Program-made: the position numbers and the translations under genes
Source of the DNA: Rhizobacter sp.
GTDB lineage: Bacteria > Pseudomonadota > Gammaproteobacteria > Burkholderiales > Burkholderiaceae_C
Assembly (NCBI GenBank): GCA_021153565.1
Contig: JAJKJU010000176.1
Location: forward strand, 1,128 to 65,127
DNA length: 64,000 nucleotides
Direction: 5' to 3'
The notes under the pieces: model-generated
What the model was told of the DNA's origin: nothing
Database searches by the model: none
Seen by the model: the letters and a program-made list of their open reading frames with translations, nothing else
Shown: positions 1 to 64,000 of the stretch, in pieces
Layout: the number at the start of each line of letters is the position of its first letter
Position numbering within the stretch: the stretch's first letter is position 1

Positions 1-1
1 C

Positions 2-3000
2 AACACCGGCATCTTCATTGCGACCACCGGCAGCGGCTACGCATCGCTGATCAGCCAGGCGGGCCTGCCGATCGAGGGCTACAGCGCCACCGGCAACGTG
101 CCGTCGATGGGCCCCAACCGCCTGAGCTACTTGCTGGGCGTGCACGGCCCGAGCGAGCCGATCGACACCGCCTGCTCGTCGTCGCTGGTGGCCCTGCACA
201 AGGCCGTCTCGGCGATCGAGGCGGGCCAGTGCGACCAGGCCATCGTCGGCGGCATCAACCTGATGATCACGCCGGACTTCCACCTCGGCTTCGACAAGGC
301 CGGCATGCTGAGCCAGGACGGCCGCTGCAAGACTTTCTCCAGCAAGGCCGACGGCTATGGCCGCGGCGAAGGCGTGTGCATGCTGTTGCTCAAGCGGCTG
401 GCTGACGCCGAGCGCGAGGGCGCGCACATCTACGGTCTGGTCCTCGGGACGGCGCAGAACCACGGCGGGCGGGCGACGTCGTTCACCGCCCCCAACCCGA
501 ATGCGCAGGCCCGGCTGCTCGTGCAGGCCTACAGCCGGGCCGGCGTCGACCCGGCCACGGTGGGCTACATCGAGGTGCACGGCACGGGGACCGAGCTGGG
601 CTACCCGATCGAGGTGAACGGCCTGAAGAAGGCGTTCCACGCGCTGTACCAGGACCATGGCCATGCCGCGCCCGCCGAGCCGCATTGCGGGCTGGGTTCG
701 GTCAAGACCAACATCGGCCACCTTGAGCCGGCCAGCGGCATGGCGGGCCTGGTGAAGGTGCTGCTGCAATTGCGCCACCGCTTGCTGGCGTCCAGCCTGC
801 ATGCACAGCCGCTGAATCCCTACATCGACCTCGCCGCGAGCCCGTTCTACATCGTCACCAGTTTGCGGCCCTGGGAAGCCATGGCCGACGCCGGCGGCCG
901 CCGCCTGCCGCGCCGTGCCGGCGTCAGCTCCTTCGGCATCGGCGGCGTCAATGCGCACGCGGTGCTCGAGGAACACATCCCCGCCCATGGCCTGCATACA
1001 TGCCAGGCAGCGAGCACGGGCCCCGCGCCGGTGGTGTTGTCCGCCAGGAACGCCGACCGGCTGCAGGCGATGGCGCGGCGGCTGCTGAACTTCGTGCGAC
1101 GCCACCAGGACGACCCGGCCGTGCAACTCGCCGACCTAACCTACACGCTGCAGGTGGGCCGCGATGCAATGCCGCAACGGCTGGGCCTGCTGGCGCACTC
1201 GATGCAGGACCTGGCCGCACAGCTGCAGGCCTTCGTGGATGGCGCACCCGCTCCCACGCCCCGGTACTGCGGGCCGGCGGACGCCGCGTCGGCACAGGCC
1301 GTGGCCCCCGAGGCGCTCGACCAGTGGCTGGCCCAAGGCCAGCATGAACGGCTGCTGGCGGCCTGGGTGGGCGGTCAGGCGATCGACTGGCCGCGCCTGC
1401 ATGGCCTGCATGGCGACACGCGGCCGCGGCGCATCAGCCTGCCGACCTATCCGTTCGCCTGCGAGCGCTACTGGGTGCCGCAGGCGCCCGTGACGCCGCA
1501 ACGCGTGGAACCCGCGGGTTCGCCCGCGGCAGCGGTCCTTGCGCCCTCGACGGCGCAGCGGCAGCAGCAGCTTCTGGCCATGTCCTGGCAAGCCGCCCCG
1601 CTCGTGCAGGAACAGTTCGTGCCGGACCGCACCGCGGTGGTGTACCTGCCGGCGCAACACGGGCTGGCGCAGGCGCTCGCGGAACGGCTCGCCGGCACGC
1701 CGGTGCTGATCGATGCCGGCCGTTGCGACGTGGCGTCGGTGCAGCCGCAGGTGCTGGCCTGCACGGCGTGGATCGACCTCACCGGGCTGTGCGAGCCCGG
1801 GCTGCGTGACGACGTGCTGGTGCTGCTGCAATCCTTGCTTGCTGCACGCACCGTCGGCCTGCGCCGGTTGCTGTACGTCACCCAGGGCCTGGAAGCGGCC
1901 GGCGGCCACGTGCCGACCGGGCTGCAGGGCGCCGCGGGCGTGGGCCTGTACAGGATGCTGCAGGCCGAGCACGGCGCGGCGGTCTCCCGCCACGTCGACC
2001 TGGATCCCGCCATGTCGTCTCCCGCGGCGCAGGCGGTGCTGCTGCTTGACGAGCTTCGCGCGGTGCCGGATGCGACCCGGGTGTGCCATCGCGGCGGCCA
2101 GCGCCTCGCGCCGGCGCTGCAGGCGCTGCCGGCCGGCGAGGAACGCGTTCCGATGCGCTGGAATGCGGGCGATGTGGTGCTGGTCACCGGCGGCACCCGC
2201 GGCCTGGGGCTGCTGTGCGCGCGGCACCTTGTGCAGCGCCATGGTGTGCGCCGGCTGGTCTTGACGGGCCGTGAACTGCTGCCTGCACGCGAGGAATGGG
2301 CGTGCCTTGAAAGCCTGCCGGCCGCCATGCAGGCCAAGGTCCGCGCGGTGCAGGCGCTGGAGGCGCTGGGCGCTGAGGTGAGGACGGCGGCCTGGTCGCT
2401 GGACCGCCCGGAGGCGGTGCGTGCGGCCGTGTGCGACATCGAGGCGTCCTTCGGGCCGCTTGCCGGCATCGTGCATGCCGCGGGCCTGGTCGACCTGGAC
2501 GATCCGGCCTTCGTGCGCAAGTCGCCGGCCGGCATCGCGCGCGTGGCCGCGCCCAAGGTGCCGGGCACGCGTTCGCTGCTCGAGAGCGTGGACGCCGGCC
2601 GGCTGCGCTTCATGCTGCTGTTCTCCTCGGTGGCGGCTGCTGTCCCGTCGCTCGGCGCAGGGCAGAGCGACTATGCGATGGCCAACGCCTTCTTGGACCA
2701 CGTGGCGCAGGCTCAGGGCCGGTCGGCCCGCGTGACCAGCCTCCAGTGGCCGAGCTGGCGCGACAGCGGCATGGGCGAGGCGACCAGCCGTGCCTACCTC
2801 GACACCGGCCTGCTGAGCCTGTCCGACGAAGAAGGCCTGGCCCTGCTGGACCGCGTGCTCGAAGGCAGCGGCCTGCCGCCCGTGCTGATGCCGGTGGTCG
2901 TGGATCCGGCGCGCTTCGACGCTGCCGCGCTGCTCGCGGTGCCGCGGCCGCGCGAGGTGCTGGCCGCCGTGCCTTCGCAGGGCAGCGAAGACCGCGACAC

Positions 3001-6000
3001 GCCGGCCATGATGGCCTCCGCCGCGGCCGATGTGCAGCCGTTGCTGCGCGACCGGTTGCGCGCGCTGTTCGAGGCCGAGCTTGCGCTGAAACCGGGGCAA
3101 CTGGAGCCCGGCAAGCCGTATGCGGACTACGGCGCCGATTCGATCATGCTGGCGCAGATCCTCCAGAAACTGAAGAAGGATCTGGCCCTGCCGCTCCCGC
3201 CTTCGACGCTGCTCGAGCACACCAGCATCGGCGAACTGTCGGACTGGCTGGTGCGTGAGCACGCGGCAGCAGTGTCGGCATGGCTGGGCCTGGTGTCTTC
3301 GCAGGCACCGGCTCGCGAGGCGCCGGTCATGCCTGCGCCGCGTGAGGCGGAGGCCAGGCTCGGCGACCCCATGCAGCCGCTCGCGCGGCAAAACCAGACC
3401 CCGGTTCACGTGCCGCAGCCGCTGCCGCAGCCCGCCGATGCCGTCGCTGTCGTCGGCATGGCCTGCCGCCTGCCGGGCGCGCCGGACCTGGCGTCGTACT
3501 GGACGCTGCTGGCCAGCGGTCGCTCGGCGATCCGGCCGGTGTCCGAGGACTGCTGGGGTGTGCAGACGCCATACCACGCCGCGCTGCTTGACGACGTGTA
3601 TGGCATCGATCCGGCGTTCTTCCTGCTGCATCCGGATGACGTGAAGGCCATGGATCCGCAGGCGCTGGTGCTGCTGGAGGAAAGCCTCAAGGCCTTCCAC
3701 CATGCGGGCTACCGCACGGACGAGGTGAGCGGGACCCACACCGGCGTGTACATCGGCGCGCGCAGCCGTGCGGCGTCGGACATGGCGCTGCTGGACGGCA
3801 CGCGCAACCCGATGATGGCGGCAGGCCAGAACTACCTGGCGGCCAACCTCTCGCAGTTCTTCAACCTGCAGGGGCCTTCCCTGGTGGTCGACACGGCCTG
3901 CTCCTCGTCGCTCGTGGCGATGAAGCTCGCGGCCGACGCACTGGCCGGCGGCAGCATCGAGATGGCACTGGTCGGCGGCGTGAGCCTGCTCACCAGCCCC
4001 GCGGCGCACGACCTGTTCCAACGCCGCAAGCTGCTGCAGCCGCAGGGGCAGTTTCACATCTTCGACCGCCGGGCCTCCGGCGTGGTGCTCGGCGAGGGCG
4101 CCGGCGTGGTCGTGCTCAAGCGCCTGTCGCAGGCGCTGCGCGACGGCGACATGGTGTACGGCGTGATTGCCGGCATCGCGGTCAACAACGACGGCCGCAC
4201 CGCCGGGCCGGCCACGCCGAGCCTCGAGGCCCAAAAGCGCGTGATGCGCGAGGCCTTGCGGGCCGCGGGCGCGGACGCGGCGCAAGTCGGCTACCTCGAC
4301 GTCAACGGCTCGGGGTCGGAGGTGACCGACCTGCTGGAGATCAAGGGCGTCGAGGCGGTCTACGGTGTCCGGCGCGACGAGCCGTTGTACCTGGGCTCGA
4401 TGAAGCCGAACATCGGCCATCCGGCCTCGGCCGAGGGCATCGCCAGCTTCATCAAGGTGGTGCTGATGCTGCACCGGCAGTCGCTGCTGCCTTTCCTGTC
4501 GGGGCAGGAACCGCCCGAGCACGTCGACATGGCGGCCGCGGGCTTCTCGTTCCCTCGGGAGTCCCGGCCGATGGCGCTGTCGCATGCGGCGCTCAACTGC
4601 TTTGCCGATGGCGGCACCAATGCCCACGTCATCGTGCGGCGGCACGCCGCTGCCCAGGCCGCAAACCGCCATGCGCTGCCGCTGCCGGCCATGCGGCGGG
4701 TGGACGCGCGAACCTTGCAGCCGCTGGATGCCGGTGCCGTCCGCGCCGTGCTCGAGCATGGCTTCTCGCAGTCCAGGGTGTGGACGAAGACCCTCGCGGC
4801 CGACCACCCGATCCTCGACCACCACGTGGTGTACGGGCAGCGGCTGCTGCCGGGCCTGGCCTGGATCGACGTGCTGTACCAGTGGTTCGCCGAGGCCGGC
4901 TTCGGCTTGCGTGGACTGCAACTGTGCAACCTGTCGATCTACCGGCCGCTGGCCGTGGAGCCCGACCGTCCGGTGCAACTGCGGCTGCGTGCCGAGCCGC
5001 AGGCCGATGGCTGGCGGGTGAGCGTGACGGACGCGGACGGCGATGCGCCCTGCGTGAGCGCGGAAATGCTGCAGGTCGTGCCCCGGAGCTTCGACGAAGT
5101 GGTCGACGTGCCGTCCCTGACGGCACCCTTGCAGGCCACGGATTTCGACGGGCTGTATGCCAGCTACCGCTCGCAGGAGCTGGTGCATTCCGGTCTGATG
5201 AAGGCCCAGGGCGCGCTGTATTCGGTGCCGGCCGGGTGGTGGCTGCGGGTGGCGGTCGACCCGGCGCATGCCGGGGATGCCGGCGACTACCTCTTCCATC
5301 CTGCCCTGGTCGATGGCAGCGCCGTCGGGGCCGGGGGCGCCACGATGGAGCTGTTGCAGGGCGAGTCGCGCCTGTTCCTGCCGCTGTTCTACGAGTCGTT
5401 CTACGCCAGCGAGCCGCTTCAGCACGCCTGCTACACGCGCATCCAGTCCTCCAGCGTCGAAGTGAAGGAAGAACTGCTCGTCATGACGATGGAGTTCTTC
5501 GACCTGGCCGGCCGCAAGATCGCCGAGCTGCTGAACTTCAAGAGCAAGCTGGTGCGCGATGCCGGCCTCATCAACCCGCATCGCCTGCGCGGTGACGCCG
5601 GGCGGCCGGCCCTGCGCACCGCAGTCGCTGCACCGGCCGCGGCCGTGCCGGATGCCGCGTCGGCAGGCTCGGTCGAGGCGCTGGTGACGCAGATCATCGC
5701 GGCGCAGGCCGGCAAGCCGGTGGAAACGCTGGACCCGTCGCTCGGCTTCTACGAGCTGGGCCTGGCCTCTGCCCAGTTGCTGGAGGTGGTCAAGGCCATC
5801 GAGTCGGCCCTGGCCACCCGGCTGTCGCCGACGCTGCTGTTCGAATACACCACGCTTGGCAGCCTGGCGAAGCACCTCCAGTCCCGGCACGCGCTGCCGG
5901 GCGCCGCGAAGGCGGCGGCCGTTGCCGCGCCGCGCGTGACGCTGCCTGCGGCGCCCGCCACCGCCCGTCCTTCGGCCCGGACCACGCACGCGCCGCTGGC

Positions 6001-8404
6001 GGTGCCGCAAGCCGCGGCGGGCGGGACGGCGGTGCCAGGCGTGCGGGAAGTGGCCATCGTCGGCATGGCGGGCCGCTACCCGATGGCCCGCGACATCCAC
6101 GAGTTCTGGCGCAACCTGAAGGAAGGCCGTGACTGCATCACGCCGCTGCCCGAGGCGCGCTGGCCGCTGGAGCGCTTCGAGGGCCGCAGCAGCCGCACCG
6201 GCCGGCCCATCCCGGCATGGGGCGGCTTCCTGGCGGATGCCGACTGCTTCGACGCCGAGTTCTTCGGCATCGCGGCGGACGACGCCGATGCGCTGGACCC
6301 GCAGGAGCGCCAGTTCCTCGAGGTTTGCTGGGAGGCGGTGGAGGACGCCGGCTACACCCCCGAGACGCTGCTTCCGGCCGAGCCGGGCAGCTGCCGCGCC
6401 ATCGGCGTGTACGTGGGCGTGATGCACAAGGACTACACCGTCCTCCAGAACGAGGCGGTGCAGCAGGGCCAGACCTTCGCGGTCTCCCTGAACTGCGCGC
6501 CGCTGGCCAACCGCGTGTCGCACTTCTTCAACTTCCACGGCCCGTCGATGGCCGTCGACACGCTGTGCTCCTCCTCGCTGACCACGGTGCACCTGGCGGT
6601 GGAGAGCATCGCGCTGGGCGAATGCAAGGTGGCGCTGGCCGGCGGGGTGAACCTGTCGCTGCACCCGAACAAGTACCTCACCTATGGCTTCCTCGACATG
6701 CTGTCCACCGACGGCCGCTGCCGCTCCTTCAGCGAAGGGGGCGACGGCTACGGCCCGGCCGATGGCATTGGCTGCGTGGTGCTCAAGCCGCTGTCGCAAG
6801 CCCTGGCCGACGGCGACGGCATCTACGCCGTCATCAAGGCCAGCACCATCAACCATGCCGGCCGCACCGGCGGCGTCACGGTGCCGTCGCCGGTGGCGCA
6901 GACGGCGCTGATCGCCGACTGCCTGGCCAAGTCGGGCGTCGAGGCCGAGTCCATCACCTACCTGGAAGCCCACGGCACCGGCACTTCCATCGGCGACCTG
7001 ATCGAGTTCCAGGGCCTGACCGAGGCCTATCGCTCGTTCACCGGCAAGACGCAGTTCTGCGCGCTCGGCTCGGTGAAGTCCAACATCGGCCACGCCGAGT
7101 CGGCGGCCGGCGTCAGCGCCCTGACCAAGACGGCGCTGCAACTGCATCACCGCACGCTGGTGCCGCTGCTGCATGCGCAGGAGCTCAACCGCTACCTGGA
7201 CTTCGCCAGTTCGCCGTTCCACCCGCAGGCGGCGCTGCAGCCGTGGACCGTGGAGCGCGGCGTGCGCCGCGCCGGCATCAGCGCCTTTGGCGCCGGCGGC
7301 TCCAACGCGCACGTCATCCTCGAGGAAGCGCCGCCGCCGGCGGTGCCCACGAGCCTGCCGGTGCCTGGCGACGGCGTGCTGCTGCCGTTGTCGGCCCGCA
7401 GCCCGGAGCGCCTGCAGGAGGCCGCGCACAAGCTGCTCGCCTTCCTGGACGGGCAGCCCGAACTCGATTTGGCGTCCCTGGCCTACACGTTGCAGACCGG
7501 CCGCGTCGCGTTCGAGCATCGCGTGATCGTGCAGGCGCGCACGCTGGACGAGGCGGCGCAGCGGCTGCGGCAGTTCGTCGACGGCCAGCCGGGGGCACGC
7601 TGCTGGGCGGGCCGCGCGGGCGAGCGCAGCGCCTCGGCGCAATTGCTGGACGATGACGAGGTGGTCCAGGAACTGGCGCGCAAGTGGGCCGGTTCGGGCC
7701 GCTGGGACAAGCTGGCGCAGCTGTGGGCCGCAGGCCATGCGGTGGCTTGGCAGGCGCTCTGCGCGCAGCGTCCGCAGCGGCTGCACCTGCCGACTTATCC
7801 CTTCGCGCGTGTGCGCCACTGGATGCGGCTGGCGCAGGATGGGCTGCCCCAGACGCAGCCCTCCAGCGCTGCGCGCGGCACCGCGGCATCGGCGCGCTCG
7901 TCCCTGGGCGATGCCGCCACGCCGGGCTTCGAGTGGCACTTCGTCACCGACGCCGAACCGGCACCGGGCGCCGAACCCATGCCGGCGCAGGACAAGGCGC
8001 GCCTGTTCATCCGCCAGTGGCTCGCCTCGCAGATCGCCCGGCCGCTGGAGGACATCGCGCCGCAGGCCAGCTTCCTCGAACTGGGCCTGGTATCGGCCGA
8101 CGTCGTGCGCCTGACGCAGAAGATCGCCGGGCAGATCGACCCGCGTTTCCTGCCCAGCAAGCTCTTCGAGCACACCACGGTCGCGCGGCTGGCCGATCAC
8201 CTCGCCCAGGCGTACGGCCCGGCGCTGGATCGGCTGCAGGCGGTGAAGGTGCCGCGTGCCGCAGAGGCCGGCGTGCCGCCCATTCCGACCCCCGCCGGCC
8301 AGCCACAGGCCGTCGACCCCACTTTGCTGGCCATGCTCGAAGCCCTCGAGAACGGCTCGCTCGCCCTCGCCGATGTCCCAGCCTCCCTGCGTGGAGGAGA
8401 CTGA
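2..8404 (+). CDS. trans-AT polyketide synthase, 5'-truncated by the window edge; domain order KS(partial)-KR-ACP-KS0-DH-ACP-KS-ACP
   Basis: The frame is open from nt 2 (NTGIFIATTGSGYAS...), so the track start M98 is internal to a KS. KS motifs: DTACSSS/HGTGT/NIGH. KR: VLVTGGTRGLG (~2170). ACP: GADS, Ser codon 3140-3142. KS0: Cys 3899-3901. DH: HVVYGQRLLP. ACP: GLAS, Ser 5768-5770. KS: Cys 6566-6568 with HGTGT. ACP: GLVS, Ser 8093-8095. Stop TGA at 8402-8404. No GQGSQ/GHSxG acyltransferase motifs. Confidence 0.92.
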   Translation, partial: NTGIFIATTGSGYASLISQAGLPIEGYSATGNVPSMGPNRLSYLLGVHGPSEPIDTACSSSLVALHKAVSAIEAGQCDQAIVGGINLMITPDFHLGFDKAGMLSQDGRCKTFSSKADGYGRGEGVCMLLLKRLADAEREGAHIYGLVLGTAQNHGGRATSFTAPNPNAQARLLVQAYSRAGVDPATVGYIEVHGTGTELGYPIEVNGLKKAFHALYQDHGHAAPAEPHCGLGSVKTNIGHLEPASGMAGLVKVLLQLRHRLLASSLHAQPLNPYIDLAASPFYIVTSLRPWEAMADAGGRRLPRRAGVSSFGIGGVNAHAVLEEHIPAHGLHTCQAASTGPAPVVLSARNADRLQAMARRLLNFVRRHQDDPAVQLADLTYTLQVGRDAMPQRLGLLAHSMQDLAAQLQAFVDGAPAPTPRYCGPADAASAQAVAPEALDQWLAQGQHERLLAAWVGGQAIDWPRLHGLHGDTRPRRISLPTYPFACERYWVPQAPVTPQRVEPAGSPAAAVLAPSTAQRQQQLLAMSWQAAPLVQEQFVPDRTAVVYLPAQHGLAQALAERLAGTPVLIDAGRCDVASVQPQVLACTAWIDLTGLCEPGLRDDVLVLLQSLLAARTVGLRRLLYVTQGLEAAGGHVPTGLQGAAGVGLYRMLQAEHGAAVSRHVDLDPAMSSPAAQAVLLLDELRAVPDATRVCHRGGQRLAPALQALPAGEERVPMRWNAGDVVLVTGGTRGLGLLCARHLVQRHGVRRLVLTGRELLPAREEWACLESLPAAMQAKVRAVQALEALGAEVRTAAWSLDRPEAVRAAVCDIEASFGPLAGIVHAAGLVDLDDPAFVRKSPAGIARVAAPKVPGTRSLLESVDAGRLRFMLLFSSVAAAVPSLGAGQSDYAMANAFLDHVAQAQGRSARVTSLQWPSWRDSGMGEATSRAYLDTGLLSLSDEEGLALLDRVLEGSGLPPVLMPVVVDPARFDAAALLAVPRPREVLAAVPSQGSEDRDTPAMMASAAADVQPLLRDRLRALFEAELALKPGQLEPGKPYADYGADSIMLAQILQKLKKDLALPLPPSTLLEHTSIGELSDWLVREHAAAVSAWLGLVSSQAPAREAPVMPAPREAEARLGDPMQPLARQNQTPVHVPQPLPQPADAVAVVGMACRLPGAPDLASYWTLLASGRSAIRPVSEDCWGVQTPYHAALLDDVYGIDPAFFLLHPDDVKAMDPQALVLLEESLKAFHHAGYRTDEVSGTHTGVYIGARSRAASDMALLDGTRNPMMAAGQNYLAANLSQFFNLQGPSLVVDTACSSSLVAMKLAADALAGGSIEMALVGGVSLLTSPAAHDLFQRRKLLQPQGQFHIFDRRASGVVLGEGAGVVVLKRLSQALRDGDMVYGVIAGIAVNNDGRTAGPATPSLEAQKRVMREALRAAGADAAQVGYLDVNGSGSEVTDLLEIKGVEAVYGVRRDEPLYLGSMKPNIGHPASAEGIASFIKVVLMLHRQSLLPFLSGQEPPEHVDMAAAGFSFPRESRPMALSHAALNCFADGGTNAHVIVRRHAAAQAANRHALPLPAMRRVDARTLQPLDAGAVRAVLEHGFSQSRVWTKTLAADHPILDHHVVYGQRLLPGLAWIDVLYQWFAEAGFGLRGLQLCNLSIYRPLAVEPDRPVQLRLRAEPQADGWRVSVTDADGDAPCVSAEMLQVVPRSFDEVVDVPSLTAPLQATDFDGLYASYRSQELVHSGLMKAQGALYSVPAGWWLRVAVDPAHAGDAGDYLFHPALVDGSAVGAGGATMELLQGESRLFLPLFYESFYASEPLQHACYTRIQSSSVEVKEELLVMTMEFFDLAGRKIAELLNFKSKLVRDAGLINPHRLRGDAGRPALRTAVAAPAAAVPDAASAGSVEALVTQIIAAQAGKPVETLDPSLGFYELGLASAQLLEVVKAIESALATRLSPTLLFEYTTLGSLAKHLQSRHALPGAAKAAAVAAPRVTLPAAPATARPSARTTHAPLAVPQAAAGGTAVPGVREVAIVGMAGRYPMARDIHEFWRNLKEGRDCITPLPEARWPLERFEGRSSRTGRPIPAWGGFLADADCFDAEFFGIAADDADALDPQERQFLEVCWEAVEDAGYTPETLLPAEPGSCRAIGVYVGVMHKDYTVLQNEAVQQGQTFAVSLNCAPLANRVSHFFNFHGPSMAVDTLCSSSLTTVHLAVESIALGECKVALAGGVNLSLHPNKYLTYGFLDMLSTDGRCRSFSEGGDGYGPADGIGCVVLKPLSQALADGDGIYAVIKASTINHAGRTGGVTVPSPVAQTALIADCLAKSGVEAESITYLEAHGTGTSIGDLIEFQGLTEAYRSFTGKTQFCALGSVKSNIGHAESAAGVSALTKTALQLHHRTLVPLLHAQELNRYLDFASSPFHPQAALQPWTVERGVRRAGISAFGAGGSNAHVILEEAPPPAVPTSLPVPGDGVLLPLSARSPERLQEAAHKLLAFLDGQPELDLASLAYTLQTGRVAFEHRVIVQARTLDEAAQRLRQFVDGQPGARCWAGRAGERSASAQLLDDDEVVQELARKWAGSGRWDKLAQLWAAGHAVAWQALCAQRPQRLHLPTYPFARVRHWMRLAQDGLPQTQPSSAARGTAASARSSLGDAATPGFEWHFVTDAEPAPGAEPMPAQDKARLFIRQWLASQIARPLEDIAPQASFLELGLVSADVVRLTQKIAGQIDPRFLPSKLFEHTTVARLADHLAQAYGPALDRLQAVKVPRAAEAGVPPIPTPAGQPQAVDPTLLAMLEALENGSLALADVPASLRGGD
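3436..4640 (+). other. non-elongating KS0 domain (His of HGTGT replaced by Asn)
   Basis: The Cys is present (DTACSSS, 3899-3901) but the HGTGT motif reads NGSGS (Asn codon 4304-4306). The second His is kept (PNIGH). A DH and an ACP follow. Confidence 0.8.
8393..8398 (+). promoter_or_regulatory. Shine-Dalgarno-like site for the 8407 CDS
   Basis: GGAGGA lies 8 nt upstream of the ATG, inside the 3' end of the upstream CDS. Confidence 0.6.
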
Positions 8405-8406
8405 CC

Positions 8407-11400
8407 ATGAAAACGACGATCCAATCCCTGATTGCGCAATACAAGGCCGGCCACCTGAGCGGCGAGCAGGTCGCCCGGGCCCTGGCCGATCTGAAGGCCG
8501 GGCAGGCCGGGCGCCCGCTGTCGGCAGGCCAGCAGGGGCTCTGGATCCTGCAGAAGTCCTACCCCGGGATGACTGCCTACAACATCCCCGTGTGCGTGCG
8601 GGTGGCGCAGCTGGATGCGCAGGTGCTGCGCGACGCCATGGGCTGGGTCGTGCGCCGGCATCCGATCCTGTCCACCCGCATCCGCCAGCAGTCCGACGGC
8701 AGGCTGCTGCAATGGGAGGAGCCCGAGCAGCCGGTCCCGTTCCACGTTCATGACCTCTCGCGCGCCACCGAGGCGGAAGTGATCGCGGCGCTGCGCGCGC
8801 AGGCGCGGCAGGTCTTCGCCGTGGAAGACGCTCCGCTGGCGGCGGTGCACGTCTTCGCGCTGGCCGGCGGCGAGGCCATCGTGCTGCTGCTCGTGCACCA
8901 CCTGGTCTTCGACGGTGCCTCGGGGCCGATCGTGCTCGATGCGCTGTTCTCCGCCTGCGAAACCCTGCGTGACGGCGGCGTGCCGGCGCTGCCGGTGGCA
9001 GCCGCCGGCTTCCATGACTTCGTGCGGGACGAGCAGCGCCGGCTCGCCGAAGGGCAGGCTGCGCTGGCGTATTGGCAGGCCAGGCTGGCCGGGCCGCTGC
9101 CCGTGCTGCAACTGGCCCGCCAGTCGGCGCCGGTGCGCGACGCGTTTGCCGGTGCCACCCACATGCAGCTGCTTGCCCAGCCGGCCGTCGACCGCATCGT
9201 GGCCATGGCCGAGTCGCAGGGGAGCTTCCTGTCGTCGCTGCTGCTGGCGGCCTACAAGGTGCTGCTGGCCGCGCGCAGCGGCCAGCGCGACCTGGTGGTC
9301 GGCATGCCGGTCAACGAGCGTCGCAGCCCGGCGCTGCAGCACGCGGTCGGCTTCCTCGTGAACATGGTGCCGATCCGCAGCGTGTTGAACGAGGAACTCG
9401 CCTTCGGGCACTTCCTGGCGCAGGTGCAGAAGGACATGATCGACGCGATGGCGCACAGCCATCCGTTCGGCGCGCTGGTGCGTGCGCTGGGATCGTCGCC
9501 GTCGGCCGCACGCTCGCCGGTGTTCCAGACGGCCTTCATGTTCCAGGACGTGCTTCAAGGCATCGACGACCGTCCCTATGAACTGGTCGGCGAGCTGCAC
9601 CAGGAGGGCGAGTACGAGCTGTCGCTGGAGCTGATCCGGCGCCGCCAGGGCCTGGTGCTGAACTGGAAGTACCACCCCGAGCTGTACAGCGCGGAGGACG
9701 TCGCGGCTCTGGCCGCGGCCTACGAGCGTGTGCTCGAGGCGGTGGCCGGCGATGCCGGCCGGCCCTTGCGCGAGTTGTTCGCGCTGACCGGAGAGCGCGG
9801 CGCGCCGCAGGCGCCGGCGCACTGGGTGCACGAGCAGGTCGAGGCCCAGGCGCAAAGCGCTCCGGACCGCGTGGCCGTCTCCTTCGGCGACCAGGCGCTC
9901 AGCTACCGCGAACTCAGCGAACGCAGCACGCGGCTGGCATCGCAGCTGCGCGCGCAGGGCGTGAAGAAGAACGACCTGGTGGCCGTGCTCGCGGAGCGCT
10001 CGCTCGACATGGTGGTGGGCTTGCTCGCGGTGCTCAAGGCCGGCGCGGCCTATGTGCCGCTGGATCCTGCCCATCCGGCGGACCGGCTCGCGTACGTGGT
10101 GCAGGACAGCGGCGCGCGCGTCGTGCTGGCGCAGGCGGCCTTGCACGAACAGGCGCAGTCGCTGCTGGTCGATGCGCCAGGAGCGGCCTCGGTGATGCTG
10201 ATCGACGGCCCGGTGGCCGCGCCGCAGTCCCCGCAGTCCCCGCAGTCCCCGCAGGAGCCCGTGGTGCTCGACGGGGAAGACCTCGCCTATGTGATCTACA
10301 CCTCCGGCAGCACGGGCCGGCCCAAGGGCGTGATGGTCCCGCACCGGGCCCTGGCCAACTTCCTGACGTCGATGATGCGCCGGCCCGGGCTCGGCGCGAA
10401 CGACGTGCTGCTCGCGGTGACGACCATCAGCTTCGACATCGCCGGCCTGGAGCTGTGGCTGCCGCTGGTTCAAGGCGCGCGCTGTCACGTGGCCGACGCC
10501 GCCACGGTGCGCGACGCCAGCCAGCTGATGCGCTGCATTCAACAGGTGAGGCCGACGGTGATGCAGGCGACGCCGGCCCTGTGGACGATGCTGTTCCTGG
10601 CCGGCTGGCGCAATGCCGAAGGCGTGCGCGCCCTGTGCGGCGGGGAGGCGATGCCGGCATCGCTGAAGCAGCGCTTCGTCGAGACGAATACGCAGGCCTG
10701 GAACATGTACGGCCCCACCGAGACGACCATCTGGTCGACGGTCGCGCAGGTCCACGCGGACCGGCCGGTGTGCCTCGGCGAGCCGATCGGCGAGACCGTG
10801 CTGCACGTGCTGGACGACCAGCTCCGTCCGGTGGCCGAGGGCGGCGAGGGCGAGCTGTGCATTGCCGGTGCGGGCGTGGCGCGGGGCTACTGGAACCGCC
10901 CGGAGCTCACCGCGCAGAAGTTCATCGAGCACCCGTTGGTGCCGGGCGGCCGCCTGTACCGCACCGGCGACCTCGTGCGCCTGGGCCCGGGCGGTTCGCT
11001 GGAGTACCTCGGCCGCATGGATTTCCAGGTCAAGATCCGCGGCCACCGCGTCGAGCTGGGCGAGGTGGAACACCCGCTACTGCAACGCGCGGAGGTGCAG
11101 GAATGCGTGGCCGTGGCGCGCGGCGCCGACGGCGAGCGGCAGCTGGTGGCGTACTGCGTGCCGCGTGCAGGGGCGGTGCCGGCCTTCCAGCCGGCGGCGC
11201 TGAGGGCCTGGCTGCGCGAACGCCTGCCGCACTACATGGTCCCTGACCTCGTCGTCGCGATCGACCGCATCCCGCTGACGGCCAACGGCAAGGTGGACCG
11301 GCAGGCGCTGATGCAACGGCCGGTGGCGCTGGGCGCCGCACCGATGGCCACACCGCCGGCCGGCCGGCAGGCGCTCGAGGCGCGTCTGCTCGAGCTGTGG

Positions 11401-14400
11401 TGCGAGGTGCTGCACGTCGACGGTGTCGAGCTCGACGACCCCTTCTTCGACGCCGGCGGCAACTCGATGAACGCCGTCGTGCTGGCCGATCGCATCACGG
11501 CTGCCTTCGGCGTGCCCTTCACCGCGGGCGAGCTGTTCAAGCACCCCACGGTGAGCGCCCTCGCTGCCTGGCTGCAGCAGGCGCTGCCGGCCTATGCCGG
11601 CCTGCTTGCAGCCGTGTGCGCTGCTGCGCCCGCAGCCGGGCCTGCCCACGACGAGGACAGCGTCGCCGTCATCGGCATCTCGTGCCAGTTCCCGGGGGCG
11701 CCGGACCTGCGGGCCTTCTGGCGCAGCCTCTGCGAGGGCCGGCAGGCCACGAGGTTCCTCGACGAGGCGCAGTTGCGCGAGGCGCAGGTGCCCGAGCGCC
11801 TCATCGGCCGCCCCGGCTATGTGCCGATGCAGCTGGGCCTGGCCGACAAGGACTGCTTCGACGCCGAGTTCTTCAAGCTCTCGCCGAACCACGTCGAGAT
11901 GATGGACCCGCAGTTCCGGCAGGTGCTGCAGCAGGCGTGGAAGGCGGTGGAAGACGCCGGCCTCGACCATCGCGACATTCCGCGCACGGCGGTGTACGTG
12001 TCGGTGGGCAACCACGGCTACCGCACCGAAGGCGACGCCTCGCCGGTCATCGAGGACTCGCAGCAGTACCTGGCCTGGGTGCTGAACCAGAGCGGCAGCG
12101 TGGCCGCGATGATTTCCTACCAGCTGGGCCTGGAAGGCCCGAGCCTTTCGGTCCATTCCAACTGCTCATCCTCGCTGAGCGCGCTGGACCTCGCCTTCAA
12201 GTCCGTGCGCTCCGGCGCGACCGACTTCGCGCTGGTGGCGGCCGCCTCGGCACGCAGCGCGGAGCGCTTCGGCTACGTGCACCAGCCGGGGTTGAACTTC
12301 TCCAGCGACGGCCGGGTGAAGACCTTCGATGTTGCTGCCGACGGCATGGTGGGCGGGGAGGGCGTGGCGGCGCTGCTGCTGTGCCGCACCGGCGAAGCGA
12401 TGCGCCGGCGCTCCCACGTCTACGGCCTGCTGCGCGGCATCGCCAGCACCAGCGATGGCGGCCAGTCGCCGGGCTTTTTCAGCCCGAGCATGCAAGGGCA
12501 GGGCCGGGCCATTCGCCAGGTGTTGCAGGAGACGGGAATCGATCCGTCGACCATCGGCTACGTGGAGGCGCACGGCACGGGCACCAAGCTGGGCGACCCG
12601 GTGGAGGTCGGCGCACTGACCGAGGCCTATCGCGAGCACACCGTCGCGCAGCAGTTCTGCGGCATCGGATCGGTCAAGCCCAACATCGGCCACCTCGACA
12701 CCGCGGCCGGCCTGGCCGGATGCATCAAGGTGCTGCTGAGCCTTCACCATCGCCAGCTGCCGCCGTCGATCAACTTCAGCCAGCCCAACCCCCGCCTCGC
12801 GTTGCAGGAGTCGCCGTTCTATGTGACCACGACGCTGGCGCCCTGGACCGCCGGCGACACGCCACGGCGCGCCGCCCTGAACTCGATCGGCATCGGCGGC
12901 AGCAACACGCACGCTATCTTCGAGGAATTCGTGGCATCGGCGGCGGCCAACCCGGTACCGCGCCGAACGCACCTGGTGCCGCTGTCGGCACGACGCCGGC
13001 CCAACCTGCTGCAGTACGCGGGCGACCTGCTGGAGCGGCTCGCGCCGGCCGACGGCGCTGCCGATGCGCCGCGCATCGAGGACATTGCCTTCACCTTGCA
13101 GCGGGGCCGGGTTGCGATGCCGTCACGCGTGGCCTTCGTGGTCGACGACGTGGCGCAGCTGGCGCTGGAGCTGGCCGCTTTCGTCGACGGCCGGGCGTCT
13201 GAGCACCGCTTCGAGGGTGAAGCGTTGTCGCGGGCGGGCAGCGCCGGTCAGGAGGGCGACGTGCCGGCCGCCGCGGACCTCTTGCAGTTGGCCCAGGGTT
13301 GGGTCGCCGGCGAGCCGCTCAGCTGGCCGGCCTTGCACGACACCACGGCTCGGCGGGTCAGCCTGCCGACCTATCCTTTCAGCCGCACCCGTCATCCCTG
13401 GGCCGGGCACCCTCGGCCGGAGGCCACCGGTGCCGCGGCACCGGTCGCGGGCGGCCATCCCTTGATGCAGGGGACGTGCGTGGGCGATGCGCCCTGGCGG
13501 TTCCATGCCCGCTTGTCCGGCGAGGAATTCGTCGTCCGGGACCACGTGGTGCTTGGACGCCGCCTGCTGCCGGCAGTCGGTGCGCTGGAGATGGCCTTCG
13601 AGGCGCTGCGGCGCTCGATGCCGCAGCCGGCCGGCCCCGGCCACCGACTGGTGCTCAAGCACCTGAGCTGGCTTCGTCCGGTGGCCTTCGACGGTGCCGA
13701 GGGCCTGGCGTTGGAACTGTCGGTGCAATGGGAAGCTGCGTCGGGCCACGCACCTGCGTCGGCGACGTTCGAGTTGCGCGGGCAGGGTGCACAGCCGGTC
13801 GTTCACATGCAGGGGCGCGCGCAGTTGCACCCCGCCACGTCGGCCCCGCGGGTGGACCTGGCGGCACTGCGCTCGCGCATGTCGCCGCAAGCCGTCGACG
13901 GCCAGGCCTGCTATGCCCACATCCGCCGTGTCGGCATCGACTACGGCACCGGCTTCCGGGTGATCGACAAGCTCCACCGCAGCGGACCGTCTGCGCCGCG
14001 CGAAGTACTCGCCGAGCTGCGGCTGCCCCAGGCGCTGGCGGCGACGATGGACGAGTACACGCTGCATCCCAGCTTGATGGATGCGGCCATCCACGCGTCG
14101 GTGGGCCTGGAAGACGCGCTGCTGGCCGCCGTGGCTGGTGATGCCGTGCCGGTGGAACCGGCCGGCGCGGCAGCGCGCACTGCGGTGCCGTTCGCGCTGG
14201 ACAGCTTCGAGTACTTCGCGCCTTTCCAGCCCCGCATGCAGGCCTGGGTGCGCAGCGACGCGATGCATCCCGACGAGCAGGATGCCCGCGTGCTCGACAT
14301 CGACCTGCTGGACATGCAGGGGCGCACTTGTGCGCGGCTGCGCGGCCTGGCCTTCCGTCCGCTGGGCGCGCCCGCGGATGGCGTGGCGCCGCGGGCCTCG

Positions 14401-17400
14401 GTGTTCAACGCTTTGCAGCCGGCATGGCTACCGCTCCCGGCATCCCCCGCCGGCGCGCTGGCGGTGGACCACGATTCGGCCACCGCCTGGCTCGACCTCC
14501 CGCCCGCCTGGGCCGGCGAGCTGCGCGCCCACCCGGCCGCGAGCGTGGCGCTGCCTGCCAACATCAGCGAAGACGAGATCCGCGACCACTTGGCACGACT
14601 GCCGGCGATCGACCACCTGGTGTGGTTCGCGCCGCCGGCCGGCCTGGGGGTGGCCGGCGACCTGCAGGCCATGCGGGCTGCGCAGGCGCATGGCCTGCGC
14701 CGGCTTTTCCGCATCGTCAAGGCGGTGCTGGCCCTGGGCCATGGCAAGCGTGGGCTCACGTGGACGGTCATCACCTTCGGCACCCAGGCGGTGAACCAGC
14801 GCGACGCGGTGGATCCCACCCATGCCGGCGTGCACGGCCTCATGGGCAGCCTGGCCAAGGAGTACGGCCAGTGGCGCATCCGGCTGCTGGACCTGCCGGC
14901 GGACGCATCGCCGTCGCTCGCTCTGCCGGCCCTGCCGGATCGGCAGTCCCCGGTGGCGTCCGGCGAGACGCTGGCATTGCGCGATGGCCGCTGGCACCGG
15001 CAGCGCCTGCTGCCCGTGCAGGCGCTGCCAGAGGCCGCGGCGCTGCCGCAGTGCGGCAGCGTCCAGGTGGTGGTCGGCGGAGCCGGAGGCATCGGCGAGG
15101 TGTGGAGCCGGTTCATGGTGGAACGCCACCAGGCAGGCATCGTGTGGATCGGCCGGCGTGCTGCGGACGAGGCGATCGTTGCGAAGCTGCAGTCGCTGGC
15201 CGAGTTGGCACGCCGGCACGGTGCGCCCGAGCCGATGTACGTGCCGGCCGATGCGGCGGACCTGGCCTCGCTGCGCGAAGCACATCGCACGATTCGGCAG
15301 CGCCATGCGCGGGTCGACGGCGTGGTGCATTCGGCCATCGTGCTGGCCGACCGCAGCGTGGCCCACATGGACGAGCAGCGCCTGCAACTCGCCCTGGCCC
15401 CGAAGGTCGATGCCAGCATCCACCTCGCCGAAGTGTTCGCGGAGGAGCCGTTGCAGCAGGTGCTGTTCTTCTCCTCGCTCGAAGGCTTTGCGCGCTCGCC
15501 GGGCCAGGCCAACTACGCCGCCGGCTGCACCTTCAAGGATGCGTTCGCCCAGGCGCTGGCGCGGGTGCGCGGCGCCCGGGCCGCCGCCGCCGGGTTGCCG
15601 GCGCCGGCCGTCAAGACGGTCCACTGGGGCTACTGGGGCACCGCCGGCGTGGTCAGCGATGCCGCCTACCGGCAGCGCATGGCGTCGGCCGGCATCGATT
15701 CGCTCGATCCACGGCAGGCGATGGAGCAGCTCGAGCGCTTCGTCGCCAGCGGCTTCGGCCAGCTGGCATTCGTGCAGACCTTCGGCCATGAGCCGCTGCA
15801 GGCCTGGTGCGGCGACGAGCAGGTTCTCGTCGCACCGGCCGCGGGGCCGTCCGTGCTGCAGGCATGCCGGGCGGCGACCCCGCCCCGCCACGAGGCGGTG
15901 GCGCAACTGCTGCCCGCGCTGCCCCAGCCGCGGATGCTGGATCTGTCGCGCCGACTCCTGGCGGCGACCCTGCGGGACATCGCGGGCGACGGACGCTCGC
16001 TGCGCGTGCAGGGCGGCCTCCTGCCGAAGTACCAGCGGTGGTTCGACGAAAGCCGTGCCGAGTTGCAGCGCAGCGGCCTCATGCTCGGCGACGGCACTGG
16101 GTCGCCCGAGGCGTTCGCGCTGCGGACGGACGACCTCTGGACGCAATGGCACGCGGCGCGGCCGCAGTGGGTGCAACAGGAATTCCAGCGCGGCCAGGTC
16201 GACTTGCTGGAGCGCTGCCTCGCAGCGATGCCCGAGGTGCTGGCAGGTCGGCGCCCGGCCACCGACGTGCTGTTCCCCGGCGGTTCGACGTCCGCGGTGG
16301 AAGCAATGTACCGCCACCACCCGGTGGTGGACCACTTCAACCTGCAACTCGGCGACCTGGCGGCGCAGGCCGTCGCTGCCTGGCGGCAGCACGATCCGGC
16401 GCGCCGCGTGCGCATCCTGGAGGTGGGTGCGGGCACCGGCGCCTCCACGCGGCGCGTGCTGCAGGCGCTGAGGCCGCTGGCCGGCGCCATCGAGGAGTAC
16501 TGCTTCACCGATGTCTCCAAGGCCTTCCTCTTCGCCGCGCAGGAGCGGCTGGCCGCGGAGCATCCCTTCCTGCGCACCCGGCTGTTCGACGTGTCGCGGC
16601 CGGGGCAGCCGCAGGGCGTGGCGCCTTGCAGCTACGACATCGTGATCGCGACCAACGTGCTGCACGCCACGCCGGACGTCGCGCGCACGCTGCGCCACGT
16701 GAAGGCGACGATGCGGCGACAAGGCCTGCTGCTGCTCAACGAGATGAGCAGCAATGCGCTGTTGTCTCACCTGACCTTCGGGCTGCTCGACGGCTGGTGG
16801 GCCTGCGACGACACCGCGCTGCGGTTGCCCGGAGGTCCGCTGCTGGCACCCGCGCGCTGGATCGACCTGCTGGCCGACGCGGGCCTCGCGCCAGGCTGGC
16901 TGCCCCATCCGGAAGCCCATGCCCTGGGCCAGCAGGTCATCGTCGCGGAAAGCGATGGCATCGTCCGCCTGCCGCACGAGGGCATGCCGGCCGCAATGGC
17001 GCCCGCCGCGATGGCGCCGGCCGCTGAGGCCGGCACCGACGATGCCGCGCTGTTGCGCACCCGCACCCAGGCCCACCTGGGCGACATCGTGGCGCGCGCC
17101 CTCAAGCTCGAGCAGGTCGACCCGCAGCGCGACCTGGCCGAGTACGGGCTCGACTCCATCCTGGTCGCGAACCTGAACAACGCCCTGGCGCAGGACTTCG
17201 ACGATCTGCCGAGCACGCTGTTCTTCGAGATGAAAACGATCGATGCCCTGGTGGACTACTTCGTCGTCTGCAAGCGGCCGGCGCTGATGGAACGGTTCGG
17301 CCTGCACGAGCGTGGCGAAGCCGCTGCCGGGCAGGTCGCCGGGGCCCCGCTGCAGGACGCCCTCCATGCGCGCCTGAGGCGCGTGGTCTGCGAGGTGCTG

Positions 17401-20400
17401 AAGATGTCCGAGGCCGAGCTAGCGCCGGAGCGCAACCTGTTCGACTGCGGTCTGGACTCCATCCTGGTCACGCAACTCAACAACCGCCTCGCGGGACCCT
17501 TCGAAGGGCTGGGCAGCACCTTGTTCTTCGACTGCCCGACGATCGCGGCCGCCACCGAGCACCTGCTGCAGCACCGTGCGGCCGAGGTGGTGGCCTGGGT
17601 GGGCGCCACGGTGCCCGCAACGGCGGCTGCGTCCCCCGCGACCCTGCAACGGGCCGCCGCGGCGGCCGCCGGCGTCTGCGCGGCAGCGCAGCCGGCGAGG
17701 CCTGCCGCATCGGTGCGCTCGCGCGACGTCGCGATCGTCGGCCTGGCCGGGCACTTCCCCGGTGCGCAGGACGTGCAGCAGTTCTGGTCGCAGGTGCGCG
17801 ATGGCGTGGACTGCGTCAGCGCCTATCCCGCTGATCGCTGGTGGTGCCCGCCGCGCGCCGGCGAGCAGCGCTGGGGCGGTTTCCTGCGGGACGTGGCGTG
17901 CTTCGATGCCGCCTTCTTCGGCATCGACGACACGCTGGCCGCCTTGCTGGACCCGCAGGAGCGGCTGTTCATCGAGACCACCTACCACGCGATCGAGGAC
18001 GCCGGCTACACGCCCGCCACGCTGGCCGACAGCCGGCGCGTGGGCGTGTTCGTCGGCGTGATGAACGCCACCTACAGCCAGCGCGTTGCCTATTCCTCCA
18101 TCGCCAACCGCACCTCCTACCTGTTCGATTTCCAGGGGACGAGCCTGGCGGTCGACAGCGCCTGCTCCTCGTCGCTGACGGCCATCCACCTGGCGCTCGA
18201 GAGCCTTTACAGCGGCGACAACGACTGCGCGATTGCCGGAGGTGTGAACCTGATCCTGGACCTCGACCACTTCGACCTGCTGTCGGAGATGAAGCTGCTG
18301 TCAGCCGGCCGCGAGTGCCGCGCCTTCGGCGAGCGGGCCGACGGCTTCGTCGCCGCCGAAGGGGTCGGCTCGGTCGTGCTGCGGCCGCTGGACGACGCAC
18401 TGGCCCGCGGCGACCAGATCCATGGCGTCATCAAGGCCAGCGCCGTCAACGCCGGCGGACGCAGCAACCGCTATGGCGTGCCGAACCTGCATGCGCAGCG
18501 CGCGCTGGTGGAGCGGGCGCTGGACAAGGCCGGCATCGACCCGGCCACCATCGGCTACGTCGAGGCGCATGGCACGGCCACGCTGCTCGGCGACTCGATC
18601 GAGGTGTCGGCGCTCGGCCGGGCCTACGACCGCGCCGGCCGGCGGCCCCGCGGGTCCTGCCCAATCGGGTCGGTGAAGTCCAACATCGGGCACTGCGAGA
18701 GCGCCTCCGGGATGGCGGGCCTCATCAAGGTGCTCATGCAGATGAAGCACGGGCAGATCGCCCCCTCGCTGCATGCCGAGGAACTGAACAGCGGCATCGT
18801 CTTCGGGCAGACGCCGTTCTTCGTGAACCGCTCGCTCGCGCCATGGCCGGCGCAGGACGCGCAAGGCCGCGCGGTGCCGCGGCGCGCGGCGGTCTCCTGC
18901 TTCGGCGCCGGCGGTGCCAACGCCCACCTGCTCGTCGAGCAGCACGTCGCACCCGCCACCGGCCATGCCGAGGACCCGGCCGATGGCGCGTGGCATGCGG
19001 TGCCGCTGTCGGCTCGTCATCCCGAGCGGCTGCGCGAACTCGCGCGGCGCCTGCTCGCCTTGCTGCGCCAAGGCGGCCCGGTGCCCGCGCTGCGCGACGT
19101 GGCGTACACCTTGCAAGTGGGCCGCGAAGCCCTGCCGGTGCGTGCCGGCTGGCTGGTGCGCTCCATCGACGATCTGTGCGTCAAGCTCGCGGCCTTCATC
19201 GACGGCGACGCATCGGCGCCGGCCAGCGACCTGCGGCAGCTGTCGCGCTCCAGCGAGACGGAGCGCCGCTGGCATGCCGAGCAGGCCGCCTGCATCGAGC
19301 GGCACGACATGCCGGGCCTGCTCGCGCTGTGGCTCCAGGGCGCCGAGGCGTCCTGGCAGGCCATGGTGCTGGGCCCTCGGCCGCGCCGCGTCAGCCTGCC
19401 GGGCTATCCGTTCGAGAAGACGGTGCATTGGCACCAGCCGCCGCAAGGCGGCCCCGCCCGGACAGGCGCCGGTTCGCGCGCAGCAGCCGAGGGCCGGCAG
19501 CCGTCCCGCAGCTCGGCGCCGGCGGCTCCGCTGGAGCGCGTGCGCGCCTGGCTGGCGGGTGAACTCGGCCGCGGCCTGGGCATCGAGGCCGGGGAGATCG
19601 ATGCCGGGCGCGACTTCGTGCAGTCGGGCCTGTCGTCGCAGGCGCTCGTGCAGCTGGCCCGAGAGATTCGCCGGAAGCTGGAGCCGGACTTCGATGCGGC
19701 AACGCTGTTCGAGCACGCCACGCTGGACCGCCTGGCCTCGCATCTGGTGAACGAGCGCGGCGTGGACGCCGCCTCCCTCGACGTGGACGACACCTCGCCG
19801 GAGGCAGGCGTCGCCCCGGAGGTTGCGGGTCGCCATCCGCTGTCGCAAGGGCAGCAGGGCTTGTGGATGCTGCAGAAAACACATCCGGCCACCACCGCCT
19901 ACCACGTGCCCTTGTGCCTGAGGGCTCGGGATCTGGACACCGGCCTGTTCGCCGAGGCCTTCGCGTTCGCGCTGCGCCAGCATCCGGCGCTCGACGTGGT
20001 GGTCGCCATCGCGGAAGGCCGGTTGGTGCAGCAGGCCTGCGGGCAGGCCGCGGGAGTGCCGGAGCACGATGCCCGTGCGCTGGACGAGCCGCAGGTGCTG
20101 GAACGTATCCGGCGGGACGTGCTTCGTCCGTTCGACCTGGAGCGCGGCCCCCTGTGCCGCGCCGCGGTCTATCGCCTGGGTGACGGCAGCGCGCTGGTGC
20201 TGATCGAGGCCCACCACGTCGTCATCGACGGCGCGTCGCTCGCGGTGCTGGTTGGCACCCTGGAGCAGGCGTATGACGCCCTGGCCGCCAGACGGCAGCC
20301 GCAGGCGCGGCCGGAAGCCGCGAGCCACGCGGACTTCGTCGCCGAGGAGGCGCGGCTGTTGGCGTCCGGGGAAGGGCAGCGCCGGCTCGCGCACTGGCGC

Positions 20401-23400
20401 CGCCGCCTCGAAGGGGCCATGCCGCTGGCGCTGCACACCGATCACCCGCGGCGCGCCGCGCACGCGGTGCATGGCCGCAGCCGTGCCACCGCGCTGCCGG
20501 TGGCGCTGGGCGAGGCGCTGCGGCGCTTCTGCGAGGCGCAGGCGCTCTATCCGTCGACGGTGTTCCTGGCGCTGTTCCAGGTGCTGCTTCGCCACTACAC
20601 GCAGCAGGAGGACGTGGTGGTCGGCATGCCGGCCAGCGGCCGGCCCGGCCCGCGCTTCGAACGCACCGTGGGCTACTTCGTGAACATGGTGCCGGTGCGC
20701 AGCCAGGTGGCCGCGGAGCTTGGCGTGCAGGACTTCTGCCGCGCGTTGCAGCGCCAGCTGGCGCAGGACCTGGCCTGCGCCTATCCGCTGCCGGCGCTGG
20801 TGCGCGAGCTCGGCCTGGCACAGGCCGACGGCAGCGCCCCGCTGTTCAACGTGGCCTTCATGGTGCAGGACTGGCACGAGGACCGCTCCTCGGCGGCCGC
20901 TCGATTCGAGCACCTGCCGGGCGTGCAGCAGCAGGGCGAATACGACCTGGTGCTGGAGGTGGTGCTGCCGGCCCAGGCCTCGCAGCCCATCGTGCTGAAC
21001 TGGAAGTACGACCCTGGACTGTTCGAGGACGAGACGCTCGCGCGCCTGCACCGGCATTTCGCCGTGCTGCTGGAGATGGTCATGCAGCGGCCGGACACGC
21101 CGGTCGCCGCTTGCGAACTGGTGTGCGCCGAGGAACGCCTGGGACTGGTCCGCGACCGGAATCGCACCGAGGTCGCCTACCCCGCCCACATGACGACGGC
21201 TTCCCTGTTCGCGGCCCAGGCGCAGCGCACGCCGCAGGCGCCGGCGATCGTCTTCGGGGAACAGGCGCTGCGCTACGGCGAGCTGCACGCACGAGTCGAG
21301 CGGCTGGCGGCGGGGCTGCGCCGGCGCGGCGTCGGGCCTGGTCGCCTGGTGGCCGTGTGCATGGAGCGCTGCACCGACCTCGTGGCAGCCCTGCTCGGCG
21401 TGCTCCAAGCCGGCGGCGCCTACATTCCGCTGGACCCGGGCTACCCGCGCGAGCGGCTGGTCGACATCCTCGGCGACGCGCGACCGCAGGTGGTGCTGAC
21501 GCAGCAGGCGCTGCAGGCGTCGGTGCGCGGCATGTGCCGGGACGCGATGGACGGCCGTGACGACGTGGTCGTGGCGATGGATGGCGAGTGGATCGAGCCT
21601 GCGTCGCAGGCAGGCACGGACGCCCGACTGGCGGCCACGCCCGACGATCTGGCCTATGTGATCTACACCTCCGGCAGCACCGGGCGCCCCAAGGGCGTGA
21701 TGGTGTCGCACCGGGCGCTGACCAACTTCCTCTGCTCGATGGCCCGCGAGCCGGGCCTGGCGGCCACGGACCGCTTGCTGGCGGTGACAACCCACAGCTT
21801 CGACATCGCGGCGCTGGAGCTGTTCCTGCCGCTGGTCGCCGGCGCGGTGTGCCACATCGCCGACGCCGCGACGGTGAAGGACGCACAGCGTCTGAAGTCG
21901 CTGGTGGAGGCGGTGCGGCCGACCGTCATGCAGGCCACGCCGTCGGCCTGGAGCATGCTGTTGCATGCCGGCTGGCGCGATGGGCAGGGCCTGCGCATCC
22001 TCTGCGGCGGCGAGGCCATGAGCGAGCCGCTGAAGGACCGGCTGCTCGCCACCGGGGCCGAGGTGTGGAACATGTTCGGGCCCACCGAGACCACGGTGTG
22101 GTCGCTGGTGGAGCGCGTGCAACCCGGCAAGCCGGTGAGCATCGGCACGCCGATCGCGAACACCCGCGTCTACGTCGTCGACCCGCAGGGCCGCCTCAGC
22201 CCCAGCGGCGTGCCGGGCGAACTGTGCATCGCTGGCGACGGCCTGGCGCGCGGCTACCTGAATCGGCCGGAACTGAGCGCCGAGAAGTTCTGCGCGGATC
22301 CTTTCGTGCCCGGTGCGTCGATGTACCGCACCGGCGACCTCGTGCGCTGGGCGCCCGACGGTTCGCTGCAATACCTGGGGCGCATGGACAGCCAGGTGAA
22401 GGTGCGGGGCTTCCGCATCGAGCTGGCCGAGATCGAGACGCTGCTGCTGGCCCACCCTGCCGTGCGCGACGGCGCGGTGGTGGCCAGGGCACAGGGAGAG
22501 AACAAGCTGCTGGTGGCTTACTACACCCCCGAGGGCGATGGCGCGGACGGCGCGCAGGCCCTGCAGCAGCACCTGGCGGGCCGGCTGCCCGACTACATGG
22601 TGCCTGCCTTCTTCATCCAGTTGGAGGCGCTGCCGTGCACGCCCAACGGAAAGGTCGACCGCAAGTCCTTGTCGGAGCGGCCGCTGCGCCTGCACGGCGA
22701 CGCCGACGCGCCGGCTTCCACGCCGGCACCGATGGCGCCGGCCGCAGCGGTGGCCCTCGACGAGGTGCTTGGGCTCTGGCGCGAGGTGCTGATGGTGGAG
22801 GACATCCGTGCGTCCGACGGCTTCTTCGATGCCGGCGGCAGTTCGGTGCTCGCCGCCGTGCTGGCGGAGCGGATCGCGCAGCGCTTCGGCGTGGTCTTCA
22901 CCGCGACCGACGTTTTTCGCCATCCCACCGCGGCCCAGGTGCACGCGCGGCTGAACGCCTTGCGCGCCGTGCCGGCAGCGGCCTGCCGGACGGCGCCGGC
23001 CGCGCGGGCCAGCGTGCCCTTTGCGCAGGAGCTGCAAAGCACGCAGGGCGCACCGGGGATGCAAGACGCGCAGGGTGCGCGGGCCCCGGCGCACGCCTCG
23101 GGCGCCGCAGCCGATGCATCCGCGACCGGCCTGCAAGGGGCCGTCGCGATCGTCGGCCTGTCGTGCGAGGTGCCGGGGGCGCGCAACCATCGGGCGTTCT
23201 GGCGCAACCTGCTCGCCGGCCACGAGAGCGTGACGCTCTACACCGCGGACGAATTGCACGAACGCGGGGTCGCGCCCTGGCTGGCGGCGCATCCGCGCTT
23301 CGTGCCGGTGCAATCGACGATGGCCGGCAAGGCCTTCTTCGATGCCGAGTTCTTCGGCATCTCGGCGCGCGATGCCGAGCTCATGGACCCGCAGGCCCGG

Positions 23401-26400
23401 CTGCTGCTGCAGAACGCGTGGAAGGCCGTGGAAGACGCGGGCTACCTGGCCGAGGACATCGCCGACGCGGCGGTGTACCTGTCGGCGTCCAACTCGCACT
23501 ACCTCGCGCCGCTGGTCCACGACCTGCAGCACAAGGATTCCGAGACGCTGGTGCGCTTCATGCTGTCGCAGCCGGGCACCTTTGCGGCCATGGTCTCGCA
23601 CCATTTGCGCCTCAAGGGCCCGAGCCTCTTCGTGCACAGCAACTGCTCGTCCTCGCTGGCCGCGCTGGCGCTGGGCTGCCAGGCCATCGCGTCGGGCCAG
23701 GTGCGGCATGCGCTGGTCGGCGGGGCCAGCATCTACGCCCACGACAGCATCGGCTACCTGCACGAGGAGGGCATGAACCTTTCGGCCGACGGCCACTGCC
23801 GTGCATTCGACGCGCAGGCCAGCGGCATGGTGGGGGGCGAGGGCGTGGCCGTCGTGCTGCTGAAGGACGCCGCCGCGGCGCTGGCCGACGGCGACGCCAT
23901 CTACGCCATCGTCCGCGGCGCCGCGATCAACAACGATGGCGGTGACAAGGCAGGGTTCTATGCCCCCAGCGTGGCCGGCCAGACGGCGGTGATCCGCTCG
24001 GCGCTGGCCCGCGCCGGCGTGGACGCGTCCACCGTGCAGTATGTCGAGGCCCATGGCACCGGCACGCGGCTGGGCGACCCCATCGAGGTCAGTGCGCTGG
24101 CCGAGGCCTATCGCGATGCGCGGGCCGTGGGGCTGGGTTCGGTCAAGAGCAACCTCGGCCACCTGGACGCGGCGGCCGGCCTGGCCGGCCTGGTCAAGTG
24201 CGCCTTGGCCTTGCGCGAAGGGCAGGTCCCGCCGTCGATCCATTTCCGCACGCCCAACCCGCAGGCGCGCTTCGAGGCCACGCCGTTCCAGGTGCTGGAC
24301 CGGGTGACGCCTCTGCGCAGCGATGGCGGCCCGGCGCGGGCCGCGGTGAGTTCCTTCGGCATCGGCGGCACCAACGTGCATGCCGTGCTGGAGGCTGCCC
24401 CCGCTGTGGGCGGCGGCGCGCAGGCTGGCGGTGCCCGGCTGGTGCCGCTGTCGGCCCGCAAGCCGGCCAACCTGCGGTGCATGGCCCGCGAGCTGGCCGA
24501 TGAGCTGCAGCGTGGCATGGACAGCGGCACGGCGCCTCGTTTGGCGGACGTGGCCTTCACCTTGCAGGTGGGCCGCCTCGCACAGCCGGTGCGTGCGGCC
24601 TTCGTGGTGCACGAGCTGCCCGAGCTGGTCGCGGCGCTGCGTGGACTGGCCGGCGGGCATGACGCCATGGCGCCGCCGCAGTCGCTGGCCGAGGCCGGCC
24701 TGCTCGACGACGAGGACCGGCAGCAACTGGTTCAGCGCTGGATATCCGCAGGCCGGCTCGACAAGCTGGCGCGCTTCTGGCAAGCCGGCGGCACCGTGCA
24801 CTGGGCCCGCCTCCATGGGCCGCATGATCGCCCGCGCCGTGTGAACCTGCCGGCCTACGCCTTCAGCGAGGACGCCCACTGGATCGCCCGCGAGGTGCAG
24901 CCTGTGTCGGCCGCCCAGGACACCATGGTGAAGCCCTCGGAGGCAACCCTGTTCGAGGAGCGCTGGGTGGAGGCACCCTTGCCCGAGGGCGTGCAGGTGG
25001 CCGCCGCACAGGGCCGCCGCGAGCGCATCGTCTGCCTGTTCGACGACGCGACCGGGCGGCAGCACCTGCGCCAGGCGTTGCAGGCCTTGAATCCGCAGGC
25101 CGAACTGCTCTTCCTCGCGCAGGATCCGTCAGCGGGCGCCGAGGCGGGATGCCTCGCCGTCGAAGGCGGCGAGCACGGGCTGGACACGGCGCTGCAGACC
25201 GTCGCCCGCGACGGTGCGCAGGTCGATGCCGTCTATTGGCTGGGTCCCGTCCAGGATGCCGGCTGCCTGCACGACCTGGCGTTCCCGGGCGTGCTGTTGC
25301 GCGCATTGCAGCGCGCCGGGCTCTCGGCCGGCCAGGTGCTGCTGGCCGGCAGCTTCACCGATGCGGTCGAGCAGGCGCTGCTGGATGCGCTGGTCGGCTA
25401 TGAGCGCTCCGTCGCCCGGGCGTGGCCCGGGAGTGTCGTGCGGGTGCTCATGCACGCCGGCACAGCCACGCCCGAGCAATGGGTTCATCTCCTGCACCGC
25501 GAGCTACACCATGGAGGGCACGCCAGCGTGATGGTGCGTGACGGGCGCCGCCTGGCCTGCCGGGTGAGGCCGATGGACGGCGCCGCGCCGGGCACCGGCT
25601 TCGCGTTCAAGCGGGGCGGCACCTACGTGGTCACCGGCGCCTTCCGCGGCCTCGGCCGCCGGGTGGCCGAGCACCTGGCGCGCCGCTACCAGGCAAAGCT
25701 GGTTCTGCTGGGCCGGTCGGTGCCGGGCGAGAAAGAGCTCGCCTGGATCGCCGGGTTGGCCGACGCGGGCTGCGAGGTGCAGCACGCCTCGGTGGACGTG
25801 GCGGACCTGCAGGCCTTGCAGGCGGTGCATGCCGCGCTGCCGCCGGCCTGGCGACAGGTCGACGGAGTGCTCCACGTCGCCGGCGTGGACCAGCCGGCCT
25901 CACTGCTGGAGCAGGATGCCGCGGCGTTCGAGCGCGTGCTGCGCCCCAAGGTGCCGGGCACGCTGGCCCTCGAGCGCGTGTTCGGCGCGCAAGGGCAGGC
26001 CCTCATGTGCGCCTTCTCGTCGTCGGCTGCCGTGCAGGGCGACTTCGGCGGCTGCGACTACGCCGTCGCCAACCGCTTCCAGTGGGCCTATGCCAGGGCC
26101 CTGCGCGAATGGCAGGGAGAGGGCAGCCGCATGGTGGCCATCGGCTGGCCGCTGTGGGAGGAGGGCGGCATGGGCGCGGCCACGCGCCAGCGCCTGCAGC
26201 CACAGGCGCTGCAGGCCTACCTGGCCGCGAGCGGCCAGGCCCCCTTGCCGACCCGCACCGCGCTCGCGCTGCTGGAGCGCCTGCTGGGCGAGGGCCATGT
26301 GCAGCCGCTGGTGATCAACGCCGACCCGGTGCGTGCCGGCGCGCTGCTGAAATCCACTGGCGGGATGGCACCTGCCGTGGCCGGACCAGCCGTGGCGGCG

Positions 26401-29400
26401 CCCGTCGGCGATCCCCTGCAGCAAGCCCTCGCGGCCGAACTGCATTCGCTCGCGCAGCAGCTGCTGAAGCAGCCGGAACAGGCGCTGGACGAAGACCGTC
26501 CGTTCGTCGACCTGGGCTTCGATTCGATCCGCCTGATGCAGCTGGCCACCCGGATGTCCGAACGCCTGGGCGTGAAGCTGCTGCCGGCGCTGTTCTACGA
26601 CCACCCCACCATCGGCCAGATCGCTGGCCACGTGGCCGCGGTCCACGCCGAGGCGCTGGCCGCCCGGTGGCCGGCGGCGGCATTGCGCGCGCCGCAGGAG
26701 CCGGCTTCGGCGCCCGCCGGGGCGGGGCAGGACGGCACGGCGCCGCCCGCGCCGGCCTCATCGCCTTCCAAGGAGCACGCGACGGCCCTGCATGAGCCGA
26801 TCGCCATCATCGGCATGAGCGGCCTGTTCCCGCAGGCGGATTCGGTGCCGGCGTTCTGGCAGATGGTTGCCGGGCAGCAGCACGCGGTGGGGCCGGTGCC
26901 CGCGGCCCGCTGGGGCTGGCATGCGGCCGACAGCACGTCGGAGCTGCGGTGCCGGTGGATGGGCTGCCTCGATGCGGTCGACGCCTTCGACGCGCAGTTC
27001 TTCGAGATCGCGCCGAAGGAGGCCCGCGTCATGGACCCGCGCCAGCGCCTGCTGCTGCAGGAGGCCTGGAAGGCGCTGGACGATGCGGCCCTCGGGCCGC
27101 AGCTGCTCGGCGAGCGGCGCGTCGGCGTCTTCGTCGGCGTGGAGCAGGGCGACTACCAGTACCTGGTGCAGGACGGCGGCAACGTCACCTCCAACCATGA
27201 CGGGGTGCTGGCGGCCCGGCTGTCTTACTTCCTCGACTTCAAGGGGCCGGTGATGGCCCTCAACACCGCGTGCTCCTCGGGCCTGGTGGCCTTGCACCAG
27301 GCGTGCATGAGCCTGCGCCAGGGCGAGTGCGACATCGCCGTCGTCGCCGCAGCCAACCTGCTGTGCACGCCCGGCGCCTTCGTGGCCATGGATCGGGCCG
27401 GCATGCTGTCACCCAGCGGCCGCTGCCGCACCTTCGACCGCCACGCCGACGGCATGGTGCCCGGGGAGGCCGTGGTGGCGCTGGTGCTCGAGCCGCTGGC
27501 CCGGGCCCAGGCCGAAGGCGACCCGGTGCACAGCGTGGTCGTCGCCAGCGCCATCAACTGCGACGGCCGCACCAACGGCATCACCGCGCCCGCCGGCCCG
27601 GCGCAGCAAGCGCTGCTGGAGGACATCTACGTGCGGCAGGGCGTGGACCCTGCCGGTATCGGCCTCGTGGTGGCCCACGGCACCGGCACCCGGCTGGGCG
27701 ACCCGGTGGAGGTGCAGGCGCTGAACGCGGTGTTCGGTCCGCGCATGCCGCCCGGCGCCCGCTGCGCGCTGGCATCGACCAAGACGCACGTCGGCCACAC
27801 CTTCGCCGCCTCCGGGCTGGTGAGCCTGGCCGCGCTGTCGCAGGCGCTTGCGCACGGCGTGTTGCCCGCCAGCCTGCATTGCGAGGAGGAGAGCGACTAC
27901 ATCGAGTGGCGCGACAGTCCGTTCTACGTGAACAAGAAGGCCGGCCCCTGGCCGACGGCTGCGGGCCGGCGCCGCATGGGCGGTGTCAGCGCCTTCGGCA
28001 TGAGCGGCACCAACGCGCACGTGGTGCTGGCCGAAGCGCCGGCACCTGCGGCCCTGGCCGCTGCGGCAGCGTTGCCGGCGTACCTGCTGCCGGTGTCGGC
28101 CAAGACCGAGGCCGCCCTCGAACGCGCGCTGGCACGGCTGGCCGGCTGGCTGCAGGAGACGGCGCTGCGCGACGAGGACCTGGCGCGTTTGAGCCATACC
28201 TTGTGGCATGGGCGCCATCACTTCCGCCATCGCAGCGCGATCATCGCCTCCAGCGTGCCGCAAGCGCTGCAGCGCTGGTCGGACCTGCGCGCGGGCCAGG
28301 ACGATGCCGGGTGCTTCCGGGCCTCGGTGGACCGGTCCTTCAAGCCGAGCGCGGCGTCGCACGAAGCCGTCGATGCCCTGCTGGCGCAGGCCGGCGCCGG
28401 TTCCCTGCCGCGGCCCGCCCACGAGGCGGCCCTGGCGGAGCTGGCGCGCTGGTACGTGCAAGGCCATCCCATCGATGCGGCGCGGCTCCATCCTGGCCGT
28501 CCGCTGCGCTTGCGCCTGCCGGCGTATCCGTTCGCGGCGGACCGGCACTGGGTCGACGACCGCTTGCAGGCGACCCGGGACGCAGCAGCCCCGGCCACCG
28601 CTGCCGATGCGGCGCTCGGCCACAGCCAGCCCGCTGCCGTGCAGGCCGACAGCCGGGTCGCGTCGAAGCAGCCGTTGCAGCGGCGGCCCACGCCGCACGC
28701 AGATGAATCGGCGCCCATGCCGCAGGCCGGCAAGCCCGCGCGCCAGCCGTTGACCCTTGCCGACCCTGCGACCAGCGACTGGCCTGCGCCCTCGGGCGCG
28801 GCTGCGCCGGGGGCCAAGCCCACAGGCATCGGCCTTTCACCGCTGCCCGAGGCGCCAACCCTCACGGGCGGTGCGCTGCGCCCGCACGATGTGCTGGAGG
28901 ACCTGAAGTCGGCGGCCGACATCGGCTTCGGCGGCATGGTCGCCACGCTCAACCGCACCGGCGTGATGGTGGAGTGCCTCATCCCGTATTCGTCGGACTT
29001 CGCCGACTACGCCGGGCACGGCGACGCCGAGGTGCTGGACCTCGGATGCGCCTACGGCGTCGCGACCATCGCGGCGCTGGAGTGCGGCGCCCGGGTGATG
29101 GCGGTGGACATGGCGCAGGCCCACCTCGACATCCTGGCGCAGCGCGTCAGCGACGAGGCGCGGTGTCGCCTGTCGCTGATGCAGGGCGTGCTGCCCGACA
29201 TCGACTTCGAGCCGGGGCGCTTCGCGGCGATCCACGCCAGCCGCGTCCTGCACTTCCTGCGCCCGCAGGATGTGCAGCTGACGCTGCGCAAGATGTTCAG
29301 CTGGCTCAAGCCGGGCGGGCGCATCTTCCTCAGCTCGGACTCGCCGTACTTCGGCTACTGGGCGGCCAAGGCGACGGAGTACGAGCAGCGCAAGCGCCAG

Positions 29401-30459
29401 GGCGATCCCTGGCCCGGGTTCATCGACGACGTCCAGGCGCATTTCCCGCCCGCCGACGTGATGGGCGGGCCGAACCAGATCAACGCCCTCGACCCGGATG
29501 TCTTCACGCGCGAGTGCGAAGCGGCCGGCTTCGTCGTCGAGCGTGCCGACTTCTTCGGCGCGGTGGGCGTCGATCGCCAGGCCCACCTGGCGCCCGGGCC
29601 CGACATGGAGCATGCCGGCGTGATCGCCGTCAAGCCGGCGGGCCGCCGGGAGCCGCCTGCCGGCCCGCGGTTCGCCACGTCGCGCGACGGCAATGCGGTG
29701 CGCCTGGAGGTGCGCGGCAGCGGCGAGACCGCCCTGGTCTTCATCCACGGCCTCGGCTGCGACGGCAGCTACTGGGACGCGCAGGTGCAGCATTTCGCCA
29801 GCCGCCACACGGTGCTGTGCCTGGACCTCGCCGGCCACGGCGGCTCCGGCCGCGAGCGCGCGCGCTGGACGGTCCAGGCCTTCGCCGACGACGTCGCCGC
29901 GGCGATCGAGCACGCCGGATTGAAAGAGGTGATCGTCGTCGGCCATTCGCTGGGCGGCCCGGTGATGCTGGAGCTGCCGGCGCGGGTGGGCGCCCGGGTG
30001 CGTGGCCTGGTGGGCGTCGACACGCTGCACAACCTCGAGCCCCGGCCGATGGACCCGGCGCGGCTGGACGCCTGGCTCCAGGCCTACCTCGCGCATCCGC
30101 TCGACCTGCGCGAGATGTTTGCCGCGGGCGTCGACCCGGCCCTGGTCGAGCGGGTACGGCGCACGCGCGCCGCCACAGGCGCCGAGGTCATCCATTCGGC
30201 GATGCGCGAAATGATCCTCTACATGCAGGCGCTGCCGCCGCGGCTGCCGGGGTCGCTGACCTTGATCAACTCGTCCGGCTGGATGCCCACGAGTTTGGAC
30301 ACTGCCCGCCGGCGCGGCGTGACGGTGGAGCTGCTTGACGGCGTGGGCCATTTCCCGATGCTGGAGGCGCCGCAGGCGCTCAATGCCCTCATCGAGAAAG
30401 CCATCCGGCCGTTCCTGAAAGACGAATCAAAAAACGGGGAGATGCTATGTCCAGCCTGA
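8407..30459 (+). CDS. giant hybrid NRPS / trans-AT PKS (about 7350 aa): C-A(Gly)-PCP-KS-DH-KR-cMT-ACP-ACP-KS-ACP-C-A(Gly)-PCP-KS-KR-ACP-KS-MT-like-alpha/beta-hydrolase
   Basis: ATG 8407 lies 2 nt after the upstream stop and 8 nt after GGAGGA (8393-8398). The track start at 7684 is only an in-frame open extension overlapping the previous CDS. Motifs in order: HHLVFDGAS (His codons 8896-8901); YTSGSTGRPKG; PCP GGNS Ser 11464-11466; KS Cys 12163-12165; DH HVVLGRRLLP and DAAIH; KR GGAGGIG; ILEVGAGTG; ACP Ser 17155-17157 and 17458-17460; KS Cys 18163-18165; ACP GLSS 19636-19638; HHVVIDGAS; PCP GGSS 22843-22845; KS Cys 23644-23646; KR TGAFRGLG; ACP GFDS 26524-26526; KS Cys 27271-27273; VLDLGCAYG; GHSLG Ser 29947-29949. 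Confidence 0.9.
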   Translation: MKTTIQSLIAQYKAGHLSGEQVARALADLKAGQAGRPLSAGQQGLWILQKSYPGMTAYNIPVCVRVAQLDAQVLRDAMGWVVRRHPILSTRIRQQSDGRLLQWEEPEQPVPFHVHDLSRATEAEVIAALRAQARQVFAVEDAPLAAVHVFALAGGEAIVLLLVHHLVFDGASGPIVLDALFSACETLRDGGVPALPVAAAGFHDFVRDEQRRLAEGQAALAYWQARLAGPLPVLQLARQSAPVRDAFAGATHMQLLAQPAVDRIVAMAESQGSFLSSLLLAAYKVLLAARSGQRDLVVGMPVNERRSPALQHAVGFLVNMVPIRSVLNEELAFGHFLAQVQKDMIDAMAHSHPFGALVRALGSSPSAARSPVFQTAFMFQDVLQGIDDRPYELVGELHQEGEYELSLELIRRRQGLVLNWKYHPELYSAEDVAALAAAYERVLEAVAGDAGRPLRELFALTGERGAPQAPAHWVHEQVEAQAQSAPDRVAVSFGDQALSYRELSERSTRLASQLRAQGVKKNDLVAVLAERSLDMVVGLLAVLKAGAAYVPLDPAHPADRLAYVVQDSGARVVLAQAALHEQAQSLLVDAPGAASVMLIDGPVAAPQSPQSPQSPQEPVVLDGEDLAYVIYTSGSTGRPKGVMVPHRALANFLTSMMRRPGLGANDVLLAVTTISFDIAGLELWLPLVQGARCHVADAATVRDASQLMRCIQQVRPTVMQATPALWTMLFLAGWRNAEGVRALCGGEAMPASLKQRFVETNTQAWNMYGPTETTIWSTVAQVHADRPVCLGEPIGETVLHVLDDQLRPVAEGGEGELCIAGAGVARGYWNRPELTAQKFIEHPLVPGGRLYRTGDLVRLGPGGSLEYLGRMDFQVKIRGHRVELGEVEHPLLQRAEVQECVAVARGADGERQLVAYCVPRAGAVPAFQPAALRAWLRERLPHYMVPDLVVAIDRIPLTANGKVDRQALMQRPVALGAAPMATPPAGRQALEARLLELWCEVLHVDGVELDDPFFDAGGNSMNAVVLADRITAAFGVPFTAGELFKHPTVSALAAWLQQALPAYAGLLAAVCAAAPAAGPAHDEDSVAVIGISCQFPGAPDLRAFWRSLCEGRQATRFLDEAQLREAQVPERLIGRPGYVPMQLGLADKDCFDAEFFKLSPNHVEMMDPQFRQVLQQAWKAVEDAGLDHRDIPRTAVYVSVGNHGYRTEGDASPVIEDSQQYLAWVLNQSGSVAAMISYQLGLEGPSLSVHSNCSSSLSALDLAFKSVRSGATDFALVAAASARSAERFGYVHQPGLNFSSDGRVKTFDVAADGMVGGEGVAALLLCRTGEAMRRRSHVYGLLRGIASTSDGGQSPGFFSPSMQGQGRAIRQVLQETGIDPSTIGYVEAHGTGTKLGDPVEVGALTEAYREHTVAQQFCGIGSVKPNIGHLDTAAGLAGCIKVLLSLHHRQLPPSINFSQPNPRLALQESPFYVTTTLAPWTAGDTPRRAALNSIGIGGSNTHAIFEEFVASAAANPVPRRTHLVPLSARRRPNLLQYAGDLLERLAPADGAADAPRIEDIAFTLQRGRVAMPSRVAFVVDDVAQLALELAAFVDGRASEHRFEGEALSRAGSAGQEGDVPAAADLLQLAQGWVAGEPLSWPALHDTTARRVSLPTYPFSRTRHPWAGHPRPEATGAAAPVAGGHPLMQGTCVGDAPWRFHARLSGEEFVVRDHVVLGRRLLPAVGALEMAFEALRRSMPQPAGPGHRLVLKHLSWLRPVAFDGAEGLALELSVQWEAASGHAPASATFELRGQGAQPVVHMQGRAQLHPATSAPRVDLAALRSRMSPQAVDGQACYAHIRRVGIDYGTGFRVIDKLHRSGPSAPREVLAELRLPQALAATMDEYTLHPSLMDAAIHASVGLEDALLAAVAGDAVPVEPAGAAARTAVPFALDSFEYFAPFQPRMQAWVRSDAMHPDEQDARVLDIDLLDMQGRTCARLRGLAFRPLGAPADGVAPRASVFNALQPAWLPLPASPAGALAVDHDSATAWLDLPPAWAGELRAHPAASVALPANISEDEIRDHLARLPAIDHLVWFAPPAGLGVAGDLQAMRAAQAHGLRRLFRIVKAVLALGHGKRGLTWTVITFGTQAVNQRDAVDPTHAGVHGLMGSLAKEYGQWRIRLLDLPADASPSLALPALPDRQSPVASGETLALRDGRWHRQRLLPVQALPEAAALPQCGSVQVVVGGAGGIGEVWSRFMVERHQAGIVWIGRRAADEAIVAKLQSLAELARRHGAPEPMYVPADAADLASLREAHRTIRQRHARVDGVVHSAIVLADRSVAHMDEQRLQLALAPKVDASIHLAEVFAEEPLQQVLFFSSLEGFARSPGQANYAAGCTFKDAFAQALARVRGARAAAAGLPAPAVKTVHWGYWGTAGVVSDAAYRQRMASAGIDSLDPRQAMEQLERFVASGFGQLAFVQTFGHEPLQAWCGDEQVLVAPAAGPSVLQACRAATPPRHEAVAQLLPALPQPRMLDLSRRLLAATLRDIAGDGRSLRVQGGLLPKYQRWFDESRAELQRSGLMLGDGTGSPEAFALRTDDLWTQWHAARPQWVQQEFQRGQVDLLERCLAAMPEVLAGRRPATDVLFPGGSTSAVEAMYRHHPVVDHFNLQLGDLAAQAVAAWRQHDPARRVRILEVGAGTGASTRRVLQALRPLAGAIEEYCFTDVSKAFLFAAQERLAAEHPFLRTRLFDVSRPGQPQGVAPCSYDIVIATNVLHATPDVARTLRHVKATMRRQGLLLLNEMSSNALLSHLTFGLLDGWWACDDTALRLPGGPLLAPARWIDLLADAGLAPGWLPHPEAHALGQQVIVAESDGIVRLPHEGMPAAMAPAAMAPAAEAGTDDAALLRTRTQAHLGDIVARALKLEQVDPQRDLAEYGLDSILVANLNNALAQDFDDLPSTLFFEMKTIDALVDYFVVCKRPALMERFGLHERGEAAAGQVAGAPLQDALHARLRRVVCEVLKMSEAELAPERNLFDCGLDSILVTQLNNRLAGPFEGLGSTLFFDCPTIAAATEHLLQHRAAEVVAWVGATVPATAAASPATLQRAAAAAAGVCAAAQPARPAASVRSRDVAIVGLAGHFPGAQDVQQFWSQVRDGVDCVSAYPADRWWCPPRAGEQRWGGFLRDVACFDAAFFGIDDTLAALLDPQERLFIETTYHAIEDAGYTPATLADSRRVGVFVGVMNATYSQRVAYSSIANRTSYLFDFQGTSLAVDSACSSSLTAIHLALESLYSGDNDCAIAGGVNLILDLDHFDLLSEMKLLSAGRECRAFGERADGFVAAEGVGSVVLRPLDDALARGDQIHGVIKASAVNAGGRSNRYGVPNLHAQRALVERALDKAGIDPATIGYVEAHGTATLLGDSIEVSALGRAYDRAGRRPRGSCPIGSVKSNIGHCESASGMAGLIKVLMQMKHGQIAPSLHAEELNSGIVFGQTPFFVNRSLAPWPAQDAQGRAVPRRAAVSCFGAGGANAHLLVEQHVAPATGHAEDPADGAWHAVPLSARHPERLRELARRLLALLRQGGPVPALRDVAYTLQVGREALPVRAGWLVRSIDDLCVKLAAFIDGDASAPASDLRQLSRSSETERRWHAEQAACIERHDMPGLLALWLQGAEASWQAMVLGPRPRRVSLPGYPFEKTVHWHQPPQGGPARTGAGSRAAAEGRQPSRSSAPAAPLERVRAWLAGELGRGLGIEAGEIDAGRDFVQSGLSSQALVQLAREIRRKLEPDFDAATLFEHATLDRLASHLVNERGVDAASLDVDDTSPEAGVAPEVAGRHPLSQGQQGLWMLQKTHPATTAYHVPLCLRARDLDTGLFAEAFAFALRQHPALDVVVAIAEGRLVQQACGQAAGVPEHDARALDEPQVLERIRRDVLRPFDLERGPLCRAAVYRLGDGSALVLIEAHHVVIDGASLAVLVGTLEQAYDALAARRQPQARPEAASHADFVAEEARLLASGEGQRRLAHWRRRLEGAMPLALHTDHPRRAAHAVHGRSRATALPVALGEALRRFCEAQALYPSTVFLALFQVLLRHYTQQEDVVVGMPASGRPGPRFERTVGYFVNMVPVRSQVAAELGVQDFCRALQRQLAQDLACAYPLPALVRELGLAQADGSAPLFNVAFMVQDWHEDRSSAAARFEHLPGVQQQGEYDLVLEVVLPAQASQPIVLNWKYDPGLFEDETLARLHRHFAVLLEMVMQRPDTPVAACELVCAEERLGLVRDRNRTEVAYPAHMTTASLFAAQAQRTPQAPAIVFGEQALRYGELHARVERLAAGLRRRGVGPGRLVAVCMERCTDLVAALLGVLQAGGAYIPLDPGYPRERLVDILGDARPQVVLTQQALQASVRGMCRDAMDGRDDVVVAMDGEWIEPASQAGTDARLAATPDDLAYVIYTSGSTGRPKGVMVSHRALTNFLCSMAREPGLAATDRLLAVTTHSFDIAALELFLPLVAGAVCHIADAATVKDAQRLKSLVEAVRPTVMQATPSAWSMLLHAGWRDGQGLRILCGGEAMSEPLKDRLLATGAEVWNMFGPTETTVWSLVERVQPGKPVSIGTPIANTRVYVVDPQGRLSPSGVPGELCIAGDGLARGYLNRPELSAEKFCADPFVPGASMYRTGDLVRWAPDGSLQYLGRMDSQVKVRGFRIELAEIETLLLAHPAVRDGAVVARAQGENKLLVAYYTPEGDGADGAQALQQHLAGRLPDYMVPAFFIQLEALPCTPNGKVDRKSLSERPLRLHGDADAPASTPAPMAPAAAVALDEVLGLWREVLMVEDIRASDGFFDAGGSSVLAAVLAERIAQRFGVVFTATDVFRHPTAAQVHARLNALRAVPAAACRTAPAARASVPFAQELQSTQGAPGMQDAQGARAPAHASGAAADASATGLQGAVAIVGLSCEVPGARNHRAFWRNLLAGHESVTLYTADELHERGVAPWLAAHPRFVPVQSTMAGKAFFDAEFFGISARDAELMDPQARLLLQNAWKAVEDAGYLAEDIADAAVYLSASNSHYLAPLVHDLQHKDSETLVRFMLSQPGTFAAMVSHHLRLKGPSLFVHSNCSSSLAALALGCQAIASGQVRHALVGGASIYAHDSIGYLHEEGMNLSADGHCRAFDAQASGMVGGEGVAVVLLKDAAAALADGDAIYAIVRGAAINNDGGDKAGFYAPSVAGQTAVIRSALARAGVDASTVQYVEAHGTGTRLGDPIEVSALAEAYRDARAVGLGSVKSNLGHLDAAAGLAGLVKCALALREGQVPPSIHFRTPNPQARFEATPFQVLDRVTPLRSDGGPARAAVSSFGIGGTNVHAVLEAAPAVGGGAQAGGARLVPLSARKPANLRCMARELADELQRGMDSGTAPRLADVAFTLQVGRLAQPVRAAFVVHELPELVAALRGLAGGHDAMAPPQSLAEAGLLDDEDRQQLVQRWISAGRLDKLARFWQAGGTVHWARLHGPHDRPRRVNLPAYAFSEDAHWIAREVQPVSAAQDTMVKPSEATLFEERWVEAPLPEGVQVAAAQGRRERIVCLFDDATGRQHLRQALQALNPQAELLFLAQDPSAGAEAGCLAVEGGEHGLDTALQTVARDGAQVDAVYWLGPVQDAGCLHDLAFPGVLLRALQRAGLSAGQVLLAGSFTDAVEQALLDALVGYERSVARAWPGSVVRVLMHAGTATPEQWVHLLHRELHHGGHASVMVRDGRRLACRVRPMDGAAPGTGFAFKRGGTYVVTGAFRGLGRRVAEHLARRYQAKLVLLGRSVPGEKELAWIAGLADAGCEVQHASVDVADLQALQAVHAALPPAWRQVDGVLHVAGVDQPASLLEQDAAAFERVLRPKVPGTLALERVFGAQGQALMCAFSSSAAVQGDFGGCDYAVANRFQWAYARALREWQGEGSRMVAIGWPLWEEGGMGAATRQRLQPQALQAYLAASGQAPLPTRTALALLERLLGEGHVQPLVINADPVRAGALLKSTGGMAPAVAGPAVAAPVGDPLQQALAAELHSLAQQLLKQPEQALDEDRPFVDLGFDSIRLMQLATRMSERLGVKLLPALFYDHPTIGQIAGHVAAVHAEALAARWPAAALRAPQEPASAPAGAGQDGTAPPAPASSPSKEHATALHEPIAIIGMSGLFPQADSVPAFWQMVAGQQHAVGPVPAARWGWHAADSTSELRCRWMGCLDAVDAFDAQFFEIAPKEARVMDPRQRLLLQEAWKALDDAALGPQLLGERRVGVFVGVEQGDYQYLVQDGGNVTSNHDGVLAARLSYFLDFKGPVMALNTACSSGLVALHQACMSLRQGECDIAVVAAANLLCTPGAFVAMDRAGMLSPSGRCRTFDRHADGMVPGEAVVALVLEPLARAQAEGDPVHSVVVASAINCDGRTNGITAPAGPAQQALLEDIYVRQGVDPAGIGLVVAHGTGTRLGDPVEVQALNAVFGPRMPPGARCALASTKTHVGHTFAASGLVSLAALSQALAHGVLPASLHCEEESDYIEWRDSPFYVNKKAGPWPTAAGRRRMGGVSAFGMSGTNAHVVLAEAPAPAALAAAAALPAYLLPVSAKTEAALERALARLAGWLQETALRDEDLARLSHTLWHGRHHFRHRSAIIASSVPQALQRWSDLRAGQDDAGCFRASVDRSFKPSAASHEAVDALLAQAGAGSLPRPAHEAALAELARWYVQGHPIDAARLHPGRPLRLRLPAYPFAADRHWVDDRLQATRDAAAPATAADAALGHSQPAAVQADSRVASKQPLQRRPTPHADESAPMPQAGKPARQPLTLADPATSDWPAPSGAAAPGAKPTGIGLSPLPEAPTLTGGALRPHDVLEDLKSAADIGFGGMVATLNRTGVMVECLIPYSSDFADYAGHGDAEVLDLGCAYGVATIAALECGARVMAVDMAQAHLDILAQRVSDEARCRLSLMQGVLPDIDFEPGRFAAIHASRVLHFLRPQDVQLTLRKMFSWLKPGGRIFLSSDSPYFGYWAAKATEYEQRKRQGDPWPGFIDDVQAHFPPADVMGGPNQINALDPDVFTRECEAAGFVVERADFFGAVGVDRQAHLAPGPDMEHAGVIAVKPAGRREPPAGPRFATSRDGNAVRLEVRGSGETALVFIHGLGCDGSYWDAQVQHFASRHTVLCLDLAGHGGSGRERARWTVQAFADDVAAAIEHAGLKEVIVVGHSLGGPVMLELPARVGARVRGLVGVDTLHNLEPRPMDPARLDAWLQAYLAHPLDLREMFAAGVDPALVERVRRTRAATGAEVIHSAMREMILYMQALPPRLPGSLTLINSSGWMPTSLDTARRRGVTVELLDGVGHFPMLEAPQALNALIEKAIRPFLKDESKNGEMLCPA
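9821..11310 (+). other. adenylation domain, hand-extracted code D-I-L-Q-L-G-M-I-W (Gly-type)
   Basis: Aligned by hand to GrsA positions 235-331 using SFDIAGLELW, TVMQATPALW, ALCGGEAM and NMYGPTETTIWS. Confidence 0.7.
10222..10254 (+). repeat. in-frame 9-bp microsatellite (CCGCAGTCC x3 plus CCGCAG) encoding PQSPQSPQSPQ
   Basis: Read directly. It lies in the first Gly adenylation domain, upstream of the YTSGSTG motif. Confidence 0.9.
16000..16960 (+). other. PKS C-methyltransferase domain (class I SAM fold)
   Basis: ILEVGAGTGASTRRVL (~16420-16465) and ATNVLHATPD. It lies between a KR and a tandem ACP pair. Confidence 0.75.
17040..17570 (+). other. tandem ACP doublet (no Trp flag)
   Basis: EYGLDSILVANLNN (Ser 17155-17157) and DCGLDSILVTQLNN (Ser 17458-17460). 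Confidence 0.8.
21190..22675 (+). other. adenylation domain, hand-extracted code D-I-L-Q-L-G-M-V-W (Gly-type)
   Basis: Read from SFDIAALELF, TVMQATPSAW, ILCGGEAM and NMFGPTETTVWS. Confidence 0.7.
28870..29640 (+). other. class I SAM-dependent methyltransferase-like domain at an unusual position (after the KS, before the beta-branching ACPs)
   Basis: AEVLDLGCAYGVATI (motif I variant), VMAVDMA (post-I acidic residue), AIHASRVLHFL and LKPGGRIFLSS. Confidence 0.7.
29650..30420 (+). other. alpha/beta-hydrolase fold domain (BioH / esterase-like) at the C-terminus of the megasynthase
   Basis: ALVFIHGLGCDGSYW (oxyanion-region HG), nucleophile elbow VVGHSLGGPV (Ser 29947-29949), and the C-terminal DGVGHFPMLEAP (His ~30348-30350). 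Confidence 0.75.
30436..30441 (+). promoter_or_regulatory. Shine-Dalgarno-like site for the 30447 CDS
   Basis: GGGGAG lies 5 nt upstream of the ATG, inside the upstream CDS. Confidence 0.6.
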
Positions 30460-31310
30460 TTGCCAACGACAACCAACCGATCCACAAGTACTTGCGCGAG
30501 ACCCTCGCACAGGTGCTCGACAGCGACCTCGCGCGCGCCGGAGATGACCTTCCGCTGGTGGAGTTGGGGCTCGATTCCGTGCCCTGCGCGGCCTGGGTCC
30601 GCCTGATCGCACAGCAGTACGGCGTGGCGCTCAGCGTGGCCGAGGTGTGCGAATGCGGCACCTTGCGCGCGGTGGGCCAGCGCGTCAACGCGGCGCTGGC
30701 CTCGCGAGCGACGGCGGGGGAAGGGCGTGCGGCCGACGAGGTGCTGGCCTGCGTGCGGCACAGCCTCGCCGTCGAACTCGACCGGCCGGAAGCCGACCTG
30801 GAAGACGACACGCCGTTCCTCGAACTGGGGCTGGATTCGATCACCGGCGTCACCTGGACGCGCAAGCTCAACACGCACTTCAAGCTCTCGCTGTCGGTGG
30901 CCAAGGTGTACAGCCACCCGACGCTGAGGGCGCTGGCTGCCCACATCGCGGTATCGACCGCGAAGCTCATCCCGGGGGTCGCCGGGCAGGAGCCGAATGG
31001 CAAGGCGCCGGTTCATGCGGGGAAGGCCGAGGCGGCGCCCGCACCTGCACCCGCGCAGCCCGGGGACGCCGTGCCGGGCGATGCGGTGGCACCGGTGGCT
31101 GCCGTGTTGCGCCGCCTGTTGGCGCAGGAGCTGGATGCCGACGAGCGCGGCATCGACGATGCCATGCCGTTCCTGGAGCTGGGTCTGGACTCGATCACTG
31201 GCGTCACCTGGATGCGCAAGATCAACACCCGCTTCGGCCTGGCGTTGTCGGTCGCCAAGGTCTACAGCCATTCGACCATCGCCGGGCTGGCGGCGTTCAT
31301 CGTGCAGCAG
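30447..31310 (+). other. triple ACP, each with Trp six residues after the Ser (beta-branching flag)
   Basis: LGLDSVPCAAW, LGLDSITGVTW and LGLDSITGVTW. The second and third copies are clearly paralogous (VAKVYSHPT / VAKVYSHST). Confidence 0.85.
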
Positions 31311-34300
31311 GGCGTGAGTGCCGGCCCGCCGGAGGCGACGCAGCGGCCTGCCGCCGCACCAGGCGCGCGGGCTGCACCCGCATCCCCGGCATCGCAAGCC
31401 GGGCCGCCTGCGCTGCAAGCGGCACCAGGGCCGGCCTTGTTCGCGCAGGCGCCGCCCGTGCCGGCCGGCATCGCGGTGATCGGCATGTCAGGCCAGTTCC
31501 CGATGGCCGACGACCTGGAAGCGTTCTGGCAGAACATCCTCCAGCGCAAGGACTGCGTCAGCGAGGTGCCGGCATCGCGCTGGCGCATCGACCGGCATTT
31601 CCAGTCCGGCGCGCCGCGGCCCGGCAAGTCGTACAGCAAGTGGATGGGCGTGCTCGATCGCGCGGCCGAGTTCGACCCGCTGTTCTTCAACATCTCGCCG
31701 GCCGAGGCGCAGTTCATGGACCCGCAGCAGCGCCTGGTGCTGCAGCAGAGTTGGCATTGCATCGAGGATGCCGGCGGCGACCCCGATCGCCTGGCCGGCA
31801 CCGCCTGCGGCGTCTTCCTCGGCTGCTCGTCCAACGGCTACGGTGAGCAGGTCGACGAGCGCGACTGGAACGCGCACCAGAACCTGGGCAGCAACAGTGC
31901 CATCCTGGCCAGCCGCATCGCCTACTTCCTGAACCTGCGCGGGCCCTGCCTGTCGATCGACACCTCGTGCTCGTCCTCGCTGGTGGCCATCGCCAGCGCC
32001 TGCGACAGCCTCTTGCTGGGCGAGAGCGAGGTCGCGCTGGCCGGCGGCGTGTGGGTGATCCCCGGACCGGGCGTGCACGTTGCGATGAGCCAGCTCAACG
32101 CACTGTCGCCCGATGGTCGCTGTCGCGCCTTCGACGACCGCGCCAACGGCTTCGTACCGGCCGAGGGTGTGGGCTTCCTGATGCTGAAGCGGCTGTCCGA
32201 TGCGCAACGCGACGGCGACCGCATCCATGCAGTCATCGCCGGCTGGGGCGTCAACCAGGACGGCAAGTCCAACGGCATTACCGCGCCGAACGGCGACGCC
32301 CAGGCGGCGCTGCAGGAGCGGGTGTACCGGCGTTTCGGCATCGACCTCGCGGACATCGACCTGGTGGAGGCGCACGGCACCGGCACCTCGCTGGGCGACC
32401 CGGTGGAGGTGGATGCACTCACCGCGAGCTTCCGGCGTTTCACGCCGCGGGTGGGCGACTGCGCGCTCGGCTCGGTCAAGAGCAACATCGGGCACACCGC
32501 CAGCGCCGCCGGCGTGGCCAGCGCGCTGAAGGTGATCCTCGCGCTGAAGCACCGGGTCCTGCCGCCCACCGCGCTGTTCGAGCGGATGAACCCGCACATC
32601 GACCTGTCTTCGACGCCGTTCCGGGTGCAGGCCGGGCCGGCGCCCTGGGCCGGCCGGGGCCGGCCCCGCATGGGGGTGGTCAACTCCTTCGGCTACAGCG
32701 GCACCAATGCGCACCTGGTGATCGCCGAGGCGCCGCTGCAGCCGCCGATGCAGGCCCCGCAGGGCGAGTGTCTGGTGGTGTTGTCGGCGCGCACTGCCGC
32801 GCAGTTGAAGGAGCAGGCGCAGCGCTTGTCGGCGCACCTCGAACGCCATGCGGACGTCGCCCTCGGCGACCTGGCCCACACCCTGTTGCACGGACGCAAG
32901 CACTGGCGCCATCGCCTGGCGGTCGTCGCGGGCGACCTGGCGCAGCTGCAGCGTTCGCTGCGCGCGTGGCTGGACCAGGGCAGCGACCCGGCCGTGTGCC
33001 AGGGCGAGGCCCAGCCGGGCCAAAGCGGCGCTGCCGTCGAGACGCCGGGGCTGTCCGAGGCCGCGCAGCAGTACGTGCGCGGCGCTTCCCTGCGTTGGGA
33101 GGCGCTGTTCCCCCACGGCCGGCAGCGGCTGCTGAGCCTGCCGGGCTATCCGTTCTCGCGCGAGCGGCATTGGCTGCCCTTGCATCCGCTGCTGCACCGC
33201 GACGAATCCACTGCGTCGCAGGCGCGGTTCAGCGCAACCTTCGATGGCACGGAAAGCTTCCTGGACCACCATCGCGTGCAGGGCGAGAAGGTGCTGCCCG
33301 GCGCCGCCTATCTCGAGATGGCGCGCGAGGCGGTGGCCCGTGTTCACGGTGAGGAAGCGGTGGCCCGCATGCAGCTGCAGGACCTGGTCTGGCTGCGGCC
33401 AGCCACCTGCCGTGCGGGCCTGGAGCTGGCGGCCACACTGACGCCCCAGGCCGAGGGGCTGCTGGGCTTCGAGGTCACGGCCCAGGGCGGGGAGGGGCAG
33501 CCCTTGCTGCTGTGCCAGGCCCGCGTCCGGCTCGACGCCGGGGTGATGCCCCGGCCGGTCGACCTGCAGGCATTGCGCGAGCGCTGCCGCGAGCCGCTGA
33601 TGCCAGCCGAGGATTTCTATGCGCTGTACGCCGCGGCCGGCATGGCGTACGGCCCGGCGCACCGCAGCGTCGTGCGCCTGCTCCAGGGCCGCGGGGCGCA
33701 GGGCCAGCCCGAGGTGCTGGCGGAGATTGCGCTGCCGGCGACTGTGCAGGGGCATCGCCACGGCCTTCATCCCAGCCTCGTCGACGGCGCACTGCAGGCC
33801 ACCGTGTGCCTGGGATGGACCGCGCAGTCGCCGGCGGCATCGCAGCCGGCGCTGCCCTTCGCCCTCGGCGGGCTGCAAGTGCTCGGTGCGACGCCGTCAC
33901 GCGTGTACGCCTGGATCCGGCCTTCGACGGCCGGTCGTGTCTCCGGGGCGGTGCACAAGCTCGACATCAGCCTGTGCGATGAGCAGGGCCGGCTGTGCGC
34001 CGAACTGAGCGGCCTCAGCGTGCGCGCCCTCGCGCGTGGCGAGCAGCCTGCGACCGGGCCCACGCCGGTGTCGCGGGCCGCCGTGCCTGTGGCCGCTGCG
34101 CCGCAAGTGGCCACGGCTTCGGGGGCACCGCGCCCGGCGCAAGTCGGCGACCGCGCCTTGCACTACTTCCGGCAGCAATTGGCGGTGGCGCTGAAGCTGT
34201 CGGTCGGCGAACTCGACGTCGATGCGCCGATGGAGCGCTACGGCATGGATTCCATCATGGCGATGGAACTCACCCGGCACCTGGAGGAGAGCTTCGGCCC

Positions 34301-37300
34301 GCTGCCCAAGACCCTGTTCTTCGAGGTGCAGACCCCGCGTGCCCTGGCCGAGTATTTCGTCGCCGAGCATCCGCAAGTCCTGCAGCAACTGCTCGGCGAG
34401 GGCGTGCCGGTGGAGCCGCCGGCGCTGCCCGCTGGGCCTGTGGAATGGCCCGACACCTCGGTGCCGGCGCCGCAGGCCGCATGGACGAGTCCGGCGCCTG
34501 CTGGCCATGCCGACATTGCCGTGGTCGGCATCGGCGGGCGCTATCCGCAGGCGCCCACGCTGCAGCAGTTCTGGGAGAACCTGCGCTCGGGACGCGATTG
34601 CATCACCGAGGTGCCGGCCGAGCGCTGGGACCACGGCCTGTACTTCGACCCCGACAAGGGCGCTGCCGGCAAGAGCTATTGCAAGTGGGGCGGCTTCATC
34701 GAGGGCGTGGACGAGTTCGATCCCTTGTTCTTCAACATCTCCCCGCGCGAGGCCGAGTATCTCGACCCGCAGGAGCGCCTGTTCCTGCAATGCGTGCACG
34801 AGACGCTGGAGGACGCGGGCTACACCGGCGAGTCGCTCGGACGCCAGAGCCGGCAGGCCGGCGCGTCGCAGCTGCACCGGGTGGGCGTGTTCGTCGGCGT
34901 GATGTACGAGGAGTACCAGCTCTACGGCGCACAGGCCCAGGCGCGCGGCCAGGCGGTGGCGCTGGCCGGCAGCCCCTCGTCGATCGCGAATCGCATCTCC
35001 TACTTCTTCAACTTCCACGGCCCTTCGATGGCGGTGGACACGATGTGCTCGTCGTCGCTCACGTCCATCCACCTGGCCTGCATGGCGATCCGCAGCGGCC
35101 AGTGCGACGCGGCGATCGCCGGCGGCGTGAACGTCACCGTGCATCCCAACAAGTACCTGATGCTGAGCCAGGGGCGCTTCGCCTCCAGCCTCGGGCGCTG
35201 CGGCAGCTTCGGCGCCGGCGGCAACGGATACGTGCCCGGCGAGGGCGTGGGCGCGCTGCTGCTCAAGCCCCGGGAGCGTGCACTGGCCGACGGCGACCAC
35301 ATCCTTGGCGTGATCCGCGGCAGCGCGCTCAACCATGGCGGCAAGACCAACGGCGTGTCCGTGCCCAGCCTCGTGGCACAGGGCCAGGTGATCGCGGCCG
35401 CGCTGCGCGAGGCGGGCGTGTCGCCTGCGGAACTGAGCTACATCGAAGCGCACGGCACCGGCACCTCGCTGGGCGATCCGATCGAGATCGCCGGCCTGAT
35501 GAAGGTTTTCCAGCCCGCGGGCGCCGGCCAGCCGGCGCAACGCTGCGCCATCGGCTCGGTGAAGTCCAGCATCGGCCACTGCGAAAGCGCCGCCGGCGTC
35601 GCGGGGGTGACGAAGGTGCTGCTGCAAATGCAGCACCGCCAGCTCGTGCCCAGCCTGCATTCGCAGACCCTGAACCCCCACATCGACTTCGACCGCACGC
35701 CGTTCGCCGTGCAGCAGCAGTTGCAGCCCTGGGAGCCGCCGGTGCGCATCGGTGAGGACGGCCAGCCCGTGGCGTGCCGCCGCATCGCCGGCGTGTCCAG
35801 CTTCGGAGCGGGCGGCTCGAACGCCCACGTCATCATCGAAGAGCATGTGGAGGATCCGTCGGAGGCCTGGCGCCGTGCGCGCTGGCAGGGCCGGCCGGCG
35901 GCCATCGTGCTGTCGGCACAGGACGCGCGGGCCCTGGTCGAGCGTGCCCGGCGCCTGCTGGCGCGGCTTCCGGATCTGCCCGGGGACGCGCTGCACGACC
36001 TGGCCTTCACCTTGCAGGTGGGCCGCGACGCGATGAAGGAACGGCTCGCGTTCGTGGTCGGATCGCTGCAGGAACTCGCCGCCCGCCTGCAGGCCTTCGT
36101 CGACGAGCCCCAGCGGATCCAGGGCATCGCCGCCGCCTGGCGCGGCACGGCCGAGGCCGGCCACGAGGCGTGGTCGGCCTTTGCCGGCGACGAGGAACTG
36201 CAGGAAGCGGTGCACAAGTGGCTGCAGCGCGGCAAGTACGAGAAGCTGCTGAACCTGTGGGTGCAGGGCCTGCGCGTCGACTGGCTGCAGCTCTACGGCC
36301 CGGACGCGGGCATGCGGCGGCTGAGCCTGCCCGGCTATCCGTTCGCGAAGGAGCGTTGCTGGTTCGAGGCCGCAACGGCCGGCGCTCCGTCGACGGCCGC
36401 CGCGGCCGTGCTGCACCCGCTGCTGCATCGCAACGACTCCACCGCCTTCGAGTTGCGGTTCAGCAGCACCTTCGATGGCTCGGAGCCGTTCCTGCGCGAT
36501 CACGTGGTCAACGGGCAGCGCGTGCTGCCCGGCGTCGCGCACCTCGAGATGGGGCGCGAGGCGATGGCGCGCTGCCTGGATGCCGGCGAGCGGTCGCGCG
36601 TGACGCTGTCCGGCGTGACCTGGCTGCGGCCTGCGATCGTCACGCAAGGTGCGCTGGCGCTGCGCGTGAAGGTACAGGCGCAGAGCGCCTCGCAGGCGAG
36701 CTACCAGGTGCTGGCGATCGGCGCCGATGGCGTGGAGACCCTGTGCAGCCAGGGCCAAGGCGTGCTGGCGTCTGCCGACGAGCCGGCGCCGGGGGTGGAC
36801 CTGGTCGCAGTGCGAGCGGAGTGTGCCGATGCGGTGCATCCGGCGGACGCGGTGTACGCGCTCTATGCCGGCCTGGGCCTGGCCTACGGGCCGGCGCAGC
36901 GTGCTATCCGGCAACTGGCAGTCGGCAAGGACGGCCGCGGCCGTCCGCAGGCCCTGGCAGTGCTGGCATTGCCGAGCACCTGGAAGTCGGACGACGGCTT
37001 CGGCCTGCACCCCAGCCTGCTGGACGGCGCCTTGCAAGCCACGATCGGGTTGGTGCTCGGCGAGGCGACCGGAAAACCGGCAGCCTTGCCGTTCGCGATC
37101 GACCACCTGGCGATCCATGCGCCGCTGCCCCACAGCTGCCTGGCCTGGGTGCGCCTTGATGCCGATGCGGTCGTGGAGGGGACCGGCGGCAAGGTCGACA
37201 TCACGCTGTGTGATGAGGCCGGCCGCGCCTGCCTCGACGTGAAGGGCTTGGTGTCGCGCCCGGTGCGCGAGTCGGCCGCGGCCGGCCGGCCCGGCGACGA

Positions 37301-40300
37301 CGAAGGCCTGATGCTGATGCGACCGGTGTGGGAGGCGCGGCCTCTCGATCCGGCCTCGCCGGCGGGCGGGGCGCCGCGTTTCGGCGCCCGCCATGTGATG
37401 GTCGTGGGCCGGCTGGCGCAGGCCTGGCAGGCCGGCTGGCGGTCCGCCCTGGGCGACGGCATCGGCTGCGACCTGGTGGACACCAGCGCGCTGGACCTGC
37501 CTGAGGCCTACCAGCAGGCTGCCGTCGCCGCCTTCGAGCGCGTGAAGGTTTTGTTGCAAGGCCGGCCGCGGCAGGAGGTGCTGCTGCAACTGGCGGTGGT
37601 GGGCGGGGCGACGCAGGAGGACGCCTGCTTCGGCGGCCTCGCGGCCTTGCTGCGCAGCGCCGCGAAGGAGAACCCCAAGCTGGTGGTGCAAAGCCTGTTG
37701 TGCATGGACACCCCCGACCCGGGCGCGCTGGTGCAGCGCCTGGCCGATGAGGCGCAGCAGGCCGACGAGGCCGAGTTGCGCATCGACGGCGGCGTGCGCG
37801 AAGTGCGGCGCCTGGCGTCGATGGATCATCTCCTCCAGGCTCCGCCCACCCTGCCGTGGCGCGAGGGCGGTGTCTACCTCGTCACCGGCGGCACGGGCGG
37901 GCTGGGCCTGGCGGTTGCCGAGTCCATCGCCCGGTCGACTGCGGGGGTCACGCTGGTGCTGACCGCGCGATCCGCACCGGACGACGCGCGGCGTGACGCA
38001 CTCGACGCGCTGCGCCAGCTCGGCGCCAAGGTGGAGTTCCTGCCGCTGGACGTCTGCGACGGCGAGGCGGTGCACGGCCTGGTGCACCAGGTGCAGCAGC
38101 GCCATGGCGCGCTGGCCGGCGTGGTCCATGCCGCCGGTGTGCTGAGGGACAACTTCGTCATCCGCAAGTCCGCCGCCGAGTTGCAGCAGGTGCTGGCCCC
38201 CAAGGTGCAGGGCCTGGTGCACCTCGACCGGGCCACGGCCGGACAGCCGCTGGATTTCCTGGTGTGCTTCTCGTCGATGACGGGCCTGTTCGGCAACGCA
38301 GGCCAGGCCGACTACTCGGCCGCCAATGCCTTCATGGACGCGTACGCCGCGCAGCGCAACCGCCTCGCCGCCCAGGGCCTGCGTCAGGGTGTGTGTCTGT
38401 CGGTGAACTGGCCGCTGTGGGCCGAGGGCGGCATGCGTGTCGACGAGACGACGCTGGCGCGCATCCGCGAGACGGGCCTGGTGCCGCTGCAACGCGAGGA
38501 CGGGCTGCGTGCGCTGGCAGCCGGGTTGCAGGCCTTGAGCACGCAGCCCGAGGCCGGCCAGCTGCTGGTGGTGCCCGGCCGGCGCAGCGTGCTGTCGCAG
38601 CTGCTGGCGCCCTGGATGGCGGCGGCGGGGCAGCACGAGGCCGCCCTCCCGTCGCAGCGGAAGGTGCCCGTGCAGGCGCCGGCGGAAGTGCCGATGCCCC
38701 CGCAGTCGTCGAACGACACCGGCGACGCAGCGCTGCTGGACCGCGCGGTGCGCTTCTTCCGGCAGGCGCTGTCGCAGGCGCTGAAGCTCGACGTCGCGCG
38801 CATCGACCCCGACACGCCGCTGGAGCGCTACGGCATGGACTCGGTGATCGCGATGAACATCACCGGCGAACTGGAAAAGACCTTGGGGCCGATGTCGAAG
38901 ACGCTGTTCTTCGAAGTGCAGACGCTGCGAGCACTGGCCGAGCAACTGCTCGGCACGCATCGCGAGGCGCTGGCGGGCTTGCTGGGCCAGCCTGCGGTGG
39001 CCGCTGCGGCACCGGCGGCCGTGCCCCCCGAGCCGGTTGTTCGCTCGCTCCTGCGCGCCTCGCCGCAGCCGAATGCCCAGTTGCCGGCCGCCGCCGCGCC
39101 CGGCGCGCAGCATGCCGACATCGCCGTCGTCGGCGTGGCGGGCCGCTACCCACACTCGGCGACGCTGGAGCGCTTCTGGCACAACCTTCGCGACGGCGTG
39201 GACTGCATCGACGAGGTGCCTGCCGAGCGCTGGGACCATCGCCAGTTCCTGGACGACGACCGCGACGCACCCGGCAAGACCTATGGCCGCTGGGGCGGCT
39301 TCCTGGAGGGTGTGGACCAGTTCGATCCGCTGTTCTTCCAGGTGTCGCCGCGCGAGGCCGAGGCCATGGATCCGCAGCAGCGCCTGTTCCTCGAGACCGT
39401 GTGGGAACTGTTCGAAGGCTGCGGCGTGACGCAGGCGCGGCTGGAGAAGCAGTACGCGCGGCGGGTCGGCGTGTACGTCGGTGCCATGTACCAGATGTAC
39501 CGGGCCGGCGAGAGCGACGTCGTGCGCCATGCGCTGACGTCGGCGGCCTCGTTCAACCTGATCGCCAACCGGGTGTCGTACTTCTTCGGCCTGGAAGGGG
39601 CCAGCGTCGCGCTCGACACCATGTGCTCGTCGTCGACGCAGGCGATCCACCAGGCCTGTGTGGATCTGGCGCGGGGCGACTGCCTGCTGGCCGTGGCCGG
39701 CGGCGTGAACCTCACGCTGCATCCCGACAAGTACCTGGCGCTCGGCATGGGGCAGTTGCTCGGCAGCAGCCGGCAGTCGCGCAGCTTCCTCGACGGCGAT
39801 GGCTACCTGCCGTCCGAGGGCGTGGGTGCCGTGCTGCTGAAGCCGCTGGCCGCCGCCTTGCGCGACGGCGATCCGGTTCTCGGCGTGATCAAGGGCAGCG
39901 CCTCGCTGCATGGCGGCCGCGCCAACCGCTTCATGAACCCCAGCTTCAAGACGCAGGTGCAGGTGATCGAGCGCTGCCTGGAGCGCGCCGGCGCCGCACC
40001 GCAGACCATCGGCTACATCGAGGCAGCGGCCAATGGCTCGGCGCTGGGCGACTCGATCGAGCTGCGTGCGATGGCGCAGGTGTTCGGCGCGTCGGCCGAG
40101 CCGGTCCTGCTGGGCTCGGTGAAGTCGAACGTCGGCCATCCGGAGTCGGCCTCGGGCATCGCCCAGCTCACCAAGGTGCTGTTGCAGCTGAAGCACGGGC
40201 AGGTCGCGCCGCTGCTGCTCGACGGGCCTCGCAACCCGAACCTGGATCTTGCGCAGACGCCGCTGCGGCTGTGCGAACGCCTCACCGAATGGCGCCCGCG

Positions 40301-41462
40301 CCAGGTGGACACCGGGCACGGCCTGCGGGAGGTGCCGCAGCGCGCGCTGATCAACTCGGTGGGCGCGGGCGGCAGCCACGTCTGCCTGGTGGTGGAGGCA
40401 CCGCCTGCGTTGCCGACCCCGGTGCCGCAGGCCGCCGCGCCCGCGCAGCCGCAGCTCATCGTGCTGTCCGCCAAAACAGCGACGGCGCTGAGGGCGGTCG
40501 CGCAGCGCCTGCTGGCACACCTGCAGGCCGCAGAGGCGCCCGCGCTGGCGGACGTGGCCTGCACGTTGCAGGTCGGCCGCGAGGCACTGGCCTGCAGGCT
40601 GGCCTTCGTCGCCGCCTCGGTGCCGCAGTTGTGCGAACGGCTGCAGGCTTGGCTGGCGGCCGGCGAGGGTCGGGGCGAGCCCGTGTCGGGCACCTTCCAT
40701 GCAGGCCACGCCGAGGAAGACCGGCCTTTGCTCGACGAGCTGTTGTCGGGCCCGCACGCCGCGCAGTATGTGGCTGCGCTGGTCCGCGACGCGGACCTCG
40801 CGCGCCTGGGCGCCTTCTGGGCCAAGGGCGGCGCAGTGCCGTGGGACGAGTTGCTGCGCACGGGCCGGCCCGTGCTGCAGGCGCTGCCCACGTACCCGTT
40901 CGAACGTCGGCGATGCTGGCTCGATTCGTCGCTGCCGTCCGTCGGCGACGTGGCGGACTTGGCGGACGCGACGTCCGCGGGTGAAGCCGCTGCATCGCAG
41001 TCGGCCGATGGGCCCGATTCGCAGGCCGCGGGCCCTGGTGCCGCCGCTGCGGAGATCGAGCGCTTCATGGCCGAGTTCATCGCCTCCACCCTGGGCGTGC
41101 CCGCGCCGCAGGTGCCGGTGGACCGCGACCTGCAACACCTGGGCGTCGATTCCATCGTGTGGGCGCGCCTGCAGCGTGCGGTGCACAAGCGCTTCGGGAT
41201 GCGGCTCAGTGCGCGGGACATCACCGAGGCCAACGCCATCGCGCCGCTGTCGCGACGGCTGGTGCAGCGGCACGTCACGGAGCCGGACGCGCCCGGGGCG
41301 CAGGTGCCCGCATCGCCGCCTCCGCCGCCCGCGCCCGAGGCCGCCACGCTGCAGCCCGGCGACATGGACGCCCTCAAGCGAATGGCCCTGGAGCGGTTCA
41401 AGCTGGGACAGCTGGACCTCGAGGCCGTGAAGAACCTGATGAACGAAGGAATGGTTGCATGA
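30447..41462 (+). CDS. trans-AT polyketide synthase: ACP-ACP-ACP-KS-DH-ACP-KS-DH-KR-ACP-KS0-ACP
   Basis: ATG 30447 lies 5 nt after GGGGAG (30436-30441) and overlaps the upstream stop by 13 nt. ACP Ser codons: 30576-30578, 30837-30839, 31191-31193. KS Cys 31968-31970. DH: HRVQGEKVLP and DGALQ. ACP Ser 34251-34253. KS Cys 35046-35048. DH: HVVNGQRVLP. KR: VTGGTGGLG. ACP Ser 38841-38843. KS0 Cys 39624-39626. ACP Ser 41151-41153. Confidence 0.92.
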   Translation: MSSLIANDNQPIHKYLRETLAQVLDSDLARAGDDLPLVELGLDSVPCAAWVRLIAQQYGVALSVAEVCECGTLRAVGQRVNAALASRATAGEGRAADEVLACVRHSLAVELDRPEADLEDDTPFLELGLDSITGVTWTRKLNTHFKLSLSVAKVYSHPTLRALAAHIAVSTAKLIPGVAGQEPNGKAPVHAGKAEAAPAPAPAQPGDAVPGDAVAPVAAVLRRLLAQELDADERGIDDAMPFLELGLDSITGVTWMRKINTRFGLALSVAKVYSHSTIAGLAAFIVQQGVSAGPPEATQRPAAAPGARAAPASPASQAGPPALQAAPGPALFAQAPPVPAGIAVIGMSGQFPMADDLEAFWQNILQRKDCVSEVPASRWRIDRHFQSGAPRPGKSYSKWMGVLDRAAEFDPLFFNISPAEAQFMDPQQRLVLQQSWHCIEDAGGDPDRLAGTACGVFLGCSSNGYGEQVDERDWNAHQNLGSNSAILASRIAYFLNLRGPCLSIDTSCSSSLVAIASACDSLLLGESEVALAGGVWVIPGPGVHVAMSQLNALSPDGRCRAFDDRANGFVPAEGVGFLMLKRLSDAQRDGDRIHAVIAGWGVNQDGKSNGITAPNGDAQAALQERVYRRFGIDLADIDLVEAHGTGTSLGDPVEVDALTASFRRFTPRVGDCALGSVKSNIGHTASAAGVASALKVILALKHRVLPPTALFERMNPHIDLSSTPFRVQAGPAPWAGRGRPRMGVVNSFGYSGTNAHLVIAEAPLQPPMQAPQGECLVVLSARTAAQLKEQAQRLSAHLERHADVALGDLAHTLLHGRKHWRHRLAVVAGDLAQLQRSLRAWLDQGSDPAVCQGEAQPGQSGAAVETPGLSEAAQQYVRGASLRWEALFPHGRQRLLSLPGYPFSRERHWLPLHPLLHRDESTASQARFSATFDGTESFLDHHRVQGEKVLPGAAYLEMAREAVARVHGEEAVARMQLQDLVWLRPATCRAGLELAATLTPQAEGLLGFEVTAQGGEGQPLLLCQARVRLDAGVMPRPVDLQALRERCREPLMPAEDFYALYAAAGMAYGPAHRSVVRLLQGRGAQGQPEVLAEIALPATVQGHRHGLHPSLVDGALQATVCLGWTAQSPAASQPALPFALGGLQVLGATPSRVYAWIRPSTAGRVSGAVHKLDISLCDEQGRLCAELSGLSVRALARGEQPATGPTPVSRAAVPVAAAPQVATASGAPRPAQVGDRALHYFRQQLAVALKLSVGELDVDAPMERYGMDSIMAMELTRHLEESFGPLPKTLFFEVQTPRALAEYFVAEHPQVLQQLLGEGVPVEPPALPAGPVEWPDTSVPAPQAAWTSPAPAGHADIAVVGIGGRYPQAPTLQQFWENLRSGRDCITEVPAERWDHGLYFDPDKGAAGKSYCKWGGFIEGVDEFDPLFFNISPREAEYLDPQERLFLQCVHETLEDAGYTGESLGRQSRQAGASQLHRVGVFVGVMYEEYQLYGAQAQARGQAVALAGSPSSIANRISYFFNFHGPSMAVDTMCSSSLTSIHLACMAIRSGQCDAAIAGGVNVTVHPNKYLMLSQGRFASSLGRCGSFGAGGNGYVPGEGVGALLLKPRERALADGDHILGVIRGSALNHGGKTNGVSVPSLVAQGQVIAAALREAGVSPAELSYIEAHGTGTSLGDPIEIAGLMKVFQPAGAGQPAQRCAIGSVKSSIGHCESAAGVAGVTKVLLQMQHRQLVPSLHSQTLNPHIDFDRTPFAVQQQLQPWEPPVRIGEDGQPVACRRIAGVSSFGAGGSNAHVIIEEHVEDPSEAWRRARWQGRPAAIVLSAQDARALVERARRLLARLPDLPGDALHDLAFTLQVGRDAMKERLAFVVGSLQELAARLQAFVDEPQRIQGIAAAWRGTAEAGHEAWSAFAGDEELQEAVHKWLQRGKYEKLLNLWVQGLRVDWLQLYGPDAGMRRLSLPGYPFAKERCWFEAATAGAPSTAAAAVLHPLLHRNDSTAFELRFSSTFDGSEPFLRDHVVNGQRVLPGVAHLEMGREAMARCLDAGERSRVTLSGVTWLRPAIVTQGALALRVKVQAQSASQASYQVLAIGADGVETLCSQGQGVLASADEPAPGVDLVAVRAECADAVHPADAVYALYAGLGLAYGPAQRAIRQLAVGKDGRGRPQALAVLALPSTWKSDDGFGLHPSLLDGALQATIGLVLGEATGKPAALPFAIDHLAIHAPLPHSCLAWVRLDADAVVEGTGGKVDITLCDEAGRACLDVKGLVSRPVRESAAAGRPGDDEGLMLMRPVWEARPLDPASPAGGAPRFGARHVMVVGRLAQAWQAGWRSALGDGIGCDLVDTSALDLPEAYQQAAVAAFERVKVLLQGRPRQEVLLQLAVVGGATQEDACFGGLAALLRSAAKENPKLVVQSLLCMDTPDPGALVQRLADEAQQADEAELRIDGGVREVRRLASMDHLLQAPPTLPWREGGVYLVTGGTGGLGLAVAESIARSTAGVTLVLTARSAPDDARRDALDALRQLGAKVEFLPLDVCDGEAVHGLVHQVQQRHGALAGVVHAAGVLRDNFVIRKSAAELQQVLAPKVQGLVHLDRATAGQPLDFLVCFSSMTGLFGNAGQADYSAANAFMDAYAAQRNRLAAQGLRQGVCLSVNWPLWAEGGMRVDETTLARIRETGLVPLQREDGLRALAAGLQALSTQPEAGQLLVVPGRRSVLSQLLAPWMAAAGQHEAALPSQRKVPVQAPAEVPMPPQSSNDTGDAALLDRAVRFFRQALSQALKLDVARIDPDTPLERYGMDSVIAMNITGELEKTLGPMSKTLFFEVQTLRALAEQLLGTHREALAGLLGQPAVAAAAPAAVPPEPVVRSLLRASPQPNAQLPAAAAPGAQHADIAVVGVAGRYPHSATLERFWHNLRDGVDCIDEVPAERWDHRQFLDDDRDAPGKTYGRWGGFLEGVDQFDPLFFQVSPREAEAMDPQQRLFLETVWELFEGCGVTQARLEKQYARRVGVYVGAMYQMYRAGESDVVRHALTSAASFNLIANRVSYFFGLEGASVALDTMCSSSTQAIHQACVDLARGDCLLAVAGGVNLTLHPDKYLALGMGQLLGSSRQSRSFLDGDGYLPSEGVGAVLLKPLAAALRDGDPVLGVIKGSASLHGGRANRFMNPSFKTQVQVIERCLERAGAAPQTIGYIEAAANGSALGDSIELRAMAQVFGASAEPVLLGSVKSNVGHPESASGIAQLTKVLLQLKHGQVAPLLLDGPRNPNLDLAQTPLRLCERLTEWRPRQVDTGHGLREVPQRALINSVGAGGSHVCLVVEAPPALPTPVPQAAAPAQPQLIVLSAKTATALRAVAQRLLAHLQAAEAPALADVACTLQVGREALACRLAFVAASVPQLCERLQAWLAAGEGRGEPVSGTFHAGHAEEDRPLLDELLSGPHAAQYVAALVRDADLARLGAFWAKGGAVPWDELLRTGRPVLQALPTYPFERRRCWLDSSLPSVGDVADLADATSAGEAAASQSADGPDSQAAGPGAAAAEIERFMAEFIASTLGVPAPQVPVDRDLQHLGVDSIVWARLQRAVHKRFGMRLSARDITEANAIAPLSRRLVQRHVTEPDAPGAQVPASPPPPPAPEAATLQPGDMDALKRMALERFKLGQLDLEAVKNLMNEGMVA
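33180..34050 (+). other. DH domain in a module with no KR
   Basis: HPLLHR, HRVQGEKVLP and LHPSLVDGALQ are all canonical. No Rossmann TGGxGxLG motif occurs between KS (31470-32730) and ACP (Ser 34251). Confidence 0.7.
39118..40400 (+). other. non-elongating KS0 domain (EAHGTGT reads EAAANGS)
   Basis: Cys is present (DTMCSSS, 39624-39626). An Ala codon (40026-40028) occupies the first catalytic His position. The second His is kept (SNVGH). The final motif reads GGSHVCLVVE instead of GGxNAH. It precedes the last ACP before the NRPS. Confidence 0.8.
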
Positions 41463-44400
41463 ACAAAAACGAGAACGAGATCCTGGCCGGCTTCAAGCAA
41501 GGCCGCTACAGCGCGGAGAAGGTGCTGGAGTTCTACCGGACGCGCGCGGCGGCCGAGCCGCAGCGCCTGCCACTGTCGGAAGGCCAGAAGGGCCTGTGGC
41601 TGCTGCACCAGCTGGACCCGCAGTCCGACATCTACAACGTACCGGTGTGCCTGCGCGTGAAAGGCCCGCTGCGGGCCGACGTGTTGCGCCGCGCGGTCGA
41701 GCATGTGCTCGCCATGCACCCGCAGCTCACGAGCCGGGTGCAGGAGCACGACGGCGAGCCTTGGCTGGTGCAGCGCGGCGGGCAGGCCGAGTTCGTCCAC
41801 CAGCCGCTGGAACTGCCGTCCGGGCAGCTGCCGGCCTTCCTGAAGGCCGAGGCCCGGCGGCCCTTCGACCTGGGCGCCGTGCTGCACCGGGTGCGGCTGT
41901 TCGCCGTCGCGCCCGACGAGCACGTGCTGCTGCTCGTGTTCCACCACCTGGTGTTCGATGGCGCTTCCGCGCCGGTCCTGCTGCGCGACCTGATGGCCAG
42001 CCACGAGGCCCTGGCCGAGGGCCGGCCCTTGCCCTCGGTGGTGGACAGGGCCAACGACTTTCCGGCCTGGGAGTCGGATTTCCTCGCGAGCGAGGAAGGC
42101 GAGCGCTGCCGCGGGCATTGGCGCCGCGTGCTGGGCGGCGCGCAGGCGCTACCGGTGCTCACGCTGGACATCGAGCGTGCCGCCCCCGGGGCCCGGCCGC
42201 AAGGCGCCACCTGGTGCAGCCTGCTCGACGGCGACGCGAAGGCCGCGGCCGGCCGGTTCTGCCAGGCCCAGGGCGTGCAGCCGGCGGTGTTTTTCCTGGC
42301 GGTCTATCAACTGCTGCTGCAACGCTACTCGGGCCTGTCGGACATCATCGTCGGCGTGCCCTCGATGGGCCGGCCGGACCTCGACTGGGCCGACTCCGTC
42401 GGCTACTTCGTCAACATGATGCCGGTGCGCCAGGTCGTCGATGGGCAGAAGGACTTCGCGTCCCACCTGCGCGAGCTGAAGCTCGCGATGGCCGATGCGA
42501 TGGACCATGCGGCCTATCCCTTCCCGTGCATGGTGAAGGACCTGAACCTGCCGTCAGGCAGCAGCAGTGCGTCGCCGGTGTTCCAGGTGGCCTACACCTT
42601 CCAGAACAAAAACATGATGTACCTCGCGGCCGACGGCCAGGCGAGGCCCGCGCTCGGCCAGGCGGTGGAGTTCATCGACGAGGTGTCTCAGGAGGGCGAG
42701 TTCAAGCTGTTGCTCGAGGTCTGCGAGCACCCCGACCGCTTCCAGCTGTGCTTCAAGTACGACGCGCAGCGCTTCTCCGCGGACGACATCGAGCGGCTGG
42801 CCGGCCACTACCGTGTGCTGATGGAAGGGCTGCTGGCGGCGCCGGCCAGGCCGGTCGGCTCGCAGGCCATGGTGTCCGAGGCGCAACGGCGCGAGCTGCT
42901 GGCGCTGTCTGCCGGCCCGGTGCGCGCCTACAGCGGGCACGCCTGCCTGCACCAGCTGTTCGAGCGCATGGTGCAGCGCCATGGCGAGCGCCCGGCGCTG
43001 GTCGACGGTGAGGGCCGGCTGAGCTATGCCGAACTGAACCAGCGCGCCAACCAGCTGGCCCACCGCCTGCGCCGCCACGGCGTGGGGCCGGACACCGTGG
43101 TGGGTCTCTTCATGGAGCGCTCGCTGGAGATGGTGGTGGGCTTGCTGGGCATCGTGAAGGCCGGGGGTGCCTACCTGCCGCTGGAGCCTGGGTATCCGGA
43201 GGCGCGCATCGCCTACATGCTGCAAAACTCGGGCGCCCGGCTCGTGCTGTGCCAGCCGAAGGCCGCGGCCGGCCGCTGGGCCGATGCGGTGCAGCGGCTG
43301 GACGTGGACCTGGGCGCCCAGGGCGCGCCGGCGTCGGACTTCTTCGCCACCGAGCCGGACGCCGACATCGCGCCGCGCGACATCGGCCTGGATTCGCGCC
43401 ACCTGGCCTACGTGATCTACACCTCCGGCTCCACCGGGCAGCCCAAGGGCGTGATGATCGAGCACCGCGCGGCGGTGAACCGCATCGAGTGGATGCAGGA
43501 CGAGTACCGCCTGGACGGCTCCGACGTCGTGCTGCAGAAGACGCCGTTCAGCTTCGACGTCTCGGTGTGGGAGTTCTTCTGGCCGCTGCTGGCCGGCGCC
43601 CGGCTGGTGATGGCGCCGCCGGGCGTGCACCGCGATCCCGGCCGCCTGCTCGCCCTGATCCGCGAGGCGGGTGTCACCACGCTGCACTTCGTGCCGCCGA
43701 TGCTCGAGTTGGCGGTCGCCGAGCCCGGCTGGTCGGCCTGCACGACGCTGCGGCGCATTTTCTGCAGTGGCGAGGCGCTGCCGCCGGAGCTGCCGCAGCG
43801 GCACCACGCGCTGAACCCGGCACCGCTGTACAACCTGTACGGCCCCACCGAAGCGGCGATCGACGTGAGCCACTGGCCCTGCCCGCGGGACCATGCGGGC
43901 GGCGTGGTGCCGATCGGCAAGCCCATCCAGAACATCCAGCTCTACGTGCTCGACGACCAGCGGCAGTTGCAGCCGCCCGGATGCGCCGGCCAGCTCTACA
44001 TTGCCGGCGACGGCCTGGCGCGCGGCTACCTGAACCGGCCGGAACTCAGCGCGCTGCATTTCATCGACAACCCGTTCGGCGGTGCACGGTCGCGCATGTA
44101 CGGCACCGGCGACCTGGTGAGGTGGCTGCCGGACGGCCAGCTCGAGTTCCTCGGCCGCATCGACGGCCAGGTGAAGATCCGCGGCCATCGCGTTGAACTC
44201 GGCGAGATCGAGGCCGCGCTGGCCCAGCACCCCGACGTGCGCGCCTGCGTCGTGCTGGCGCGCCGCGATGCCGGTGGCCAGCAGCTGGCCGCCTACGTGG
44301 TGCTGGCCGAGGGGGCGCAGCCGCAGGGCTGCCAGGCACGGCTGGCGCAGCACCTCTCGGGCCTGCTGCCCGACACCATGGTGCCCAGCGCCTTCGTCGT

Positions 44401-47400
44401 GCTGCCGGCCTTGCCGCTCACCTCGAACGGCAAGATCGACCGCGCGGCCTTGCCCGCGCCGGACCTGCAGGCGCTCGCGCGCAGCGAGCACGTGGCGCCG
44501 CGCAGCGACACCGAACGCCGGCTGCAGCAGGCCTGGGCCGCGCTGCTCGGACTGGACGCGCAGCAGATCGGCATCGGCGACAACTTCTTCGCGCTGGGAG
44601 GGCACTCCCTGCTCGTGCCCCGGCTGGCCGCGCGGCTGGCGCAACAGGGGCTGGCCTGCGAGTTGCGCGCGCTGTTCGACGCCCCGACGCTGGCCGACAT
44701 GGCCGCCGCCATCGAGCGCGGCGGCGCGCAGCAGGCGCAGGCCGTGCCGCCGAGCGCGATCCCCGCGGACTGCGAACGCATCACCCCGGCCATGCTGCCG
44801 CTGCTGGCGCTGTCGCAGGAGGAGATCGACCGCATCGTGGCCGCCATTCCCGGCCGCGCCCCCAACGTGCAGGACATCTACCCGCTGGCTGCCTTGCAGG
44901 AGGGCATGCTCTTCCACCACCTGAAGGACCACAGCCGAGACCCCTACGTGCTCAGCGGACTGTTCTCCTTCGCGGACCGTGCGTGCCTGGAGCGCTTTGC
45001 CCAGGCGCTGCAGTCTGTGATCGACCGGCACGAGGTGCTGCGCACCGCGGTGGTCAGTGCCGGCCTCGCGCAGCCGGTGCAGGTGGTGTGCCGGCAGGCG
45101 CGGCTGAAGGTCGATGCCTTGGCCGTCGCGCCCGGCGAGCGTGCCGAGGACGCGGCACGGGCGCGGCTGGCGGGCTCGCAGGCGATGCCGCTGGAGCAGG
45201 CCCCGCTGATGCGCCTGAAGGTGGCCGAGGACCGCGACAGCGGCACCTGCTACGCCATCTTCAACATGCACCACCTGATCGACGACGCGACCTCGCTGGG
45301 CCTGCTGTTCCACGAACTGGTGGCACACCTGGCGGGCCGGCAGGGCGGGCTGCCGCCGTCCGCGCCGTACCGCGAGTTCATTGCGCGCGCGCAGTCGCAG
45401 CAGGAGGATCCGCGTGCCTTCTTCCGCACAGCGCTGGGCGACGTCGAGGAGCCGACCATCGCCTTCAACCTGCACGACGTGCATGGCGACGGCCGGCGCG
45501 TGCTGGACCTGCGCCGCGAGGTGGACGGTGCCCTGGGCCGGCAGATCCGTGCTTCGGCTCGCCGCCTGCAGGTCAGCCCGGCAGCGCTGTTCCATGCAGG
45601 ATGGGCCCTGGTGGCGGCCGCCTGCAGCCAGCGCGACGACGTGGTGTTCGGCACGGTGCTGTCCGGGCGGCTGCAGGGCACGCCGGGCATCGAGCGGATG
45701 CTGGGCAACTTCATCAACACCCTGCCGGTGCGCGTCCGGCTGAAAGGCTGCAGCGTTCGCGAGCTGGTGATGGACACCGCGCGCTCGCTGCGCGAACTGA
45801 TCCGCTTCGAGCAGGCGCCGCTGTCGCTGGCACAGGATTGCAGCGGCGTGGCCCATGGCGTGCCGCTGTTCAACACCATCCTGAACTACCGCCATCTCGA
45901 ACGCCATGAGCGCATCGACGAGGCGGACCTGGCCGCCTTCGGCATCCGCTCGCTGACCGGCATCCTCGAGCGCAGCAACTATCCGCTGGCGGTGTCGGTG
46001 GACGACCTGGGCGATGCCTTCTCGATCGATGCACAGGTCGAGCAGTCGCAGGATGCGGGGCTGGTGATCGACTACGTGCTGCATGCGATGGCCGGCCTGG
46101 TGGCCGCGCTGGAAGACGAGCAGGCCAGCGCCCGGCCGGCCACGGAAATCGAGGTATTGCCGCCGGCGCTGCGCGAGCAGGTGCTGCTCGGCTGGAACCG
46201 GGCGAGCGACCATGCCGGCCCCCATGGCCTGCACGAGTTGTTCGAGCGCCGGGTCGCGCGCGACCCGCAGGCGGTGGCGGTGGTGTGCGAATCGCGGCAG
46301 CTGAGCTATGGCGAACTCAACGCGCAGGCCAACCGCCTGGCGCGCTACCTCGCCTCGGTGGGCGTGGGGCCGGAGTCCCGCGTGGGGCTTTGCGCGCCGC
46401 GCAGCGAGCGGCTGCTGGTGGGCCTGCTGGCCATCCTCAAGGCAGGCGGCGCGTATGTGCCGATGGATCCGGACTATCCCGTCGAGCGGCTGAACCACCT
46501 GCTGGAAGACAGCGCTCCGCTGCTGATGCTCACCGACGGGCCGCTGGCCGAAGGGCTGGACGCGGGCGAAGTGCCGTGCCTGGACCTCTCGGCCGATGCG
46601 AGTCGCTGGGCCGGCCTGCCGGCCGGCAACCTCTCGTCCATGGAAACGGGCCTGAAGCCGCACCACCTGGCCTACATCGTCTACACCTCCGGCTCCACCG
46701 GAAAGCCCAAGGGCGTGATGGTGGAGCACTGCAACGTGACGCGGCTGTTCTCCGCCACCGACGCCTGGTTCCATCTCGGCCCGCAGGACGTGTGGACGCT
46801 GTTCCACTCGGTCGCCTTCGACTTCTCGGTCTGGGAGATCTGGGGCGCCTGGCTGCACGGCGGCCGGCTGGTCGTGGTGCCGCAGGCGGTGGCGCGCAAC
46901 CCGCGCGCGTTCTTCGACCTGCTGTGCCGCGAGGGCGTGACGGTGCTGAACCAGACGCCCAGTGCGTTCCGCCAACTCTCGGCGGTGCAGCACGAGCAGG
47001 GGCCCGCGCATCGCCTGCGCGTGGTGGTGTTCGGCGGCGAGGCGCTGGAGCTGGCCAGCCTCAAGCCCTGGGTCGAGCGCGAGGCCAATCGCGCGACGCA
47101 GCTGGTCAACATGTACGGCATCACCGAGACGACGGTGCACGTGACCTACCGCCCGATCACGCTGGAGGACATCGAGCGCGGAGGCCCCAGCCCGATCGGC
47201 CGCCGCATCCCCGACCTGCGCCTGTACCTGCTCGATGCCCAGCGGCAACCGGTGCCGCTGGGCGCGGTCGGCGAACTCTACGTGGGCGGTGCGGGTGTCG
47301 CCCGCGGCTACCTGAACCGGCCGGAGCTGAGCGCGCAGCGCTTCCTGGCGGACCCGTTCTGCGGCGTGCCGGGCGAGCGGATGTACCGCTCCGGCGACCT

Positions 47401-49033
47401 GGGGCGCCAGCTCGCAGACGGCGCCATCGAGTACCTGGGGCGCAACGACCAGCAGGTGAAGATCCGCGGCTTCCGCATCGAGTTGGGCGAGATCGAGGCG
47501 CGCCTGGCCGAGCATCCGGCGCTGGACGATGCGCGCGTGGTTGCGCGCGACCATGGCGAGCAGGACAAGCGGCTCGTCGCGTACCTCGTGCCCGGCATGG
47601 AGCAGGCCGGCACCGTGCGGCGGCTGGCGCGGCTGCGGCGCACCGAGCCGCAGGCGATGGCACGGCTGTACCACCTGCCCGGCGGGCTGCCGGTGTTCCA
47701 CCAGAACAAGAGCGAGACGGACTTCGTCTACGACGAGATCTTCACGCACCTGGACTACCTGAAGCACGGCGTGACGCTTCCCGACGGTGCCTGCGTGTTC
47801 GACGCCGGCGCCAACATCGGCCTGTTCTCCCTGTTCGTGCACCAGCGCTGCCACGATGCCACCATCCATGCCTTCGAGCCGATTCCCCCGGTGTTCGACA
47901 CCTTGCGCCTGAACAGCGAACTGCACGGCTGGAAGGGCCGGCTGCACGCCTGCGGCCTGGCCGCGCAGGCGGGCGAGGAGGTCTTCACCTTCTATCGCCA
48001 CAACACGGTGATTTCCAGCAGCATGACCACCGCGCAGCAGGCGCACGAGGTGGTGAAGTCCTTCCTGATGAACCGGCAGGCCGCCGGCGGTGGAGAGGGC
48101 AGCGCAACCGCGCCTGCGGCAGTCAGCGAGACCGACGTCGAGCGGCTGGTCGATGCCCGGCTGGACAGCGAGCAGTTCCGCTGCGCGCTGCGTCCGCTGT
48201 CCGATGTCATCGCCGAGAGCGGCGTCACGCGGATCGACCTGCTGAAGGTCGACGTGGAGAACGCCGAGCTTCAGGTGCTGCAGGGCATCCGCGAGCACGA
48301 CTGGCCCAAGATCCGGCAGCTGGTCGTCGAAGTGCACGACGTGGATGGACGGCTCGCGCTCATCGAGGGCATGCTGGCCTCGCGCGGCTTCCGCGTGTGC
48401 CATGGGCAGGACAACCGGCTGCTGCGCGACACGCGGCTGTACAACCTCTATGCGGTGCGCGAGCCGGCCGGGGCGGCAGCGCCCGTTGTCGTTGCGCAGT
48501 CCTCGGCGGCGTGGCTGTCGGAGGCAGCGCTGCTGGAGGACGTGCAGGCTCGCCTGCGGGCGGGCCTGCCGGCCCACATGGTGCCGGGGGCCTATGTGCT
48601 GCTGGACGAACTACCGCTGACCGGCAACGGCAAGCTCGACCTGCGTGCGCTGCCGGCGCCCGGGACGCAGGCCGGGTGCGCGCCGGATCGCCGCGCACCC
48701 GCCACCGAGCTGGAGCGCATGCTGCAGGAGATCTGGTCCGATCTGCTGGAGCTGGAGCCGTCCCGCCTCAGCGCGGACAGCAACTTCTTCGCCTGCGGCG
48801 GCCACTCCTTGCTCGTCACCCGGTTGGTGAACCGCATCGCGCAGCGCACCGGCGTCGATCTGCCGATCCAGTGCGCGTTCGAGCTGCCCACGCTCGAACA
48901 GATGGCCACCGAGTTGGAGCGCCTGTCGCAATCGGTGCCGGCGGCCATCGCCGACAACGTCGACGCCGTCCTCGCCAGCCTGGCGCTGGTCGAGAACATG
49001 TCCGAGGACGAACTGGACTCTTTGCGGATCTGA
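41459..49033 (+). CDS. bimodular NRPS: C-A(Ser)-PCP-C-A(Thr, interrupted by FkbM-like methyltransferase)-PCP
   Basis: ATG 41459 overlaps the upstream TGA (ATGA), with GAAGGA 8 nt upstream. The track start at 41159 is an open upstream extension. HHLVFDGAS (His 41942-41947). YTSGSTGQPKG. PCP GGHS Ser 44606-44608. HHLIDDATS (45269-45274). YTSGSTGKPKG. PCP GGHS Ser 48806-48808. Confidence 0.92.
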   Translation: MNKNENEILAGFKQGRYSAEKVLEFYRTRAAAEPQRLPLSEGQKGLWLLHQLDPQSDIYNVPVCLRVKGPLRADVLRRAVEHVLAMHPQLTSRVQEHDGEPWLVQRGGQAEFVHQPLELPSGQLPAFLKAEARRPFDLGAVLHRVRLFAVAPDEHVLLLVFHHLVFDGASAPVLLRDLMASHEALAEGRPLPSVVDRANDFPAWESDFLASEEGERCRGHWRRVLGGAQALPVLTLDIERAAPGARPQGATWCSLLDGDAKAAAGRFCQAQGVQPAVFFLAVYQLLLQRYSGLSDIIVGVPSMGRPDLDWADSVGYFVNMMPVRQVVDGQKDFASHLRELKLAMADAMDHAAYPFPCMVKDLNLPSGSSSASPVFQVAYTFQNKNMMYLAADGQARPALGQAVEFIDEVSQEGEFKLLLEVCEHPDRFQLCFKYDAQRFSADDIERLAGHYRVLMEGLLAAPARPVGSQAMVSEAQRRELLALSAGPVRAYSGHACLHQLFERMVQRHGERPALVDGEGRLSYAELNQRANQLAHRLRRHGVGPDTVVGLFMERSLEMVVGLLGIVKAGGAYLPLEPGYPEARIAYMLQNSGARLVLCQPKAAAGRWADAVQRLDVDLGAQGAPASDFFATEPDADIAPRDIGLDSRHLAYVIYTSGSTGQPKGVMIEHRAAVNRIEWMQDEYRLDGSDVVLQKTPFSFDVSVWEFFWPLLAGARLVMAPPGVHRDPGRLLALIREAGVTTLHFVPPMLELAVAEPGWSACTTLRRIFCSGEALPPELPQRHHALNPAPLYNLYGPTEAAIDVSHWPCPRDHAGGVVPIGKPIQNIQLYVLDDQRQLQPPGCAGQLYIAGDGLARGYLNRPELSALHFIDNPFGGARSRMYGTGDLVRWLPDGQLEFLGRIDGQVKIRGHRVELGEIEAALAQHPDVRACVVLARRDAGGQQLAAYVVLAEGAQPQGCQARLAQHLSGLLPDTMVPSAFVVLPALPLTSNGKIDRAALPAPDLQALARSEHVAPRSDTERRLQQAWAALLGLDAQQIGIGDNFFALGGHSLLVPRLAARLAQQGLACELRALFDAPTLADMAAAIERGGAQQAQAVPPSAIPADCERITPAMLPLLALSQEEIDRIVAAIPGRAPNVQDIYPLAALQEGMLFHHLKDHSRDPYVLSGLFSFADRACLERFAQALQSVIDRHEVLRTAVVSAGLAQPVQVVCRQARLKVDALAVAPGERAEDAARARLAGSQAMPLEQAPLMRLKVAEDRDSGTCYAIFNMHHLIDDATSLGLLFHELVAHLAGRQGGLPPSAPYREFIARAQSQQEDPRAFFRTALGDVEEPTIAFNLHDVHGDGRRVLDLRREVDGALGRQIRASARRLQVSPAALFHAGWALVAAACSQRDDVVFGTVLSGRLQGTPGIERMLGNFINTLPVRVRLKGCSVRELVMDTARSLRELIRFEQAPLSLAQDCSGVAHGVPLFNTILNYRHLERHERIDEADLAAFGIRSLTGILERSNYPLAVSVDDLGDAFSIDAQVEQSQDAGLVIDYVLHAMAGLVAALEDEQASARPATEIEVLPPALREQVLLGWNRASDHAGPHGLHELFERRVARDPQAVAVVCESRQLSYGELNAQANRLARYLASVGVGPESRVGLCAPRSERLLVGLLAILKAGGAYVPMDPDYPVERLNHLLEDSAPLLMLTDGPLAEGLDAGEVPCLDLSADASRWAGLPAGNLSSMETGLKPHHLAYIVYTSGSTGKPKGVMVEHCNVTRLFSATDAWFHLGPQDVWTLFHSVAFDFSVWEIWGAWLHGGRLVVVPQAVARNPRAFFDLLCREGVTVLNQTPSAFRQLSAVQHEQGPAHRLRVVVFGGEALELASLKPWVEREANRATQLVNMYGITETTVHVTYRPITLEDIERGGPSPIGRRIPDLRLYLLDAQRQPVPLGAVGELYVGGAGVARGYLNRPELSAQRFLADPFCGVPGERMYRSGDLGRQLADGAIEYLGRNDQQVKIRGFRIELGEIEARLAEHPALDDARVVARDHGEQDKRLVAYLVPGMEQAGTVRRLARLRRTEPQAMARLYHLPGGLPVFHQNKSETDFVYDEIFTHLDYLKHGVTLPDGACVFDAGANIGLFSLFVHQRCHDATIHAFEPIPPVFDTLRLNSELHGWKGRLHACGLAAQAGEEVFTFYRHNTVISSSMTTAQQAHEVVKSFLMNRQAAGGGEGSATAPAAVSETDVERLVDARLDSEQFRCALRPLSDVIAESGVTRIDLLKVDVENAELQVLQGIREHDWPKIRQLVVEVHDVDGRLALIEGMLASRGFRVCHGQDNRLLRDTRLYNLYAVREPAGAAAPVVVAQSSAAWLSEAALLEDVQARLRAGLPAHMVPGAYVLLDELPLTGNGKLDLRALPAPGTQAGCAPDRRAPATELERMLQEIWSDLLELEPSRLSADSNFFACGGHSLLVTRLVNRIAQRTGVDLPIQCAFELPTLEQMATELERLSQSVPAAIADNVDAVLASLALVENMSEDELDSLRI
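42943..44462 (+). other. adenylation domain, hand-extracted code D-V-W-H-F-S-L-I-D (Ser-type, EntF-like)
   Basis: Read from FDVSVWEFFWPL, TTLHFVPPML, IFCSGEAL and NLYGPTEAAIDVS. Confidence 0.7.
46225..48662 (+). other. adenylation domain, code D-F-W-N-V-G-M-V-H (Thr-type), interrupted between the A8 region and A10
   Basis: Read from FDFSVWEIW, TVLNQTPSAF, VVFGGEAL and NMYGITETTVHVT. The A10 motif LTGNGKLD reappears only at ~48620, after an insert of roughly 310 aa. Confidence 0.75.
47600..48540 (+). other. FkbM-family-like methyltransferase domain inserted in the Thr adenylation domain
   Basis: ACVFDAGANIGLFSLF (~47797-47830) matches the FkbM-type D-x-G-A-N-x-G motif. IDLLKVDVENAELQVLQG lies downstream. 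The insert sits between KRLVAYLVPG and LPAHMVPGAYVLLDELP. Confidence 0.7.
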
Positions 49034-49046
49034 CCCGGGGAAGAAC

Positions 49047-52000
49047 ATGAACATGAACATGACACAACAAGACATCCAGGCGGTGCTGGCACGCATCCGG
49101 TCGCTGCCGCCCAAACAACAACAGGCGCTGGTTCGCATGCTCAAGCAGCAGGGCGTCGACATTTCCTCGGCGCAGGCGATAGGCCGGCGGCCGGCATCGC
49201 AGGAACCGGCGCCGCTGTCGTTCGCGCAGCAACGGCTGTGGTTCCTGGCGCAGTTGGAAGGCCACAGCGCCCACTACAACATCCCGATGGCGCTGAGGCT
49301 GGCCGGCCGGCTCGACCGGCCGGCGCTGGTGCACGCGTTGTCGGCCATCGTCGAGCGCCACGAAGCGCTGCGCCCCCGCTTCGTGGAGGTGGACGGCGTG
49401 CCGTACCAGCGCACCGAGCCGGCGGTGAACTTCGCCGTGCAGGAGGAAACCCTGCCCGAAGGCACCGACCTGCGTGCCCTCTGCGAGGACGAGGCCTTGC
49501 GGCCCTTCGACCTCGGCGCCGGCAGCCTGGTGCGCATGCGCCTCGTCGCCTGCGGGCCCGAGGAGCACGTGCTGCTGGTGACGATGCACCACAGCGTGTC
49601 CGACGGCTGGTCGCTGGGCGTGTTCTTCCGTGAGCTGGTGAGCCTGTACGGTGCCTTCTCGCGCGGCGAGCCTTCGCCGCTGCAGCCCTTGCCGATCCAG
49701 TACGCCGACTATGCGCACTGGCAGCGCGAGTGGTTGTCCGGGCAGGTGCAGGAGCGACAGATCGAATACTGGAAGCAGAAGCTCGCCGGCGTCGACCCGC
49801 AGCTGATGCTGCCCACCGACCGGCCGCGCCCGCCGGTGAAGACCTACACCGGCGCCCATGAACCGCTGCAGTGCAGCGCTGCGCTGCTGGAGGGCCTGAA
49901 GGCGCTGGGCCGCGCGCACGAGAGCACGCTGTACATGACGCTGCTGTCGGTGTGGGCCGTGCTGCTGCACCGCTACAGCCGCCAGACCGACATCGCGATC
50001 GGCACGCCGCTGGCCAACCGCAACCGGCCCGAGGTGGAGAACCTCATCGGCTTCTTCGTGAACACGCAGGTGATGCGCGCCGACCTGGACGGCCAGCCGA
50101 GCTTCGCGCAGCTGCTGGCCCGCATGAAGCGCACGGCGCTGGAAGCCTACGGCCACCAGGACGTTCCCTTCGAGGCGGTGGTCGATGCCTTGCAGCTGGA
50201 GCGCAGCCTCAGCCATTCGCCGGTGTTCCATGTGATGTTCGCGCTGCAGGAGGCGCAGGCCGAGCGCAGCCATCGGCTGGCCGACCTCGAGGTGTCCTTC
50301 GTCGACTTCGACTACAAGATCACCAAGTTCGACCTCACGCTGGATTTGCGCGAAACGCCCGACGGACTCGCCGGCAGCATCGAATACAACTGCGACCTGT
50401 TCGACCGCGCCACTGTCCAGCGCATGATCCGCCACTACGTTGCGCTGCTGGAGGCGGTGGTGGCCGAGCCGCAGGCGCCGGTCTCGCGGCTGGTCTGGCT
50501 GGGCCCGCAGGAGCGCGAGCAGGTGGTGCGCACCTGGAACCCCTGCGCGGACCATGCGCCGGCGCAAGGCATGCACGAACTCTTCGAGGCGCAGGTCGCG
50601 CGCACGCCGGATGCCGTGGCGGTGAGTTGCGACGGCGCGCAGCTGAGCTATGCCGAGCTGAACCGACGCGCCAATCGCGTGGCCCATGCGTTGCGCGGGC
50701 TCGGCGTGAAGCCCGACACGCTGGTGGCGCTGTGCGTGGAGCGCTCGCTCGAGATGGTGGTGGGCCTGCTGGGCATCGTGAAGGCGGGCGGCGCCTACGT
50801 GCCGGTCGATCCGGCTTATCCGGCGCAGCGCATCCGCTACATCCTGGAGGACTCGGGCGCCGGCCTGCTGCTCACGCAGGCCGCGCTGGCGCCCCGGTTG
50901 CCCCTGGCCACGCAGCGCGTGGTGCTGCTGGACGGGACGGGGCAGGGCGGCGAGGACCTGCTGGCCGGCCAGCCGGAGACCGACATCCCGGTGGCCGAGA
51001 GCGGCCTGCGGCCCTCGAACCTGCTCTACGTCATCTACACGTCCGGCTCCACCGGCCACCCCAAGGGCGTGCTGGTGCAGCACGACAACGTGGCGCGCCT
51101 GTTCCATGCCACCGAGGCGACGTTCCGCTTCGGCGCCTCGGACACCTGGACGCTGTTCCACTCCTTCTCGTTCGACTTCTCGGTGTGGGAGCTGTGGGGC
51201 GCGCTGCTGCATGGCGGCCGGCTGGTGGTGGTGCCCAAGACGGTGGCGCAGTCGCCGTCGGAGTTCTACCGCCTGCTGGTCGACGAGAGTGTCACGGTGC
51301 TGAACCAGACGCCCTCGGCCTTCGAGCAACTGGTGGCCGTCGACCAGGCCGAGCGGGGCCGGCTGAGCCTGCGCACCGTGGTGTTCGGCGGCGAGGCGCT
51401 CAACCCGGCCATCCTTGCGCCGTGGTTCGAGCGCCATGGCGAGTCGATCGACATGGTGAACATGTCCGGCATCACCGAGACCACGGTGCACGTGACCTGC
51501 AAGCTGCTGTCGGCCGGCGACGCGGCCGGCCAGCGCAGCATCGTCGGCCGCAAGCTGCCCGACCTGCGCCTGTACGTGCTGGCCGAGCACATGGAGCCGC
51601 TGCCCGTGGGCGTGACGGGCGAGATGTACGTGGGCGGCGCCGGCGTCGCCCGCGGCTACCTGAACCGCCCCGAGCTGACGGCGCAGCGCTTCGTTGACGA
51701 CCCCTTCGCCGCGCAGCCGGGCGAGCGGCTGTACCGCACCGGCGACCTGGCGCGTTGGCTGCCCGACGGCAACCTGGAGTTCATCGGCCGCGCGGACCAC
51801 CAGGTGAAGATCCGCGGTTTCCGCATCGAGACCGGCGAGATCGAGTCCCAGCTGGCACAGAGCCCGCAGGTGCAGTCCTGCGTCGTGCTGGTGCGCGAGG
51901 ACCGTCCCGGGCAGAAGCAGCTGGTGGCCTACGTCGTGCCCAGGGAGCCGCTGCAGGACGACCTGCACCAGGCGCTCGGCCGCCACCTGCGCGAGCGGCT

Positions 52001-55000
52001 GCCCGACTACATGGTGCCGACCGCTTTCGTCGTGATGCAGGCCTTCCCGCTCACGTCCAACGGCAAGCTGGACCGCAGCGCCCTGCCGGCGCCCGACAAG
52101 ACCGCGTACGCGGCCGACGAGTACGTGACTCCGGCCACCGAGGCCGAGCGGGTGCTGGCCACGTTGTGGGCCGAGCTGCTCGGCTTCGAGCCGGGCCGCA
52201 TCAGCGCGCGCGACAACTTCTTCGCACTCGGCGGCCATTCGCTGCTGATCACCGTGCTGGTCGCACGCCTGAAGGAGAAGGGCTACGACGCCACGGTGCG
52301 CAGCGTCTTCGGCAGCGACACGCTGGCGGATCTGGCGTCGCAGATCGAACAGGGCGCTTCGAGCGAGGCCTACGTGGTGCCGCCCCACCGCGTGCCCGCC
52401 GGCTGCGAGCGGCTCACGCCCGACATGCTGACGCTCGTCACGCTCGACCAGCGCGAGCTGGATGCCGTGGCGGGCACCGTGCCGGACGGCGCCGCCAACG
52501 TGCAGGACATCTATCCGCTGGTGCCCTCGCAGCAGGGCATCCTGTTCCACCACCTCATCGATCCGGACAACGACCCCTACATCATCCCGGTGCTGCTGGC
52601 CGCAGACGGCCCCGTTGCCTGCGACGCGTTCGTGAACGCGCTGCGACGGCTGCTGGCGCGCCATGACGTGATGCGCACCGCCGTCGTCACCAGCGGCCTG
52701 CTCGAGCCGGTGCAGGTGGTGTACCGGCAGGCCGAGCTGCCGATCGAGCATCTGGTGCTCGAGCCGGGCCGGGACGCGATGGCCCAGGCGCAGGCGCTGC
52801 TGGAGCGCCCGCGCAGGATGCCGCTCGACCGGGCGCCGCTGCTCCAGCTGACGATCGCGGCCGATCCCGCCTCGCAGCGGCGCTTCATCCTGCTGAACGT
52901 GCACCACCTCATCGAAGACGCCAGCTCGCTGCGCCTGATCTTTGCCGAGCTGCGCGCCTCGATGGCGGGGCGGCTCGAGCAGATCGGGCCCGTGCCGGTG
53001 CCGTACCGGGACTTCGTGGCCCACACGCTGCACCAGGTGCGCACCAACGACGCCGAAGGCTTCTTCCGCCGCCGGCTCGCCGAGGTGTCGGAGCCGACGA
53101 TTCCGTTCCGCCTGGCCAACGTGCACGGCGACGGCCGCACCATCCGCGACCTGCGGCGCTCGCTGCCGGCGGCGCTGGATGCGTCGATCCGCCGGCAGGC
53201 GCAGCGGCTGCGCATCAGCCCGGCCAGCCTCTTCCATGCCGCCTGGTCGCTGGTGGTGGCCGGCGCGAGCGGGCGCGACGATGTGGTGTTCGGCACCGTG
53301 CTGTCGGGCCGGCTGCAGGGCGTGCCCGGCGTGGAGCGCATGCTGGGCAACTTCATCAACACCCTGCCGCTGCGCGTCGTGCTGAAGGACCGGAGCGCCC
53401 TGCAGCTGGTGCTCGACACCGACGCCGCGCTGAAGGAACTGATCGAGTACGAGCAGAGCTCGCTGATCATGGCCCAGCGCTGCAGCGGCCTCGGCAGCGA
53501 CGTGCCGCTGTTCACCTCGATGATCAACGTGCGCCACTTCGAGGGCGGCGAGGGCGAGCCGCTGCAGGAGAGCGGGGTGCGGGTGCTCGGTTCGGTGGAC
53601 CGCACCAACTACCCGCTGGGCGTGTCGGTCGACGACCTGGGCACGGCGTTCTCGGTGAACGTGCAGGTCGACGAAGCCGTCTCCACCGAGACGGTGACGG
53701 GCAGCTTCCAGGCCGCGCTGCAAGGCCTGGCCGATGCCCTGCAGGAAGGGCGCGCCGAAGCCCTGCCGGCCTTGTCGATCGACGTCGTGCCGGCGGACGA
53801 GCGCCGGCGCCAGCTGGTCGACTGGAACCGCACCGACACGCCGTATCCCGCAGACCAGGTGCTGCCCGGGCTGTTCGATGAGCAGGTGCTGCGGTCGCCC
53901 GACGCGATCGCGCTGGTCTTCGGCACCCAGCAGCTGAGCTACGCGCAACTCAATGCGCGGGCCAACAAGGTCGCGCACTTCCTGCACGAGGCCGGCGTGC
54001 GGCCGGACACCGTGGTGGGCCTGTGCATGGAACGCTCGGTGGACATGGTGGCGGGGCTGCTCGGCATCCTCAAGGCTGGCGGCGCCTACTTGCCGATCGA
54101 CCCGGCCTACCCGCGCGAGCGCATCGCCGGCATGCTGCAGGATTCAGGCATCTCGCTGCTGCTCAGCCAGACACGGGTGGCGCTGACGCTGCCGGACTTC
54201 GACGGCGAGGTGATCCACCTCGACGCGGGCGTGCGCGCCAGCGACGGCGCCAAGGTGTTGGTGAACCAGCCCGGTCACGACCTGCCGCGCGAACACGTCG
54301 GGCTGCAGCCGCACCACCTGGCCTACGTGATCTTCACTTCCGGCTCCACCGGCCGGCCCAAGGGCGTGATGGTGGAGCAGCGCGGCGTGGTGCGGCTGGT
54401 GCGCAACCCGGACTACTGCCCGTCCGGCGCGCACACGGTCATGCTGCAGCATTCGTCGATCTCGTTCGACGTCGGCTCGCAGGAAGTGCTGGGGCCGCTG
54501 CTCAACGGCGGGCGCCTGGTGCTGCACCAAGGCGAGACCAAGGACATCGTGCAGCTGCTCGACCACGTCGAGCGCCACGAGGTGAACATGATGTGCCTGT
54601 CGGCCGCCTTCCTGCCGGCCTTCGTGCAGGAGGCGGCCCATCGCCGGCTGCCGCTGCAATGCCTGTGCGTGGGGGGCGAGGCCTTCTCCGCGCGCGACGT
54701 GCTGGCCCTGTACGAGCGCCATCCGGGCCTGTCGGTGGTCAATGGCTACGGGCCGACCGAGAACAGCATCGCCTCCACCTGCCACGTGATCCCGCAGGAC
54801 ATCGCGCCGGATGCGCCGATCCCCATCGGCCGCCCGATCGCCCAGTCGACCGCCTATGTGGTGAACCGCCGGATGCGCCTGCTGCCCTGCGGCGCGGTGG
54901 GCGAGCTGTGCGTGGGCGGCGTGGGCGTGGCGCGGGGCTATCTCGGGCATCCCGAGTTGACCCGCGAGCGCTTCGTGCCCTCGCCCTTCGAGGGCAGCGA

Positions 55001-58000
55001 GGGCCAGCGCCTGTACCGGACCGGCGACATCGTGCGCTGGCGGCCCGATGGCCTGCTGGAGTTCGTGGGCCGCGTGGACGACCAGGTCAAGGTGCGCGGC
55101 TTCCGCATCGAGCTGGGCGAGATCGAGAGCGCGCTGCAGGCCCACCCGGACCTCAGGAGCGCCGTGGTCGCCACCGAGGCCGCGCAGGGCTCCGACAGCA
55201 AGCGCCTGGTGGCCTACATCTGCCCGAACGAGGACTACCTCGAGCGCGCCGCGCAGACGCTGCGGCCCGACAGCCTGGAGCGCTGGAACGAGCTGTTCGA
55301 GGACGAGTACGCCCGCGGCCGGCACGACGATGCCGCGCCGGGCGACCTGAACCTGGTGGGCTGGAACAGCAGCTACACCGGCGAGGCGATCCCCCAGGCG
55401 CAGATGGAGGAATGGGTCGACGGCGCGGTGCAGCGCATCCGGGCGCTGCGGCCGCGCCGCGTGCTGGAGATCGGTTGCGGCTCCGGCCTGCTGCTGCTGC
55501 GCTACGCCGGCGAGTGCGAATCGGTGCATGCGAGCGACATCTCCGCCGCGGCCCTGGCCGGCGTGCAGCGCGAGCTGAGCCGCCGGCGGTGGGATCACGT
55601 CAGCCTGTCGCAAGGCGACGCGCTGGACTTCTCGGCGCTCGCGGGCCGCACCTTCGACACGGTGGTCATCAACTCGGTCGTGCAGTACTACCCGAGCCGG
55701 GCCTACCTGGAGCAGGCGCTGCAGGGGCTGTGGCCCTATATCGAGGAAGGTGGCCGCATCTTCATTGGCGACGTGCGCAACGCCGACCTGATGTCGGCCC
55801 ACTTGTGCGCGGTGGAGCGCAGTCGCATGGTGGGCGGGGTGCCCGCCGCCACGCTGGCCGGCCGCCTGTACCGCCGCCGCATGCAGGAGGGCGAGCTGCT
55901 CGTCAGCCCGAGCTTCTTCATGCACCTGGCGCGGCGGCTTGCCGGCGCCGGCCGCACGGACATCCTGCTCAAGCGTGGCCTCGGCGACAACGAGATGCTG
56001 AGCTACCGCTATGACGTGGTGCTCGCCAAGGGCGCGGCGCAGCCGGCCCCGGCACTGGCCTGGTTGCCGGCGTCTTCGCCCGACGACGTGCGCCAGCTGC
56101 TGGAGCGCGGCGCCCCCGAGCGCTTTGGCGTGCATGGGCTGCGCAACCCCCGCATCCGCGAGGACGTGGCGGCCGCCGACGTGCCGGGCCGCGCACCGGC
56201 GGGCCAACGGGTCGATCCGCTGGGGCCCAGCCGCTGGTCCGAACAGGCCAGGCAGGAGGTCGAGGCCTTCGACGCGCTGATCGAGCATGCCGCGGCCCGA
56301 GGCTACCGCTGCGAAGCCACCTGGTCGCAGGACGTTCCCGATGGCGTGGACCTGCTCTTCGGCCGCAGCGAGCTGCCCGCCGTGCAGGCGCGCAGCCCCT
56401 ATGCCCAGACCTACTGGACCAACCACCCGCAGATCGCCCGGCTGGGCCAGGAGTTGTCGCGTGGCGTGAAGCAGCACCTGTCGCGCACGCTGGCCGAATA
56501 CATGGTGCCCAACATCTTCGTGGTGCTGGAGGCACTGCCGCTGACGCCCAACGGCAAGGTCGACAAGCGCGCCTTGCCGGCGCCTGAGGAGGAGGACGTG
56601 CAGAAGGAGGCCTATGCCGCACCGCGCAACGGCGAGGAACAGGCGCTGTGCCGCATGCTGCAGGAGATCCTCGGCCTGCAGCGCGTGGGCATCCGCGACG
56701 ACTTCTTCGAACTCGGCGGCCACTCGCTGCTGGCCACGCGGCTGACCGCCCGGGTCCGGCAGGAGCTGGGCAAGGATTTGCCGCTCAAGGCCGTCTTCGA
56801 CGGCCGCACGGTGGAGCGCATCGCGGCCCTGGTGCAGCAAGAGAAGGCCGAGGCGCAGACGGTGCTGCCGCGCCGCGTGGCCGCGGACTCGGGGGCGCTC
56901 GCCCCGATCTCCTTCTACCAGGAAGAGGATCTGTGGTTCCTGCGTCGGCGCCCGCACCTGGCGCTGGGCCACGACAACGTGCAGCTGGTGTTCCGCCTCA
57001 TCGGCGAGCTGGACCTCGACGCTTATGCGCGCAGCTGCCAGTTGCTGGTCGAGCGTCATGGCGTGCTGCGCACGAGCTTCGTCGAGAAGGACGGCGTGGC
57101 GTGGCAGAAAGTGAATCCGGCCGAGGGCTTTCAGGCGGGCATCGAGAGGATGCCCGACGAGAATGCGCTGGAGGAGTTCCTCAAGGCCGAGAAGGCGCGG
57201 CCATTCGAGCCGGCCGGGCCCTTCACCGTGCGCATCCACCTGTTGGTGTTCTCGGATCTGGAGCGCGTGGTGGTCGTGACGCGGCCTTGGGGCATCTTCG
57301 ATGGCTACTCGACGCCCGTCGTGCTTTTTCCCGACCTGTCCGCGATCTACGCGGCCATCAGTCTCGGGCGGGTGCCGCAGCTGCCGCCGCCGCCCCTGCA
57401 GTACGTGGACTTCGCGCACTGGCAACGCGAAACCTTCACGCCCGAGGTGCTGCAGCCCAAGATCGACTACTGGACGCAGCGGCTGGCTGGCGCGCCGCGC
57501 GACCTGCGGTTGAAGACCGACTACCGCCGGCCGTTGGTGCTCTCCGGCAAGGGCGCGGCGGTGCATTTCCTGGTCCCGCCCAAGTTCATCAAGAAGCTCA
57601 AGGACTTCGGCCGGCAGCATGACTTCTCGCTGTACGTGGTGATGCTGTCGGCCTACGCCATCTTGCTGGCCGACTACACCGACGAGACCGACATGCTGAT
57701 CGGCTCGCCGATCAGCAACCGGTCGCGGCCGGAGCTCGAGCAGATGATGGGCCATTTCGTCAACGTGCTGGTCATGCGCGCCGACGTATCGCAAGGGCAG
57801 CGCTACATCGACGTGCTGTCGCGCATGAAGGTGACGGCGCAGGAAGGGCTCAACCACGCCGACGTGCCGCTGCGCTGCGTGGTGCAGAGCCTGTCGCTGC
57901 CCACGCTGCCGGGCCAGGCCTCGTTGTTCCACGTGATGTTCAACCTGGTGACGCTGCCGGAGGACTTCTCCAACCGCTACAACAACCAGGCCATCGTGCA

Positions 58001-58244
58001 CTACCGGCCGGAGTCCGAGACGGCCAAGCTGGACCTCAACATGGCCATGCAGGACACCAACATGGGCCTGGCCGCCTCCATCGAGTACAGCATCGACCTG
58101 TTCGCCAGGACGACCATCGAAAAAATGGCGGCCCGCTACCGACAGGTGCTGGCCGACATGGTCGCCAACCCGCTGGCCCTGCTGTCCGAGCGCTCGGACC
58201 TTGCCGTCGCCCTGGAGGAGGGCGATGAAAAGCCGGCGGCCTGA
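49047..58244 (+). CDS. NRPS: C-A(Thr)-PCP-C-A(unassigned, interrupted by N-methyltransferase-type domain)-PCP-C-like (degenerate active site)
   Basis: Three in-frame ATGs at 49047, 49053 and 49059 follow GGGGAAG; the first was taken as the start. HHSVSDGWS (49587-49592). PCP GGHS Ser 52239-52241. HHLIEDASS (52902-52907). FTSGSTGRPKG. VLEIGCGSG. PCP GGHS Ser 56724-56726. The terminal C-like domain reads RPWGIFDG. Stop TGA at 58242-58244. Confidence 0.9.
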   Translation: MNMNMTQQDIQAVLARIRSLPPKQQQALVRMLKQQGVDISSAQAIGRRPASQEPAPLSFAQQRLWFLAQLEGHSAHYNIPMALRLAGRLDRPALVHALSAIVERHEALRPRFVEVDGVPYQRTEPAVNFAVQEETLPEGTDLRALCEDEALRPFDLGAGSLVRMRLVACGPEEHVLLVTMHHSVSDGWSLGVFFRELVSLYGAFSRGEPSPLQPLPIQYADYAHWQREWLSGQVQERQIEYWKQKLAGVDPQLMLPTDRPRPPVKTYTGAHEPLQCSAALLEGLKALGRAHESTLYMTLLSVWAVLLHRYSRQTDIAIGTPLANRNRPEVENLIGFFVNTQVMRADLDGQPSFAQLLARMKRTALEAYGHQDVPFEAVVDALQLERSLSHSPVFHVMFALQEAQAERSHRLADLEVSFVDFDYKITKFDLTLDLRETPDGLAGSIEYNCDLFDRATVQRMIRHYVALLEAVVAEPQAPVSRLVWLGPQEREQVVRTWNPCADHAPAQGMHELFEAQVARTPDAVAVSCDGAQLSYAELNRRANRVAHALRGLGVKPDTLVALCVERSLEMVVGLLGIVKAGGAYVPVDPAYPAQRIRYILEDSGAGLLLTQAALAPRLPLATQRVVLLDGTGQGGEDLLAGQPETDIPVAESGLRPSNLLYVIYTSGSTGHPKGVLVQHDNVARLFHATEATFRFGASDTWTLFHSFSFDFSVWELWGALLHGGRLVVVPKTVAQSPSEFYRLLVDESVTVLNQTPSAFEQLVAVDQAERGRLSLRTVVFGGEALNPAILAPWFERHGESIDMVNMSGITETTVHVTCKLLSAGDAAGQRSIVGRKLPDLRLYVLAEHMEPLPVGVTGEMYVGGAGVARGYLNRPELTAQRFVDDPFAAQPGERLYRTGDLARWLPDGNLEFIGRADHQVKIRGFRIETGEIESQLAQSPQVQSCVVLVREDRPGQKQLVAYVVPREPLQDDLHQALGRHLRERLPDYMVPTAFVVMQAFPLTSNGKLDRSALPAPDKTAYAADEYVTPATEAERVLATLWAELLGFEPGRISARDNFFALGGHSLLITVLVARLKEKGYDATVRSVFGSDTLADLASQIEQGASSEAYVVPPHRVPAGCERLTPDMLTLVTLDQRELDAVAGTVPDGAANVQDIYPLVPSQQGILFHHLIDPDNDPYIIPVLLAADGPVACDAFVNALRRLLARHDVMRTAVVTSGLLEPVQVVYRQAELPIEHLVLEPGRDAMAQAQALLERPRRMPLDRAPLLQLTIAADPASQRRFILLNVHHLIEDASSLRLIFAELRASMAGRLEQIGPVPVPYRDFVAHTLHQVRTNDAEGFFRRRLAEVSEPTIPFRLANVHGDGRTIRDLRRSLPAALDASIRRQAQRLRISPASLFHAAWSLVVAGASGRDDVVFGTVLSGRLQGVPGVERMLGNFINTLPLRVVLKDRSALQLVLDTDAALKELIEYEQSSLIMAQRCSGLGSDVPLFTSMINVRHFEGGEGEPLQESGVRVLGSVDRTNYPLGVSVDDLGTAFSVNVQVDEAVSTETVTGSFQAALQGLADALQEGRAEALPALSIDVVPADERRRQLVDWNRTDTPYPADQVLPGLFDEQVLRSPDAIALVFGTQQLSYAQLNARANKVAHFLHEAGVRPDTVVGLCMERSVDMVAGLLGILKAGGAYLPIDPAYPRERIAGMLQDSGISLLLSQTRVALTLPDFDGEVIHLDAGVRASDGAKVLVNQPGHDLPREHVGLQPHHLAYVIFTSGSTGRPKGVMVEQRGVVRLVRNPDYCPSGAHTVMLQHSSISFDVGSQEVLGPLLNGGRLVLHQGETKDIVQLLDHVERHEVNMMCLSAAFLPAFVQEAAHRRLPLQCLCVGGEAFSARDVLALYERHPGLSVVNGYGPTENSIASTCHVIPQDIAPDAPIPIGRPIAQSTAYVVNRRMRLLPCGAVGELCVGGVGVARGYLGHPELTRERFVPSPFEGSEGQRLYRTGDIVRWRPDGLLEFVGRVDDQVKVRGFRIELGEIESALQAHPDLRSAVVATEAAQGSDSKRLVAYICPNEDYLERAAQTLRPDSLERWNELFEDEYARGRHDDAAPGDLNLVGWNSSYTGEAIPQAQMEEWVDGAVQRIRALRPRRVLEIGCGSGLLLLRYAGECESVHASDISAAALAGVQRELSRRRWDHVSLSQGDALDFSALAGRTFDTVVINSVVQYYPSRAYLEQALQGLWPYIEEGGRIFIGDVRNADLMSAHLCAVERSRMVGGVPAATLAGRLYRRRMQEGELLVSPSFFMHLARRLAGAGRTDILLKRGLGDNEMLSYRYDVVLAKGAAQPAPALAWLPASSPDDVRQLLERGAPERFGVHGLRNPRIREDVAAADVPGRAPAGQRVDPLGPSRWSEQARQEVEAFDALIEHAAARGYRCEATWSQDVPDGVDLLFGRSELPAVQARSPYAQTYWTNHPQIARLGQELSRGVKQHLSRTLAEYMVPNIFVVLEALPLTPNGKVDKRALPAPEEEDVQKEAYAAPRNGEEQALCRMLQEILGLQRVGIRDDFFELGGHSLLATRLTARVRQELGKDLPLKAVFDGRTVERIAALVQQEKAEAQTVLPRRVAADSGALAPISFYQEEDLWFLRRRPHLALGHDNVQLVFRLIGELDLDAYARSCQLLVERHGVLRTSFVEKDGVAWQKVNPAEGFQAGIERMPDENALEEFLKAEKARPFEPAGPFTVRIHLLVFSDLERVVVVTRPWGIFDGYSTPVVLFPDLSAIYAAISLGRVPQLPPPPLQYVDFAHWQRETFTPEVLQPKIDYWTQRLAGAPRDLRLKTDYRRPLVLSGKGAAVHFLVPPKFIKKLKDFGRQHDFSLYVVMLSAYAILLADYTDETDMLIGSPISNRSRPELEQMMGHFVNVLVMRADVSQGQRYIDVLSRMKVTAQEGLNHADVPLRCVVQSLSLPTLPGQASLFHVMFNLVTLPEDFSNRYNNQAIVHYRPESETAKLDLNMAMQDTNMGLAASIEYSIDLFARTTIEKMAARYRQVLADMVANPLALLSERSDLAVALEEGDEKPAA
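50568..52095 (+). other. adenylation domain, code D-F-W-N-V-G-M-V-H (Thr-type)
   Basis: Read from FDFSVWELW, TVLNQTPSAF, VVFGGEAL and NMSGITETTVHVT. Confidence 0.7.
53850..56580 (+). other. adenylation domain of unassigned specificity (hand code D-V-Q-C-C-G-G-I-A), interrupted by a methyltransferase
   Basis: Read from SFDVGSQEVL, NMMCLSAAFL, LCVGGEAF and NGYGPTENSIAST. The A10 motif LTPNGKVDKRAL lies at ~56550. Confidence 0.6.
55225..56480 (+). other. NRPS N-methyltransferase-type domain inserted in the adenylation domain
   Basis: GWNSSYTGEAIP, VLEIGCGSGLLLL (~55461-55500) and NEMLSYRYDVVL correspond to the classical NRPS N-MT signature motifs. Confidence 0.7.
56900..58190 (+). other. C-terminal condensation-like domain with degenerate HHxxxDG (reads PWGIFDG)
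   Basis: VVVTRPWGIFDGYS: a Pro codon (57285-57287) and a Trp codon (57288-57290) occupy the two His positions. The rest looks like a C-domain fold (YVDFAHWQRE, IDYWTQRLAG, MGHFVNVLVMR). Confidence 0.7.
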
Positions 58245-58290
58245 GAGGCCATTGCAACGACACAACACCCGGAAAGACACGACTTATTAT

Positions 58291-58536
58291 ATGCAACAGG
58301 AAGACATCACGAAACTGCTGGCCGCCGCCATCCTGGAGCTGCGGCCCTCGCTGGAGGGACGGCCCCTTGGCCCCAGCGATTCGCTGGAGGCGCTCGGCCT
58401 GGACTAGATGGAGCGCGCCGACATCGTCATGCTCGTGCTCGAGCACATGAACCTTCGGATCCCGCTGGTCCAGACCTTCGGCCCCCGCAACATCGGCGAA
58501 CTCGCGAGGCTGCTGAGTGAGAAATCCGCCGCCTGA
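58291..58536 (+). pseudogene. free-standing donor acyl carrier protein of the beta-branching cassette (AcpK / CurB / mupirocin donor-ACP type), interrupted by an in-frame TAG at the Ser attachment codon
   Basis: ATG 58291 ...SDSLEALGLD, then TAG (58405-58407), then MERADIVMLVLEHMNLRIPLVQTFGPRNIGELARLLSEKSAA, then TGA (58534-58536). Everything is in one frame and totals 81 codons plus the stop. The stop falls where the G(L/A)DS Ser belongs. The layout resembles Bacillus AcpK as I recall it (...LGADSVDRAEIITMVLEDLSLKIP...NIGELAEVL). Confidence 0.8.
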
Positions 58537-59731
58537 ATTGCTGGTGACCGGGATGGGCGTGGCCACGGCCGTAGGCGTGGGCCTGCCCGCCTTCGAGCAG
58601 GCGCTGTTCGAGGGCGCGCATCGCTTTGCCGTGATGCGGCGCCCGGGTCGCCAGCGCGACACCGCCTTCATCGGCGCCGAGATCGCTTCGGTCCCGAGCA
58701 GCGGCCGGCTGCCTGCCCATGTGCTGCGCACCGCCTCGCTGAGCTCTCGGGTGGCGCTGGCCACGCTGGAGCAGGCGTGGCAGGAGGCTGCGCTGGACGA
58801 CACGGACCCGCAACGCGTGGGCCTGGTCGTGGGCGGCAGCAACCTGCAGCAGCGCGAACTCGTCCTGCTGCAAGAGCGCCACCGCGACGCGCCCGGCTTC
58901 ATGCCGCCCAGCTATGCGATGACCTTCCTGGACAGCGACGTCTGCGGCCTGTGCACACAGGCCTTCGGCATCCGCGGCTTTGCGCATGCCTGCGGCGGCG
59001 CTTCCGCGGCGGGACAGCTGGCGATCATCGAGGCCGCGGAGGCGGTGACTGCCGGCCGGGTGGATGCGTGCGTCGCCCTCGGCCCGATGATGGACCTGTC
59101 GTATTGGGAATGCTTGGCCCTGCAGTCCAGCGGCGCGATGGTGTGCGACGGCGCGCAGGACCCTGGCGGCGCCTACCGACCCTTCGACCGCCGGCATGCC
59201 GGCTTCGTCTACGGCGAGGCCTGCGCAGCCCTGGTCGTCGAGCGCGCCGGGGCGCGGCGGCTGCCGGCGGCCGCTCATGGGCGCATCGCCGGCTGGGCCG
59301 TGCAAATGGACGCCAACCGCAATCCCAATCCTTCGGTGGAAGGCGAGGCCCAGGCCGTTGCCGCCGCGCTGGCCCATGCGGGCTGGCAGCCGAAGGACGT
59401 GGACTACGTGAACCCGCACGGCACCGGCTCGCCGCTGGGCGACACCACCGAGCTGAAGGCGCTGCGCGCCTGCGGTCTCGCGCACGCGGCGATCAACGCC
59501 ACCAAGTCCATCACCGGCCACGGCCTCGCGGCCGCGGGCGCGGTGGAGGCGGTGGCGACGCTGGTGCAGATGAAGCGGGGGTGGCTCCATCCCACCCGCA
59601 ACCTCCGCGAGCCGCTGGATCCGGACTTCGGATGGGTGGCCGACACGTCCCGCGAGATGCACATCGGACGCAGTCTCAGCCTCAGCATGGGCTTCGGCGG
59701 CATGAACACTGCCCTGTGCCTGACCCAATGA
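58517..59731 (+). CDS. decarboxylating ketosynthase of the HMGS cassette (KS with active-site Cys replaced by Ser; PksF/CurC/MupG type)
   Basis: The GTG 58517 start must lie upstream of the conserved LLVTGMGVATAVG. The active-site region reads ACGGASAAGQ, and Ser 59003-59005 aligns by hand with the FabF catalytic Cys. Both His motifs are kept (NPHGTGS, SITGHGL). It sits immediately upstream of the HMGS. Confidence 0.85.
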   Translation: MRNPPPELLVTGMGVATAVGVGLPAFEQALFEGAHRFAVMRRPGRQRDTAFIGAEIASVPSSGRLPAHVLRTASLSSRVALATLEQAWQEAALDDTDPQRVGLVVGGSNLQQRELVLLQERHRDAPGFMPPSYAMTFLDSDVCGLCTQAFGIRGFAHACGGASAAGQLAIIEAAEAVTAGRVDACVALGPMMDLSYWECLALQSSGAMVCDGAQDPGGAYRPFDRRHAGFVYGEACAALVVERAGARRLPAAAHGRIAGWAVQMDANRNPNPSVEGEAQAVAAALAHAGWQPKDVDYVNPHGTGSPLGDTTELKALRACGLAHAAINATKSITGHGLAAAGAVEAVATLVQMKRGWLHPTRNLREPLDPDFGWVADTSREMHIGRSLSLSMGFGGMNTALCLTQ

Positions 59732-59738
59732 ATCCAAC

Positions 59739-59744
59739 AAGGAG
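59739..59744 (+). promoter_or_regulatory. Shine-Dalgarno-like site for the HMGS gene
   Basis: AAGGAG lies 7 nt upstream of ATG 59752. Confidence 0.65.
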
Positions 59745-59751
59745 AACCCCC

Positions 59752-61014
59752 ATGCCCCCCGTCGGTATCGAGGCAATGAACGTGTTCGGCGGCTGCGCAG
59801 TCGCGGACGTGATGGAACTGGCCCGCCACAGGCAGCTGGAACCGTCCAGGTTCGAGAACCTGCTGATGAAGGAGAAGACGGTCGCATTTCCGTTCGAGGA
59901 CCCGGTGACCTTCGCGGTCAACGCCGCCAAGCCGATCGTCGACGCGCTCTCGCCGCAGGAGCGCGACCGCATCGAACTGCTGATCACCTGCACCGAATCG
60001 GCCTTCGACTTCTCCAAGTCGCTCAGCACTTACCTGCACGACCAGCTGGGGCTGAACCGCAACTGCCGCATGTTCGAGTTGAAGCAGGCCTGCTATGCGG
60101 GCACCGCGGGCCTGCAGATGGCGGCGAACTTCATCCTCGCCGGCACCTCGCCCGGCGCCAAGGCGCTGGTGGTGGCCACCGACATCTCTCGCTTCGTCAT
60201 CGAGGAGGGTGGCGACCGGTTGTCCGCCGACTGGTCGTACGCCGAGCCCAGCGGCGGGGCCGGCGCGGTGGCCATGCTGGTCAGTGACCAGCCCACGGTG
60301 TTCCAGCTCGACGTGGGCGCCAGCGGCTACCACGGCTACGAGGTGATGGACACCTGCCGGCCGGGGGCGGACACCGAGGCCGGCGATGCCGACCTGTCGT
60401 TGCTGTCCTACCTCGACTGCCATGAGCAGTCCTTCGCCGAGTACTGCCGCCGTGTCGAGGGCGTGAACTATCGCAAGACCTTCCAGTACCTCGCGTTCCA
60501 CACGCCCTTCGGCGGCATGGTGCGAGGCGCGCACCGCTCGATGATGCGCAAGGCCGGCAACGCCACGCCGGGCGAGATCGCCGACGACTTCGAGGTGCGC
60601 GTGCGGCCGGGGCTCGCCTACTGCCAGCGGGTGGGCAACATCATGGGAGCGACCGTGTTCCTCTCGCTGGCCAGCACGGTGTGCAACGGCGACTTCAACC
60701 GCCCGGCGCGCATCGGCTGCTTCTCGTACGGGTCAGGCTGCTGCGCGGAGTTCTACAGCGGCGTGGTCACAGCCGAGGGCGCCGCACGCCTGAAGGCGAT
60801 GGACATTGCCGGCCACCTGGACCGCCGCTACCGCCTGCCGATGGACGAGTACGAGCGCCTGCTCGACGACAGCAGCCTGGTGCGTTTGGGCACCCGCAAC
60901 CAGTCCTTCGACCTGGCGGCGGCGAGCCGCATCGTGCAGGCCGCTGGTGGCACGCCGAGGCTGGTGCTGAAGGCCATCCGGGAGTTCCACCGGGAGTACG
61001 AGTGGGTGCAGTGA
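59752..61014 (+). CDS. HMG-CoA-synthase homologue for polyketide beta-branching (PksG/CurD/MupH type)
   Basis: AAGGAG (59739-59744) lies 7 nt before ATG 59752. The N-terminus MPPVGIEAMNVFGG...FENLLMKEKTVAFPFEDPVTFAVNAAKPI...IELLITCTES and the catalytic-Cys context ELKQACYAGT (Cys 60091-60093) are typical of PKS-associated HMGS. The track start at 58777 is an artefactual extension. Confidence 0.9.
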   Translation: MPPVGIEAMNVFGGCAVADVMELARHRQLEPSRFENLLMKEKTVAFPFEDPVTFAVNAAKPIVDALSPQERDRIELLITCTESAFDFSKSLSTYLHDQLGLNRNCRMFELKQACYAGTAGLQMAANFILAGTSPGAKALVVATDISRFVIEEGGDRLSADWSYAEPSGGAGAVAMLVSDQPTVFQLDVGASGYHGYEVMDTCRPGADTEAGDADLSLLSYLDCHEQSFAEYCRRVEGVNYRKTFQYLAFHTPFGGMVRGAHRSMMRKAGNATPGEIADDFEVRVRPGLAYCQRVGNIMGATVFLSLASTVCNGDFNRPARIGCFSYGSGCCAEFYSGVVTAEGAARLKAMDIAGHLDRRYRLPMDEYERLLDDSSLVRLGTRNQSFDLAAASRIVQAAGGTPRLVLKAIREFHREYEWVQ

Positions 61015-61784
61015 ACTACCGGACGCTGAAGCTGCGGCGCCAGGGGCCGGCGTGGCATGTGCAGCTGAACCGGCCGGAGGCCGGCAACACGATCGACGCC
61101 CGCATGGTGGGCGAGCTGGAGGACGTGCTGGGCACCCTCGTCCCCGGCTCGGGCGCTTCCATCCTGGTGCTCGAAGGCCAGCCGGAGGTGTTCAGCCTGG
61201 GCGCGGACTTCGGGGAAATCGGCGCGGCCGCGGCCGACGGGCAGGGCATGGCCTTCGATCCGCAGCAACTGTTCGGCGTGCTCGAGCGCCTGGCCTTCGG
61301 CGACGTGATCTCGGTGGCCCACGTGCGCGGCAAGGCCCATGCCGGTGGCGTGGGCCTCGCGGCGGCTTGCGACGTCGTGCTCGCCGACGCGAGTGCGGTG
61401 TTCAGCCTGTCCGAGCTGCTGTTCGGGCTGGCGCCGGCGGTGATCTTTCCGTTCCTCCTGCGGCGCCTGGGCTTCCAGCGCGCGCACTACCTTGCCAGCA
61501 CGACGCAGCCGGTGGGCGCGCGGCAAGCCTGTGAATGGGGTCTGGTGGACGCCTTCGAGGAACGAAGCGATCTGCTGCTGGCCCGGCACCTGTCGCGCAT
61601 GCGCCGCATGCCGGCCGCCGCGGTCGCGCGCTACAAGGCCTACGTGCGCGAGCTTGCCGCGCTGCCGGCCGGTACGCGCGAGGCCGCCTTGCGGCTGAGC
61701 AAGGCCATGTTCGCCGACCCGCAAAGCATGGCCGCGATCCGGCGCTATGCGGAGCAAGGGCTGTTTCCGTGGGAAACGGCCTGA
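61011..61784 (+). CDS. crotonase-fold enoyl-CoA hydratase, ECH1 (dehydratase) type of beta-branching cassettes (PksH/CurE type)
   Basis: GTG 61011 overlaps the HMGS stop (GTGA). LNRPEAGNTID, GADF, FSLSELLFGLAPAVIFPFLLRRLG and the C-terminal GLFPWETA match my recollection of the PksH-type ECH1, not the PksI-type ECH2. The exact start (GTG 61011 or a downstream ATG) is uncertain. Confidence 0.8.
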   Translation: MNYRTLKLRRQGPAWHVQLNRPEAGNTIDARMVGELEDVLGTLVPGSGASILVLEGQPEVFSLGADFGEIGAAAADGQGMAFDPQQLFGVLERLAFGDVISVAHVRGKAHAGGVGLAAACDVVLADASAVFSLSELLFGLAPAVIFPFLLRRLGFQRAHYLASTTQPVGARQACEWGLVDAFEERSDLLLARHLSRMRRMPAAAVARYKAYVRELAALPAGTREAALRLSKAMFADPQSMAAIRRYAEQGLFPWETA

Positions 61785-61946
61785 GAGGCTGAGAGTATTT
61801 CGATCATGCCCGCTCATCACGCCAGAAGGCGCCCGCTCGTCGTTGCAAATGCCCGCCATAGCCCGAGCTATGGCTGTGCTTTGCGCCTGGATCGGCCACC
61901 TTCTGGCGCGCTGCTCGGGCACGCTCGAAAAACTCTCAGCCTCTGA
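61781..61946. repeat. MITE/REP-like long imperfect palindrome, complete copy, in the ECH-AT intergenic region
   Basis: The 13-nt terminal inverted repeats are AGAGGCTGAGAGT (61784-61796) and ACTCTCAGCCTCT (61932-61944). An internal inverted repeat pairs CGCCAGAAGG (61820-61829) with CCTTCTGGCG (61898-61907). The central hairpin is GCCATAGC-ccga-GCTATGGC (61855-61874). By hand alignment about 52 of 71 arm positions are complementary. The ECH stop TGA (61782-61784) lies inside the repeat. Confidence 0.8.
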
Positions 61947-61974
61947 ATCCAGACATCTCTAGAAGGGAAGAAGA

Positions 61975-63906
61975 ATGAAGACCAAGACCGTATGCATGTT
62001 CCCGGGCCAAGGCTCGCAATTCGGGGGCATGGGCGAAGCACTGTTCGAGCGCTACCCCGACCTGGCGGCGCAGGCCGACGCCTGCCTGGGCTACTCGCTG
62101 CGCGAGCTGTGCGTGCGCGATCCGGACCACGTGCTCAGCCACACGCAGTACACCCAGCCCGCGCTGTACGTCGTGGGCGCGCTGGCTTACCTGGACTGGC
62201 GGGCCCAGGGCCATCCGGCGCCCGACTACGTGGCCGGTCACAGCCTGGGCGAGTACTGTGCGCTGTTCGCCGCGGGTGCGTTCGACTTCATCACCGGGCT
62301 GAAGCTGGTGAGCAGGCGCGGCGAGCTGATGAGCCGCGCGCCCAAGGGCGCGATGGCGGCCATCCTCAACATCGACCCGCCGAGCGTCGAGCGCGTGCTG
62401 GCTTCGCTGCCATTCAGGAACATCGACCTGGCCAACATCAATTCGCGCAAGCAGTGCATCATCTCCGGCCTGTACGAGGAGATCCACGCGCCCCAGCTGC
62501 AACAGGCCTTCGCCGAGGCGGGCGCAAGCGTCCTGCCGCTGAACGTGAGCGCCGCATTCCACTCCCGCTGCATGAAGGACGTGGAGGGCGAGTTCGGCCG
62601 CTTCCTCTCGCAGTTCAACTTCGGCGAGCTGAAGATCCCGGTGGTGGCCAACTACACGGCACGCCCGTATCCGTCCACCGGCTATTTGGACCTGCTGCGC
62701 TTGCAGATCTCCCATTCGGTGCGCTGGTACGAATCGGCCTCCTGGCTGCTGGCGCAAGGCTGCACCCACTTTCAAGAGCTGGGTGCCGGCGAGGTGCTTG
62801 CCAGGCTGCAGGTCAAGATCGCGGCCGATCCGCTGGTGCTGCCGCTCGACGAGGCGCCAGCCGCGGCCGCGCCATCCACGGCGCCGCGCCCCGGCGCGAA
62901 TCCGGACCTGCAACCGGGCATGCGCCCCGCGCCGCGCCGCCGGGCGAGGCTGGTGTTCATGTACGCGGGGCAGGGCAGCCAGTACTACCGCATGGGCCAG
63001 CAGCTGTACGACACCCACGAGGTGTTCCGCGGCGCCATGGACCGCTGCGCGCAGGAGTACCGCGAGCTCACCGGGCAGTCGCTGCTGGACCTGCTCTACC
63101 ACGGCCCGGGCAAGGGCACGCCCTTCGTCGAGTTGCAAGGCTCGCATGGGGCGCTGTTCAGCATCGGCCATTCGCTCACCGAAACCCTGCGGGCCGAAGG
63201 CTTCGAGCCGGACGCAGTGCTGGGGCACAGCCTGGGCGAGTACGTGGCGTGCGCCGTCGCGGGCGCCCTGGATTGGCGTCAGGCGCTGCGCCTGGTCCTG
63301 CGCCAGTCGACCCTGTTCGGGCCGCTGGTGGGGCAGGGAGGGCTGCTCAGCGTGCTGGCCGAACCGCGCTTGTTCGAGCAGCGTCCGGCACTGTTCGGCG
63401 ACCTCGCGCTCGCCGGCGTGAACTACCAGGGCAACTTCCTGCTCAGCGGCCGGCATGCGGCGCTGGAGCTGGCGCAGGCCCGGCTGGAGGATGAAGGCAT
63501 CGTCTGCATCCGGCTGCCGGTGCCGGCGGCCTTCCATTCGCCGGAACTCGATCCGTTCGAGCAAGCCTTCGTGAGCGCGGTGCGGGAGATGCCCATCCAC
63601 CGGCCGCGGCTGCCGATGTATTCGGCTGCCACCGCGGCGGTGCTCGGCTCCGAGTGGCTCGAAGACCATGCCGCTCATTTCTGGCGCGTCGTGCGCGAGC
63701 CGATCCGCTTCGACCGGCTGATCGACTGCGCGTTCGAGGAGGCGGGCGACGTCTATTTCGTGGACCTCAGTGCAAGCGGCTCCTTCGCCAACTTCATGAA
63801 GTATGGCTTCCCGGGCCGCCAGCCTTGCCGCAGCGCGATCAACCAGTTCGGCAATGACAAGGCCTCCCTGTCCGCGCTGCTCGCCGATCTGCGTGCGCTC
63901 GGCTGA
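61975..63906 (+). CDS. discrete trans-acting acyltransferase didomain (AT-AT; one half may be an acyl-hydrolase proofreader)
   Basis: ATG 61975 follows GAAGGGAAG. First half: FPGQGSQFGGMG, GHSLGE (Ser 62242-62244), SAAFHS. A Pro/Ala-rich linker spans ~62830-62945. Second half: YAGQGSQYYRMG, GHSLGE (Ser 63229-63231), PAAFHS. This is the only GQGSQ/GHSxG acyltransferase signature pair in the window. Confidence 0.9.
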   Translation: MKTKTVCMFPGQGSQFGGMGEALFERYPDLAAQADACLGYSLRELCVRDPDHVLSHTQYTQPALYVVGALAYLDWRAQGHPAPDYVAGHSLGEYCALFAAGAFDFITGLKLVSRRGELMSRAPKGAMAAILNIDPPSVERVLASLPFRNIDLANINSRKQCIISGLYEEIHAPQLQQAFAEAGASVLPLNVSAAFHSRCMKDVEGEFGRFLSQFNFGELKIPVVANYTARPYPSTGYLDLLRLQISHSVRWYESASWLLAQGCTHFQELGAGEVLARLQVKIAADPLVLPLDEAPAAAAPSTAPRPGANPDLQPGMRPAPRRRARLVFMYAGQGSQYYRMGQQLYDTHEVFRGAMDRCAQEYRELTGQSLLDLLYHGPGKGTPFVELQGSHGALFSIGHSLTETLRAEGFEPDAVLGHSLGEYVACAVAGALDWRQALRLVLRQSTLFGPLVGQGGLLSVLAEPRLFEQRPALFGDLALAGVNYQGNFLLSGRHAALELAQARLEDEGIVCIRLPVPAAFHSPELDPFEQAFVSAVREMPIHRPRLPMYSAATAAVLGSEWLEDHAAHFWRVVREPIRFDRLIDCAFEEAGDVYFVDLSASGSFANFMKYGFPGRQPCRSAINQFGNDKASLSALLADLRALG

Positions 63907-64000
63907 GAGGCTGAGAGTATTTCGATCATGCCCGCTCATCACGCCAGAAGGCGCCCGCTCGTCGTTGCAAATGCTCGCCATAGCCCGAGCTATGGCTGCG
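63903..64000. repeat. second copy of the same element, cut by the window edge
   Basis: 63903-64000 matches 61781-61878 at 96 of 98 positions. The mismatches are 61853 C vs 63975 T and 61877 T vs 63999 C. The AT-AT stop TGA (63904-63906) occupies the same repeat position as the ECH stop. Confidence 0.85.

Follow-up and report, generated by a model that had tools for sequence, protein, structure and literature searches.

A methyltransferase-hydrolase didomain at the lactone-forming branching module of a hangtaimycin-type assembly line suggests ring closure through a short-lived methyl ester

Pathways that lack an ECH2 keep a carboxylated beta-branch (PMC12560621). In bryostatin biosynthesis, one such pathway, the in-line O-methyltransferase (MT) of BryA/BryB lies between a KS and a Trp-flagged ACP, the slot that is also occupied at the locus described here. 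No hydrolase follows the MT in BryA, and bryostatin keeps a pendant methyl ester, whereas our locus carries an alpha/beta-hydrolase (ABH) at that point and the related product hangtaimycin lacks the methyl and contains a lactone instead. Modules with an in-line ECH2, such as kalimantacin module 11, likewise combine an inserted tailoring domain with Trp-flagged ACPs and a trans-acting HMGS cassette; there, however, crotonase-fold decarboxylases strip the carboxyl, while here the slot holds a methyltransferase and a hydrolase and the carboxyl is kept.

Transient methyl esters are familiar from systems of discrete enzymes. BioC and BioH (malonyl-ACP O-methyltransferase and pimeloyl-ACP methyl ester esterase) also pair a class I MT with an alpha/beta-hydrolase and place a short-lived methyl ester on an ACP-bound dicarboxylate half-thioester, much as proposed below, but they are separate proteins acting several elongation rounds apart, and their final product is a free acid. 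In cystargolide/belactosin (CysG-CysF-CysE) and aurantinin (Art28/Art9) biosynthesis, a class I MT makes a cryptic methyl ester that a hydrolase removes, the substrate of Art28/Art9 being a trans-AT PKS product. In these systems the ester is protective, the hydrolase is a plain esterase and none of the enzymes acts on an HMGS branch; lactonisation in the Cys system requires an ATP-dependent enzyme. CapS/CapW of capuramycin biosynthesis, which we take to be the precedent for carboxyl activation, resemble the present case by description only: carboxyl methylation by SAM serves as activation, the acyl group passes to another nucleophile and methanol is lost. They are nevertheless free-standing, act on a nucleoside acid and use an amine nucleophile to form an amide. 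CapW resembles beta-lactamases and does not belong to the Abhydrolase_6-type alpha/beta-hydrolases.

The closest described counterpart is the hangtaimycin (htm) synthase of Streptomyces spectabilis, in which the end of HtmA2 (module 10) and the N-terminus of HtmA3 form an orthologous KS-MT-ABH followed by three ACPs, and whose product bears an alpha,beta-unsaturated delta-lactone at the position built by this module. The end of HtmA2 is annotated there as an "unknown domain" (Luo et al., 2021; PMC8456789, SI Table S4). The fused MT-hydrolase arrangement, which the sequence-only reading of our locus had tentatively taken to be undescribed, was thus already present in a published cluster under that label.

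A split branching module in a hangtaimycin-type cluster

The window, by which we mean the whole 64,000-nucleotide stretch that was analysed, can be recognised from its sequence as a divergent homologue of the published htm trans-AT PKS/NRPS cluster, hosted by a Burkholderiales MAG of 71% GC. Its modules run C-A-PCP / KS-DH-KR-cMT / KS / C-A-PCP / KS-KR-ACP / KS-MT-ABH, then ACPx3-KS and onwards, two NRPS proteins carrying an FkbM-type MT, an N-MT and a terminal C domain, and finally KS-HMGS-ECH-AT genes. This is the colinear order of HtmA1-A3, B1, B2 and the HMGS/ECH/AT genes, minus one PKS module located after the branching module; both clusters also share their NRPS/PKS arrangement and three MT domains besides the one discussed here. 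The protein that begins with ACPs is 3671 aa long in the window, lacking one KS-KR-ACP-ACP module, compared with 4748 aa for its htm counterpart, and the ECH is 260 aa as opposed to the 786 aa listed for HtmH of S. spectabilis, a discrepancy that counts against our preferred explanation. Locally, the map of the window is repeated in two htm-type loci of Streptomyces (L004/L005), whose MT and ABH domains are, respectively, 74-76% and 55-56% identical to those of the window.

All features lie on the + strand. The module preceding the branch, the equivalent of htm "module 9", is a KS-KR-ACP whose KR (25597..26181; Pfam KR 1.6e-38 and domain map) is accompanied by no DH in the domain map; its ACP (26419..26634; GFDSIRLMQL, from motif reading and the domain map) lacks the Trp flag. 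By colinearity, this KR would make the hydroxyl that becomes the lactone oxygen. A KS-KR-ACP module stands upstream of the didomain in the window, in P0225, P0226, P0228 and P0230 and in loci L003-L005, and a KR is upstream in the partial loci L014/L015. One didomain protein, P0229 (A-PCP-KS-DH-MT-ABH), has no upstream KR and counts against the explanation that we consider best.

The elongating KS of the branching module (26821..28110) appears active, with TACSS, AHGTGT and THVGH present (TACSSGL from nucleotide 27265, Cys codon 27271), and is 57-66% identical to the KS preceding the didomain in L003, L004 and L015. As had been noticed, no KR, DH or ACP of its own follows it within the same protein. 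It is succeeded by a KS-flanking subdomain of AT-docking type (28111..28545; C-terminal AYPFAADRHW), recognised by RhiE-like_linker/CurL-like matches in equivalent regions and by a self-map, and by a spacer of some 110 aa (28546..28875), rich in Ala and Pro and, to judge from the translation, probably disordered. The MT (28876..29670) and ABH (29671..30459) then complete the protein, which ends at TGA 30457-30459. The succession of KS, class I MT, alpha/beta-hydrolase and protein end that had been noticed is borne out throughout, at the positions given, by motifs and Pfam matches.

The next open reading frame starts at ATG 30447, overlapping its predecessor by 13 nt, and has GGGGAG as its ribosome-binding site 8 nt before the start. 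Its N-terminus comprises three tandem acceptor ACPs (30447..31346; three PP-binding stretches), with Ser codons at 30576, 30837 and 31191 and the expected Trp at +6 in each (codons 30594, 30855 and 31209; GLDSVPCAAW once, GLDSITGVTW twice). Trp at this position is absent from all other ACPs of the window with a readable Ser motif. The KS downstream (31491..32735; TSCSS, AHGTGT and NIGHT present) must accept the branched (lactone) intermediate.

The HMGS cassette resides in the same window and, together with the Trp-flagged ACPs, upholds the assignment of a split beta-branching module. It comprises a donor ACP gene (58291..58536) with an in-frame TAG (58405-58407) at the phosphopantetheinyl Ser codon, a stop that tells against the explanation given below; a PksF-type decarboxylating KS (58517..59731; NCBIfam NF005490, 549 bits against a cut-off of 445); HMG-ACP synthase (HMGS; 59752..61014, the 5' boundary being a chosen start codon; Pfam HMG_CoA_synt_N/C, with TIGR01835 at 1.9e-67, below its curated cut-off); and ECH1, a PksH-type dehydratase (61002..61784; NF005498, 309 bits against 250). 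The last of these matches PksH of PDB 3HP0 at 3.6e-66, and its homologues carry the names PksH or 3-carboxymethyl-3-hydroxy-acyl-[acp] dehydratase. A trans-acting tandem acyltransferase resembling HtmA7 follows (61975..63906; Acyl_transf_1 7.4e-73 in two stretches). ECH1 is the sole ECH in the window: no ECH2 was found there and no PKS protein has an ECH Pfam match, with the proviso that the window ends at 64000 and the cluster may extend further. The fully visible homologous cluster of Brevibacillus laterosporus has exactly one ECH, in keeping with a module that lacks a canonical ECH2.

A conserved methyltransferase-hydrolase didomain

The domain matches lie far beyond chance, and homologues of the didomain as a whole score E = 1e-216 to 1e-141. 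The didomain occurs in about 10 representative clusters, which are spread over several phyla. The MT displays VLDLGCAYG at 29032 and LKPGGRIFLS at 29305 and matches Methyltransf_25 (5.8e-16), Methyltransf_12 (1.3e-12), Methyltransf_11 (5e-12) and Methyltransf_23 (1.5e-10). Its SAM-binding core is intact, with LDLGCAYG and AVDM (the acidic residue after beta2) conserved; across 63 relatives, motif I (LDxGCAYG) and further residues of the core hardly vary, and G57 and G61, among others, do not vary at all. The AF2 model reaches pLDDT 87-92, the first ~20 residues being low, and a structure search returned generic class I MTs alone, CysG among the fold neighbours.

A more specific indication comes from BryA, of which residues 4477-4729 are 55% identical to the domain (E 8.8e-81). 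The arrangement KS-MT-ACP(Trp) recurs in BryA and five other PKSs, and the MT belongs, by its sequence relationships, to a PKS-embedded clade, BryA included, that always occupies this position. The earlier suggestion of a bryostatin-type MT is thereby strengthened. Because of this homology, we propose that the domain is an O-methyltransferase acting on the branch carboxyl. The BryA methyltransferase itself was reportedly assigned as an O-MT by Sudek in 2007 and by Slocum in 2018.

The ABH is marked as a serine alpha/beta-hydrolase of esterase type by both its motifs and its predicted structure. HGLGCDG occurs at 29746, GHSLGG at 29941 (placing the Ser codon at 29947) and DGVGHFP at 30337, with Pfam matches to Abhydrolase_6 (2.1e-23) and Abhydrolase_1 (4.3e-23). 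The catalytic motifs GHSLGG, GVGHF and GVDT are conserved, and 13-14 of 14 PKS-embedded homologues and ~97% of 215 free-standing relatives keep the Ser, the His and the Asp/Glu that follows beta6. In the AF2 model (pLDDT 92), the nearest folds are carboxylesterases at TM ~0.75 normalised to the target, the best Foldseek matches being the esterases 4UHC and 8PI1 and the AHL-degrading esterase 5EGN. Free-standing relatives bear the IMG label "pimeloyl-ACP methyl ester carboxylesterase", a generic name.

The analogy to BioC/BioH does not extend to family membership, as the MT scores 27.1 bits with TIGR02072 (cut-off 184.95) and the ABH 50.3 bits with TIGR01738 (206.95) and 31.1 with NF007674 (449). 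A chain-releasing thioesterase was rejected as well: PF00975 gives no match at E<=0.01 and the position is mid-pathway, with three further PKS modules and four NRPS modules downstream. Three results thus leave the sequence-only reading standing where it could have been contradicted, namely a bryostatin-type MT, a hydrolase that does not group with chain-releasing TEs, and no ECH2 found in the window or in the fully visible homologous cluster.

This conservation bears on whether the didomain takes part in lactone formation at all. The HMGS product leaves its enzyme from a covalent thioester, and intramolecular capture of that acyl-enzyme by the 5-hydroxyl is chemically conceivable; the MT-ABH would then be vestigial, structural or devoted to another substrate, and the htm papers indeed account for all methyls without this MT. 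We regard such a route as very improbable. Distant hosts, whose loci span 39-76% GC, have kept the residues for SAM binding and those of the catalytic triad, as dead domains would not be expected to; the closest characterised relative of the MT works in the module that makes the methyl-ester branch of bryostatin; and the neighbours downstream of the didomain are Trp-flagged ACPs in nearly every locus where they are visible.

From branch carboxyl to lactone carbonyl

In hangtaimycin, NMR places a quaternary sp2 carbon at C36 (163.7), a =CH at C41 (114.5), a carbonyl at C40 (161.6) and an O-CH at C38 (77.2), with C37 at 28.6 and C35 at 35.4. By colinearity, C41-C40 correspond to the HMGS-derived acetate, C36 to the former 3-keto carbon and the oxygen on C38 to the upstream KR. 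The branch carboxyl has been retained as the lactone carbonyl, in ester linkage with the hydroxyl that the preceding KS-KR module makes. Mutagenesis ties the methyls at C-45, O-21 and N-12 to three other MT domains, and the structure suggests that the four remaining methyls come from amino-acid and starter building blocks; all seven having other sources, any methyl added by the branching-module MT must be lost.

A didomain of this kind at a lactone-forming site suggests ring closure via a short-lived methyl ester. The KS would lengthen the 3-hydroxyacyl chain of the preceding module to a 5-hydroxy-3-oxoacyl thioester on one of the three Trp-flagged ACPs, whereupon the free-standing decarboxylating KS, HMGS and ECH1 would put an acetate-derived carboxymethyl branch on the 3-keto carbon, its carboxyl staying in place with no ECH2 to remove it. 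The MT and SAM may then convert the branch carboxylate into a methyl ester, neutralised and activated. The ABH serine could take up this ester and then acylate the 5-hydroxyl close by, with methanol set free, or the ABH might simply catalyse direct attack by that hydroxyl. The outcome would be an ACP-bound 4-substituted 5,6-dihydro-2H-pyran-2-one, extended by the downstream modules, with a methyl that remains cryptic. One feature demands an additional assumption: the double bond set by ECH1 normally points towards the thioester and that of the product towards the branch, so an extra isomerisation or another order of steps has to be supposed.

The sequence-only reading had the branch methylated and then hydrolysed to the acid, a fate that does not fit a carboxyl found as the carbonyl of an embedded delta-lactone; this end point suits transesterification better than deprotection, and the ABH is accordingly proposed as a lactone-forming transesterase, a cyclase rather than an esterase. 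On trans-AT lines, protect/deprotect logic based on methyl esters has an earlier example in aurantinin Art28/Art9. A protective role nonetheless deserves consideration, with the MT masking the carboxylate for downstream enzymes, the ABH later restoring the acid and the lactone forming spontaneously or during work-up. BioC/BioH, Art28/Art9 and cystargolide CysG/CysE are tested precedents, ordinary carboxylesterases are the nearest ABH folds, and hangtaimycin lacks the methyl. Yet with MT and esterase fused in one module, hydrolysis would undo the masking before chain transfer; the isolated product is a lactone, not an acid, and no enzyme that would activate a free carboxylate is evident; a conserved upstream KR-only module would not be needed; and the two domains fall outside the BioC/BioH families. 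On balance we consider protection unlikely.

The lactone could also form by itself. Ring closure is easy for delta-hydroxy-alpha,beta-unsaturated esters when their geometry is right, and a (Z)-5-hydroxy-2-enoate methyl ester may lactonise non-enzymatically, which would leave the ABH without a needed role. After bryostatin-like methylation, the ABH might be otherwise employed, for instance in proofreading, by removing stalled or mis-methylated chains or by hydrolysing uncyclised methyl esters. BryA-type modules do function without an ABH, and in a rough tree the MT domains that bear one are not monophyletic, suggesting easy gain and loss. Against this, the ABH is strictly fused between the MT and the acceptor ACPs in the ~10 representative clusters, and this fusion, with the kept catalytic residues, speaks for a main-pathway function. 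Proofreading in trans-AT lines is, moreover, normally the task of AT-like acyl hydrolases rather than of an in-line Abhydrolase_6 domain. Spontaneous closure with a differently employed ABH therefore strikes us as improbable.

We judge the chances evenly balanced that the MT forms a cryptic methyl ester and the ABH closes the lactone by transesterification. SAM-driven activation of a carboxyl followed by acyl transfer has a precedent cited in PMC11427300. In the sole comparable tested case, cystargolide CysG/CysE, a proposal of methyl ester formation followed by lactonisation through the hydrolase was disproved: the methyl ester served for protection and the hydrolase was an ordinary esterase. 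No test of the MT or the ABH, whether biochemical or genetic, turned up in the searchable literature.

A possible third fate of HMGS branches

More tentatively, at slightly less than even confidence, the MT-ABH may be a new in-line PKS tailoring unit in which one SAM is spent on a cryptic methyl ester and the ABH serves as lactone synthase. On the same tentative reading, the methyl ester of bryostatin and the lactone of hangtaimycin would reflect MT alone versus MT plus ABH, drawn from one toolkit. If true, this would say what the "unknown domain" of the hangtaimycin synthase does and explain the origin of the unusual embedded lactone of the htm family; it would add a third fate of HMGS branches to decarboxylation and the persistent methyl ester, and provide a rare case of an assembly line that uses SAM for activation. 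The presence of MT alone or of MT plus ABH would become a signature that predicts methyl-ester or lactone branches in orphan clusters, with candidates in Brevibacillus laterosporus, Rathayibacter tritici, Kofleriaceae, Agrobacterium vitis and Thioploca, and the didomain would be a portable part with which to engineer neutral, cyclised branches into polyketides.

A methyltransferase-hydrolase didomain in a hangtaimycin-type cluster

The branching module is divided between two proteins. The last KS of the first, whose ORF ends at 30459, shows TACSSGL from nt 27265 (Cys codon 27271) together with AHGTGT and THVGH, and is followed by a KS-flanking subdomain that ends at 28545, an Ala/Pro-rich spacer, a class I methyltransferase domain (MT*, 28876-29670; VLDLGCAYG at 29032, LKPGGRIFLS at 29305; Pfam Methyltransf_25/12/11/23, E 6e-16 to 1.5e-10) and an alpha/beta-hydrolase domain (ABH, 29671-30456; HGLGCDG at 29746, GHSLGG at 29941 with Ser codon 29947, DGVGHFP at 30337; Abhydrolase_6, E 2e-23), after which the protein stops (TGA 30457-30459). 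The next ORF starts with ATG at 30447, overlaps its predecessor by 13 nt and is preceded by a GGGGAG ribosome-binding site; three ACPs open its product, each with the HMGS-recognition Trp at +6 from the Ser (Ser codons 30576, 30837, and 31191), a residue seen in no further window ACP with a readable Ser motif. In domain scans and motifs, the KS, MT, hydrolase, gene overlap, and Trp-bearing ACPs are exactly as the sequence-only reading had described them.

Domain scans of all large ORFs give the layout of the window. Protein 1 reads ...KS-KR-ACP-KS-DH-ACP-KS-ACP; protein 2, C-A-PCP / KS-DH-KR-cMT-ACP / KS / C-A-PCP / KS-KR-ACP / KS-MT*-ABH; and protein 3 (30447-41462, 3671 aa), ACPx3-KS-DH-ACP-KS-DH-KR-ACP-KS-ACP. 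Two NRPS proteins, in which an FkbM-type MT interrupts one A domain and an N-MT another and which end in a C domain, are followed downstream by a donor ACP, a PksF-type KS, an HMGS, one ECH, and a tandem AT. Luo et al. 2021 (PMC8456789, SI Table S4) describe this architecture for the hangtaimycin (htm) cluster of Streptomyces spectabilis, where ACPs A1-A3 open HtmA3. Two Streptomyces htm-type loci (L004/L005) share the local map of the window, with identities of 74-76% for MT* and 55-56% for ABH, and the window's own protein is on record from a Burkholderiales MAG. What the window holds is thus a diverged representative of an already described cluster family, in which the didomain is present. 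In the searchable non-subscription literature, no role was found for the htm didomain or for an MT-hydrolase branching module.

Compared with HtmA3 (4748 aa) and its counterpart in L004 (11638-21108), protein 3 is one module short, as the Streptomyces homologue has an extra KS-KR-ACP-ACP directly after the three ACPs; the window product is therefore probably a hangtaimycin congener shorter by two carbons, as judged from module content. The first large ORF (98-8404) begins directly with a KS at nt 98 and is the counterpart of HtmA1 modules 2-4 only; module 1 and the GNAT loading part must sit elsewhere, either in a further protein encoded upstream or beyond the limits of the window.

Relatives of the two domains

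Searched against 1.84 billion representative proteins, the two domains occur together in only about 10 clusters, with hosts including Streptomyces, Brevibacillus laterosporus, Rathayibacter tritici, a Kofleriaceae MAG, and several metagenomic contigs. MT* alone is embedded in about 12 further PKS proteins at 45-60% identity, among them BryA of Candidatus Endobugula sertula (residues 4477-4729; 55% identity, E 9e-81). In proteins that include the downstream part with a readable Ser motif, the arrangement is mostly KS-MT*-ACP(Trp) or KS-MT*-ABH-ACP(Trp). The MT*-bearing C-terminal BryA module is the builder of the bryostatin C21 methoxycarbonyl-methylidene branch. The pendant methyl esters of bryostatin arise by HMGS branching (PMC7230173), in a pathway that has no ECH2 and keeps the carboxylated branch (PMC12560621). 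BryA-type MT* domains without ABH also occur in orphan PKSs (P0232-P0249). Most of those with a readable downstream ACP motif have the order KS-MT*-ACP(Trp), and the named hosts include Thioploca ingrica, Methylovulum, Spartinivicinus poritis, Agrobacterium vitis (on a plasmid), and Burkholderia alba; these PKSs may make methyl-ester branches.

Beyond the assembly lines, MT* shares 45-53% identity with numerous free-standing MTs, each about 245 aa long and mostly from gammaproteobacterial MAGs (P0122-P0213; for instance, 9962-10690 in locus L006); this large family has neither a name nor a solved structure. At the loci checked (L006, L010-L013), these genes have no conserved neighborhood and give no substrate clue, their neighbors varying from thiolase-SDR to DUF1015/glyoxalase to metK-ahcY. 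Among NCBIfam models, MT* falls below every cut-off. Tandem double MT*-like domains (990 aa) or ABH-like domains (536-568 aa) were also seen outside PKS contexts (P0243, P0244, P0260). As a neighbor-joining tree of MT* domains has no bootstrap support, it allows no firm conclusion on the number of ABH gains.

Free-standing hydrolases are 35-42% identical to ABH; several of those aligned have a hydrophobic, lipoprotein-signal-like N-terminus with a Cys, and all carry generic names only, which offers no functional lead. No thioesterase signature was found for ABH in the domain scan. The AlphaFold model of the didomain has a pLDDT of 92 (87 for MT*) and a pTM of 0.70. By Foldseek, ABH resembles ordinary carboxylesterases (a Thermogutta esterase, a Pseudomonas aryl esterase, and the AHL-degrading Est816; TM about 0.75, target-normalized), and PDB sequence and fold searches find it about equally similar to many esterases, lactonases, and dehalogenases. 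MT* matches generic class I MTs only (TM 0.5-0.7), with no close solved relative in Foldseek.

Clusters resembling htm are present in several phyla. Megasynthases with the htm-type order C-A-PCP...KS-KR-ACP-KS-MT*-ABH are found in Brevibacillus laterosporus, Rathayibacter tritici, and the Kofleriaceae MAG (L017-L019; P0226, P0228, and P0227), the first with 22 near-identical members. In the cluster of B. laterosporus B9 (NZ_CP011076.1, 591000-712000; an unannotated record), the first genes code for a NusG-like protein, a PPTase, and an MBL-fold protein, followed by AT-AT-ER. A further locus labelled Bacillus velezensis (L003; CP059855.1, 417377-438642) reads KS-KR-ACP-KS-MT*-ABH-ACP(W)x2; its 41% GC and dozens of frameshifts suggest a low-accuracy assembly and possibly a mislabelled or foreign region.

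The branching cassette and the lactone of hangtaimycin

The sole ECH of the window (61002-61784) is a dehydratase of the PksH/ECH1 type (NF005498, 309 bits, cut-off 250; PDB 3HP0 PksH, 3.6e-66; homologues named PksH), and domain scans find a crotonase domain embedded in no PKS protein of the window. The homologous B. laterosporus B9 cluster, visible end to end from the NusG-like gene and PPTase to unrelated genes at the other end, carries a single ECH, which shares 44% identity with the window ECH1. In S. spectabilis, HtmH has a listed length of 786 aa and the label 'enoyl-CoA hydratase' (PMC8456789), as against 260 aa for the window ECH, and the approximately 500 extra residues may be a second ECH. 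The donor-ACP gene (58291-58536) has an in-frame TAG at 58405-58407, exactly at the phosphopantetheinyl Ser codon (...LEALGLD*MERADIV...) and one base away from TCG. Either the MAG assembly is wrong here or the gene is a pseudogene, in which case beta-branching would be crippled unless a different donor steps in.

The NMR data of hangtaimycin define a 4-substituted 5,6-dihydro-2H-pyran-2-one (C36 163.7; C41 114.5, =CH, 5.72 s; C40 161.6; C38 77.2, O-CH; C37 28.6), in which C38 bears C42, the glycine alpha-carbon, and the chain runs on from C36 via C35. Read against module order, glycine supplies N43/C42/C38, the KS-KR module supplies C37/C36 and the C38 hydroxyl, and the KS of the MT*-ABH module supplies C35/C34. 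By the same order, C41-C40 is an acetate unit on the former keto carbon C36, that is, an HMGS branch with its carboxyl retained and esterified to the C38 oxygen. Hangtaimycin has seven methyl groups: three were traced by mutagenesis (C-45, O-21, and N-12) to other MT domains, in a follow-up study that recognized only three such domains (PMC10624959), and the remaining four are assigned here to amino-acid and starter building blocks, which leaves none for MT*.

A proposed route to the embedded lactone

We propose that MT* turns the branch carboxylate into a methyl ester, the reaction ascribed to its BryA relative, and consider this step likely. In the htm type, ABH would use the methyl ester as acyl donor to the adjoining hydroxyl, closing the lactone with release of methanol, and a neutral intermediate would be handed to the downstream KS; for this full sequence of methylation and enzymatic closure, our confidence is evenly balanced. 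The model accounts jointly for where the didomain sits, for the Trp-ACPs, for the lack of an ECH2 in the window, and for the absent methyl. It explains as well why, in every locus but one with a visible upstream part, the didomain comes after a KS-KR-ACP module or at minimum a KR; the exception, P0229, is without an upstream KR and counts against the model. PDB sequence and fold searches single out no substrate for either domain. That the didomain has no part in the lactone seems very unlikely.

The kinship of the MT, the class of the hydrolase, and the presence of an ECH2 were chosen beforehand as points on which a branch-carboxyl role might fail, and all three favor it, the MT being BryA-like, the hydrolase without thioesterase signature, and no ECH2 found in the window. 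The sequence-only reading had, within that role, proposed methylation as protection of the carboxyl and later hydrolytic deprotection, by analogy with BioC/BioH. That analogy survives as functional likeness at most, since family membership fails for both domains (27 bits against a cut-off of 185 for BioC, 50 against 207 for BioH). Carboxyl activation by SAM has a precedent in CapS/CapW. Such activation followed by acyl transfer is cited as precedent in PMC11427300. A weak point of the model is that a like proposal for cystargolide was disproved, the methyl ester protecting and a hydrolase deprotecting (PMC11427300). Protect/deprotect logic on a trans-AT line is already known from aurantinin (PMC8302727); for the didomain, we regard such logic as unlikely.

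Lactonization might need no enzyme. That the ring closes spontaneously while ABH plays only a side role appears quite improbable. The nucleophile Ser, the His, and the Asp/Glu after strand beta6 are retained in 13-14 of 14 PKS-embedded ABH copies and about 97% of 215 free relatives. For the proposed ABH-mediated closure, a further weak point concerns the double bond. ECH1 normally sets it towards the thioester; in hangtaimycin it lies towards the branch, which implies ring closure at the hydroxy stage followed by dehydration, or else double-bond migration.

What appears to be new is that an MT and a hydrolase are fused as one unit within a branching module, and that this unit is linked to an embedded lactone. 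As the proposal is directly testable and a genetically tractable producer exists, the didomain is of real interest to polyketide specialists.

Follow-up and report, generated by a model that had tools for sequence, protein, structure and literature searches.

The window, by which the whole analysed stretch of 64,000 nucleotides is meant, carries a trans-AT PKS/NRPS hybrid assembly line related to that of the hangtaimycin (htm) cluster, and all features located in the following lie on the plus strand. The visible part of the first gene encodes KS-KR-ACP, KS-DH-ACP and KS-ACP, resembling modules 2-4 of HtmA1; the further genes upstream of the cassette described below code for a 7591-aa PKS/NRPS (two C and four KS domains, ordered as in htm), then a 3671-aa PKS, and then two NRPSs of 2524 and 3065 aa. 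According to Pfam, the former NRPS gene (41459..49033), the counterpart of HtmB1, comprises the modules C-A-PCP and C-A(FkbM-type MT)-PCP, and the latter (49047..58244, protein P0001), the last NRPS gene and the counterpart of HtmB2, reads C-A-PCP, C-A(N-MT)-PCP-CT. The binding-pocket code of its penultimate A domain, read by hand, is DFWNVGMVH, which we take to be a Thr-type code; hangtaimycin has a dehydrobutyrine derived from Thr, with which such a code would agree. McyB/PvdL and DCL-type domains are the nearest neighbors of the C domain that links the two final modules, yet no epimerase precedes it. The last A domain (code DVQCCGGIA) harbors a SAM-dependent N-methyltransferase insert (55458..55820, residues 2138-2258 of P0001; Pfam Methyltransf_12/25/31), which corresponds to the N-MT of HtmB2 module 18 (PMC10624959). 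Following the last PCP (56640..56834, Pfam PP-binding, residues 2532-2596; Ser codon tcg at 56724-56726), the protein closes with a terminal condensation-fold domain, CT (56850..58241, 464 aa including linker and short tail), which was characterized by Pfam, phmmer, Foldseek, VIA-align and a tree. Fifteen residues separate the end of the CT fold from the end of the ORF, and the stop codon is TGA (58242-58244).

Immediately downstream, a beta-branching cassette begins with the donor ACP (58291..58536; HtmA8 counterpart), recognized by Pfam as PP-binding when TAG is read through, a TAG standing at the serine position, where a sister assembly has the normal sequence. It is followed by a free-standing KS (58517..59731, 404 aa; HtmA6 counterpart, 407 aa), an HMG-CoA synthase homologue (59737..61014, 425 aa; HtmS counterpart, 427 aa), an enoyl-CoA hydratase (60990..61784, Pfam ECH_1, 264 aa; a shorter HtmH counterpart) and a discrete tandem AT-AT (61975..63906, two stretches of Pfam Acyl_transf_1, 643 aa; HtmA7 counterpart, 647 aa). 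The genes located on the contig beyond AT-AT are unrelated to the cluster. For the htm cluster, Luo et al. 2021 list HtmA1 (4821 aa), HtmA2 (7387 aa), HtmA3 (4748 aa), HtmB1 (2548 aa; C-A-PCP, C-A-OMT-PCP) and HtmB2 (3091 aa; C-A-PCP, C-A-NMT-PCP-CT), and then ACP, KS, HMGS, ECH and AT-AT (Table S4, PMC8456789). The cluster in the window is collinear with htm in gene order, and the sizes of its NRPSs, KS, HMGS and AT-AT match. Because HtmB2 is the last enzyme of the line in this gene order, the line in the window ends with CT as well; the possibility raised in the earlier note, that the true end might be encoded outside the window, is therefore not supported. The start of the assembly line is probably located on another contig of the genome, C275, the presumed junction with C176 falling in a (Pro-Gln)n repeat.

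The hallmark of CT is its C3 motif, where TRPWGIFDG (57279..57305, from frame reading and alignment) stands in place of the canonical MHHxxxDG. The frame of 49047-58244 translates to ...VVVTRPWGIFDGYS... around this motif, with the codons cgg (R, 57282-57284), cct (P, 57285-57287), tgg (W, 57288-57290) and gat-ggc (DG, 57300-57305). When CT is aligned with 40 other C domains, its residues P146 and W147 occupy the two columns that hold His in 100% and 95% of these domains, respectively; the Asp-Gly and the subsequent Ser of C3 are retained. CT thus has Pro and Trp on the His columns and departs from the canonical LCL domain, which is defined by HHxxxDG with a catalytic second His. Otherwise the domain is entire: the Pfam Condensation profile is matched over positions 7-443 of 456 with 224 bits, indicating a complete fold, the motifs C2, C4 and C5 are intact, and the mean pLDDT of the AlphaFold model is 87.6. 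A second database record of P0001 from another contig (P0002) is 99.8% identical, with five substitutions elsewhere in the protein, and keeps RPWGIFDG; the motif is therefore no read error, and His-His, the restoration of which the earlier note had regarded as a refutation, does not reappear. All sequence statements of that note, namely a C fold with RPWGIFDG behind the PCP serine at 56724 and Pro and Trp at the His positions, stand after inspection of frame, alignment and Pfam matches. Its claim that no thioesterase (TE) follows was confirmed too: the ORF ends at 58244, and Pfam Thioesterase (PF00975) has seven matches in the genome and none on the contig of the window, C176. For a hangtaimycin-type CT end, a missing TE is to be expected.

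A search of the PDB with CT as phmmer query returned 8z0q, 'Special condensation domain in NRPS', as the top match (E 5e-111, 375 bits), and both sequences read VVTRPWGIFDG in the alignment. The best ordinary C domain, DhbF, reached 181 bits, the X domains of glycopeptide synthetases 105-110 bits, Bamb_5915 55 bits and the CT domain of the fungal TqaA 42.8 bits. When the AlphaFold model was compared with known structures by Foldseek and VIA-align, 8z0q and 8z0r were found again, titled 'Cryo-EM structure of dimer/tetramer HtmB2-CT' (TM 0.87/0.92, Z 44, 42-43% identity), the rmsd from 8z0q being 2.1 over 439 residues. The structural scores do not separate HtmB2-CT (Z 44) from an ordinary C domain such as Txo2 (Z 43); it is the sequence comparison that sets the two apart. 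The HtmB2-CT structures (PDB 8Z0Q/8Z0R/8Z0S, released 2025-03-19) stem from Streptomyces spectabilis, the cluster of which was described by Luo et al. 2021 (PMC8456789); in their annotation, the CT of HtmB2 is the terminal condensation domain, and the line has no TE at its end (PMC8456789). On the strength of the alignments, CT is a homologue of HtmB2-CT and belongs to a small, already described family, for which a cryo-EM structure was deposited in 2025.

Two further members of this family, both of metagenomic origin, were found. A metagenome scan with the back-translated RPWGIFDG gave 20 matches, of which 19 are due to chance and one, L085, is real: it encodes the C-terminal 338 residues of a CT domain with TRPWGIFDG and then an intact donor ACP, a KS and an HMGS. 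Identity between L085 and the window is 41.6% in CT, 47.5% in the ACP, 63% in the KS and 74% in the HMGS, which makes CT the least conserved part of the cluster in this comparison (41.6% vs 63-74% for KS and HMGS). A search among shorter proteins yielded P0266, an A-NMT-PCP-CT fragment that ends after CT, likewise has TRPWGIFDG, and is 43% identical to the window in CT and 50.5% across the module. The proteins of both P0266 and L085 end 15-20 residues past the CT fold. The motif TRPWGIFDG is identical in all four sequences (window, HtmB2-CT, L085 and P0266), the overall identity of which is 41-69%, and the region around it is the best-conserved stretch of the family. Other collections added no member: CT alone, searched against 1.84 billion representatives and in a 'near' search of a 5.8-billion collection, found no close relative except the window's own record, giant multi-C NRPSs dominating both lists; a contig scan of genomes by window-specific peptide words retrieved ordinary C domains alone (at most 37% identity), tblastn of the PLSDB plasmids nothing above 36% identity, the ESM Atlas generic condensation clusters only, and 40 genomes from within the genus, family and order of the host no orthologue (best 36% identity).

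In a maximum-likelihood tree with three CT sequences (window, P0266 and L085; HtmB2 itself and reference X, Cy, E and fungal CT domains were left out), these form a clade with an SH-aLRT of 100 within the LCL-type C domains, and its sister is the first C domain of P0001 (support 95). Besides the exchange of HHI for PWG, the CT domains of the window and L085 agree in about 20 deviations at sites where ordinary C domains are conserved to 75% or more; those in the N-terminal motifs were taken from the alignment with HtmB2-CT, the remainder from the comparison of the window with L085. Among them are C1 Arg to Glu, Tyr42 to Asp, LPxDxPRP to L(K/R)TDYRRP, PIANR to P(I/V)(S/T)NR, HQD to H(A/K)D and LQN to LV(T/P). 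Polar positions conserved in the family include Asp151 and, as family-specific ones, Arg/Lys at 222/226, Ser/Thr at 289 and His/Tyr at 302. Given these family-specific departures, the CT family appears to be constrained in its own way rather than decaying. As far as the aligned sequences tell, the loss of the His-His dyad is neither decay nor a sequencing error.

With a probability of about 0.68, CT is a hangtaimycin-type terminal domain that serves as the final catalytic domain in a trans-AT PKS/NRPS line collinear with htm of Streptomyces spectabilis and releases the chain by cyclization. In view of the structure of hangtaimycin, this release would most likely lead to a terminal N-acyl diketopiperazine. 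Hangtaimycin ends in a diketopiperazine, the N-methyl group of which is supplied by the MT of module 18 (PMC10624959); its co-metabolite TDD is an N-methyl tryptophan-dehydrobutyrine diketopiperazine, and hangtaimycin is converted to TDD on standing (PMC10624959, PMC9475180). The htm studies consulted derive the diketopiperazine and TDD from the same machinery and say no more on release; in the literature searched, the reach of which ended short of the publication behind 8Z0Q, no demonstration of release catalysis by HtmB2-CT was found.

Release could proceed in the following manner: The full-length chain would reside on the last PCP as acyl-...-Thr-N-methyl-Xaa-S-PCP, the Thr probably being dehydrated to dehydrobutyrine. 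The last PCP would then enter the donor site of CT, while a downstream acceptor carrier is absent. CT may position the N-methylated, cis-prone dipeptidyl end for an attack on the thioester in which the penultimate residue supplies the nucleophilic nitrogen, replacing the His-activated incoming amine of ordinary C domains, and the product would leave with the end group that hangtaimycin has, an N-acyl-2,5-diketopiperazine. The change from His-His-Ile to Pro-Trp-Gly and the roughly 20 family-specific replacements may jointly reshape or close the acceptor side, which would be unused. The homology to HtmB2-CT, the conservation of the motif, the terminal position of the domain, the collinearity with htm and the absence of a TE are established by the analysis, whereas this cyclizing chemistry and the role of Pro and Trp are our inference.

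A different way to account for a domain that has lost both catalytic His residues is a purely structural function: CT might oligomerize the megasynthase or shelter the thioester on the last PCP, and the N-methylated dipeptidyl end would cyclize by itself. N-methyl dipeptidyl thioesters cyclize easily, and the deposited structures of HtmB2-CT are a dimer and a tetramer, both of which would suit such a function. Yet the attacking nitrogen would be that of an amide and, being acylated, a poor nucleophile, which makes unassisted closure unlikely, and nine identical active-site residues in sequences as divergent as the four described above would be unexpected if surfaces alone mattered. A structural role is therefore considered unlikely.

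Still less probable is that CT acts, in the manner of an X domain, by recruiting a tailoring enzyme that works in trans, with release brought about by a type II TE, an amidase or another enzyme. X domains are His-deficient terminal C folds as well (structural match 4tx2, Z 39), and the htm cluster does encode a P450, a TEII and an amidase (Table S4, PMC8456789). On the other hand, CT is matched far less well by X domains than by HtmB2-CT in the PDB search, HtmP acts on free deoxyhangtaimycin (PMC10624959, PMC9475180), and neither a P450 nor a TE nor an amidase turned up on the 70-kb contig when flanking genes were inspected, as the earlier note had advised. The sole P450 of the 92%-complete genome is located on contig C270, in a stretch of 50-52% GC, and adjoins an unrelated TE; on account of this GC content, C270 was rejected as a missing piece of the cluster. 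Where the earlier note had offered non-canonical release and recruitment side by side, the homology to HtmB2-CT thus speaks for release by the terminal C-like domain, and the X-like alternative is not supported. An inactive remnant, which the note also mentions, is very improbable, even with the chain leaving through hydrolysis: the His-His dyad is lost and CT is the fastest-evolving part of the cluster, but the fold is full-length with C2, C4 and C5 intact, all four relatives keep an open reading frame, and the substituted nine-residue motif is identical across two phyla.

Cyclizing release by CT would also accord with a wider and more tentative scenario, to which we would give somewhat less than even odds. 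Within the condensation superfamily, Pro-Trp CT domains might form a branch of their own, and a rare one, which arose by duplication of the neighboring LCL-type domain, apparently the C domain of module 17, and gave up the His base in order to acylate an amide nitrogen when releasing an N-acyl diketopiperazine, perhaps in dimeric or tetrameric form. Transfer between Actinomycetota and Burkholderiales would have involved the entire cluster along with this branch, and the window would represent a new hangtaimycin congener in a Gram-negative host.

As to this host, a comparison of RpoB gives 91-92% identity with Methylibium, Roseateles, Caldimonas and Aquabacterium, which places the organism, represented by a metagenome-assembled genome, among the uncultured Burkholderiales. 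That the contig is a genuine part of this genome follows from the repeat element next to the AT-AT gene, which is present on 244 of the 381 contigs. With 71.0%, the contig has the highest GC content among those longer than 20 kb (genome 62.6%), and a GC content of 74.4% is reported for the htm cluster; acquisition of the cluster from a high-GC donor is suggested. What is new, then, is a hangtaimycin-like cluster in an uncultured betaproteobacterium; the kind of terminal domain was already known. Within the searches made, this is the first hangtaimycin-like line found outside actinomycete-like sequences, and its product is probably a new hangtaimycin congener made by a module set that differs from that of htm; hepatoprotective, antiviral and antibacterial activities have been reported for this compound class. 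Annotators can take TRPWGIFDG in a terminal C fold after C-A-NMT-PCP of a trans-AT hybrid line as the mark of a hangtaimycin-type end, which should not be mistaken for a defective module or for the edge of a truncated cluster. For enzymology, the four CT sequences define the constrained residues of a His-less CT domain and hence a short list for mutagenesis.

Several known systems share one or the other trait with CT. Closest is HtmB2-CT, which is located likewise at the end of a C-A-NMT-PCP module and has the identical TRPWGIFDG. As in htm, the ACP, KS, HMGS, ECH and AT-AT are positioned downstream and an HtmB1-like NRPS upstream; in contrast to htm, the host is a betaproteobacterium and not an actinomycete, CT is no more than about 42% identical, three KS instead of four are encoded in the third PKS gene, the first PKS has probably two extra modules, the ECH is short, and no P450 adjoins the cluster. 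The C-terminal C domain of OzmL from the trans-AT PKS/NRPS of oxazolomycin, likened here by architecture only, follows the same module plan, C-A-MT-PCP-C; it is reported to be devoid of the catalytic His, with no TE in its cluster, and release is proposed to occur by ring closure (PMC9057759). The product proposed for OzmL is a beta-lactone (PMC9057759), in contrast to the diketopiperazine proposed for the window. The glycopeptide X domain (teicoplanin Tcp12; PDB 4TX2/4TX3) shares with CT the terminal position, the His deficiency and a C fold put to a use other than condensation, but it precedes a TE and recruits Oxy P450s, both of which are absent from the contig of the window, and its match amounts to 105 bits; in best match, P450 partners and following TE, CT thus differs from a glycopeptide X domain. 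The fungal CT of TqaA (PDB 5DIJ/5EGF), finally, is a terminal C fold that releases its product by intramolecular attack and without a TE, as proposed here for CT, whereas its sequence match is the weakest of those quoted above, and CT nests among bacterial LCL-type domains in a tree built without fungal sequences.

The closest ordinary relative of the His-less terminal condensation domain (C_T, 56850-58241), which ends the last NRPS gene, is the first C domain encoded by that gene (49197-50525), with 39% identity and 302 bits. In a maximum-likelihood tree of three C_T sequences among ordinary C domains, this first C domain is also placed as the sister of C_T (SH-aLRT 95). This relationship hints that an internal duplication in the ancestral gene gave rise to C_T. 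Linking the last two modules is a C domain (52290-53700; motif HHLIEDASS) that has its best matches in McyB, PvdL and DCL-type domains, although an epimerase domain is absent ahead of it; this domain is a candidate catalyst of the conversion of Thr to dehydrobutyrine.

The donor ACP downstream of C_T carries a TAG stop (58405-58407) at the position of its phosphopantetheinyl serine; in the homologous ACP following the C_T relative of a metagenomic locus, the normal serine is present (GANSMDR). Elsewhere in the Rhizobacter sp. genome, a TE (267 aa) and the only P450 of this genome lie side by side on contig C270 (locus L105, 5001-7082). This pair sits within an island of 50-52% GC and was ruled out as part of the cluster, being unrelated by composition.

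The AT-AT gene is flanked on both sides by a ~160-base repeat (61785-61975 and 63907-64000), for which blastn finds 694 matches on 244 of the 381 contigs of the genome, tying the high-GC cluster contig, C176, to this genome. With 71.0% GC, C176 is the one GC outlier of the assembly (next contig larger than 20 kb, 65.3%; genome, 62.6%), consistent with horizontal acquisition.

Contig C275 (locus L107) of the same genome is 17.6 kb long and has a GC content of 69.4%. Its reverse strand encodes the start of a trans-AT PKS, consisting of ~230 aa followed by ACP, KS-DH-KR-ACP, KS-KR-CMT-ACP and KS-DH-KR..., and the gene leaves the contig end within a (Pro-Gln)n linker. The first bases of C176, upstream of window base 1, lie inside a (Pro-Gln)n linker, after which an ACP follows. 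The two contigs are very likely adjacent in the genome and split at this repeat.

Several differences from the hangtaimycin (htm) assembly line of Streptomyces spectabilis (PMC8456789) emerge. If C275 adjoins C176, the first PKS would carry two modules more than HtmA1. The third megasynthase (30447-41462; triple ACP, KS-DH-ACP, KS-DH-KR-ACP, KS-ACP) has three KS domains, whereas HtmA3 has four (modules 11-14), so the polyketide is expected to diverge from hangtaimycin in its middle portion. Finally, the single crotonase of the beta-branching cassette (60990-61784) comprises 264 aa, whereas HtmH is given as 786 aa; some of the ECH function of the htm system seems to be missing here or encoded elsewhere.

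Follow-up and report, generated by a model that had tools for sequence, protein, structure and literature searches.

Why should a β-branching cassette encode a donor acyl carrier protein (ACP) whose phosphopantetheinyl serine is replaced by a stop codon? We asked this question of an HMGS cassette lying near the end of a 64-kb stretch of DNA (the window, by which the whole analysed stretch is meant), and considered whether the stop belongs to the organism and its pathway, to one strain, or to the deposited sequence. The gene and the codon concerned are as follows.

58291 to 58536, plus strand: discrete donor ACP of the CurB/AcpK type belonging to the HMGS cassette; 81 codons, with an in-frame TAG as codon 39.
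58405 to 58407, plus strand: TAG codon at the phosphopantetheinyl Ser column; the base that varies is 58406, which is A in the window and C (giving TCG) in 17/17 other contigs.

A single frame holds the ATG at 58291, the TAG at 58405-58407 and the TGA at 58534-58536, and its translation is MQQEDITKLLAAAILELRPSLEGRPLGPSDSLEALGLD, stop, MERADIVMLVLEHMNLRIPLVQTFGPRNIGELARLLSEKSAA; immediately around the stop the product reads SDSLEALGLD, stop, MERADIVMLVLEHMNLRIPLVQTFGPRNIGELARLL. The original prediction of an 81-codon, ACP-sized frame with both halves in register is confirmed in its coordinates and its translation. With Ser restored at the stop, the protein matches the Pfam PP-binding family (PF00550) at 30.7 bits (cut-off 20.8), and the alignment places the attachment Ser at codon 39. 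CurB (PDB 5KP7) is the best solved-structure match of the Ser-restored ACP (E 1.8e-17, residues 1-78 aligned), and the stop sits on the Ser of its G-I-D-S motif; the PDB matches that come after CurB are mitochondrial and FAS ACPs with E values of at least 0.058. When the repaired protein was compared by tblastn with all fetched loci, Ser was found at the stop column in 54/54 orthologous donor ACPs with full-length alignments, and identity to the ORFs in the AcpK position of Bacillus loci was 42%. The proposal that the TAG occupies the Ser of G-x-D-S is accordingly upheld by Pfam, CurB and orthologue alignments alike, and the column check that had been suggested, an alignment with CurB and with orthologous cassettes including the Bacillus AcpK position, gives the same column. 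The attachment Ser of the G-x-(D/N)-S motif is missing in the window allele only, being present in the 17 other contigs and in every one of these orthologues. By homology, the window allele appears to be either a disabled copy of a member of the donor-ACP family or a copy with one mis-called base.

The interpretation of the stop depends in part on its surroundings, the relevant features of which are listed below.

58517 to 59731, plus strand: decarboxylating ketosynthase (KS0, PksF/CurC type), recognized by Pfam KS N- and C-terminal domains and by alignment with PksF.
59752 to 61014, plus strand: HMG-CoA-synthase-like β-branching enzyme (HMGS), recognized by Pfam; it carries the second private substitution of the window, at 60948.
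61002 to 61784, plus strand: ECH1, a PksH-like dehydratase of the enoyl-CoA hydratase family (ECH_1, 1e-40).
61975 to 63906, plus strand: free-standing acyltransferase (trans-AT) directly downstream of the cassette, with two Acyl_transf_1 stretches and two GHSxG-type motif regions.
30447 to 31320, plus strand: N-terminal end of the third megasynthase, with three ACP domains in tandem, each with G-L-D-S-x5-W and with Ser codons near 30576, 30837 and 31191.

The catalytic Cys of KS0 is replaced by Ser as in PksF (GGASAAGQ, versus DTxCSS in the modular KS domains of the window itself), both His residues are kept, and the GTG start at 58517 overlaps the end of the ACP gene. ECH1 shares 44% identity with the ORF in the PksH position of a Bacillus spizizenii locus and gave no match to the next ECH gene (ECH2) there. 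Pfam, the PksF alignment and the PksH-position match thereby agree with the order first read from the DNA, namely ACP, Cys-to-Ser KS, HMGS and ECH1. Three Logan contigs fetched for the AT region do not differ from the window there in their DNA, and the look-up behind them lists the contig in up to 10 samples. The rest of the window encodes a hybrid trans-AT PKS/NRPS, in which the remaining carrier motifs all lie inside megasynthases; besides the gene at 58291-58536, no discrete ACP was found in the 64 kb.

Six PP-binding matches were obtained in the third megasynthase protein, and a motif scan of the window found Trp at Ser+6, which we take to be the spacing of the β-branching Trp flag, only in its three tandem ACPs. 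Because these three tandem ACPs carry the Trp flag, they offer a plausible acceptor for the cassette, and we presume from their motifs that they are the acceptor ACPs for β-branching. The flag itself is predictive, though not absolute, of β-branching acceptor ACPs (PMC10006238). No ECH2 decarboxylase gene or domain was detected in the 64 kb, ECH1 being present alone, so that, if none is encoded outside the window either, the β-branch might keep its carboxylate and be of carboxymethyl or glutaconyl type. The triple ACPs are immediately preceded, at about 29020-30387, by the C-terminus of a 7,591-aa megasynthase, which carries a methyltransferase domain followed by an α/β-hydrolase domain; this is an unusual context for a β-branching module. 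Elsewhere, the fourth megasynthase (NRPS) has an FkbM-family methyltransferase domain at about 47801-48394, where it separates the second A domain from the carrier domain belonging to it; the nearest database relatives of this region are partial Streptomyces proteins of just 59% identity.

Comparison with characterized systems places the cassette among familiar ones. CurB, the donor ACP of the curacin HMGS cassette (PDB 5KP6, 5KP7 and 5KP8, solved with the HMGS CurD), has the same size as the window ACP, shares with it the helix II motif L-G-x-D-S-(V/M)-x-R-A-(E/D)-I and the C-terminal N-I-G-E-L-A, and has the same genomic partners (Cys-to-Ser KS, HMGS and ECH1). The two differ in that CurB retains the Ppant Ser where the window allele has TAG, and in that the host of CurB is a cyanobacterial cis-AT system, whereas the window derives from an uncultured, Burkholderiales-type host with a trans-AT PKS/NRPS. 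The order ACP, KS0, HMGS, ECH1 is likewise that of AcpK-PksF-PksG-PksH in the Bacillus pksX (bacillaene) cluster, with identities to the window of 42% for the ACP, about 56-57% for KS0 and about 44% for ECH1, and with an identical GGASA(S/A)GQ active-site replacement in PksF and the window KS0. Bacillus pksX differs in having an ECH2 (PksI) directly after ECH1, where none is visible in the window, and the Ser is intact in all Bacillus loci. The closest cassettes by KS0 (56-59% identity) occur in Lysobacterales MAGs, in pksX-type clusters of Bacillus and Paenibacillus, and in Entotheonella. Judged by these likenesses, the β-branching cassette of the window is of the standard CurB/AcpK type, and what is new is its uncultured host.

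Other assemblies of the same DNA carry most of the evidence on the stop itself. C was found at 58406, giving TCG, in all 17 independent contigs that cover the site, comprising eight near-identical contigs (about 99.9-100% identity to the window) and nine Logan contigs of a sister lineage (~90% identity). At least three series of runs or samples are represented among the near-identical contigs (Logan SRR349542xx, Logan SRR99527xx, and JGI 3300012469 with 3300012212). A look-up of the exact KS0 product returned six Logan assemblies (SRR34954202, 203, 204, 214 and 215, and SRR9952761), all six of which have an uninterrupted 103-aa PP-binding ORF before KS and are identical to the window over 4.0-6.7 kb save at 58406 and 60948. 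Since none of these six site-spanning contigs breaks at 58406, the TAG allele was not detectably co-present in the six samples. An intact 81-aa ACP is also annotated in a second Burkholderiales MAG, on a 32,277-bp contig (MBW8846504.1, 'MAG: acyl carrier protein [Burkholderiales bacterium]'). By comparison, among ~15 billion proteins, the products into which annotation divides the TAG-split ACP (38 or 60 aa, plus 42 aa) were found only on one 69,950-bp public contig, present in NCBI and JGI/IMG, from which the window derives.

From 55098 to 63928, about 8.7 kb over which several near-identical assemblies can be compared, only two bases of the window differ. One is 58406, where C->A is a nonsense change; the other is 60948, 2.5 kb away, where C->T turns HMGS Gly399 from GGC to GGT and is synonymous. 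Five near-identical contigs extend over 60948, and each has C there; as the sister lineage has C at both sites, both window bases (58406 A and 60948 T) are derived. The search for comparable DNA was extended in three ways. An exact-pattern scan that spanned the site and left the variable base open (N) gave 0 matches in metagenome_contigs, a collection without relevant samples. Scans of genome_contigs and metagenome_contigs with the KS0 protein returned relatives of at most 59% identity, which served for the Ser-column count and not for comparison of alleles. The C-terminal 525 aa of the fourth megasynthase, used as a query for near-identical fragments, likewise gave nothing above 59% identity, and the pattern of private SNVs is thus one of the 53.2-63.9 kb comparison.

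Within the fifth megasynthase, a JGI contig (L053) differs from the window at three single bases, 53861, 54528 and 55029 (V=V, Q/K and I/L); one difference is synonymous and two are conservative, and this stretch is covered by L053 alone, so that each difference may be private to either side. Because L053 departs from the window at these three further sites, microdiversity in the population is real, at about 1e-4 to 1e-3.

The original prediction that a single C->A change, TCG to TAG, accounts for the stop is thus borne out by the near-identical and sister-lineage contigs. It had also named reads with a sense codon at the site as an observation that would count against the stop; TCG was indeed seen there, in the assemblies of other samples rather than in reads of this sample. 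From the aligned contigs we regard it as settled that the wild-type codon of the organism is TCG (Ser), and as equally settled that the stop is a single derived C->A private to one contig. Private to that contig and seen in none of the other assemblies from this population, the stop is not a trait of the organism, its lineage or its pathway.

The position of the stop is a priori improbable. Single-base changes could create 5,019 nonsense codons in the coding sequence of the window, and just 1 of these falls on the Ser codon. This small chance was, however, singled out post hoc by the original prediction, and as it applies to random mutations and random errors to the same degree, it does not discriminate between an allele and an error. 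Ordinary strain-private nonsense alleles and MAG consensus errors likewise show a single derived change, no further decay and intact relatives; the window stop is unlike them solely in striking the one essential codon. The codon affected is of the commonest Ser type in the window (TCG, 398 of 972 Ser codons).

Constraint on the genes was estimated against the sister lineage. The dN/dS values were 0.30 for the ACP, 0.23 for KS0, 0.11 for HMGS, 0.19 for ECH1 and 0.24 for the AT. Given these low ratios, and an ACP that is one base apart from intact alleles and otherwise 100% identical to them, the ACP and its cassette were under purifying selection until very recently. A decaying pseudogene was considered and rejected on the same grounds, there being only a single lesion.

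Two readings of the A at 58406 have to be weighed in earnest. We lean slightly towards a real allele: it is somewhat more probable than not that the strain or sub-population represented by the contig truly carries the TAG, as a null allele of very recent origin. This lean is based on the second private, synonymous SNV at 60948, on the microdiversity seen with L053, and on the uninterrupted giant ORFs: across 64 kb of megasynthase coding sequence the contig has zero frameshifts, indels or other stops, from which its base quality looks high. Support for the allele comes from this one assembly, and its two private substitutions are too few for a test of synonymous excess.

The competing reading, which we consider quite possible though not the favoured one, is that the base at 58406 is wrong in the deposited contig, in which case the organism has TCG and both its donor ACP and its β-branching are fully functional. 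Low coverage, an assembler path through a damaged read or minor variant, or a polishing error are possible sources. TCG in every other assembly, including the second MAG with its intact annotated ACP, the complete identity of the remaining gene to intact alleles, and the confinement of the split products to the window contig would all be expected of such an error. C->A is moreover the classical signature of oxidative (8-oxoG) library damage and a typical artefact of this kind, and this, together with the lack of independent support outside this assembly, is what speaks against a real allele. Set against an error are the two substitution errors that it would require in about 8.7 kb (58406 and 60948), or else one error beside a real SNV, in a contig that is otherwise clean over its megasynthase ORFs, and the fact that De Bruijn assemblers normally want several reads per k-mer path.

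If the favoured reading of a real null allele is followed through, its consequences can be predicted from the established biochemistry of HMGS cassettes. Translation would end after residue 38, leaving an N-terminal peptide of 38 residues that lacks the attachment Ser, as would any product re-initiated at the adjacent ATG (58408); with the Ser in neither product, no holo-ACP would form. The Cys-to-Ser KS would then be left without a malonyl-ACP to decarboxylate and HMGS without acetyl-ACP as its nucleophile, no branch would be introduced into the β-keto intermediate carried by the three Trp-flagged ACPs (30447-31320), and the assembly line would either stall or release an unbranched shunt product. 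The KS gene begins, at 58517, inside the last codons of the ACP gene, and an early stop 110 nt ahead of that start may therefore also weaken translational coupling into KS, HMGS and ECH1.

It is a good deal less probable, and in our estimate unlikely, that the amber allele is both real and maintained by a soil population in nature at an appreciable frequency. Should that be so, β-branching would be off in its carriers, which would be non-producing 'cheaters' or would make an unbranched congener of the trans-AT PKS/NRPS product, and nature would have provided, through a single base that knocks out the donor ACP, a ready-made genetic experiment on the pathway.

Loss of this ACP need not abolish branching if another carrier, either a second discrete ACP elsewhere or a modular ACP, supplies the donor function, as the original prediction had offered for its third explanation. 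The closest genome relatives of KS0 give this idea some footing: six loci yielded no homologue of the ACP in the 10 kb around KS0 (L003, L007, L016, L017, L018 and L023; Lysobacterales, Tahibacter and Dokdonella loci), ECH1 following KS0 directly in L003, L007 and L023, and in a further locus (L020) the ACP lies about 6 kb downstream of KS0 (L020:16882-17112). From these loci the place of the ACP in the cassette is not fixed, and the Lysobacterales examples indicate that a cassette can work with a non-adjacent ACP. The window itself lends the proposal no support, as it contains no second discrete ACP, and the purifying selection acting on the present ACP in the two lineages speaks for a need for it. 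We regard a real null allele rescued in this manner as very improbable.

Decoding of the TAG, whether by an amber suppressor tRNA, by pyrrolysine-type recoding or by programmed read-through, would yield a full-length ACP and would fit the intact downstream half lying in frame with the upstream one, as well as the stop usage of the window, where ten of ten genes end in TGA and the sole in-frame TAG is that of the ACP. Stops dominated by TGA are, however, normal for a Burkholderiales-type genome of 71% GC, a non-Ser residue inserted at this codon could not be phosphopantetheinylated, and TAG is present in 0/17 related contigs, among them those about 99.9-100% identical to the window. Neither a tRNA gene nor an Rfam element was found in the 64-kb window. 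Recoding as a feature of the lineage was rejected because the TAG is not conserved and the window offers no tRNA or Rfam match, and we give decoding of the codon in any form hardly any credence.

Hardly any more credible is an attachment Ser elsewhere, for instance in the upstream S-D-S-L-E (codons 29-33), with the TAG missing the active residue: a DSL tripeptide does lie ten residues upstream of the stop, but the same upstream D-S-L occurs in CurB (TDSLKKLGIDS) and in the Entotheonella orthologue, that position is mostly non-Ser in orthologues (E-K-L, D-Q-L, D-R-L) as against a G-x-(D/N)-S Ser in 54/54, and the CurB, orthologue and Pfam alignments together rule out SDSLE as the attachment site.

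For product prediction or for cloning of the cluster, TCG (Ser) at 58405-58407 is to be used as the wild-type sequence, and the split ORFs in public databases (38 or 60 aa, and 42 aa) are to be treated as one ACP gene. If the A is real, a secondary-metabolite pathway that is costly to run has very recently acquired a loss-of-function allele, of which the contig is the record; such events are common and to be expected. Private nonsense SNVs are ordinary in MAGs, and this one has little import beyond annotation.

A minor observation concerns the intergenic DNA on either side of the AT gene. Between the ECH1 stop and the trans-AT start lies a MITE-like element of about 161 bp (61784-61944) with 55-nt terminal inverted repeats that are 82% complementary; neither an Rfam match nor an unusually stable fold was found for it. 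In the ~90% sister lineage (L055), ECH1 and AT are separated by just 31 nt and the element is lacking. Right after the AT stop (63903-63998) begins a second copy, which is 99% identical over 96 nt and runs off the end of the window. This repeat explains the breaks of Logan contigs at 61805, 61918-61941 and 63928, and is the sole such explanation among the repeated 31-mers of the window.

Follow-up and report, generated by a model that had tools for sequence, protein, structure and literature searches.

Two MITE copies with IS1182-type ends occupy consecutive stop codons around the acyltransferase gene of a Rhizobacter trans-AT PKS cluster

Two near-identical repeats bracket the tandem acyltransferase gene of a trans-AT PKS cluster in a 64,000-nt stretch of Rhizobacter sp. 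DNA (hereafter the window), and each carries the stop codon of the gene in front of it. This raises the question of what these repeats are, how they came to lie on stop codons and whether they tell us anything about the arrival of the acyltransferase (AT) gene. The two direct repeats described in the initial annotation were confirmed: positions 61781-61878 and 63903-64000 are identical at 96 of 98 positions, with mismatches solely at 61853 (C/T) and 61877 (T/C), and an ungapped alignment of 61781-61876 with 63903-63998 showed 95 of 96 identical positions. Both copies open with C-TGA-GAGGC, and their TGAs (61782-61784 and 63904-63906) are the stops of the ECH and AT-AT open reading frames. The terminal pattern AGAGGCTGAGAGTWTTTCGA occurs in the 64-kb window solely at 61784(+), 61925(-) and 63906(+), where shuffled sequences lead one to expect none. 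The features of the locus are as follows.

61011-61784, + strand: ECH (enoyl-CoA hydratase) of the beta-branching cassette; 257 aa, Pfam ECH_1 at 3e-40
61782-61784, + strand: left TGA target-site duplication, which is the ECH stop codon; the orthologue has a single TGA
61785-61943, + strand: MITE copy 1, complete; 159 nt, imperfect palindrome, same orientation as ECH
61785-61803, + strand: left terminal inverted repeat GAGGCTGAGAGTATTTCGA, matching the ends of full-length IS1182-family elements (L136: GAGGCTGAGAGTTTTTC...)
61838-61889, + strand: conserved central core CGTC-GTTGCAAATGC...GCTTTGCGCC, common to MITE families with different termini
61925-61943, + strand: right terminal inverted repeat TCGAAAAACTCTCAGCCTC, its final 18 nt equal to the IS right ends in L061, L062, L064 and L136
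61944-61946, + strand: right TGA target-site duplication, in frame with the left TGA (159 nt equal 53 codons)
61947-61974, + strand: original ECH-AT spacer with ribosome-binding site AAGGGAAG, aligning with the 30-nt spacer of the orthologue
61975-63906, + strand: AT-AT, tandem double acyltransferase of the trans-AT PKS; 643 aa, Pfam Acyl_transf_1 in two stretches, 7e-73
63907-64000, + strand: MITE copy 2, first 94 nt, ended by the window edge; orientation as copy 1

The ECH start is a GTG within a GTGA overlap with the preceding gene and was placed by means of a 260-aa orthologue (L147) and by reading of the sequence. The element had been given as roughly 165 nt long; the palindrome stood, but the mobile unit was refined to 159 nt (61785-61943), the flanking TGAs being duplicated target. 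The boundaries of copy 1 follow from 32 aligned family copies and from the points at which contigs from other copies diverge. Its perfect terminal inverted repeats, GAGGCTGAGAGT and ACTCTCAGCCTC, were likewise confirmed, and about 19 nt are kept across copies. The AT-AT stop TGA (63904-63906) doubles as the left target-site duplication of copy 2, which contigs extend past 63987 as ...CTATGGCTGCGCTTTGCGCCTAGATCA. The MITE encodes no transposase and holds a single open frame of 53 codons without start-codon context. This 53-codon frame is open in all copies.

A search of Burkholderiales genomes with the 20-nt terminus revealed at least 52 loci, and hundreds of copies were present in the samples of the host, which bears out the proposal of a MITE-type dispersed intergenic element that is not confined to the two window sites. 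Across Burkholderiales the dispersed copies showed 85-95% identity; the 32 full-length copies that were aligned had 76-94% identity and exact common boundaries, 26 of them measuring 159 nt and the variants 158-204 nt. In samples holding the organism of the window, the summed depth of the element was about 400-1800 times that of its flanks, about 240 contigs fitted both window copies, and many distinct flanks started at 61777-61784 and at 61946. Assemblies split the AT gene off as a 2.0-kb contig at the repeats. The MITE is present in hundreds of copies per genome in soil Burkholderiales. No complete IS lies at any of the five single-terminus loci. L011 is a remnant that has lost internal sequence, L035 keeps a truncated left end, L009 carries another MITE that shares the ends, the 20-mer match in L019 (from an archaeal MAG) is probably due to chance, and L013 holds a transposase tail, which led to the parent IS. 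No account of this family emerged from a search of the literature on MITEs in Burkholderiales, Ralstonia or Cupriavidus and on IS1182 MITEs; the family is new, its kind is known.

The autonomous parents belong to the IS1182 family. They are 1638-1695 bp long, with a single ORF of 499-517 aa, termini identical to those of the MITE (GAGGCTGAGAGTTTTTCG) and the same duplication. The copy in L136 (358-2052) reads TGA-GAGGCTGAGAGTTTTTC...TCGAAAAACTCTCAGCCTC-TGA and encodes a 499-aa transposase with DUF772, DDE_Tnp_1 and DDE_Tnp_1_6 domains, which scored 367.4 bits against the NCBIfam model NF033551 (IS1182; cutoff 270), covering positions 2-488 of 488. Such a length with a single DDE ORF lies in the size range of the IS1182 family in ISfinder. 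Other full-length copies were found in L071, L076, L079, L096, L099, L116, L120 and L135, and 5'-truncated remnants without a left end in L060, L061-L064, L065, L059 (Variovorax) and L066 (plasmid of Methylibium PM1). Assignment of the parent to the IS1031 group of the IS5 family was rejected: members of that group have GAG ends and a 3-bp TNA duplication and measure about 0.85-0.95 kb, the parents measure 1.64-1.70 kb, and IS5 models scored 20-24 bits against cutoffs of 140-275. An IS of the parent type was present in the samples of the host at about 1-2 times host depth, and is known from these samples rather than from the genome of the window, its depth ratio differing in run X3. IS and MITE are alike solely in their terminal 19-20 nt or so, and the interior of the MITE is therefore of different origin.

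The flanks of MITE and IS define the target. TGA stands on both sides of 25 of the 32 MITE copies; the left TGA is absent in six (two through a 2-nt deletion, one with TAA, three other). In the full-length parents the flanks covary, with TGA/TGA in nine and TCA/TCA in two (L072 and L114), and since both flanks are TCA in the latter, the triplet is target DNA. A C is found at -4 in 24/26 cases and a G at +1 in 20/31. The target of the IS1182-type transposase is C-T(G/C)A-G, and the central 3 bp are duplicated on integration. The stop codon of a co-oriented ORF is occupied by 19 of the 32 MITE copies and by at least four ISs, and for both TCA-flanked ISs the occupied stop is that of a convergent gene. 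Every scorable MITE copy (31 TGA, no TCA) and nine of 11 ISs point the same way as the gene they target, a bias for which a symmetric DDE transpososome alone gives no reason.

Very probably, then, the repeats are copies of a MITE mobilised by an IS1182-family transposase, with insertion at stop codons tolerated through regeneration of the stop. The MITE would be moved in trans by the DDE transposase of an IS with the same terminal inverted repeats of about 19 nt. TGA after a C-ending codon would be the usual stop in these GC-rich genomes, and insertion there should yield TGA-element-TGA and leave the protein unaltered, so that such insertions would survive; those at other CTGAG sites within genes would be lost. 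This survival would be why the element seems to "carry" the ECH and AT-AT stops. By analogy with MITE and REP biology, the operon mRNA would include the element as a long hairpin beginning one base past the stop, and this hairpin may influence how translation terminates, how the next cistron is coupled or how the mRNA decays.

In an orthologous cluster (L147, about 90% nt identity on both sides), AT likewise follows ECH and precedes the next gene, and each junction has just one TGA and lacks the element; the AT stop TGA there is followed by 13 nt and the next gene. The window and L147 thus show a presence/absence polymorphism at two sites, and the AT-AT orthologue (P0122) shares 87% aa identity. 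From these empty sites in an unchanged gene order it follows that the two window copies inserted independently, each into one of two successive stop codons, when the ECH-AT-next-gene operon was already in place, and that the AT gene was not acquired with the elements. The initial annotation had suggested that the AT gene might owe its place to the acquisition or shuffling of a single unit. Near-identical direct copies that bracket exactly one gene, and other short contigs with a copy at each end (L046), would indeed suit repeats that arose by local duplication or that mark the ends of a composite unit by which an AT cassette was brought in or shuffled, but such an origin is now hardly conceivable and was set aside as already refuted: L147 keeps the gene order without elements, the AT gene is as diverged as the upstream genes (89.9% against 90.3%), its composition resembles that of the cluster (GC3 0.90 for the gene and 0.94 for the cluster, with a codon-frequency cosine of 0.96), and among the hundreds of copies elsewhere many are at least 99% identical to the window copies, so that the similarity of the window pair is not special. 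The same holds for its variant, an integron attC-like cassette. In attC sites the R''/R' core sites read RYYYAAC ... GTTRRRY, and cassettes are arrayed beside an integrase; on inspection neither terminus of the element fits these consensuses, and copies are dispersed singly in unrelated contexts, without arrays. Two direct 159-nt copies 2.1 kb apart would offer a legitimate substrate for homologous deletion, which creates no novel junction. Joints in DNA runs that skip about 1950 nt were considered as AT deletions and turned out to be 22-30-nt bridges joining tandem elements elsewhere.

A REPIN/REP-type or other hairpin element, moved as ssDNA by a tyrosine (HUH, RAYT-like) transposase or recombinase, would naturally give strand-specific insertion beside TGA. 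The orientation does follow the TGA-bearing strand, the entire element is one hairpin, the bottom-strand mismatches all contain G, and a CGTC tetranucleotide lies immediately 5' of the central hairpin. Against this, a DDE IS of the IS1182 family has identical termini and the same 3-bp flanks, which covary as TGA/TGA or TCA/TCA like a staggered-cut duplication; the IS has the same orientation bias, its TCA cases being stops of convergent genes. The element moreover has true terminal inverted repeats, its centre is a single hairpin and not an inverted REP doublet, and a Y1 transposase was found in none of the loci. Already largely refuted, this origin was dropped upon discovery of the DDE parent, and we consider it highly improbable. 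A paper on GTAG/CGTC REPs (PMC3733652) does not mention these genera.

In agreement with the proposed single long stem, the complete copy folds at -99.8 kcal/mol, compared with -61.6 +/- 4.3 for shuffled sequences (z = -8.84). Its 55-nt arms are 82% complementary, the perfect 8-bp apical hairpin GCCATAGC-CCGA-GCTATGGC was verified at 61855-61874, and 7 of 18 pairs of the core hairpin show both-sided changes across families. Compatible with the MITE explanation, and in our view possible although unlikely, is that the element is additionally an RNA or ssDNA module selected by the host or by itself, be it an intercistronic mRNA stabiliser, a processing site, a modulator of translation termination or a bottom-strand mobility hairpin. 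The initial annotation had likewise raised a role as mRNA stabiliser or attenuator, which the element may have. Compensatory stem changes point this way, with 34 both-sided cells against 10.3 +/- 2.6 in shuffles (0/500) and 3-16 in slid controls; the per-copy counts are non-independent, as copies have common ancestry, and DNA-level processes could also keep a palindrome. MITE families whose termini are unrelated retain the core CGTCGTTGCAAATGC...GCTTTGCGCC, with covariation in its apical stem. The stem is also asymmetric: in the consensus, each of the 11 mismatches of the outer arms sets a sense-strand C against A or T (G.T/G.A on the opposite strand), copy-specific departures are biased likewise (91 to 40), and in 26/26 copies and in four of five other families the fold of the antisense strand is more stable by about 20 kcal/mol. 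The orientation is strictly that of the upstream gene, and RNA contigs contain the element with many upstream flanks. Arguing against such a module, a scan at E <= 1 found no Rfam family, the element has no promoter-like site, its weak terminator-like site does not exceed shuffle expectation (2 sites against 1.6 in shuffles; apical hairpin with weak tail TGTGCTTTGC), and the orthologous cluster functions without the element. Mutational bias was rejected on reasoning as the source of the strand asymmetry: if cytosines were deaminated on the non-template or lagging-template strand, G.U would arise on the sense strand, the opposite of the mismatches observed. A SECIS-like reading, based on the hairpin after an in-frame UGA and the open frame, was dismissed, as hundreds of unrelated genes carry the element; it is not known to resemble bacterial SECIS elements.

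The shared core, the asymmetric stem, weak in the mRNA sense, and the strict co-orientation also suggest a reading that we hold to be doubtful, in which the central hairpin (CGTC-GTTGCAAATGC-stem-loop-GCTTTGCGCC) would be functional cargo, sitting centrally in long palindromic MITEs moved by different transposases, and the element a transposon-spread regulatory device behind stop codons or a mobility hairpin. These transposases would be those of IS1182 subgroups whose ends are GAGGCTGAGAG, GAGCCTGTGAA or GAGCCTGTCGG, and that of a Ralstonia/Cupriavidus type which is flanked by TA and ends in GTCCRCTGAATCA.

As late, independent insertions, the repeats are uninformative on the arrival of the trans-AT gene. 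Between ECH and AT, and again between AT and the gene that follows, 162 nt of strong hairpin now intervene, the ancestral spacers being 30 nt and 13 nt, and this spacing may matter for expressing or refactoring the pathway. The direct copies make deletion of the AT gene by recombination possible, and the repeats break short-read assemblies exactly at the ECH and AT genes. The family provides a clear and mechanistically explained case of stop-codon targeting: because a C-TGA-G target with a 3-bp duplication regenerates the stop, gene ends are safe landing sites in TGA-dominated, GC-rich genomes. An abundant MITE is hereby tied to the poorly characterised IS1182 family, with target and duplication defined for the subgroup; orientation bias, asymmetric stem, shared core hairpin and open frame are leads on the accommodation between host and MITE.

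Among known repeats, the BRE of Bordetella, Polaromonas and other beta-proteobacteria is intergenic and sometimes overlaps gene ends (Hot et al. 2011, PMC3110155), and the MITE resembles it as an intergenic beta-proteobacterial repeat that at times lies on gene ends. BREs measure about 90 bp, form VNTR-like tandem arrays and have neither terminal inverted repeats nor a target-site duplication; identity was rejected, the supplement sequences (TTTTTTGGCCGCGGGCCGCCCAAGGCAAAAAAGCCCCC...; PMC3110155) being unrelated to the MITE. With REPs and REPINs our element shares abundance as an extragenic palindrome, frequent positions after stops or between cistrons, persistence in a lineage and a hairpin maintained by symmetric changes. 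REP units carry a GTAG or CGTC tag, form inverted doublets (REPINs), make no target-site duplication and depend on a single-copy Y1 transposase (RAYT) flanked by repeats. The window MITE differs in its 159 nt (20-40 nt for REPs, about 70-110 nt for REPINs), its terminal inverted repeats and target-site duplication, its one central hairpin and a DDE partner instead of Y1.

Bacterial MITEs derived from DDE ISs (Correia/NEMIS in Neisseria, ERIC in enterobacteria, RUP in pneumococcus and MITEAba12) are likewise small, non-coding and intergenic, with terminal inverted repeats, a short target-site duplication, high copy number, a long hairpin once transcribed and an autonomous IS with matching ends. 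As judged from an Rfam scan that gave no match (E <= 1), the present family has no sequence similarity to Correia, ERIC, RUP or MITEAba12. It further departs from known bacterial MITEs in its IS1182-family partner, for which our literature search found no linked MITE, and in an orientation to the targeted gene that is fixed in all scored copies. Unlike TA-targeting MITEs such as Correia, whose target is TA, it uses C-T(G/C)A-G with a 3-bp duplication, and insertions consequently land in TGA stop codons. PIF/Harbinger-Tourist elements and the IS5 group make a 3-bp TNA/TWA duplication in a near-palindromic target and have abundant MITEs; the T-N-A duplication and the many MITEs are shared, and the different transposase family and the restriction of the central base to G or C set our element apart from them. 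The IS1182 and IS5 transposases are related, as judged from weak IS5 NCBIfam matches to the L136 protein. The parent is itself of the IS1182 family (NF033551), whose equivalog cutoff its transposase of about 500 aa passes, and distant full-length relatives on Rhizobium plasmids bear an IS1182-family annotation. Duplications in this family are variable or absent in ISfinder. The termini of the Burkholderiales subgroup read GAG(G/C)CTG..., its 3-bp T(G/C)A duplication is strict, and it markedly prefers stop codons, in the orientation of the gene.

The window carries two copies of a long imperfect palindrome, one on each side of the gene for a tandem double acyltransferase (AT-AT). Comparison of nucleotides 61781-61876 with 63903-63998 revealed 95 matches in 96 ungapped positions, and positions 61853 and 61877 were the sole mismatches over 98 nt. 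The terminal 20-mer has three occurrences in the 64-kb window and none in shuffled sequences. In the complete copy, the 55-nt arms are 82% complementary and the predicted fold is one long stem with an energy of -99.8 kcal/mol (z = -8.8). Both copies begin with C-TGA-GAGGC, and these TGAs end the ECH (enoyl-CoA hydratase) and AT-AT reading frames, so that the repeat, palindrome, stem and stop codons described in the initial annotation were all recovered.

Features of the window around the element
61011-61784: ECH gene, Pfam ECH_1
61785-61943: first copy of the element, complete
61975-63906: double-acyltransferase ORF, Pfam Acyl_transf_1 in two stretches, closed by the TGA that flanks the second copy
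63907 to the window end: second copy of the element, incomplete

The preceding part of the window (1-58244) encodes a very large hybrid trans-AT PKS/NRPS, with many diverged ketosynthase-like and adenylation-like module repeats that form families of 5-11 copies (60-85% identity); a 3065-aa ORF spans 49047-58244.

A search with the 20-nt terminus in one genome per species matched at least 52 stretches, nearly all in Burkholderiales; Methylibium, Rubrivivax, Rhizobacter, Piscinibacter, Ideonella and Polaromonas were among the listed genera. When the element was compared with these loci by BLAST, full-length copies appeared at 76-94% identity, with unambiguous orientation (approximately 90% identity one way versus 72% the other). 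An alignment of 32 full copies set the boundaries at GAGGCTGAGAG...CTCTCAGCCTC, and the 26 alignable copies all measure 159 nt. Rfam holds no family matching the element. An exact 20-nt terminus match in AT-rich sequence of a MAG labelled Methanosarcinales archaeon (L019 7899-7918) has no other part of the element and is probably due to chance, since a few such matches are expected in 596 Gb.

Flanking nucleotides of the 32 full copies
TGA at right flank: 31/32
TGA at left flank: 26/32
TGA at both flanks: 25/32
C at position -4, given TGA: 24/26
G at position +1, given TGA: 20/31
TCA in the orientation of the element: 0/32

Assemblies holding the AT protein contained it on 2.0-kb contigs broken exactly at the repeats. 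Three soil-metagenome runs (X1, X2 and X3) hold the organism of the window, hereafter the host, at approximately 180x, 105x and 12x. In these runs the summed depth of the element region reached roughly 400-1800x host depth, and about 240 contigs were compatible with both window copies; contigs of other copies parted from the window sequence at 61777-61784 at the left end and abruptly at 61946 at the right end. From this depth and these junction contigs we conclude that the host carries hundreds of copies.

Loci with a single terminus were mostly remnants. At one of these loci (L013) the terminus precedes the final 37 codons of an ORF, and a tblastn search with this ORF led to a longer remnant on Variovorax WDL1 plasmid 2, which ends in ...GAAAGCTTCTCAGCCTC followed by TGA and has more than 1000 relatives with DDE_Tnp_1_6 and DDE_Tnp_1 domains. 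Three further loci (L061, L062, L064) showed the ORF with ...CCGAAAAACTCTCAGCCTC and TGA after it, the final 18 nt of the element being identical to the right end of the MITE. Scanning the metagenomes with the transposase protein revealed eleven full-length elements of 1638-1695 bp. One of them (L136 358-2052) reads GAGGCTGAGAGTTTTTC...TCGAAAAACTCTCAGCCTC between two TGAs and has a single 499-aa ORF, whose product exceeds the cutoff of 270 for NCBIfam NF033551 (IS1182 family transposase) with 367 bits and contains DUF772, DDE_Tnp_1 and DDE_Tnp_1_6 domains. The flanks of the eleven ISs were TGA/TGA in nine and TCA/TCA in two (L072, L114). Because both flanks vary together, the triplet belongs to the target, which is duplicated, and lies outside the element; this gives a target of C-T(G/C)A-G with a 3-bp duplication. 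Only the terminal 19-20 nt are common to IS and MITE. An IS 91-95% identical to L136 was found in the samples of the host near host depth (215-347 versus about 180 in X1, 93-158 versus about 105 in X2); X3 departs from this depth ratio, so that linkage of IS and host in the same genome is not proven. The MITE assignment of the initial annotation holds; the element belongs to a dispersed family with IS parents and is not a local duplication.

Remnants of IS1182-family parents lie unannotated at L059 2153-2780 (Variovorax WDL1 plasmid 2), L066 2480-2800 (Methylibium petroleiphilum PM1 plasmid RPME01) and L013 3618-3870, truncated by IS1071, a Tn3-family element or a GAPDH gene. Transposase matches in the databases were mostly fragments of at most 228 aa.

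By strict criteria (in-frame long ORF, GC3 >= 0.75, GC3 > GC1 > GC2), the insertion point of 19 of the 32 MITE copies is the stop codon of a gene that lies upstream and is co-oriented; the stop codon hit by an annotated Variovorax copy is that of an acyl-CoA dehydrogenase. The stop of a co-oriented gene is also occupied by at least four full-length ISs, and that of a convergent gene by the two TCA-flanked ISs. As TGA and TCA flanks track gene direction, the strand with the stop codon can be read from the central base of the duplicated triplet. TGA after a C-ending codon would be the most frequent gene ending in these GC-rich genomes, and the duplication would restore the stop, leaving insertions harmless and able to persist. 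Targeting together with duplication would thus explain in a simple way the stop codons common to element and genes. Co-orientation with the targeted gene was seen for every scorable MITE copy and for nine of the eleven ISs (approximately 23/26 IS right ends). It is not predicted for a symmetric DDE complex; either the enzyme tells its two ends apart or reverse insertions are selected against.

The initial annotation had suggested that the AT gene may have been acquired or shuffled as a unit. The closest relative of the AT protein (P0122, 87% aa identity) is encoded in an orthologous cluster (L147) with the order ACP, KS, HMG-CoA synthase, ECH, AT-AT and a 1008-aa gene, and no element was found anywhere in L147-L149. 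Nucleotide identity to the window was 90.3% for the upstream part and 89.9% for the AT gene. Acquisition as a unit is contradicted by this same gene order without the element and by a divergence matching that of the upstream genes; the composition of the AT gene is likewise cluster-like (GC3 0.90 versus 0.94, cosine 0.96).

Junctions in the orthologous cluster and in the window
ECH to AT, L147: ...TGA + 30 nt + ATG
ECH to AT, window: ...TGA + 159 nt + TGA + 28 nt + ATG
AT to next gene, L147: ...ctcggtTGA + 13 nt + ATG
AT to next gene, window: ...ctcggcTGA, then GAGGCTGAGAG...

These empty sites imply that the two copies are independent insertions at consecutive stop codons of a pre-existing operon. 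Homologous recombination between them is possible, without a diagnostic junction; joints in the host samples were considered as AT deletions and rejected, as they represent tandem elements elsewhere.

At the insertion site the ECH C-terminus reads ...WETA* in the window (61770-61784) and ...WETAASD* in the orthologue (L147 5080-5105). The three codons are absent precisely there, by either a small deletion accompanying insertion or an unrelated indel. L147 7072-10098 is the orthologue of the gene just past the window end; its 1008-aa protein has no Pfam hit on record, and in the genome of the window the gene would begin about 13 nt past the second MITE copy. Nested or tandem copies occur at L010 ~1594-1924, L045 ~7340-7557, L040 5340-5498, L027 1380-1633, L015 and L025. 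Among them are a GAGCCTGTCGG-type MITE just past the core, the central hairpin region (at CCTAG), of a copy of the present type, a head-to-tail pair of the present type with one common TGA, and copies inserted at CTGAG within the terminal repeat of another. Tandem-element junctions are also frequent as joints in the host samples.

In the aligned copies 90.6% of stem cells are paired, and both-sided changes affected 34 cells; shuffles gave 10.3 +/- 2.6 (0 of 500), and slid controls gave 3-16. By this measure compensatory changes preserve the stem. On the sense strand, each of the 11 mismatches in the outer-arm consensus is a C.A or C.T pair, hence G.T or G.A on the opposite strand, and departures specific to single copies show the same tendency (91 versus 40). 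The antisense strand folds better by approximately 20 kcal/mol in 26/26 copies and in 4/5 other families, so that the mRNA-sense hairpin is systematically the weaker one. This would fit selection against over-stable transcript structure, or a role for the opposite strand.

The element comprises exactly 53 codons. The frame of the upstream stop is open in 26/26 copies and closed by the right TGA (window 61782-61946), frame +1 is open in 12/26 and antisense frame 0 in 13/26, and none of the remaining frames is open in more than half of the 26. Read-through or loss of the left stop would add 54 residues, because the frame is open up to the right-hand TGA. Three copies lack the left TGA (L007 3250-3408, GAA; L031 2364-2522, GGA; L053 5110-5268, AAA); upstream GC periodicity suggests a reading frame that enters the element and ends at TAG after the core, and here both a C-terminal tail and the stop codon may come from the element.

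Metatranscriptome contigs contained the element joined to many upstream genes, although these contigs are unstranded and DNA carry-over is possible. No promoter-like site was found in the element, and a terminator-like call was weak and confined to the apical hairpin. REPs within approximately 15 nt of stop codons have a reported effect. By analogy with REP, ERIC and Correia elements, a hairpin one base past the stop could slow termination or change next-cistron coupling or mRNA decay.

The central ~50 nt were detected at 83-89% identity in Cupriavidus, Ralstonia, Mitsuaria and Variovorax replicons, within palindromic MITE-like elements with the termini GAGCCTGTGAA, GAGCCTGTCGG, TCGTCCGTTCC or TA-flanked GTCCRCTGAATCA; the Ralstonia/Cupriavidus type is flanked by TA/TAG, and the GAGCCTGTGAA terminus also ends about nine IS1182 ISs. 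The core motif, CGTC-GTTGCAAATGC...GCTTTGCGCC, is kept in palindromes with unrelated arms and termini. Across families its basal sequences do not vary, and the apical stem shows covariation: 7/18 pairs are changed on both sides (GCCATAGC/GCTATGGC, GCAATAGC/GCTATTGC, GCCGTGCC/GGCACGGC, GTGAT/ATCAC).

Occurrences of the core
Window 61838-61889
L056 1555-1610
L057 1497-1556
L058 1497-1553
L023 1754-1813
L026 7645-7704
L045, in the nested copy

A MITE of approximately 150 nt in Polaromonas jejuensis NBRC 106434 (L009 121-270) has the same termini (GAGGCTGAGAGTTTTTCGA) flanked by TCA...TCA, but its interior is wholly unrelated and lacks the core hairpin; one set of transposase ends has therefore captured no fewer than two distinct interiors. 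Further study is warranted for the asymmetry of the stem, the orientation rule and the core hairpin common to several families. The element is well defined and represents a MITE family that is new but of a known kind, linked here to IS1182-family parents. A constant middle with variable ends, as seen for the core, is the opposite of an ordinary MITE.
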